Positions 1 through 64,000 of a DNA stretch of 64,000 nucleotides are shown piece after piece. Location: NCBI GenBank assembly GCA_002269645.1, contig NIVC01000387.1, positions 62,001 through 126,000 on the forward strand, read 5' to 3'. Below the pieces are notes generated by a model. It did not search any database. It was not told where the DNA came from and worked only from the letters and a program-made list of their open reading frames with translations. Source of the DNA: Macrostomum lignano. Lineage: Eukaryota. The translations under genes and the position numbers were made by a program. How positions within the stretch are numbered: the first letter of the stretch is position 1; each line of letters begins with the position of its first letter.

Positions 1-27294
<27,294 letters not shown>

Positions 27295-28392
27295 TACAAA
27301 GTCATGACAACGGTTACTTTAAAGCAAAAGTGAGAAATGGTAATTTAGAAAATTATTTAAGCGTGTCTAATCTAGCATATTATGTATGATTAATACATAA
27401 TACAATGTGTCTAACAACTACAATACATGTACTACAGTACAGACTTCAATTTTAGTAGATTGGTTTTGGGACATCAAGCGGAAACTTTTTGGGGTGTAGT
27501 TCATGGAAAATGCAAATGGAAAATAAATAATCGAGTATAATAAAGTTGGTTCCGCTTCCTAATTATTTAGTTTTACTTCTTTATCTTATTCACAGATTTC
27601 ATACTTTACAACACTTTAATAAAGAGTGAACCTTAACTTTCGAAATTTTAGACTAAATTGGTGCACTAGGGTATGCAATATGCATGTGTTATGTGCATCC
27701 ACAAAATTATAGCATCTAGGAATCCCTCCCGTCTGCTGCTCAGGCAACCTGTGAGGGACTCCGCCGCGGCCAGGCTCGCTGCACCACTGACTGACACCTT
27801 TCTCTCTGACTCAGGTTCTGGGCCTTTGTACACTTCAGTCTGCAGCTATACATTATAGGCTCAGCTATACATGTAGTACTATACAGCAGTTATGAATGAC
27901 ATCTGATGCACCTGAAACTTTTCAAGGTCGGTCGGAATTTGAAAACCTTATATACAGAGCCAGTCTATCGAAGGGCTGTGATATTCTGTGATCGAAGGGC
28001 TCATTTACAAGACGTTTTTGTTGGAAAGACAGTTTTCTACTATCGTATTACATATACATGTATTTTTGAGTTTTTATTTCAGACGTAACCTATACAGACA
28101 CTTAAGTTTTAGCATTGCATAATATTGTAGCACTTCAATGAATCATGTTAATCATGAATTTCTTTTTTTAAGTTGCAAATGCACTTTAGTGCTAGCAGAG
28201 AACCTTCAGTACAAAGCAAAGAAAAGAAAGGGGGTTTCGGCCATAGACTTAAACAAAAACTGTACCCGCCAGGACCACTCTGATAAGGCTCGCGATAATA
28301 CAAGAAAGTGAGAGGGTTAAGAGACTTTGAAACGGCAGCTGGGCAGCGATTCATTTAGCTTTTTGCAGCTAAAATCGAAATACTCGTTGACC

Positions 28393-29757
28393 ATGCGCGA
28401 GTGCATCTCCATTCACATTGGCCAGGCTGGCATCCAGATCGGCAACGCCTGCTGGGAGCTCTACTGCTTAGAGCACGGCATCCAACCCGACGGCATGATG
28501 CTGGCGGGTATGAGCAAGTGCGACAATACGAGCGAACCATTTTTCTCTGAAACCAGCTCTGGAAGATATGTTCCACGAGCGCTATTCGTGGACCTGGAGC
28601 CCACCGTGGTCGACGAGGTGCGCACCGGGACCTACCGCCAGCTGTTTCATCCGGAGCAGCTCATCTCGGGCAAGGAGGACGCCGCCAACAACTACGCCCG
28701 GGGTCAATATACGGTGGGCAAGGAAATAATCACTCCGGTACGAGACTACTTGAGCAAATTGGTCGAAAGCTGCAGCAGTCTGCAGGGTTTCATTGTCTTT
28801 CACTCGTTTGGTGGCGGCACCGGCGCCGGCTTCACCTCCCTTCTGATGGAAAAACTCTCCTCTGAGTACGGCAAGCGCTCCAAGCTTCAGTTTTCTATCT
28901 ACCCTGCGCCGCAAATTTCTACGGCTGTTGTGGAGCCAATGAACGCAATCCTTTGCAATCACGGCACGATTTCGCACGCCAACTGCACTGTTATTGTGGA
29001 CAACGAAGCTATCTACAGCATCTGCCGGAAGAACTTAGACATTGAGAGACCAACGTACACAAACCTAAACCGGCTTGTCGGCCAGGTTGTCTCCTCAGTA
29101 ACGGCGTCATTGCGATTTGAAGGTTCACTGAACGTTGACCTGTCCGAGTTTCAAACTAATCTGGTGCCCTACCCAAAAATCCACTTCCCTTTGGCGACGC
29201 TGGCGCCGATAATATCTACTGACAAAGCAAACCACGAGCAGCTCAGCGTTGGAGAGATTACTAACTCCTGTTTTGAAGTGTCCAGTCAGATGGTAAAGTG
29301 CGATCCTCGGCACGGCAAGTACATGGCCTGCTGTCTGCTCTACAGAGGCGATGTCTCGTCGAAGGAGGTCAACGAGTCCATCCAGAAGATCAAGAACAAG
29401 CGAGAGATTCAGTTTGTTGACTGGTGCCCGACCGGCTTCAAAGTCGGCATCAACAACCAGCCGCCTACCACAGTACCTGGCGGTGACCTCGCGAAGGTGC
29501 AGCGATCGCTCTGCATGCTGAGCAACACCACCGCCATCGCTGAGGCCTGGGACCGACTTGCGTACAAGTTCGACCTCATGTACTCAAAGCGCGCCTTCGT
29601 GCACTGGTACGTCGGCGAGGGCATGGAAGAGGGCGAGTTCGCCGAGGCCCGCGAGGACCTGGCCGCTATGCAGAAGGACTACGAAGAGGTTGGAGTGGAC
29701 AGCGTAGAGGGCGAGGAGGAGGAGGTCGAGGAAATGGAGAAGGATGGCGATGACTAA
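28393..29757 (+). CDS. TUBA: Alpha-tubulin, divergent, intronless (copy 1, 454 aa)
   Basis: MRECISIH start, [34 protein letters not shown]; ends EKDGDD; single ORF. Confidence 0.96.
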
Positions 29758-31505
29758 AGCTGCTATCTTTTTTATTTAATATATTTTGTATCAACAATAT
29801 CATTGCTATTTTTTCGTCGAAGTTTTTTGTCATATGGGCGAGAATAAACGCACATCAACTATGCACTTATTGCGTTTGATATAAGAGTTTTGCGTCAATA
29901 TTTTGCGTACACAGAGGCAGAAGTGCACCAGACCATATTGTTCAGCTGATAAGAACGTAGCTAGAAGAAAAGTCACAAAATAGCTTTCTAGTAATGGATC
30001 ATGAACAAGCCAAAGCGAGCCATGGAGCCCGAAAAATTCCCGAAGGTTAAGCTCGGGAGGTGCATTGCTTCGATGGCATTGCTTCGACCATACAAGGGTT
30101 ATATTCAGTTAAAAATTAAAAATGAGATCTAATGCAACAGACCGATGTTTTGCTAAATTTGTTTGAGGTGTTCTACGAGTAAATGTTGTATTTTCTGCTT
30201 CCGTCCGTGCGGACCGCAGACGGGGCGATCAGGGGTTCGGGTACTGGACTGCCCAGAGCTTGCCGGGTGGGATAGGCGAAAGAGTGGCGACCCCCGAGGC
30301 GTACGGACACTTCGAGGTGGAGGTGGAGAGGCTGGGAGCGTACAGACACTCGGCCAGTCTCACGGAGAGAGGGAGATGCAGATGAGGAGGCTGTGAGCAG
30401 GTAGCCACTCAGCAGCAACAGCAGAGGTGAGCACGGGTCGGGAGGCGTGCAGACACTTCGCAGACCCGAAGGAAGACGGTGGCGAGAGAGGTGAATAATG
30501 AAGACGGGACAAATTAACGGAAGCGAACGCTGTCTTACCGGGCTGGGTCACTTGTCGCGCTCATGCAGGCGTGGCCTCTAATATCTCAGCCTCAGTTGAC
30601 TGTATTTCAATTTCAAGCTTCACTTTCACTCAAACACGTGTAGAGCTAGAGTGGTAGAGAGAGAGCAGGAGGGCGAGAGCCGGGCGAGGGCCGCGCGCGC
30701 ACATAAATACTGGGTGAGCACTGAGCAGGGGACTGGGGTGGGGGCAAAACTCAACAGAGTTGAAGGGCGAGAGGGAAGGCTAGCCAATCAGGTGCCTCCG
30801 CGGCGAGACACATGATTGGACTAGCCCACGCGAGAGAGAGATGAAAATACGCCAGCCAATGAAAATGTGGGCTGATGAAAATGAGAACAAAAAATGAATA
30901 GCAGCTTTAGACGGAGGGGGCAAGCCAGAAAAAACCAGTGGCAGGGAGAGGAGGGGCGGAGAGCTCAGAGGTCGGGGCAAGGGCATTGCGAGGCGCAGCT
31001 CACAACATAAATAAGAAATGAATGAGCCTAAAACTTGCATGAAATATCCAGAGTGACACTGGCTCGTGCCGCTTCCTGGGGAGCGAAGCGCCTCTCTGGT
31101 AAGGATTACCTGATAAGGCGTTTGGGAGATTTGTGTCAGGGCTCGGGTCTGGCTTCACTTAAACGCGAGGGTGATCAGTGTGACAAAGTGGTCATGTCAG
31201 AAGCGGACACCCTGAACCTGAAGTGTAGATTGGCTGGCCAATCACTGTTAGCGGGATCGGGGGTACTTGCTGCCACTCCCGCGTTTGGGGTGGCGTCGGC
31301 ATGCGTCTGTTTGGGTGCGCATCGGCATTGGGGGAGGGTAGCTTTTTAGCCCGTGCGTTGCTTTGTCTCTCTTTGCTGGGTTGCGTGCCTTTTGACTTGC
31401 GAATTTGAGCCGGCCCACTTATTCAAAGCTTTCTGTGCACTACGAGTTTGTGTAGGATGACTTTAGAGCAGCGACATGTACCTGAAGAATGAGAGATAGA
31501 GATAG

Positions 31506-31760
31506 AGCCCTGCCAAACTCAATGCACTCGGAGACGCACTGCGGAGATGCGGGCATCAGCGCGCCATCAGCAATCGCAACGTTCAGCGGATATGCGGCAA
31601 GCTGTCCTGGGTTATAAATGTGACCAGGAAAGGCCAGGCTTCTACTCGCTCACTGCTAACGTTGGCGAGCCGGACGACTAGACCTGGTGACAAGTTGCGG
31701 CTGCCTGCGCAGCTCAGCGAGTTGCTGCATTGGTGTAGAAAGAAGCCTCCAGTCAGTTGA
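31506..31760 (+). mobile_element. Relic of a DIRS/Ngaro-like (tyrosine-recombinase retrotransposon) RT-RNaseH region
   Basis: Open frame SPAKLNALGDALRR...VQRICGKLSWVINVTRKGQASTRSLLTL...RPGDKLRLPAQLSELLHW resembles, from memory only, the segment following the RT core in DIRS-type pol. Confidence 0.4.
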
Positions 31761-32305
31761 CTGCCAACCTGGCCTCACTACGGTATGCTCTTGAAAGATC
31801 GTCATCGAGACTGACGCATGCATCTCAAATGGGGCCTGCAAAAAATCACACAAGATGTAGAAAATTCGATGGCAGTGCGAATTCTCCTTTGACGAGTGCA
31901 CGAGCACAAGAGCTTCCGCAGAAACTCCGCATAGAAAAAAGAGACAGTAGACGATTCGCGGGGCGCAAGATTTCTCGTCATTTATAAATATTTGTCTTTC
32001 ATTTTTGTTCGAAACCAGACAGCAATATTTCGTACACTTTTATTAAATACCGGCGCATTGATAGCCGTTGACAGTGTTTAATGATAGAGGTGCAGTTCCG
32101 TAATGCATCTTTACCAATACAAAATGCTTTAATTCAAAGTAACGAAAGTGTATAAATAGTGGATTAGCTTTACCAAAAGCATACTGTTTAACAGAGTATT
32201 GCAGGTGTGCAGGTGATACGATATAAAGAAATGGGGGAGGCGACACTCGGTACACCAGTAGCGGTGCCTGTTTTTGTGGAAATGTTGGGAAATGCGACTG
32301 GACTG

Positions 32306-33673
32306 TCAGTCGGCTTCCGCATCCCGATCATTCTCCTCGACCTCCTCCTCCTCCCCCTCTACGCTGTCCACTCCGACCTCTTCGTAGTCCTTCTGCATAG
32401 CGGCCAGGTCCTCGCGGGCCTCGGCGAACTCGCCCTCTTCCATGCCCTCGCCGACGTACCAGTGCACGAAGGCGCGCTTCGAGTACATGAGGTCGAACTT
32501 GTACGCAAGTCGGTCCCAGGCCTCAGCGATGGCGGTGGTGTTGCTCAGCATGCAGACCGCTCGAGGCACCTTCGCGAGGTCACCGCCAGGTACTGTGGTA
32601 GGCGGTTGGTAGCTGATGCCGACTTTGAAGCCGGTCGGACACCAGTCAACAAACTGAATCTCTCGCTTGTTCTTGATCTTCTGAATGGCCTCTGAAACTT
32701 CCTTGCAGCTGATGTCGCCTCTGTAGAGCAAACAGCAGGCCATGTACTTGCCATGTCGAGGATCGCACTTCACCATTTGATTCGACGGTTCGAAGCACGC
32801 GTTAGTAATCTCGGTAACTTTGAGCTGCTCGTGACTTGCCTTCTCAGTCGTGATGATCGGAGAGTAGGTGGCCAGAGGGAAGTGGATCTTCGGGTAGGGC
32901 ACCAGGTTGGTTTGAAACTCGGCAATGTCCACGTTTATTGAGCCGTCAAAGCGCAATGAAACGGTAATCGAGGACATGACTTGTGCGACGAGTCGGTTCA
33001 AATTCGTGTACGTGGGCCTCTCAATATCCAGGCTTTTTCTGCAGATGTCGTAGATAGCTTCGTTGTCAACAATCATGCCGCAGTCGGAGTGGCGGATGGT
33101 TCCGTGCATGCACAGGATGGAGTTGTAGGGCTCTACCACGGCTGTGGACACCTGCGGAGCCGGGTAAATAGCCATTTCTAGTTTCGGCTTCCGGCCGTAC
33201 TCTGAAGACAGCCGGTCCATCAGCAGCGAGGTGAATCCTGATCCTGTGCCGCCGCCAAAGGAGTGAAAGACGATGAAACCCTGCAGACCAGAGCAGTTTT
33301 CTACCTGACGATTGATGACCTCCCGCACATAGCCAATCACCTCTTTGCCGATGGTGTACTGGCCGCGAGCGTAGTTGTTGGCGGCGTCCTCCTTGCCGGA
33401 GATCAGTTGCTCCGGATGAAACAGCTGGCGGTAGGTGCCGCAGCGAACCTCGTCAATTACGGTGGGCTCCAGGTCTACGAACACGGCCCTGGGAACGTAG
33501 CGGCCAGATGAGGTCTGGTAGAAAAACGACTCTTGCGAGTCGTCGCACTTCTCCCGGCCTGCCAGTAGCGCGCCGTCGGGCTGGATGCCGTGCTCCAGGC
33601 AGTAGAGCTCCCAGCAGGCGTTGCCAACCTGCACACCGGCCTGGCCGATGTGGATGGAGATGCACTCGCGCAT
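32306..33673 (-). CDS. TUBA: Alpha-tubulin, divergent, intronless (copy 2, 455 aa)
   Basis: MRECISIH start, [19 protein letters not shown]; ends DRDAEAD; single ORF. Confidence 0.96.
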
Positions 33674-34474
33674 GCTTGAAGCAGGTTGTAAACGTACACT
33701 GGGCTGCGGCTCAAGAGGCTTAGACCTACGGCAGGGTTAAAGGCTCGCTTTCTGAGAGGCTAGAAATTGAACCCATTGACTGCGAATTTGGTGGCTAGCC
33801 GTGGCTTTATCGAACTGAGTGTACAGGATAATTTCATTGCGGTCTATGGCAAAGACTATATGGGCTCGTTTCGAGTGAAAATCCTGGCTGCGCTGCGCTG
33901 CGAGATGAACTTTAAAATTCTAACTCGATACAACTCTGGCTTATAAATTTTCTAACTGGTTATAACTCTGGTCCATAACATTCGGCCTTTACGAAATTTT
34001 ACAGTATGATAAAATACAATTATCCAATGGTCTGTATCACATTTTAGGCAAATTAAACGGAATAATCCATATAACAAGCATTAGTCCCAAAAATTTTAAA
34101 GTTTTTTATCGCTTTCTTGATCCGCTTGGTTTTAAACTTTCAGTGTTGATTTCCGTATCAGAGGAACATAAAATCAAATGACTACTGCGCTTAGTGTCAC
34201 AAAATATAATCAGTCACTATTAACAAGTAGGCACTTTAAAAACCGATGTACCCTCGAGCTAAAAGTGCAAGCAGGCTTTTTATATATTATCTGACCAGCG
34301 CCAGCGAATAAGTCTACGCGTTGGCCATAGACGTAACCCCGGGGCCTGTAGCGACAGTGGAGCTTGAAGAGAGGGGGTGCCCGGGGGCAGAGAGATTTCT
34401 CATCATTCCCACCGGCTTACCGTGCCAAGCCACTTGTTTCGGGAGCAAAAGTCCGAAAGTCCGCACTGACAACC

Positions 34475-35839
34475 ATGCGCGAGTGCATCTCCATCCACGT
34501 CGGCCAGGCCGGCATCCAGATCGGCAACGCCTGCTGGGAGCTCTACTGCCTGGAGCACGGCATCCAACCCGACGGCATGATGCTGGCAGGCCGGGAGAAG
34601 TGCGACGACTCGCAGTCATCGTTCTTCTCGGAGACATCTTCTGGACGCTACGTTCCAAGGACGGTCTTCGTGGACCTGGAGCCCACCGTGATCGACGAGG
34701 TCCGCACGGGCACCTACCGCCAGCTGTTCCACCCGGAGCAGCTGATCTCCGGCAAGGAGGACGCCGCCAACAACTACGCCAGAGGCCACTACACCATCGG
34801 CAAGGAGCTGATTGGCACTGTTCGGGAGGTCATCAACCGGCTGGCGGAGAACTGCTCAGGCCTGCAGGGCTTCCTGGTTTTTCACTCCTTCGGTGGCGGC
34901 ACGGGCGCCGGCTTCACCTCGTTGCTGATGGACCGGTTGTCGTCCGAGTACGGCAAGCGGGCGAAGCTGCAGTTCGCCGTCTACCCGGCGCCGCAGGTGT
35001 CTACAGCCGTGGTGGAGCCGTTCAACGCCATCCTGTGCACCCACGGTACTCTAAGACACTCGGACTGCGGCATGATCGTTGACAACGAGGCCATCTACGA
35101 CATCTGCAGAAAAAGCTTGGACATTGAGAGGCCTACGTACACCAACCTAAACAGACTCGTCGCCCAGATCGTGTCCTCCATCACGGTTTCACTGCGGTTC
35201 GATGGCTCGCTCAACGTGGACATCACCGAGTTCCAGACAAACCTTGTCCCATATCCGAAAATCCACTTCCCCCTAGCCACCTACGCTCCCATTATTTCAA
35301 CGGAGAAGGCAAATCATGAGCAGCTGAAGGTCAGAGAGATCACTAATTCGTGCTTCGAGGCGAGCAACCAGATGGTGAAGTGCGATCCTCGGCACGGCAA
35401 GTACATGGCCTGCTGTCTGCTCTACAGAGGCGATGTCTCCTCGAAGGAGGTCAACGAGTCCATCCAGAAGATCAAGAACAAGCGAGAGATTCAGTTTGTT
35501 GACTGGTGCCCGACCGGCTTCAAGGTCGGCATCAACTACCAACCGCCTACCACAGTACCTGGCGGTGACCTCGCGAAAGTGCCTCGAGCGGTCTGCATGC
35601 TGAGCAACACCACCGCCATCGCTGAGGCCTGGGACCGACTTGCGTACAAGTTCGACCTCATGTACTCAAAGCGCGCCTTCGTGCACTGGTACGTCGGCGA
35701 GGGCATGGAAGAGGGCGAGTTCGCCGAGGCCCGAGAAGACTTGGGCGCCATGCAGAAGGACTACGAAGAGGTCGGAGTGGACAGCGTAGAGGGCGAGGAG
35801 GAGGAGGTCGAGGAGATGGAGAAAGATCTGGACGATTAA
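34475..35839 (+). CDS. TUBA: Alpha-tubulin, divergent, intronless (copy 3, 454 aa)
   Basis: [11 protein letters not shown] at 34475 (the ORF track extends upstream from a non-ATG codon), [19 protein letters not shown]; ends EKDLDD. Confidence 0.96.
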
Positions 35840-36913
35840 AAAGCCACTATCACTTTCAATCCTGTAGATAACATTGCACATAACGCGAGCTCTATGCCAG
35901 CCATATTACTTTACCGATACCTTAGAGCGATGTTCCTTTTCTCTCAGGAGAGAAGCAGCGCGCCGCAGCCAGTGCGTGCACGAGCTTCAGTGCTACTCGC
36001 TCTCTTGTGTGCCAACTCGTGTGGAGTTTCCATTATTCAACCGCACCTGTCAAACGTTAGTTAGTTTACACTTGTCTTGGCGATAGTACCTGCTATCAAA
36101 GGAGTCGCTTAATTTACTACATATTACGTTCTAAATACAGCAAAAATAGACCCGGCATTCTGTCATTGGCAGCTTTCTTGCAGTCAAATGTGCTTTTTCT
36201 TCCGTCTCTTAAATGTTGTACATACATGTCGGTCGGCTAGCATGAAAGCTTTAGAATTTTAATCCAGTACTGAGACTGGATCTGTCTATTAAGTGTACGA
36301 GTTCAATGTGTGAACTTTAATACTTCATTTTGGAAGTAAATGAGATTAGACCGAGACTGCTCTGGTGGTTAATGAATTTATGCTGACAGCGATAACACAG
36401 TTGCAGACTCGAGATGCTACAATTTACTAAAATATTTTTGTATTTAGCTGTGTGCTCCTGCTTGCAGATGAGAGTTCGGGAATGTCGCGCAGGAAATCAC
36501 TGGAGTATTCAACAGTATATCACAGATCGGTAAAATTTTCGATTATATCATTGGAGTTATACATTAAGGACATTTTTTGGCAAGCACAGTAACGTAAGCC
36601 TGTAACACGAAAAAAGTTTGAATTTTAAGGTAGAAGCTCCAAATAAGTGCTTGAAAACATGGCTGTGTCAAGGACTACTCAAGTAACATATATATCTTGG
36701 GCTGTGCATGCAACTCATATGTTTACAGATAAGCAAGCAAGACAGCTGCACGAAAGCACGAGCTTAAAGGTGCAAGACGGAAAGTTTGGAGTGGTACACG
36801 ACTGTGAAGTCGAGGTCTGCTGAGGAGGCAATCTACTGCTGCCTTCACAACCGCGGAAACTTTGGCCTGGAGGAGCTTCATCTGGCCGAACGGACCTCGG
36901 TTGGGTTATCACT

Positions 36914-37785
36914 CAGTCAGAGTGGGTGAGTGTGTGGGGCTGGTCTCAGACAGAGTGGGTGAGTGTGTGGGGCTGGTCTCAGCCAGAGTGGGTGAGTGTG
37001 TGGGGCTGGTCTCAGACAGAGTGGGTGAGTGAGTGGGGCTGGTCTCAGTCAGAGTGGGTGAGTGTGTGGGGCTGGTCTCAGACAGAGTGGGTGAGTGAGT
37101 GGGGCTGGTCTCAGACAGAGTGGGTGAGTGTGTGGGGCTGGTCTCAGACAGAGTGGGTGAGGGTGTGGGGCTGGTCTCAGACAGAGTGGGTGAGTGTGTG
37201 GGGCTGGTCTCAGACAGAGTGGGTGAGTGAGTGGGGCTGGTCTCAGTCAGAGTGGGTGAGTGTGTGGGGCTGGTCTCAGACAGAGTGGGTGAGTGAGTGG
37301 GGCTGGTCTCAGTCAGAGTGGGTGAGTGTGTGGGGCTGGTCTCAGACAGAGTGGGTGAGTGTGTGGGGCTGGTCTCAGTCAGAGTGGGTGAGTGTGTGGG
37401 GCTGGTCTCAGACAGAGTGGGTGAGTGAGTGGGGCTGGTCTCAGTCAGAGTGGGTGAGTGTGTGGGGCTGGTCTCAGACAGAGTGGGTGAGTGTGTGGGG
37501 CTGGTCTCAGTCAGAGTGGGTGAGTGTGTGGGGTTGGGCTCAGCCAGAGTGGGTGAGTGTGTGGGGCTGGTCTCAGACAGAGTGGGTGAGTGTGTGGGGC
37601 TGGTCTCAGTCAGAGAGGGTGAGTGTGTGGGGCTGGTCGCAGACAGAGTGGGTGAGTGAGTGGGGCTGGTCTCAGACAGAGTGGGTGAGTGAGTGGGGTT
37701 GGTCTCAGTCAGAGAGGGTGAGTGAGTGGGGTTGGTCTCAGTCAGAGAGGGTGAGTGAGTCGGGTTCGTCTCAGCCAGAGTGAGT
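36914..37785. repeat. 33-bp G-rich minisatellite (CAGAGTGGGTGAGTGTGTGGGGCTGGTCTCAGA), ~26 copies
   Basis: Direct reading. Confidence 0.96.
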
Positions 37786-37903
37786 TTCGATAGGTAAATG
37801 TTTACAAAATTTTCAAATAAAAAGCTTCAGCTGCATTCGCAAGACTGAACTCTCGGCTTCCATTATTGCCATCAGTGTTCAGCAGAAGTCGGGGCTGCTC
37901 AGC

Positions 37904-40900
37904 TCACATGAGGCTGCAGACGCCAGATGAAGCTCTGTTGCTTTTCCGGCGTATTTCGTCCAGGTCGTTGCGTCTGGCCCGCCGCTTGTTGCCCTCCACG
38001 TAGAAGGTGTGGCGGAACCGGCCGTAGGCCAGCGGAAGGCTGCGATGAGGAGGGAAGGCGTAGCGGTGAAGACAGCGGCTGATAGCCTGAATGCAGCGAT
38101 GTCTATTGAATGCATTTCCAAGATGGGTGGGATTAATGAAGGTTAAGGTGGAGGAAGCTCACCCACTGAAGGATCGGGCTGCGGGTAGCTCACCCACTGA
38201 AGGATCGGGCTGCGGGTAGCTCACCCACTGAAGGTTCGGGCTGCGGGAAGCTCACCCACTGAAGGTTCGGGCTGCGGGAAGCTCACCCACTGAAGGATCG
38301 GGCTGCGGGAAGCTCACCCACTGAAGGATCGGGCTGCGGGAAGCTCACCCACTGAAGGATCGGGCTGCGGGAAGCTCACCAACTGAAGGATCGGGCTGCG
38401 GGAAGCTCACCCACTGAAGGATCGGGTTGCGGGAAGCTCACCCACTGAAGGATCGGGCTGCGGGAAGCTCACCCACTGAAGGATCGGGCTGTGGGTAGCT
38501 CACCTACTGAAGGATCGGGCTGCGGGAAGCTCACCCACTGAAGGATCGGGCTGCGGGAAGCTCACCCACTGAAGGATCGGGCTGCGGGTAACTCACCCAC
38601 TGAAGGATCGGGCTGTGGGTAGCTCACCCACTGAAGGATCGGGCTGCGGCAAGCTCATCTTTGGTTGCTTTAAAAGCTTGACAAGCATAGCAAAATAGCT
38701 GCCTTATCTTTAGTCTTTCAATTTAAGGAAATAAAAAATTGAAAATGGCGTTCGCTAATAATGGCCACTTTGTTAGTCTTGATCGGCATGATTCAAAGTT
38801 CAGGGAATACTAGCACAATCAGAAGCATGCAGGCTACCCGACAAGTCCATTAGAGACGATGTCGCAGCGAATCCATTGGATTGCAACATTTTTATTCTAG
38901 AATGAACCCAAACTTTTATTTATACGATTTCATCTGCAAATCAAGATGGATAATTAATAATCCACACTACCATCTGATAAGATTTAGATTTGGCTATCGA
39001 CTCCAAAGCGACCGTCACTCACCGAGCAGGGACCAGCGCAGCGAGGTGTCTGCTATGAGCTCGGTTGGAATGGGGAAAAAGGATAAAGAACAAAGGATAA
39101 GGATTTGTTTTATGGCAGTTTAGACAGACAGTTGTAGCCTAGTGGTTAGAGCGTCGGACTCACGACTGAAAAGTCGGGGGTTCGAGTCTCGAACCACGCG
39201 GAACAATTTGTGTTGACACTTAACTCTGCATTGCTTCAGTTCGGCCAGCTGTAAAATGTGTGCCTGCATTGGCTCATTTTGGAAAGAAATTTAGGGAAAA
39301 ATTTTCACAATTTTTTTGCATTCTTCCCGTCTACTCAAGATGTCGTCCTAGGGTGGTTGAGACGTCAAGAACTAATAGTTAGTTAATCCAGGGCCATAAA
39401 ATTGAAACACAGCCAGCGATGTCTCACTTGTCGGAGCCGGGCCGGATCTGCAGGCTGATGACGGCGTACACCGCCCGGTGATCGGAGCAGCGCAGCTCGG
39501 GTACGCTATTGTACGCGGTCACCGTGGCGCTGCCGGGCTTGCGACAGCGATAGAGGACCCGGTCCTGGACGGGCGGACAGTCAGGCAGGTGCGCAGGTGA
39601 GTGCATAATTTTTTGTAGCTGTGTAAATCAGCTGCGCGATTTTATGACCCCGTTTGATGGCGGAGTGAAAAAATCGCCCTTAGTTTTTGAAATACTTGAA
39701 TAAATCAAATGCTTTCTGTTATATGCTTCTTGTGATGTAAATTAGCCGCGCTGGTTATGACAGAATGGATGCTAAAATTTACATGTTGGTCGCCGATGTC
39801 ACAAAAGTACTTTGATGCGGTGCAAAGCTCCTGCATGTACACGTGTGCGAAACGGATGTACGCCGATAGTTGAATAGAACTTCGGTGTTCTTTAGAGACG
39901 TGTGTGTTCATGGGGGCGATCCTGACTCAGTGGTTAGGACCCGTTGACAACAAGTAAGAACTCAGAATCCGGTCATGAGGCCGATCGCGAGTTTTGGACA
40001 CAGTTGTAGAAGCTCACCGTGGTTACCTGTCTGGGAGTCGTTCCCGGATCACCTGCGTGAAACCTGGGATTCTCACCGCTAGATCACAACTCACAGTCAC
40101 TTTCGATTTCGAACCAAGGCTGCAATTATGTGATGGTGAAAACTCCGCAGTTTCCCTCAATTTTAGCCTCAATCCCGCCACGGTAAATCCTCCAACTCAT
40201 CTACATTTTATTTGTGGCTCTTGCGTAGGTAAACTTTGCACCAATGCAATTTTAGTGCTGCTTTGACAAAGAAAGTACTTCCATGACAATAAATAGTACT
40301 TTGTGCATCGTCTCAAGAGCCTACCGTGTAGCTGGGCACCCGCTGCTTGCCCGAGGTGTCGTAATTGTCCGTGTCGATGTCGAACTTGTAGGTAGGCGGG
40401 AAGCGGATGTCGCCCTCTAGGAAGTGCTCGAACACGCGACCCTCGGCCTGCGCCATTTTGAGTTCGTCGACGGCTGTCAGCCGGTCGGAGAAGTTTTCGC
40501 CCTGCAGCAGGCGGTCAACGCGTAGCCGGCTGGACTCGCCGACGCGTAGGCGGAAGTTCAAATCGCCGGCCCAGAACACGTAGTCGAATCGCTCTGTGAC
40601 GTCATCGCCTGGCGGATATTGGAAAGACAGATATGGAATGTTATTCGCGACTGATGGCGGTAGACATGACATCAGGGTGGCTGCACAAAAGTCGAAACCT
40701 CTGCTAAATTGGGGCAAAAGTTCATCAGCCACAGGGTCTCGGTATGGCTTCAAAGCTGAACGTCGGCGCTAGAATGCCGAGATGAACAGACGAGCTGCTG
40801 ACAACGATGACGCTCCGTCACCAGTTTTGACATCAGAAACACGGGCCCTTCTTAAGTCCCATCTTACTGGCTCAATAAATAGGCCCTCATAGTATGAAAA

Positions 40901-43077
40901 TACAGGTAGGCCTTACTCTGATACATCGGTTTGGTGAAGCGCGGCAGGTCAACTTTGCGCACAATTTTCTTGTAATCTTCAATCCGGGCCTCAAAGTTGC
41001 CGTCGTCGGCTGAAAGAAAGATAGTTGAGAGTCGGTCAGGAAGGGTTGAAGGTAAATTGACAGTCGCAGCGCCGCTACTCACATTTGAAGTGGCAGCTTA
41101 GGAAAAGCATTGAGGAGCCGAACAGGGTGAAGCAGACAGCGGCGCAGCCCTTGGTGTACACAGCGGCCCTGGTCTGCACCGCGCAAGTGTCGGGCACTGC
41201 AAGAAGACAACGGGTGTGAATTTTCTGATCATTGTTAGATTGCATCGGTTCTGGATTCCAATGCCTTAAAAATCCATATATCTATATCTATTCATCCAAT
41301 TCTATCGTAAAGCCCTCATAGGTTTTAATTGAGCCACTCTCGAGTTTCGACACTGACCAGACTACTAAAAGTAGCTTTGAAACAAAGCAGACAGTGACTT
41401 ACGAGACACGAACCAGACAAGATCGCGTCGGATGAACACAGCGCAGAGAAGGGATTTGTAGTGGCAAAACTCGAACAGCACGTGCGTTGGCCCGATAGTT
41501 GCCTGGCAACGGATAAGAAGCTCTTCTCTGTGGGTGGCGGAGAAGAGGCGGGAGGAGGCTGTGAGAGACTGAGATGGTGCGAGTGCGACTGCAAAGCAGG
41601 TAAGGACAGGCGGTTCGCTCACACATCGGAGCAGACTTCCTGCACGCTGAGCGAGTAGATGTCGGGCACGTGCTCCTGATCCGGCGGGAAGAACAGGGGA
41701 TCCAGGTACTCTGGAAAGGCCTGGAGGGGAAGGGGAGGAGGCGCTTTCAAGGCTAGAAAAAGCAAAGCGAAGGAGAGAGCGGGGAGGAGGTGATCAGCAA
41801 AGCCCAGCGTGCAGCGGGACACCTGAGCCACTGCCGCTCGTGAGGCTTTCAGTTCAGGTCGTGCAAGTGAGCTGAGCATTGATCAGGTGGCTTTAATTAA
41901 CAAGACGACTCAAGTCCGGTTCAAAGCTGCCTATTAGTTCAGAGCTGGGAGGTTTTTACAGCAATGATAACCTATGCTCAGCCTGAGCAGTGCTGGATCT
42001 ACGCAGCACTGTCTCTCTTTTCAAGATAGGAAGACATTCGAACACAGGCGATCAAAACAGGCTGCCTTGTGTTTGAGAACTAAGGAAACTAAACCTTGTC
42101 AACACAAGATATGTGGCTATTAGAGCAAGTCTGCTAATGACACTGGGACTCGGGGCAGCACGAGGTTTGGATCTACTTTGTAAGGCCGAGAAAAATAAAT
42201 TTCTGCAGAGAGTCTTGAGATTATCTGGCTGATTGATGAAGTGAAAGATCGGAATGGGAAGTCTTAGATGAAGGCATGGCTCTGCCAGTTGAATCTCGCA
42301 GTGCTGCTTTAATTAAGGCATAACTTTCGGGATGCAAACTGTTGAAAACAGCTGTGTTACATTTTCAGAAAATGATATGGAAGGGGCAGCCAAGACCCAG
42401 ACACCAACCTGCGGCGTGGCTTCGCCCATATTCCAGGTCACGGACATGAGCTCGAGTCGCCGGTCGGGCACTAACTGGTCGAGCTGATCAGCGCCAAGGA
42501 GGCCGCCGGCGGCCACGGAGCCGTGCAGCAGCGGCTGCCGCCGTGCATCCCCGACGGGGATCCGGCGCAGCGCCGAGGAGCCGCCGCCTGTGCTGGAGGC
42601 CACGCTGGCTGAGGTGCTGGCGGCGTCGCCGGAGGCGGTGGCTCCGAGTGACAGTGCGGAGGAGTCGAAACGACGCTCGAGTTTCCGGTCAAGACGGCCG
42701 AGCCGCTTGGAGTGGCCCCGGTCCCATTCGTTGAGCCGCTCGAGCTCCTGGGTGCTGTGACTCCGGTGCAGGTCAGGCGGTGGGGAGGACTTCACTGAAA
42801 AGTCAGCGGCTACTGAAAGCGACGCATCGCCGTTCGTATCGCCGTTCTGCCGAGCTCGGCGACTGTCTCGCTGAGGCGGCGGCGACGACTGCAATGGTGG
42901 CGATGGACGCTGCGGTGACTCGGACATTTCTTGACGCTCACGCGGGGAATCGAGATCAGGGTTCGAGGTGCTGGGCGAGAGTAGGCCGCGCCTCTGCGCC
43001 AGGCGGCTTAGCCCTCCGCGTCGCTTCCTCGCACTACTGCCGCCACCGTCACCGCCGCTGTCGTTGCCATCGAGGGC
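37904..43077 (-). CDS. INPP5E: Inositol polyphosphate 5-phosphatase E (ciliary 5-phosphatase) with C-terminal CaaX
   Basis: Exons 42409-43077, 41623-41720, 41403-41527, 41083-41196, 40917-41009, 40325-40608, 39428-39564, 37904-38039, all phase-consistent. Motifs: VTWNM, FIRRDLVWF, FWAGDLNFR, PPTYKFD, PSYTDRVLY, SDHRAVY, C-terminus CSLM. Start codon not located. Confidence 0.92.
38157..38656. repeat. 31-bp minisatellite (GCTCACCCACTGAAGGATCGGGCTGCGGGAA), ~16 copies, last INPP5E intron
   Basis: Direct reading. Confidence 0.96.
39127..39386 (+). mobile_element. tRNA-headed SINE with CORE-like central domain
   Basis: Pol III A box TAGCCTAGTGG (39135-39145) and B box GGTTCGAGTCT (39179-39189) without a proper cloverleaf, followed by CACTTAACTCTGCATTGCTTCAGTTCGGCCAGCTGTAAAATG, which resembles the CORE-SINE domain. 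Confidence 0.75.
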
Positions 43078-44538
43078 CTGATAGTCGGCCAGAAGAAAAC
43101 AAATAAAGCGCTTTAAAAAAATCAAATGTTATGGTAATGCTATATATATCTAATATCTACATTATTTTCGAAGTTTTTTAAAGAAAGCACGTTTCGTATA
43201 ATATAATCTCTTCCGCTAAGTAATGAGTCATTTTTAGCAGTCTAAAAAATTCCATGCTTTATATTATTCTAATTTCTTTCCTCGTGTTGTGAAGTGGTCC
43301 TTGTGAAAAATCTAATAAGAATACAAAGCAGCCGCGTCAGATTTTGTTTTGCTTATTGCACTTAATGCAAAGCCAGCCTATTGTTGTTGTCTACAATTTG
43401 TCTTCAACAGCCTATTGTTGGTGTCTATTAGAAACAGCACATAAAACCATTGTACATGTAATTTGTTAAAATTATGATAATTTGCACATTGAGTATTATG
43501 AAAGAGTGTAGGTGAGCTGAAGAAATAGGTAAATAGTGTGACTTAAACTGCTTACATATTAAACTCATTAAATACGAGCTAGATTTCTCCACTAAATGGG
43601 AAATCTTGATTTGGTTTTCATTCAGTTGATGTCTATTTATTCTAGTGTATGACATGTGATTTTTTTAGAATTTTAATTTTTATCTACTATAGTTTAATAC
43701 TAAAGGGACAAGGCTTTCATGACTTCCATGAAATTTTGATGAAAACGTGATGCCTCATGGGATTTGGGAGACTGGTCAAAAGTATAAAAACACAAAAAAT
43801 GCATGTATTGGTAGTTCTGAAAAAAACATCGATACGCTGAGGAAATTTACAAGGTAAGAAATAGTAGTTAATCGAACTGAGAGTGTTCGATAAAAATAAT
43901 TGCTAAATACTCTTTAAGAAAAAAACACCTCTTAAACAGTTTTACAAATCTAAACTATACCGCGGTTTGTGTGCATCTAATCTAAGTATCTTATAACTAA
44001 AATCAAAAGCAGCTACAGTTCAAATATTTTAATTTAAATAACCAATCAATAATCGGGGCCAACCTCCTCTGGCCTATAATAAACTACGAAAAGTCTGTTA
44101 TACTGTTGATTAGAAGAAGCAGAGCACTATATTTCGGTAAAAATGCATATTGTCCGAAGTTAAAATTGTTTAGAGTCTAATGAAAGCAAAAATAAACTGT
44201 GTTGGTTAAAAATATTGATAAATATTGAATAAACAGTTTTTAAATTTATTTCTTTGACATTTAAAGAAAAGATTAACTCTCTTTGCGCTAGTAAAATGTT
44301 TTCTTTGTTATTTTAATTAGACTTTTAATGCCGTATACAACCCCAGGGACATTGCACTTACAGCGTGTATGTACGTCGGCCGCAGCTACACAGCAGCCTG
44401 AATTCTACTTGATTGAGTTCACTTTCACTATGCCCTCTACTACATGTAATGCTAATTTTAGTCAGCAACGTGTATCTATGTAATGTAGTTAATCACAAGG
44501 CCTAAAAAGATTTTATAAGCAAAATCAGTAATTTCTAG

Positions 44539-44650
44539 GGTTATCCTGAAGATTCCCGCGTTTAATTATAACCCCCACCCCCCACCACCCTTGAATATAG
44601 GGCGAAATAATTCCGTAAAATAATTAAACGCGGGAATTTTCAGGATTGCC
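44539..44650. mobile_element. 112-bp MITE with 31-bp TIRs and 8-bp target-site duplication ATTTCTAG
   Basis: Left end GGTTATCCTGAAGATTCCCGCGTTTAATTAT; reverse complement of right end GGCAATCCTGAAAATTCCCGCGTTTAATTAT (3 mismatches). ATTTCTAG at 44531-44538 and 44651-44658. Confidence 0.8.
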
Positions 44651-45924
44651 ATTTCTAGGCCTGCTCAACAGATAGATGCCTAGTTGGCAATGCCAGTGGG
44701 CATATATTAATATACTAATAGGCCTACCTTCTTGTACCTTTTTGTACCTACCTTACCTTACCTTCTACCTTTATTTTGCTAGCTAGACATAGGCCTAGTC
44801 AATATGCTCTTGTTTTGGTCTATTATATTTCAATTAATTTATTCTTGCTTTTTGTATTTAATGTCCACTTATATAAGTTATAATTATATCTTGAGCAAGA
44901 GAAGTTAAAAATGTGTAAGCCTATGGCTATAATTAATGCAATTAATTATAAGCCATGACTTTATAAGTTAGGCCCCTACTTGAATTCAATGACAATCAAA
45001 TTAAAATTTTAGTTAAGTTTTCTTTGTAAAATTTGCTTATTAGGCCTAATTACTATTATAAATAACTATATTTAAGTGGGTAGGTAGGTAGGCAGGCATG
45101 GGCAGCCAGAAAGACTATCCCTTCCCTTTATGGCTACTTGGCTGGCAATTATGCCAATGTCAATGATAGGGCTAGATAGGCCTACCCCTTTTCCTTTGGG
45201 TTAATAGTCCCATCCCATGGTCCTACATATTATTATTATTATCAATTTTCTAAACTATAATACTTTGAATCTATAGACAATGATTAAATCCAAAACAGAA
45301 AAAAGAAAAGTGCTAAAAGTTGCTTAGCGAACTTAAAAAGGCCTAAGCTTAGGTCTTTATCAAAAAATGTTTGCCCTCTATTTGTTTAGGCCTAGTATAG
45401 TACCTATGCATATGTAATCCCCCTGATTTACATTGGCTGTGCAACTTACTTTTTGACCAAAAATGCAACTTACTTATGAAAGAAACCCTTAAACAAAATT
45501 AACACAATTTTGGATAAATAGTAAGAGTAGCTGATTGTTTTATTAAGGCTAAATGGCTTATTATCTAATTTGTAGGCTTACTATATCTGTATTTAGGGTG
45601 GCCATTTTCGCAACTTATCTCATTTCCTAGTTAACCATAATTTATAGTGGCCAGATTGGCCAGGTTAGCCAACAGTTGTGCATATATGATAGTACCTTTC
45701 TAATATAATAATATTTATAGTGTTCTTCTAGTTTATTTTAGTATCTAGTATATATTATAGGGCCCTCCAATGTATAATATAGTTATAATGCCCCTACTCT
45801 TATGGTTAAGATTTATCCCCTTATTTTGTGCCAATGGAAAAATAAAAAAGGGTAGATAAATAATAAATGTAATATAATGTTTGTGATATAAAAAATATAA
45901 ATGGGATATATTTCTAGAGTAAAG

Positions 45925-46050
45925 GGATTGGTGGTTTGATTCCTAATTCCACTGAAGCAAATTGTATCCTTGAGCAAGACATTTAAGTTTGCATTGCTTT
46001 ATTTATCAGTTCACCTAGCTGTAGAATAGAATGGGTGCCAGCATTAGCTA
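45925..46050 (+). mobile_element. Degenerate CORE-SINE-like relic
   Basis: GTATCCTTGAGCAAGACATTTAA...TGCATTGC...CAGTTCACCTAGCTGTA...AATGGGTGCC resembles the CORE domain and the copy at 39.2 kb. Confidence 0.55.
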
Positions 46051-46508
46051 AGGTAATTGAGAATGTGTGGCAACCCTCAGTCCTTTGACTGAGCAGCCAA
46101 ATGCAGTCTTCAGATGCATTGTGCAATAGCTGTATACCTGAGCTGTTTGTTGCACATTTGCCCATTAAGGCAAGTGTAATCAATTATTGTTATTATTATA
46201 GTATCTCTGCACTTGTTTTAGTAGAAAAAGTCAATAGAATAGGTAGAATTGCCTAAGTGGTGGTTGTAGAACAATGTTGCCAAATACATTGATTGCACCA
46301 GGGTGCCTACAACTCTCTTGCTATTATTAGTATATTTTTATCATCCTGGTCATGTGTGATTTTCTATACTTTTATTGCTAACATTTCAAGTACCAAGTAT
46401 ATGTACCTATAGAGGGTAATTAGGCTGCTGCAGCCTGGCTATTTTTGTATTTGCAGCCAAACAGCACAACAGAAACTGCTCTGATTTTTAAAGTTGCAAT
46501 AACTTCAG

Positions 46509-47422
46509 GACTCGAGCCTGGACCCGCAGTCGCCTGGTGGAGAGAACCGCCCTGTGGGCCAGCACTCCCCCATCCGTGACCAGGACCGCTTCCTGCCCAT
46601 CGCCAACATATCGAAGATCATGAAGCGGACCATCCCGGAGACTGGCAAGATCACCAAGGAGGCCAAAGAGTGCGTGCAGGAGTGCGTCTCCGAGTTCATC
46701 TCCTTCATCACCTCGGAGGCCTCCGACCGGTGCCAGGATGACAAGCGCAAGACTATGAACGGGGAGGACATCCTCACCGCTATGCAGGTGCGGCTGCGGA
46801 TTTCACTGTGTTGGCTGTGCCGTCTTTTAAACGCTGCAGTCCATATCAGGGCTTTGGAATCTGGGAACTTGGAACACTCGACAGACGCGACCCTTCGTAG
46901 GTTCGGGCTTTGTTTCACAGAAGAGAGGCCTGACTAGCCAGCAGCATCCGTCCCGTAGCAACAAAAGTTTCTGATTTCCGGTCTTCAGTTTAAAGCAGCC
47001 ACTTTCGATCTATTTAGGGATCGAGTCTGCATTGATTTCTTGAGCATCATCAGCTCAACCTGCTGCAACAAGATTTGCTCAAAATTCTTTTATTACTACT
47101 AGTTAGCATTTAGCAAGCATATATCGATTTTATCCATGCACTTCAGGCCGTGGGCCTTGACAACTACATTGAGCCGCTGAAGCTCTACCTGCTGAAATAC
47201 CGCGAGGCCAACAAGCTGGAAGCGGCCAATGAGAGAGCTGGCAGCGCTGGCGCTTCCGCCTCGGCTTCCGGTTGCGTCAATCAGGACACGCCGTCCGCTG
47301 CCAGCTCTGCTGACGCCAGCGGTGCTGCTCTTCCGCCTTCCGTTGTTTCGGCGCCGACTGCCGTGACGCTGGCCGGCCTGGAGAATAGCAACGGCCAGGT
47401 GGTGTACCGGGTGATCATGTGA
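46509..47422 (+). CDS. NFYB: Nuclear transcription factor Y subunit beta (histone fold)
   Basis: Exons 46509-46787 ([17 protein letters not shown]...[18 protein letters not shown]...[10 protein letters not shown]) and 47147-47422 ([13 protein letters not shown]), phase-0 join. No ATG upstream of the histone fold in these exons. Confidence 0.93.
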
Positions 47423-47746
47423 CCCTGTTGCCAGGTGGTTGCCGGGTGATCATGTGACCCTGCTGCCAGGTGGTTGCCGGGTGATCATGTGACCCTGCTG
47501 CCAGGTGGTGTACCGGGTGATCATGTGACCCTGTTGCCAGGTGGTTGCCGGGTGATCATGTGACCCTGCTGCCAGGTGGTTGCCGGGTGATCATGTGACC
47601 CTGCTGCCAGGTGGTTGCCGGGTGATCATGTGACCCTGTTGCCAGGTGGTTGCCGGGTGATCATGTGACCCTGCTGCCAGGTGGTTGCCGGGTGATCATG
47701 TGACCCTGTTGCCAGGTGGTTGCCGTGATCATGAGACCCTGTTGCC
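47394..47746. repeat. 35/36-bp minisatellite (CCAGGTGGTTGCCGGGTGATCATGTGACCCTGCTG), ~10 copies, first unit overlapping the NF-YB stop codon
   Basis: Direct reading. Confidence 0.95.
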
Positions 47747-48350
47747 CGTTTAATTCTATGCTTATTCTATTGTTTATATTCCCCCATCAAACCTGTTATG
47801 GACAGGGTTGTTTGTACCTGTTATTTATTGTTTTAATCTAATTTGTTATGTCAATAATTTATTATTTGCGTGGTCTGCCAATGTCCAATTGTTTCATACT
47901 GTTTTGTTTTTTCTACAAGCAGCTGTTTCTTTTTTATGGCGCATTTAACCGCTTAACCAAATTTTGTAGTCTGCTAAGTCAAATTATTTATGCATTTTTT
48001 CGGTTCTTAATAACTCTTTACAGTGGCTCAGCTTGCAACTCTTAATAGTTGTATTTGTGCGAAATAAACGACACGAAAATTCAAAATCTACTGTTTGTGT
48101 TCTACTATTAGTAGTTCGATATTATAAGAAACATTTATTCCAGCTGAGAATCTTGTCCCAGTTATTTTTATAATTAATCATTCGAGAAGTTTTGCACTAG
48201 AACCGTAACTGTTTTATAATATTAATGTGTTATGTTTGATGCGCTTTCTTATCACTAATAAGCATTCAATAATGTTGTAAATCGCTGATTACATTTGATT
48301 GCACTATTAAACACTGAAGATGCTTCATTTAAAGTTCGAAAGTTTTTTGT

Positions 48351-50067
48351 TCACAGCTCAGTCCGCTTCACGTCGTCTGTGCTGTCCAGCTCGCTCGGCT
48401 TCAGCTCGTAGCGCTCCTTGATGCCGACCACGCCGCAGTCCTCGATCATGATGCGCTTGCGCGGCACCGCCGTGTCTGGGTCGGAGGGCACTTCGCCGAC
48501 TGTCTTGACCACGTCCTGGTTTGGTTAGGTGGGAAAAGATGGCTGTTTAGTTCGGTTGAACTTGTTACTAAACCGATAATTGCTTGGAATCAACAGATTA
48601 AGCACTAAGCTTTCTGGACCCATTTCCTTTTGAATGCGTCTCTCTGAGCAAATCAAGAGACGCAGTCTTGAAATTTGCCCCGAAGGTCAAAGCCCGTTGA
48701 AAACGCTACCATGACAAGAATCTCAAAGGAGTCATTGCAGACAACTCACTAGTGACTCTATAGTGACTTTTTAACGACTGCAATGCGACGGAGAGGCGAC
48801 TGCAGTTTGCAGCTTGCAGTTTCGTCGTTTTAGAGTCGTAGTCGTCTAGAATGAGTTCCTATTTCACACGTTTTACCTGCAACGACTCTGAAAGATGGCT
48901 CTGGGACGCTTTTTGTCCTAGTAGGTTCCGTTTTCATGGAGAAGTGCTCTATTTGTGCATTGCAGCGGCAGTCTTCCGGAAGCCAATTTTTGCAATTGAG
49001 CGAGAGGACACCAAAAACAAAGAAACGTCTTAAATCATGGATTTTTCGAGTTCGATTCCGCTGAATGTGAAAGGAGTTAAACGGAGCCGAGATGTTCAAC
49101 ATCTGCTCGTCTGACTTGAAAATCCGACTAATACGAGGTCGAGACCCCGGGGCTTAAAATTCTTATAATCCTTAAGAAAAGAAACCTTAAACGATCTGGT
49201 TTGCTCTGGTGTCTTCAGTGCCCCAATTCTTCCAGATGCACTTACGAATCCCTTGATGACCTTGCCGAACACGACGTGCTTATTGTCCAGCCAGCGGGCC
49301 TTGGTGAGCAGGATGTAGAACTGGGAACCGTTGGTGTCCGGGCCGTGGTTGGCCATGGCGATCCAGCCGGGCGACCGGTGGGACAGGATGAAGGGCTCGT
49401 CGTTGAATCGCGGACCGTAGATGCTGGTGCCGCCGGTGCCGTCCCCGGTGGTGATGTCGCCCATCTGGACGACGAAGTCGGGCACCACGCGGTGCACTGG
49501 CGTGTTCTTGTAGTGCAGATTCTCGCCGCGGAACTTGTAGCCCCGGGCAAGCGACACGAAGTTCATTGTGGTCATCGGCGCGGCCTCGCCGAATACGGCT
49601 ACGGTGAACCTTCGGGTGCACGGCAAAGGTCAAATTTATTTATTCTTATGCTTATGAGCAGCGTGTTGCAGTGAAAGGGACTTCTAAACTGAAGTAGCTC
49701 GTACGCATCACACGGAAACATTCGTCTCCAGAAGTCCAGTTCTCTTAGCGAGAATTGTGATTACGCTTTGTAGCTTCTAGAGAGGAAAGACTTCTGAGGA
49801 ACTCCTTTTCTAAACGGCAGCGAATCCTAACTGAAAGTCCCATAATTTGGAAAGCGATAAATATTTAGAAGTCCTTTCTCGAATTTCTAATTTAACCTGG
49901 GGTACTCACTTTCCAGTGAAGTCTTCGCCGGGGCCGTCCATGTCCTTGACGCGGACCTCGAACCAGACCTCCTCGGTGACCGTGTAGTTTGAATTCATCG
50001 CACTGGCCTGCGAGGCCGCCCACAGGCAGGCGCAGCAGAAGACAGATAGGGCTAGCTGCAGTTTCAT
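48351..50067 (-). CDS. PPIB: Secretory-pathway cyclophilin (PPIB/PPIC-like peptidyl-prolyl isomerase)
   Basis: Exons 49910-50067 (hydrophobic signal peptide MKLQLALSVFCCACLWAASQASA), 49246-49609 (HRVVPDFVVQMGD, MANHGPDTNGSQF, WLDNKHVVFGKV), 48351-48515. Ends in RTEL, a KDEL-like ER retrieval signal. Phases consistent. Confidence 0.93.
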
Positions 50068-50174
50068 TGCGACTGTAGATTCCAGGAAATAGTTGAAGGA
50101 AATGCAACTGACTGAGCAAAGTTGAGCTCCTGGTTGGATTGAAGTGAGCCTCGGCTCGGCTTCGGACTGCTTCC

Positions 50175-50626
50175 TTTTATGCTTTTTCTGTCGGGCTGTG
50201 CCACGTTTGACACGGCAGCAACCCCAGCCCGCGGACTCGCGGCGCTGATAGGGACCTCCTAGGGTTGAGCAGTTGCCACGTGGACTGGCTTGTTGAGTCC
50301 TAGGGTGATCCGTGGGAGCGGCATCTGCGAGTTCCCCCGTGCCACGTGGCTCCCTGGCTGTTCAAGTCGGCCTCAAAATAAGTTGAAAGTTGCGGAGAAA
50401 ATTTCCTGCGTCAAGTGCAATCCGAAGTTGACTGGCCTGCCCGCCAGGACGCAAACCGTTTTTATTTGCCATGGCATCGAGCGGGCCTGAAACTGCCGCT
50501 TTCAGGAAACCCAACACTGTCTTCGCGGCCTACCCCGCTTAAAGAAGAGAAATGCAATACACCGAGGAGCGCTGTAGACGTGGCGTGGCGCTCCCCTCCA
50601 TTCTCTCCCCGCTTTGCCGACGTGGC
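50175..50626 (-). promoter_or_regulatory. Putative PPIB promoter: CATAAAA TATA-like box plus five GCCACGT (XBP1/ATF6/CREB3-type) motifs
   Basis: GCCACGT on either strand at 50200, 50275, 50341, 50577 and 50619; minus-strand CATAAAA near 50175-50181, about 110 bp upstream of the ATG. Confidence 0.55.
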
Positions 50627-51559
50627 CAGCAGTGACCACTCGGAGACGTCAGCTGGTGCAAGGGGCCTCGGGGAACTTGCTGCAAGTGAAAGCGACTTCT
50701 TTTACCACTTGTTTTTGCATTTGAATGTGAAACTGTGCTACCAAAATGTGTTTGTTGGATTAAACAGAGAATTGTTTGGTAAAAATTGTAAAGTAGAATA
50801 CCGCATCTTTGTAATGATTCTTGAGTCCGTAAGAAGTTACTAAGTCCGTGCACTATGATTGCAAGCATTATTCCAGTACCAAGTGTCAGGGTGTTGCGAC
50901 ATGTATCAGGGTGTTTGGTGATGAGACCGACTGAAGCATCATGCAGGGTGTGAGGTGACGATGTGACTAAAGCATCAGGGTGTGACGGTGATGGTGAGAT
51001 GATGATGATCCCGACTGTGGTTAATTGAGGGTGCGGAGCCCAGGAAGCAGAAGTATGACAGCAAGAACAGCAAGACTTCTTTGCAGAGGAAAGAAGGTTC
51101 AATAACATAAACGAAAGGCGCACTGAAGAAGTTGTCAAAAAGGCGTCATAAGCAGCGTGTTATGAATTGTATCGGTAGCTTGTTGAGCAGTAGTATACCG
51201 GTAGTTGCGAACTTTTGTAATACGTAACCCATTGCACGTCTTCTCTCTATCACTGGCACGTAATTGTCACTGCGATAGTTCGTGCTAAAATATAAATCAT
51301 GCAGTTTATGCTCTTGAAGTTGTATTTCGCCCGCCAAATAGTTGACTCTGTTAAACAGCGTCATACAGCAGGCAAGGTTTTATGGTCTGAACTCTGCAGC
51401 TCTTGAACACGTAGTTAAGTTAACAAAGCTTCATTTAATCGAAGAAGAGGCTGTCAGGAAAATATTTGCATTTCGTATTGCGGTTGTACGTGTTGAGTAG
51501 CATATAGTTACGACTCGTAAATCGTATGTAGCTCAGAGTAAATATTTAGTTTGCTCGAA

Positions 51560-52159
51560 TTAAACGCTCCGATAACTCGGGGGAGGCGACTGGGGCCTTT
51601 GATCGCCAGTCCCGTCATCGGTGCAGTCAACGGCCAGGCAACCAGCGCAGAGGCACGTGACGCTGAAATACACGCACAGCATGATTGTCCGGATCACCGA
51701 CATCGCCTTGGCGAAGCTGTACACCTCCTTCTGGCAGAAATTCGCCTCCGTTCTGTTGTTGAACTGCGGCTGCGTTCCGTAGGTCCACACCAGGCCGCAG
51801 ATGACCCACAGCAGGGCGAACACCGCCAGCAGGTGGGTCAGCAGCTTCCACAGCCGCCTCGAGCTCAGCGTCTCCGTCGTCCTCTGGATCAGCGGGGTCG
51901 AGCTCGAGACCTACACTTCCTGGACATGCTGCTGCCGCCGGCTGTCCTCCTGCATCTGCATCGACCGGACGCTGTTCGCCACCGACCTGAAGACTCCCAC
52001 GATGCCAGTCACTAGCAGGTAGATGGGGATTCGAACCTGGGCGGGGCAGTTGCGCATGTGAATGCAGCCCATGACAATCTCTGAGATGCCGAACACAAAT
52101 TCCATCAGGGAATGAGTGCTCTGCAGAGCCAAGCTGGTGAAGACCTCGTCTGCTGTCAT
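51560..52159 (-). CDS. TMEM272-like four-TM membrane protein, intronless, interrupted by one in-frame TAG (51911-51913)
   Basis: ORF-track entries 51911-52159 and 51560-51823 are in the same frame and separated only by TAG. Motifs CPAQVRIPIYLLVTG, WVICGLVWTY, FCQKEVYSFA recall TMEM272-family proteins. C-terminal PPPSY. Could be a pseudogene. Confidence 0.7.
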
Positions 52160-52636
52160 GGCTGTTGACCGCCAAACTGCTCACAAGACCGCAAGGCTGA
52201 CAATTTTTTTGCAGTCTCGCAGCGATTTTTAAACATTTAGTCTCTGACGCTCTGCAGTCAAAGAGTTGCAAAACCGAAATGAATTTGCGCAATGTGCTAT
52301 TTTTCCTGCTCCTGCGTATAGTAAGCCGTGCAGCAGAATAATTGGAAATGAACTGAGAAATTGGAGTCTCAGTTTGTAGCTAAGGCGGCCTTGTCTCAAT
52401 TTCGGGTCGAACGCTAACATGAATAAGTATTTTTAGTATATAGGAAAGCAAGCAGACAAACCTAGGAGTTTTAGTATATTTAGATTGCGTGCTGCATGTA
52501 TGTAGGGGTGTGTACTTTGTGAATTGCTGAGTTTGGATAGTCTGCACTGCACCGCCTGCAGTTTCCAGCCCATGTAGCATGGAGCCCATATAGTCTATGT
52601 AGTCCATGTAATCTATGCAATTCATGTAGTCCATGT

Positions 52637-54014
52637 TGTTATGATAAATGCCAAGTCATGTTTGCGAGCGAGCGAGAAAACTCTTAGACCCAGACACTGG
52701 GTAAACACCGATATATATTGTTGAGAACTTCACTGTACATAGAAGGGATGGGGGCCAGTGTACACAGATGTACACGAAATTGCGAGAGTAAATAGTGCAC
52801 ACAAGCCGCACACAACACCTCCCAACATTAGTTAACGAATAATCCTACGAGTTCGAAGAGTAAAAGTAACGGAACATTAAAATGAAATATTTGTCCTTGC
52901 ATTGCTAAGTCGCACGAGATAATATTTAAATATTTGTAGCAAAGCAGGAATAAAACAAGGAATATTCCAACAATAAAGTTTCTCCCATTTATAGTATTGG
53001 GGCCAATACGCCATTACAGTCAATCAGTCAATCGCAATCAACTATCTGTTTGCAACTTGGGCCGTGGCGAGCATTCGGCTTCTCAACCGTCATGATAGCT
53101 GCTGCCGGAGCATCGCCGGCACAGTCAGCCTTGGAGTCCTCCACCAGCTCGTTGACCTTCGCTGAGCGGCACACGGACGAAAAATGATTCGTGCGACCAC
53201 AATTATTACAGGTCTTACCGTAGGCTGGGCACTTGCGCCGCTCATGTTGCTGTCCGCAGAATCCGCAGCTCCGAGCCGATCTGGCGTGGCCGACTGTCGC
53301 TTTGGCTCGGTTTTGCACGGCATCGACAGACGCTGGCGCGGATGAAGGCGCTGCTCGGCTGATCTGCGCAGAGGCCAGGGTCCGAGCCTGCCGCTTCGAA
53401 GTCTCTGATGCTCGACCCATCTGGATGCGCGATGATCCAAAGTCAGCTTCGTCTCTTGCAGAAATCTTTCCCTCAGAGCTGGGTCGTTGACTCCGATGAC
53501 GATCTCGAAAGACGCTGTTCTCGATTGTCTCCTCGTTAGCTGGCTTGCTGTAATTGCAGCGTTTGATGATCTGACGGAGGGAGCTGACAAACTGGTCAAA
53601 TTCCTCAGCTTCTCCTTGCACTTTTGTTCCGAGCTGGTAGCGCTCAAATGTTTCGTTTGACAGAGGCTCACAGTAGTCTTTGAATGCCTCGACTACCTTC
53701 GTCGTACGTAGCTACTTTGTCTGCAGGAAACAAATATCTTGACCGTCGGATCCGAGGACGGTTAGCAGAATGGCGACCTTCACATCGTTGTTTTCTTCAG
53801 TTCTCTTCGTAGCTTTCATATAAAAATCGAACGATTCGATCCACTTTCACCAGTTTTCCGCCCCATTGGTGTCAAAAACAATAGGCTCTGGCGGCCTCAA
53901 CCTTCCATGCTTGCCAGACTGGATAGGTAGTTTAGACTTGCGACGCCATGTTATGAAATAAGCCAAGTCATGTTTGCGAGCGAGCGAGAAAACTCTTAGA
54001 CCCAGACACTGGGT
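52637..54014 (-). mobile_element. Degenerate, internally deleted Ty3/Gypsy LTR retrotransposon (gag only)
   Basis: Full LTR 52637-53018 (minus strand TGTAA...TAACA). A 66-bp remnant of the other LTR at 53949-54014 contains an identical core of about 50 bp and is followed by a TGG-initiated PBS. Gag 53028-~53910 has LRPPEP, FERYQL and CGFCGQQH...CNNCGRTNHFSSVC zinc knuckles, with an in-frame stop and a frameshift. No pol. Confidence 0.85.
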
Positions 54015-54100
54015 AGTCCATGTAGTCCATGTAGTTCATGTAATCTATGTAATTCATCTAGTCCATTTAGTTCATGTGGTCCATGTAATCCAGGCCATGA
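54015..54100. repeat. Degenerate 9-bp repeat (TAGTCCATG); also present at ~52585-52636, flanking the Gypsy element
   Basis: Direct reading. Confidence 0.8.
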
Positions 54101-54621
54101 CAGTAGTAGTTCATGAAATCCATTCTTTGTATGAGTTTTTGTATTCTACGGTCGAGCTACTCCAAGTGCACAATTCACTCCATACACTTAAGGACTGTAA
54201 ATGATGTAAGTCAATTAATATTAATGCCCGACTTTGAAAACTCTATATTTTCTACTGAACTGAGTAGCAGAGCAGAAACACGTGGCTCTTTCTTTTTGTA
54301 TTTAAAATGGAGCGTTCGATCCCAGTTCACAAAGATTCCTTTAAAATATTCTTTCGTAACAGCTTTCATAAACAAGTTATCAAAAGTAGATCATAGTGTT
54401 ACAAACAAGCAATACAATATTTACCTCAGTGTAAGTCTTTGTAAAACCAGATAAGTTTAATATTAGACCGCCAAGGTTCTCTCTAAAGCGGCATGCAGGC
54501 CAAACGTCAGCACAGAAATCTGCAGACAAAAACGGGCGGAAAATATCGCGCAAAAAAGAAAACAAAACAGAGAAGAGTTGCCGGACACGATTGCGCAATC
54601 GGCCACTGAGGCGCCCCCTGT

Positions 54622-57447
54622 TTAGTCGTCCTCCTCCTCGTCCTCCTCCTCCTCGCCCGCGTCCTCCTCGGCGCCCTCCTCGGCCTCGGCCAGGGCCGCC
54701 TTCAGCGCCGCCTCCTCCTCGGGCGTCGGGTCCTCCGTCTCGGTGATCTCCGGCCCGCTGGGGAACTCCAGCAGCACTGGCGGCGGCGGCGGTGGGCTGT
54801 AGTTCTCGGTGGCGTACTTGTGGCCCCAGCCGATGTACACGTTCTCGAATAGACTGCGGGCATGGGCGGGACTGGGCTGCGACTTCTCCGGCTCACTTCT
54901 CAGCTCCTGTGCTTTTCCGGTTCCTTTCTCTTCTCTCCTTTTTTCCCTGCCTCTCTCTTATTTCCCCTTCTGCGATCGCTTTTTATTTAGTCACAGAGGA
55001 TATTTGGTTCTGCTGCGAAAATGACCCCTCTCATGTTTCTAATTCGCCACTCTCCTGTCCCTAATTCTCCCCTCTCCTGTCGCTAATTCTCCCCTCTCCT
55101 GTCCCTAATTCTCCCCTCACCTGTCCCTAATTCTCCCCTCTCCTGTCCCTAATTCATCCCTCTCCTGTCTCTAATTCTCCCATCACCTGTCCCCAATTCT
55201 CCCCTCACCTGTCCCTAATTCTCCCATCTCCTGTCCCTAATTCTCCCCTCTCCTGTCCCTAATTCTCCCCTCTCCTGTCCCTAATTCTCCCCCCTCATGT
55301 CCCTAATTCTCCCCTCTCCTGTTCCTAATTCTCCACTCTCCTGTCTCTAATTCTCCCCTCTCTCTCTTCTCCTCAGTCATCTCTCGCCGCGACTCGCACC
55401 TGCCTTGGGCCACCGCGTGCGCGCCCGGCCACAGGTTGGAGGACAGGACGGCAACCGAGAACTGCGGCAGCAGCTGCGACGAGAGCCGCGCCGTCCACGG
55501 CTGGTTGCCGTCAACCTCCGCGTCCTCGGACAGCGGCGTCAGCAGCGGCGGGCCCTCCTCCGGCTGCGGCTCGTCCATCTCCTCCTTCTCCTCTTCGTCC
55601 TCGTCGTCAACGGAATCGTCGTCCCGCTTCTGCGCCGGATTCCACCAGCGGGTGCGGCCCTGCGGCAGGACATGCTGCACATGGTGCACCCAGCTGGACA
55701 GGCTGGGGTCGATGAGCTCCCGCACCGGCATCGGCTCGAACTCCGGGTTCTCCACGAAGTTGTCGCGGCCGCCGCCCTCCTCATCCTCTTCCTCCTCTTC
55801 GTCGAACATGTAAAAGCCCTGCAGTTTCGGTGGGGGTAAGCATTTGGGAAGGGTAGTCCAGACCAGGTAAGCCTGATTACCTGAAGTAAACATTTCTGAG
55901 CTCCTAGCCCGCTGTCAGCTGGTCTTCTGAGCCAGGACCCGCCGGGAAACAGTTAGTGTTCTATTAAACTGCCCGGTGCCCAACAGTTTTGCTTACATCA
56001 GCTGGCTATAAGGGAATCGCTTAATTCTCTTTCCTTGCTACTCGTCAGTAGACGCTCTCTTATGGTTTTTACAACTTTGAGATTTAACTCTGACCACAGC
56101 ATTGACTCGTTCCAAATTTTGCTAGCACAACATTGCGCTCACCTGCGGCGAGATGATGGTGCCGGCTGAGATCCGGCAGACCTGGGCGCGCAGGTAGTTG
56201 GCCTCGTTGCCGGGAAACGGCGGGTAGGTGACCACAGGGGCGTCAAGGCGGCCGGTGAAGAACTTCTTCACCTTGCGGGCAGCCTGGATCTGCGCCGGGG
56301 TCACGCTGGGCAGGCGGGTCCAGGGCCGGCCGGGCTCCGAGCAGACAAAGTACACAAACCGGTTGACGCCGGAGCCGGCGTCTTCGCGGGGCACCACCGG
56401 CGGCGGCTTGAAGTCCGGCTTGGGGATCGGGTCCTCCGGCGGCTCCTCGTCGGCGTCGCCAGCGGCTTCAGCGTCAGCAGCGGAGTCGGCCCCGGCTTGT
56501 TCCGGCTTGCTGCCGTCGGCACTGCTGGCGGTGGCTGCCGCGGCCTTCGCCTCCTCCTCGACGATGGCGTCTATCTCATCCTGCTTGAGCAGACCCTCAG
56601 CGATGTAATAGCCACCCTCAGTGCCGAGGATTTTGCCCCAGAAGCGCAGCTGCTCGAAGCTGTGCTGCTTCTCCAGCTCTTTGAGAGCCAGCCACAGGCG
56701 GTAGGTCTCCTCAGCGTCCAGGCCTGAGTTGGGGAGTTTGCAGGAGAGCATTGAATCGTCAAAAGCTCCAGCGGTTGCTATGGAAGATCTAAAACCCATA
56801 ATTTATCTCCTGAGAGCTTCCTTCGCTTACCGACTCCTCCCTGCTCGAACAGATAGGCGGTCTGCCACAGGTTGGGCAGCGCCGAATCCATCTCTTCCTC
56901 ATCTTCATCGCCCTGGGTTGGCTGAAGATGCATTGGTTTGGAATTCAATGCTTTTTAATTTCCTCCTGGCTAGAAAGTACACCGATAGGCAACTGTATGC
57001 TACAGTGCTCACCTCAAACAGATGCCGCTGCACTTCGGCCTTGGCCACCTCGGTAGTTCGCTCGTACTGGTTCTGCACCGTGTCCACGTTGGAGGCGAAC
57101 CTCGCCCGTTTGCCCTCCTTGCTGATGTCTTCGAAGATGTCCACTACATTGCTGGGCTTCTCCTCGAGGATCTTTTTCAGGCAGACGATGAGATGGTCGT
57201 ACCTTGAGTTTGGGCAGGTGGAGTTGTTGGTTAATTAGAGTCGGAGTATTAAATTGTCTTTAGAAATTTCGAAACCCGGTAAAAAAACTTACAAGTTCAT
57301 GCCACTCTGGCTGCTAGCGGTGAGCAGGTAGGCCTTGTTGTCCGTGAAGTCGGACTCTCGCGGCACCAGGTCCTGCTGTTTGTCGCCAGCCCCTGTTGCG
57401 GGCGTCTGTGGCTTCGACGAGCCTTTCTGACTCTGCGCCTCGGACAT
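54622..57447 (-). CDS. RSPH4A: Radial spoke head protein 4/6 homolog
   Basis: Exons 57293-57447, 57013-57202, 56831-56912, 56143-56723, 55400-55818, 54622-54853, phase-consistent. Motifs [55 protein letters not shown]; acidic tail. Confidence 0.93.
55055..55362. repeat. 22-bp minisatellite (CCCTAATTCTCCCCTCTCCTGT), ~14 copies, last RSPH4 intron
   Basis: Direct reading. Confidence 0.94.
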
Positions 57448-59126
57448 TGCTGAAAAGTTGGTAGGATTCTTTGTCTCTCAAATAAATATAATATTGTAGA
57501 CAACTTATCGAGACTTGTTACACATTTTGTCACCCGTTTAGAAATGAACTTACTAAACATTAATTTTCTGTGAGATTATTCTCTGTCAGAAAAACTACCA
57601 CTAAAGGAGAGAGTTGTGCATTTCAGAAAATAAGAATCTGAACCTAAAGGGGAAAATCAGGCGGAAACCTTAGAAAAGTTAGGAATCAGCATCACCAGTT
57701 ATCAATAGTGGCAGCAATAATTTTAGAAATCAAAATAATGGTATTCAGAAATAAGAGGCATGTGACAAAAATAGTTTGTAAGTTTATTATTCTTTTTTCC
57801 TAGTCAGTTTGTTACAACTACTTAGTTTTCCTTAGTGAAACTGATTATACTGAATAATAATTAAATATTTTAACTAAATAGTATAAATATAATACCAGAT
57901 AATCAAGGTACAAAGGCTCATATTCCAGTTGATAATAAAATAACAGTGTTATTGAGCATCACTCAAAATAATGTTTCAAATTATTCCAAAAGTTCAAGCA
58001 CAATAAAATTCAGGATTTAAAAGCTTCGATATATAGTATTGCTTCGTATCAAAGCTTCGTATATAGTATTATCCTTTCAATTTAACGGTCTTTCAAAGTT
58101 AAAGCTTTAGCTAAATATAGTTGTATGCAACTGTACGAATGTCCATTATCTGATGGTGAAACTAAAATATGCTGATGGAAATGATGGACGCCATAATTTA
58201 CATAAGAATCATACAAGTCCAAAAAGCTCTATGAAAAATTTCTGAAACTCCTGCAAGTTGTATTAGAAAAACAACTAATACAGCGAACACCTATGAAAAG
58301 TCTAAAATCGACCAGATAAGAAAAATTATATATTTCATATTTTCGCGTATCTATGGATACAGTACATTCTCAAGAGCAGAAAACCACGGCTACATAAATA
58401 ACATAACTAATAACTAATTTTCATTTTATGTCACATTTGTTGTTTTCACTTAGTTACTTAGATGTTTACTAAGCATACAAAACGTTTGTTAATTTTACTC
58501 AAGATTTTTTAATTTTTTAATTTAATTTTTTCTGCAAAAAAGCTCCTGCATGCGTGCATGTGCATGCGCAACCATATTAAAGCTCTAAGCTCAGCTCCAC
58601 TTATTATTATCTATATCAGTAAGATATTATTATTTCATTATTATTACTGTTAATATTGAATATTATTTTTGTTACTTTTATTGAACAAAAAATTCACAAT
58701 TCAAGAATGACAAAAGCCCAAAAGGGAAATCCTAATCTTACCCAATCCGCCAATCCATTCCATAATAAATTAATACTTCTACTACTATATATAGTATTGC
58801 GCATTTATCATCATTTAAAATCATTCAATTAATTTCCTTTGTACACATACTGTAGTGTATTGAATATTTAATTTCGGGTTGAAAATCTTGCTCACCAAAT
58901 TTTAGCCTTTAGATTAGATAAAAGACCCAAATTAGAAGATTATTAAGAGAGAAGCAAATAATAAGTTTTTCATTTGCTGGTAAATAGTTAACTAATAATT
59001 CGTTTTTCTACTATTTATAACATTTAAATTGTTGCTGCATACCTAGCATAGACCTAGATAGAAAAATACAATAGGTTAAAACAATTATTTCCTTGGCTTA
59101 GATTGACATATAGCCATGGTATAGGT

Positions 59127-60539
59127 CTACTAAGATATCAAATATTGGCATTCTTTTGTTTTACAATCCCATTACATTCATCCTACAGAACATGGCACTT
59201 TTGTTATACAATCCCCTATGTAAAAGATAGGAGTCTTGTTTGCCGTCACTGGTCAGATATCGGATGTTGAAGTGACCAGAAGCAAAGTAGCTTGAAAAAT
59301 AATATGACGAAGTGACCAAATATTTAGTTATGCTGGATACTTCGTCATCAACCAATCAATCTGTGCGTGATTTGAGTTAGTGTAAACTATTTTTTGTTTA
59401 ATAACTGTGGCAAGCAGAACCGATCGATTGACAGGTTTTATTAATTGAGATGACAAAATGACTGGGATCATTAGGATTCCAAGTAAATATATTTAATTGC
59501 CACAATAATTCACTTGAAGTTGGAACTAATATGATTGGTAGATGACGAAATGACTCTCTTTAGGTAGTGTATGTTAATTAAGATGACGAAGTGACCATAG
59601 TCAAAGTGAGCACCCCAGACACCCAGATGATGAAATGGCAGATGACAAAATGACTAGGAACCCTTGTTTGCATATCAGTGGAGTATAATCCCTATTTGAA
59701 GCACAATTACCCTAATTAATTGTAAGCTACAATTCTTGAAAAGAGTAGGGATGTCTTTATATTCACTATTGTTATACAATCATTCAAATAGAGGAAATGT
59801 ATGGAAAGGGATTGGATAATTAAACTTGGGCTTTTCATCTATTTTGTAATACAAGTGCCCCAAGTTTAAAATTTGTTTGCAGGGGATCGTGTACCATGTC
59901 TAAACCCTTGTCTAGGCTACCTGATGGAGATTCCACAAAAGTAAGTCATGATTTTTTGGCATCCCTCCTTTTTCTTTTTTTAAACCTCCCTTACTTTTGT
60001 TATATGATCCTCAATAGCGTGAAACAATGTTGTCTGTACTATAAAGGGATCGTAAAATGAAATTGAGGGAGGGTTAGGCATGGAATTATTAGATAATGAA
60101 TGAACTATCTTTACTTCATCTATAACTTTAAGTGTGATACCTTGATTTCATTTTTGATATACAATCCCCTGCAAACAAATTTTTGACTTGGGCTTGGGGG
60201 ATAGTATTATGAAATTGATGAAAAGCCCAAGTTTTGTTATCTGATCCCTTTGCATACATTTCCTCCATTTAAATGATCATATAACAAAAGTGAATATAGA
60301 TACGTCCCTCTCTTGCCAAGAATCTTGTCGTGTCTTTGTTTGATTGCCTTGTTGTGGTTGAACTCCACTTCAAATAGACATCAATTGAAAATCCCTTAAT
60401 GTAGTGCCTTTGACTCATGGATATTGTTTCATCTGGTTTCTATTCTTTGACTATGTCTTTTACATGGGGATTGTACAAAAAAGTGCCTAGGAATAGAGAT
60501 TGTAAAATGAAAGAATGCCCAAATATTATCACTTAGTAG
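59127..60539. mobile_element. Degenerate foldback / long inverted-repeat element, ~1.4 kb
   Basis: 59127-59240 is the imperfect reverse complement of 60430-60539, and ~59730-59890 of ~60160-60330. Centre near 60025. The left arm carries GATGACGAAGTGACC-like subrepeats. Confidence 0.65.
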
Positions 60540-61534
60540 CAGTTTGTCAGTCTATTTATTTAAGTAGCATGAACATCGTGCTTTGGATCATATATGCACA
60601 ACCTCTGAAATTAATCTAGCAATATAAATGCAGTTTCTTGCAATAATTTTTTTAAATCATTTGATAGTTTAAACATATTGCAGAAAAGTATTGTAGATTA
60701 TTAAGTGTCACAAAGGTCACAAATCTGTTATACATCTTTAGCTATCAAAGATCATTTTTGTTATTGGTGCAAGTAGATGCCCAGCCATTATATTGCAGCT
60801 AAAATGAGTGCAAATTTAAATGAAAAATAATTTTATATGGAAAACTATGGCATCCACTAAAATATAGGAGTGGATACAGAATGTTTGCTAAAATGTGGAA
60901 GATGGAATATTTTCCGATATTATGGAAGTAGATGCAGATGTTAATTTAAATTGCAGGTGGCTGTCAGACAAGCTCACAAGCAATGATTTATGATCCCACA
61001 ATGGCACAAGTAGCAAAAACCATACCTATATTATTATGACTACAAGTACAGCAAAATCATCTACAAAAATGCTAGGGGTGACTTTTGAAAGAGATGACAT
61101 AGAGCTAGCCAGTGATAATGCAAAGGGTCCAGTTCCATGCAAGTTTTAGTTTAATCATGGCCATGTCAGTAAGCAACGATTAAAAATCAATTGTCTTTGA
61201 GTAAAAATCAATGTTGTTATTAAAAATATAGGCATTGTTATTAAATGTGTTGTTTTTAGACTAAACACTTGTACCTAATGAGAACTTGAGTGCATATGTC
61301 TTGTCAATAGAAACAATCAGATGATTTCAACACTTGCCCATGAAAATTCATGTGTAAGTCTGATAAGGCAAAGGTGAAAAAATTTTTTTGAGAATGCCTG
61401 CTAAAACTACACTGTTTGTATTGAATAATATTGAGGAATATGCATTTTGCCAAGCAGTCCTGTATCGATTTGTTATTACTAAACCTTAACCTAAATTGTA
61501 TTTCACTCCAGTCCATCCAAGACTTCGCGTTTCC

Positions 61535-61985
61535 ATGGCAACCACTGATGCTAACAATGTGGAGCAGCTTCGAGCTCGAGTGGCCAAGCTGGAGTCCGAG
61601 CTGGCCGAACTTCGCCAGGCCCAGCCAGCCTCTGCTCGCCAACGAATCGACCGAATGTCCGCCGAGGTCGTGGACTCGAATCCCTACAGCCGGCTGATGG
61701 CGCTGCAGCGCATGGGCGTTGTGCAGAACTACGAGCGCATCCGCGAACAGGCCGTGCTCATTGTTGGCGTCGGCGGGGTCGGCTCCGTCACGGCCGAGAT
61801 GCTCACCCGCTGCGGCGTCGGCCGCCTCATCCTGTTCGACTACGACAAGGTGGAGATGGCCAACATGAACCGCCTGTTCTTCCAGCCGCACCAGGCCGGC
61901 CTCAGCAAGGTGGAGGCCGCCAAGAGGACCCTGCTGGGCATCAATCCGGATGTGCAGGTGCGTGGGCTGGATTGTTGTTCCTGCC

Positions 61986-62048
<63 letters not shown>

Positions 62049-62065
62049 ATGTATGTATGTCTGCC

Positions 62066-62104
<39 letters not shown>

Positions 62105-62105
62105 A

Positions 62106-62140
<35 letters not shown>

Positions 62141-63115
62141 ATGTATGTCTGTATGTATGTATGTATGTCTGTCTGTATGTCTGTCTGTCTGTCTGTATGT
62201 CTGTCTGTATGTCTGTCTGTCTGTCTGTCTGTCTGTATGTATGTATGTATGTCTGTCTGTCTGTCTGTCTGTCTGCTGCAGCAGGATAGCGCCGACCCGC
62301 TTCAACTCCGTCAGATCGAGGCGCACTCCTGCAACGTGACAACAATGGAAGGCTACGAGCTGCTCCGGTCTCGCGCAGCCGAAGGCGGCCTGCCCGACGG
62401 CGGCCCCGTACAGACGCTGCTGGCCTGCGTTGACAACTACGAGGCCCGCGTGGCGGTCAGCGCCATGTGCACCGAGCTCGGCCTCACCTGGCTGGAGTCC
62501 GGCGTCTCCGAGGACGCCGTCAGCGGCCACGTGCAGCTGATGCGGCCGGGCCGGACGCCCTGCTTTGCCTGCCTGCCGCCGCTTGTCGTGGCCGAAGGCG
62601 GCGATGAGCGGACGCTGAAGCGGGAGGGCGTCTGCGCGGCGTCCCTGCCCACCACAATGGGCATCGTGGCCGGCCTGCTGGTCCAGGCCACCCTCAAGCT
62701 GCTGCTGGGCTTCGGCCGGGTGTCTCCCTACCTGGGCTACTCGGCCATGACCGACTTCTTCCCGGTCGAGTCGCTCAAGCCCAATCCCGACTGCGCCGAG
62801 CCCGCCTGCCAGCGCCGTCAGCGCGAGGCCGCCGAGGCCGACGCCGTTGCTGCCGCCGCCGCCACGCCTGACTCAGCGGAGCAGAACTCGTCGGCCGCTG
62901 CGGCCGCAGTCCACTCGGAGAACGACTGGTGCATCGAGCTGGTTGAGGAGGGCGGTGACGAGGCGGCGGCCGGCCGCTCTGTTGGAGCCGGCGGCGGTGT
63001 CCGCACGGCCTACTCGGTGCCCGCCGCTGCCGCTGATGCCGCCGCCCCTGCCGCCGCAGTGCAGGAATCCGGCCTGAGTCTGGAGGATTTGCGCGCTCAA
63101 ATGGGCCGTCTTTGA
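61535..63115 (+). CDS. UBA5: UFM1-activating enzyme UBA5
   Basis: Exons 61535-61957 and 62315-63115 (phase 0). Motifs [24 protein letters not shown], catalytic [18 protein letters not shown] (UFM1-interacting-like) and SLEDLRAQM. Confidence 0.95.
61984..62274. repeat. (TGTC/TGTA)n microsatellite filling the UBA5 intron
   Basis: Direct reading. Confidence 0.96.
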
Positions 63116-64000
63116 CAGTTGCGAGCGCAGCTGTCTGTTTGCGAGAAAAAATTGTCCCTAAAGCAGCTGTCCGCCCGGATCGATTGAGATTTAAATTCGA
63201 TGGGTTTCCATTGCGTGTTGGCTCGTTATATCTGTTTGATTTAAGATGTTTTTGATGATTGTGATTGAAATTGAAATGCAGTTTTATGCGCTATTCTGTT
63301 GTTCATTCGCTTATCCAATCCACCGCCCCGTTGAAAACGTTACCGTTACGAAAATCGCTGGAGTCATTGCCAACACGCGAAAAATTTGTTCAATAGTCGG
63401 TGTGTTAGCGCTTAGCTTACTACTATCTTGAGTTCACTAATAAGAGTTTTTATAAATGCGAAATGCAATTCTGACTCAAGCAAGCAACGCCTGAGATACG
63501 ATTCTACGGCCCCGGAGTCATTCTAGAAGCGCCCCAGACTCACGCCTCAAATTAGCTCTTAGGCGACTCTTTTACGACTTTTTTGGCGTCCTTGGGGTAC
63601 CGTTTTTCATCGGAACGCTTGTCCGTTTATTTGTTGTGCCCGTCTTCCGCTATAAAGTGTTTCTGCTTGCTGCTTTCCTGTATTGGTGTGTGGGAGTCTC
63701 CGCTGCTTTGCATTGTTATATTCACCTCCCTTGCTATTATGGTCAATCTGGTCAGTGTTAATCCGTTTGCTATTTATCAGCTAATAATACATCATATTAC
63801 ACGCGCCGTCGCATTATATATTATTTTACCTAGCTGAGTATAACTCTGTCCCGCCCTGTCCGACATTCCCCATGCATTGGAATCCGCAGTCAGTGCTTAG
63901 CGACCTGCTTGACTAGTTCACTTTCTTTCAATTAGTTTCTGTTGCGCTTGCTCGCTGAAAAGATAAAAAAATAGTAAAACAGTGACGAATTTCTTTTGCT

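Follow-up and report, generated by a model that had tools for sequence, protein, structure and literature searches.

Three alpha-tubulin genes at one locus

The window is a 64,000-nt stretch of the Macrostomum lignano genome (GCA_002269645.1, contig NIVC01000387.1, positions 62,001-126,000, forward strand). Its open reading frame listing contains three uninterrupted alpha-tubulin frames that start with MREC, exactly where the original prediction had placed them. Gene A (28393..29757, + strand) encodes 454 aa and has diverged more than the other two. Gene B (32306..33673, - strand, 455 aa) and gene C (34475..35839, + strand, 454 aa) are arranged head-to-head. Each frame is colinear over its full length with canonical alpha-tubulin, so all three are single-exon genes, and the claim that they are intronless is correct.

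The 801 bp between B and C (33674..34474) are presumed to be a bidirectional promoter. This intergenic region is 97-99.6% identical to its counterparts in the two other copies of the cluster described below. The 9-mer GCCATAGAC occurs 3 times in the 64 kb versus an expectation of 0.47, each time upstream of a tubulin gene and in the same orientation as that gene. Its distance upstream of the ATG is 152 bp for gene A (28240..28248, + strand), 176 bp for gene B (33842..33850, - strand) and 150 bp for gene C (34324..34332, + strand), and the last two copies are both within the B-C intergenic region. We consider it a candidate family-specific promoter element. A common element of this kind would drive shared expression of A, B and C. 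An RFX X-box and a YY1 site were both rejected as identifications of the motif, since its flanks fit neither consensus consistently.

The proteins are complete alpha-tubulins

Residues 1-445 of gene A align to residues 1-447 of TUBA1A with an E-value of 5e-249, and the match to the solved TUBA1A/1B chains is also end-to-end (about 1e-249). Gene C has both Pfam tubulin domains, PF00091 (E 2e-58) and PF03953 (E 4e-51). The MREC N-terminus is in every family copy. In an alignment of nine distinct family proteins (TUBA1A numbering) Q11, N101, S140, GGGTG[AS]G, T179, N206, Y224, N228 and E254 are invariant, with A and S alternating at the one position of GGGTG[AS]G. The last of these residues is the alpha-specific catalytic glutamate (EFQTN, T7/H8). 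The single exception in the GQAG motif is A12T in P0242, which is Mlig016797. No reading frame among the three is disrupted, and each has the full set of motifs that an alpha-tubulin requires: MREC, the N-site GTP residues, the EFQTN glutamate and a glutamate-rich tail. The alignment thus agrees with the original prediction on MREC, the glutamate and the N-site motifs. HGT[IL][SR] and the further common substitutions that it named are present in all three genes, but its common 19-residue motif is exact only in A and C, and B reads differently.

The sites of both classic marks are missing

The lumenal H1-S2 ('K40') loop spans codons 35-46 in the alignments (gene A 28495..28530, + strand; gene B 33536..33571, - strand; gene C 34577..34612, + strand). 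It is two residues short in each gene and has M (gene A) or R (genes B and C) at position 40. The pattern across the family is xxxGREK[CS]Dxx, and gene A has AGMSKCDNT. S38, D39, K40, T41 and I42, the normal alphaTAT1 target with its flanks, are all replaced in the family. D39G, K40R and T41E are scored as family-fixed, with M at position 40 in gene A. Solved structures show this loop to be flexible, and the mean pLDDT of an AlphaFold2 model of gene C, built on an alignment of 12 sequences, is 33, too low for the loop to be interpreted.

The C-terminal tail is glutamate-rich and has 17 residues in gene A (29704..29754, + strand, ...EEMEKDGDD), 18 in gene B (32309..32362, - strand) and 17 in gene C (35786..35836, + strand, ...EEMEKDLDD). 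These tails end in DGDD, AEAD and DLDD, and those of other family members end in DKDE, VGDD and ADGE. The family tails have neither an encoded -EEY/-EEF nor an -EE end that tubulin tyrosine ligase could use. Among at least nine distinct protein types, 0 end in Tyr or Phe. One conserved tail position is Lys or Arg in 9/9 aligned family proteins, and it is Lys in gene A. All that had been said of the loop (no Lys40, two residues short, M/R/R at position 40) and of the three tyrosine-less tails is borne out by alignment. The proposed uncoupling of the subfamily from both marks also follows at the level of the encoded protein, which has neither the Lys40 target nor a C-terminal Tyr or Phe. Because the alphaTAT1 target and the terminal Tyr are not encoded, microtubules made of these proteins would carry no K40 acetylation and would have no tyrosination cycle. 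Tail glutamylation would still be possible.

It is worth considering whether the family has a lumenal mark of its own, with Lys42 as a relocated acetylation site and/or Cys43 as a new redox or lipid-modified site. Lys42 is found in 9/9 distinct family proteins and Cys43 in 8/9. The predicted invariance of K42-C43 therefore holds within the window, but Cys43 is Ser in the paralogue Mlig016797 (P0242). Cysteine is also found at the equivalent canonical position 45 (G45) in tubulins of other invertebrates that do have Lys40, for example QMPSDKTIGGCDDSF in Elysia. Since Cys43 varies in the family and a cysteine at the same position coexists with Lys40 elsewhere, the suggested redox regulation is unsupported. 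K42 regulation is unsupported as well. The replacement of every flanking residue of the normal target also counts against a relocated site. We consider a lumenal mark at Lys42 or Cys43 very unlikely.

A large family found in one species

At least six further single-exon paralogues are found at no fewer than four other loci, with the same loop, the same tail type and the same 34 fixed substitutions. This brings the family to at least nine distinct protein types at at least five loci, all of them single ORFs with 2-3 genomic copies each. The other gene ids are Mlig001535, Mlig016797, Mlig007926, Mlig019632, Mlig025455, Mlig030563 and Mlig006955, and also Mlig018767. None of these 34 family-fixed substitutions occurs in a canonical panel, so the resemblance among A, B and C is not chance. 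They map to H3, H5, T7/H8, the M-loop, H10, H11 and H12, among others (TUBA1A numbering). Family members are 78-81% identical to TUBA1A, versus 98% for the canonical panel. They are 82-94% identical to each other, which makes them far more diverged mutually than canonical alpha-tubulins are across phyla.

The three-gene cluster is also present on NIVC01003856.1 and NIVC01000225.1 of the same assembly, with DOCK and Exo_endo_phos genes at its flanks. We reject the idea that these are assembly duplicates. The three copies differ by 1-4% in non-coding DNA, as is expected of homeologous or allelic copies in a recently duplicated genome.

The nearest proteins are all 'BOX15_Mlig...' entries, which are from M. 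lignano. A search of 5.8 billion proteins found no family member outside this species, and a metagenome scan for the family gave no match above 80% identity. A profile search with the family alignment returned a match list identical to that of the single-sequence search. A search with a 60-aa loop fragment is uninformative, since it returned short fragments alone and missed the Macrostomum proteins. Within the collections searched every recovered member is from M. lignano, so a lineage-specific subfamily, as originally proposed, is what we find.

Purifying selection

By the Nei-Gojobori method dN/dS between paralogues is 0.04-0.15, with dS of 0.36-2.1. The original prediction took relaxed dN/dS as one sign of pseudogenes. 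These values are not relaxed and point to purifying selection. When the window genes are compared with their counterparts in the two other clusters, 122/122 nucleotide differences are synonymous and 0 are non-synonymous. Gene A has 11 synonymous and 0 non-synonymous differences from each of its copies on NIVC01003856.1 and NIVC01000225.1, and the protein is identical. Gene B differs from its L001 and L008 copies at 31 and 21 synonymous sites and gene C at 31 and 17, again with 0 non-synonymous differences. It must be noted that some of these synonymous differences recur at sites shared by the three genes. This suggests gene conversion, and therefore not every one of them counts separately as a sign of selection. 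Purifying selection on the family is strong, and the family members are not pseudogenes.

The rival explanation here would be that an ordinary alpha-tubulin gave rise to processed retro-pseudogenes, or to duplicates that are non-functional in some other way. The copies are numerous and dispersed and none has an intron, against a mean of about 4.9 introns per M. lignano gene (PMC5730564). However, the full-length ORF is intact in every copy, the substitutions are as described above, the upstream motif is conserved and one family member has published testis expression. There is also no poly(A) remnant, in that the 600 bp downstream of each window gene contain no A-run of at least 8. This last point is weak evidence because the duplications are old (dS of at least 0.6 between the window genes). 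The pseudogene explanation is contradicted by these data, and we give it hardly any chance of being right.

Where the family may be used

Table S6 of Brand et al. 2020 (PMC7336406) gives Mlig018767.g2 the positional class 'Testis', the label germline_FACS and the ISH pattern 'testes', with probe RNA815_5848.1. In Arbore et al. 2015 (PMC4490696) the counts for RNA815_5848.1 are 969 in the head fragment and 10,257 in the fragment with the testis region (class '+,0,0'), and 10,205 when the ovary-containing region is included as well. Gene C has an exact match to the forward primer of the testis probe at 35085-35104, and L003 has another. The reverse primer is absent from the window and from the other loci compared. 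The probe probably cross-hybridises within the family and hence is not specific to A, B or C. Testis expression holds for the paralogue Mlig018767, and for A, B and C a possible link is one primer match to gene C. The testis half of the original guess fits what positional RNA-seq and ISH tables give for one family member, and the sperm half is what we infer below. TTLL-family genes with testes ISH patterns have also been reported (Grudniewska et al. 2016).

It could be argued that the short Lys40-less loop and the Tyr-less tail are the norm for all Macrostomum alpha-tubulins, in which case A, B and C would be general-purpose tubulins. In favor of this, no canonical Lys40-bearing M. lignano alpha-tubulin is among our search results, although a database clustered at 90% identity could hide one. 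The family is 19-22% diverged from TUBA1A, yet the cestode alpha-tubulin P0072 has the canonical QMPSDKTIGGGDDS loop. The multiciliated epidermis of other animals uses canonical axonemal tubulin. Locomotion in M. lignano is driven by a fully multiciliated epidermis (PMC4799839), which does not fit a species norm of this kind. Nor does expression, since the tested member is restricted to the testis, its head-fragment counts being about 10-fold lower, and the alpha-tubulin-like transcript RNA1509_19570 is listed as neoblast-enriched rather than germline (Grudniewska et al. 2016). On these indirect grounds the family appears to be additional to a canonical alpha-tubulin set, and we find a species norm quite improbable.

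We argue that the three window genes are functional and belong to a multi-copy family of alpha-tubulin isotypes that, in the collections searched, is present in M. lignano only. We put the probability of this at roughly 0.7. The family probably arose from one ancestral intronless copy through tandem duplication and through duplication to other loci. In male germ cells its proteins would partner with beta-tubulin and form the microtubule arrays of spermatids and sperm. We infer that sperm, rather than the spindle or other testis-cell microtubules, would be the site of use. The family could instead serve germline divisions or early development, in meiotic or mitotic spindles as Drosophila alphaTub67C does. 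The 'germline_FACS' and 'testes' annotations carry no cell-stage resolution, and testes hold spermatogonia, spermatocytes and spermatids (PMC12896417). Nothing decisive stands against a role in division, but the RNA815_5848.1 count is no higher with the ovary-containing region, which argues against a maternal or oocyte role. We think spindle use is unlikely as compared with structural microtubules of spermatids and sperm.

Comparison with known tubulins

The family shares with canonical TUBA1A/1B the same two Pfam domains, an end-to-end alignment, MREC, the N-site, Glu254 and an acidic tail. The differences are a loop shortened by two residues and without Lys40, the 34 fixed substitutions, and a tail extended by about 5 residues, with a conserved Lys/Arg and with Asp/Glu instead of Tyr at its end. 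Lys40 is naturally absent from yeast Tub1 and from most C. elegans alpha-tubulins except MEC-12. As in Macrostomum, the alphaTAT1 target is missing there and the alpha-tubulin still works. Among environmental alpha-tubulins 15/69 have no Lys near position 40. However, these Lys40-less tubulins are from unrelated lineages with other loop sequences, and the GREK[CS]D loop is in none of those compared. Mammalian TUBA4A has no encoded terminal Tyr and TUBA8 has a terminal Phe, so these too depart from the -EEY end in their coding sequence and enter the tyrosination cycle differently. TUBA4A ends in -EE, which tubulin tyrosine ligase can use as a substrate. Neither of the two ends resembles those of Macrostomum (-KDxD[DE] or similar).

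Germline or testis isotypes are also well known, such as Drosophila beta2 (betaTub85D) and alphaTub67C and mammalian TUBA3. Each is a dedicated germline isotype distinct from the housekeeping one, but Macrostomum has an expanded family with at least nine protein types, all intronless. Testis-expressed functional retrogenes are similar in that they lack introns (the genome mean is about 5), form a dispersed family and are expressed in the testis. Unlike in these, a poly(A) tract or target-site duplication is not detectable in the Macrostomum genes. Retroposition as their origin is therefore hypothetical.

Isotypes without Lys40, without the terminal Tyr or specific to the germline are already established, so the Macrostomum family leaves the general picture of tubulin as it was. 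A bolder proposal is a 'sperm tubulin code'. Here fast-evolving alpha-tubulins, freed from acetylation and tyrosination, would be under sexual selection with their own promoter element, and Lys42 might carry a lumenal mark. They would serve the elaborate Macrostomum sperm (feeler, bristles, shaft and brush), which reportedly lacks an axoneme. Taken as a whole this is speculative, and we doubt that it will hold. At the very least, one genome has a large, selectively maintained alpha-tubulin family that is barred by its sequence from both classic marks. Isotypes and modifications are thought to tune microtubules for each cell type, and clean natural experiments are scarce. RNAi by soaking, transgenesis and transparent tissue make M. 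lignano tractable, so it is practical to probe how microtubules without K40 acetylation and a tyrosination cycle are used. The GCCATAGAC element with the compact 801-bp divergent promoter may also provide a testis-specific driver for M. lignano transgenics.

Three intact alpha-tubulins and their family

The original prediction of three intronless alpha-tubulins is borne out by the ORF listing, alignment and Pfam. Each gene is an uninterrupted ORF when read from its MREC methionine: gene A at 28393-29757 (plus strand, 454 aa), gene B at 32306-33673 (minus strand, 455 aa) and gene C at 34475-35839 (plus strand, 454 aa). Gene A aligns over its full length to the solved TUBA1A/1B chains (E about 1e-249); two residues are missing from its lumenal H1-S2 loop. 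Both Pfam tubulin domains are found in gene C. The sequence strings quoted in the prediction are all present save one, a 19-residue string in which gene B differs. An AlphaFold2 model was unusable (pLDDT 33).

Single-ORF relatives of these genes occur at no fewer than four other loci. They are Mlig025455 (L002), Mlig018767 (L003), Mlig006955 (L004) and Mlig030563 (three contigs, L005-L007). Mlig016797, Mlig007926 and Mlig019632 were found as cluster members of the protein search. The common loop is xxxGREK[CS]Dxx, with AGMSKCDNT as the gene A version. The tail reads VEGEEEEV[ED]E, two variable residues, K or R, and then a short acidic end. No family member has a C-terminal Tyr or Phe. At 34 positions the family has a fixed residue that departs from the canonical state, as judged from a panel of ten canonical sequences. 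Outside the loop these include L119R, D127E, T190C, T193G, A247S, R264K, V275I, A333Q, T334K, A389D, D392A, H393Y, A400S, L428M and E429Q (TUBA1A numbering). Identity to TUBA1A is 78-81% for the family versus 98% for the canonical panel, and canonical vertebrate alpha-tubulins matched at 80-81% in the protein search. Since the deletion and the derived residues are shared, the sequences indicate a single origin of the family.

A family-profile search of a protein collection found no member outside M. lignano, and neither did a metagenome scan (best match 80%); other Macrostomum species are probably absent from both collections. There is no description of the family's loop or tail among indexed papers. 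It must be noted that P0124, a 74-aa metagenome alpha-tubulin fragment, has a loop (QLAISGRNSCDDSFNT) one residue under the canonical length with no Lys40. It has a Cys just before DDS and loosely recalls the Macrostomum loop.

Cluster copies and selective constraint

Proteins A and B are also present on two other contigs of GCA_002269645.1 by exact-sequence look-up. A contig scan found A, B and C on both (loci L001 and L008) in unchanged order, orientation and spacing, flanked by a DOCK-family gene and an Exo_endo_phos gene. Non-coding DNA differs by 0.5-4.2% among the three clusters. We therefore take the clusters for homeologous or allelic copies, in a recently duplicated genome, and not for assembly artefacts. 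The public gene models for the cluster are partly chimeric (P0244, P0245, P0246, P0251 and P0258 are the proteins concerned). At L008 7839-15266 a 454-aa model, stretched over 7.4 kb, attaches the opening residues of A to the body of C. In older UniProt entries two neighbouring tubulins are run together as proteins of about 900 aa, and gene B has no gene call at all on NIVC01003856.1.

One can imagine that these genes are retro-pseudogenes, in which case the original prediction expected relaxed dN/dS. Paralogue pairs have Nei-Gojobori dN/dS ratios of 0.04-0.15 (dS 0.36 up to saturation), so the genes are constrained. All 122 nucleotide differences between the window genes and the two other cluster copies are synonymous, 117 of them at third codon positions. 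The residues an alpha-tubulin needs are invariant in the family: MREC, GQAG, GGGTG[AS]G, N101, N206, Y224, N228 and the catalytic Glu of EFQTN. On these three grounds we reject the pseudogene reading. The window genes are intact, constrained alpha-tubulins without a Lys at position 40 and without a terminal aromatic residue.

Many of the differences that separate the cluster copies strike the same synonymous sites in genes A, B and C, especially across CDS positions 1023-1299 (for example 1041, 1104, 1167, 1170, 1194 and 1299 when A/B/C are compared with L001 and L008). Synonymous divergence between copies (dS 0.04-0.11) is also greater than the 0.5-4% seen in neighbouring non-coding DNA. These features suggest that the paralogues exchange sequence by gene conversion in the best conserved stretch of the CDS, where their proteins are identical. 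The synonymous differences between copies would then not all be independent, but dN/dS at the paralogue level is unaffected by this caveat.

A shared upstream element

In the 64-kb window there are exactly three copies of the 9-mer GCCATAGAC, against an expectation of 0.47. Each lies 150-176 bp upstream of one tubulin gene in the same orientation as that gene: 28240-28248 (plus) for A, 33842-33850 (minus) for B and 34324-34332 (plus) for C. It has the same relative place in both other cluster copies, and is found at -141 to -222 in L002, L003 and L004. Only its reverse complement is found in L005-L007, at -262. The DNA around the 9-mer does not align between paralogues. We regard the 9-mer as a candidate promoter element specific to the family; a CTGTA[CT]-like string often comes 15-35 bp downstream of it. 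In L004 the 9-mer is also part of the unit, about 41 bp long, of a tandem array (13650-14068 and beyond). The array lies 2.3 kb downstream of Mlig006955.g2, the tubulin gene there, and the locus has 20 matches.

The rest of the window

Other coding regions are a DOCK C2 domain (22265-23095, minus), a cyclophilin-type peptidyl-prolyl isomerase (49096-49626, minus), a radial spoke head protein (PF04712, 55303-56799, minus, two exons seen) and a ThiF-family E1-like enzyme, probably UBA5 (61496-63115, plus). The last ORF runs across a (CTGT)n microsatellite, probably part of an intron. An ORF at 53028-53621 (minus) has CCHC-like Cys/His spacing (…CGFCGQQHERRKCPAYGKTCNNCGRTNHFSSVC…), which suggests the remnant of a retroelement Gag; it has no Pfam match at E 1e-3.

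Long minisatellite arrays are unusually abundant (20-61 bp units, up to 85 copies, 84-99% matches), at 867-4883, 11860-14743, 16017-18865, 20166-23697, 36912-38657, 47394-47746 and 55025-55362. Many lie upstream of gene A, where the minus strand encodes the DOCK C2 domain; a DOCK-family gene is at the corresponding place in the other cluster copies. The window has (GACA)n, (TCTA)n and (CTGT)n microsatellites as well. The repeat arrays give rise to long spurious ORFs in several frames. G+C falls to 0.31-0.33 in three blocks of about 2 kb (26001-28000, 44001-46000 and 58001-60000) versus about 0.5 elsewhere.

Testis expression of one family member

Mlig018767.g2 has the positional class 'Testis', the label 'germline_FACS' and the in situ pattern 'testes' (Brand et al. 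2020, PMC7336406, Table S6). That in situ assignment was carried over from probe RNA815_5848.1 (Ramm et al. 2019, via PMC7336406). Counts for RNA815_5848.1 are 969 in the head fragment versus about 10,000 in each testis-containing fragment, giving class '+,0,0' (Arbore et al. 2015, PMC4490696). The forward primer of the probe is a perfect match to gene C (35085-35104) and to the Mlig018767.g1 locus, and has two mismatches to gene B. The reverse primer was not found in the window or the fetched paralogue loci. Because the paralogues are 77-91% identical in nucleotides, this coding probe of 961 bp probably detects several members of the family and is not specific to A, B or C.

Could all alpha-tubulins of the clade share this loop?

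A loop without Lys40 could simply be the norm for alpha-tubulins of this clade. No canonical M. lignano alpha-tubulin was found in the protein database, but the database is clustered at 90% identity and could mask one, since such a sequence would sit inside a large cluster. Several lines of indirect evidence speak against this reading. The tested family member is testis-restricted (PMC7336406, PMC4490696). The epidermis on which M. lignano glides is fully multiciliated (PMC4799839). A further alpha-tubulin-like transcript is classed as neoblast-enriched. The cestode alpha-tubulin P0072 (Schistocephalus solidus) keeps the canonical QMPSDKTIGGGDDS loop. The P0072 gene model (638 aa) fuses this canonical alpha-tubulin to the start of a second, highly divergent tubulin-like sequence (…IFLHIGGAGVQVGSQFWDIF…), so other flatworms may have divergent tubulins of their own.

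Predicted consequences for microtubule modification

We propose that the family proteins pair with beta-tubulin in male germ cells and would build spermatid and sperm microtubules. K40 acetylation by alphaTAT1 would be impossible on these microtubules. Detyrosination and retyrosination would be impossible too, because detyrosinating carboxypeptidases act on a terminal Tyr and tubulin tyrosine ligase on an -EE end, and the tail resembles neither substrate. Macrostomid sperm have cortical microtubules and are not known to have an axoneme, which would fit a tubulin set freed of axoneme-associated marks. M. lignano sperm consist of feeler, body, bristles, shaft and brush (PMC12896417). The glutamate run of the tail would still be open to glutamylation, and there are TTLL-family genes with testes in situ patterns (Grudniewska et al. 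2016).

The original prediction also described an invariant K42-C43 pair and proposed redox or K42 regulation. The pair is invariant within the window and Lys42 is present in 9/9 distinct family proteins, but Cys43 is Ser in the paralogue Mlig016797 and we see no evidence for such regulation. The equivalent Cys (canonical 45) is found in Lys40-bearing tubulins of other invertebrates, such as Elysia QMPSDKTIGGCDDSF.

Germline-specific isotypes are well known, as are isotypes that encode no terminal Tyr. Alpha-tubulins commonly lack Lys40: among 69 environmental sequences, 15 have no Lys near position 40, and 14 have shorter loops. The interest of this family comes mainly from its size, its intronless structure and the RNAi and transgenesis that M. 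lignano offers for testing isotype function.
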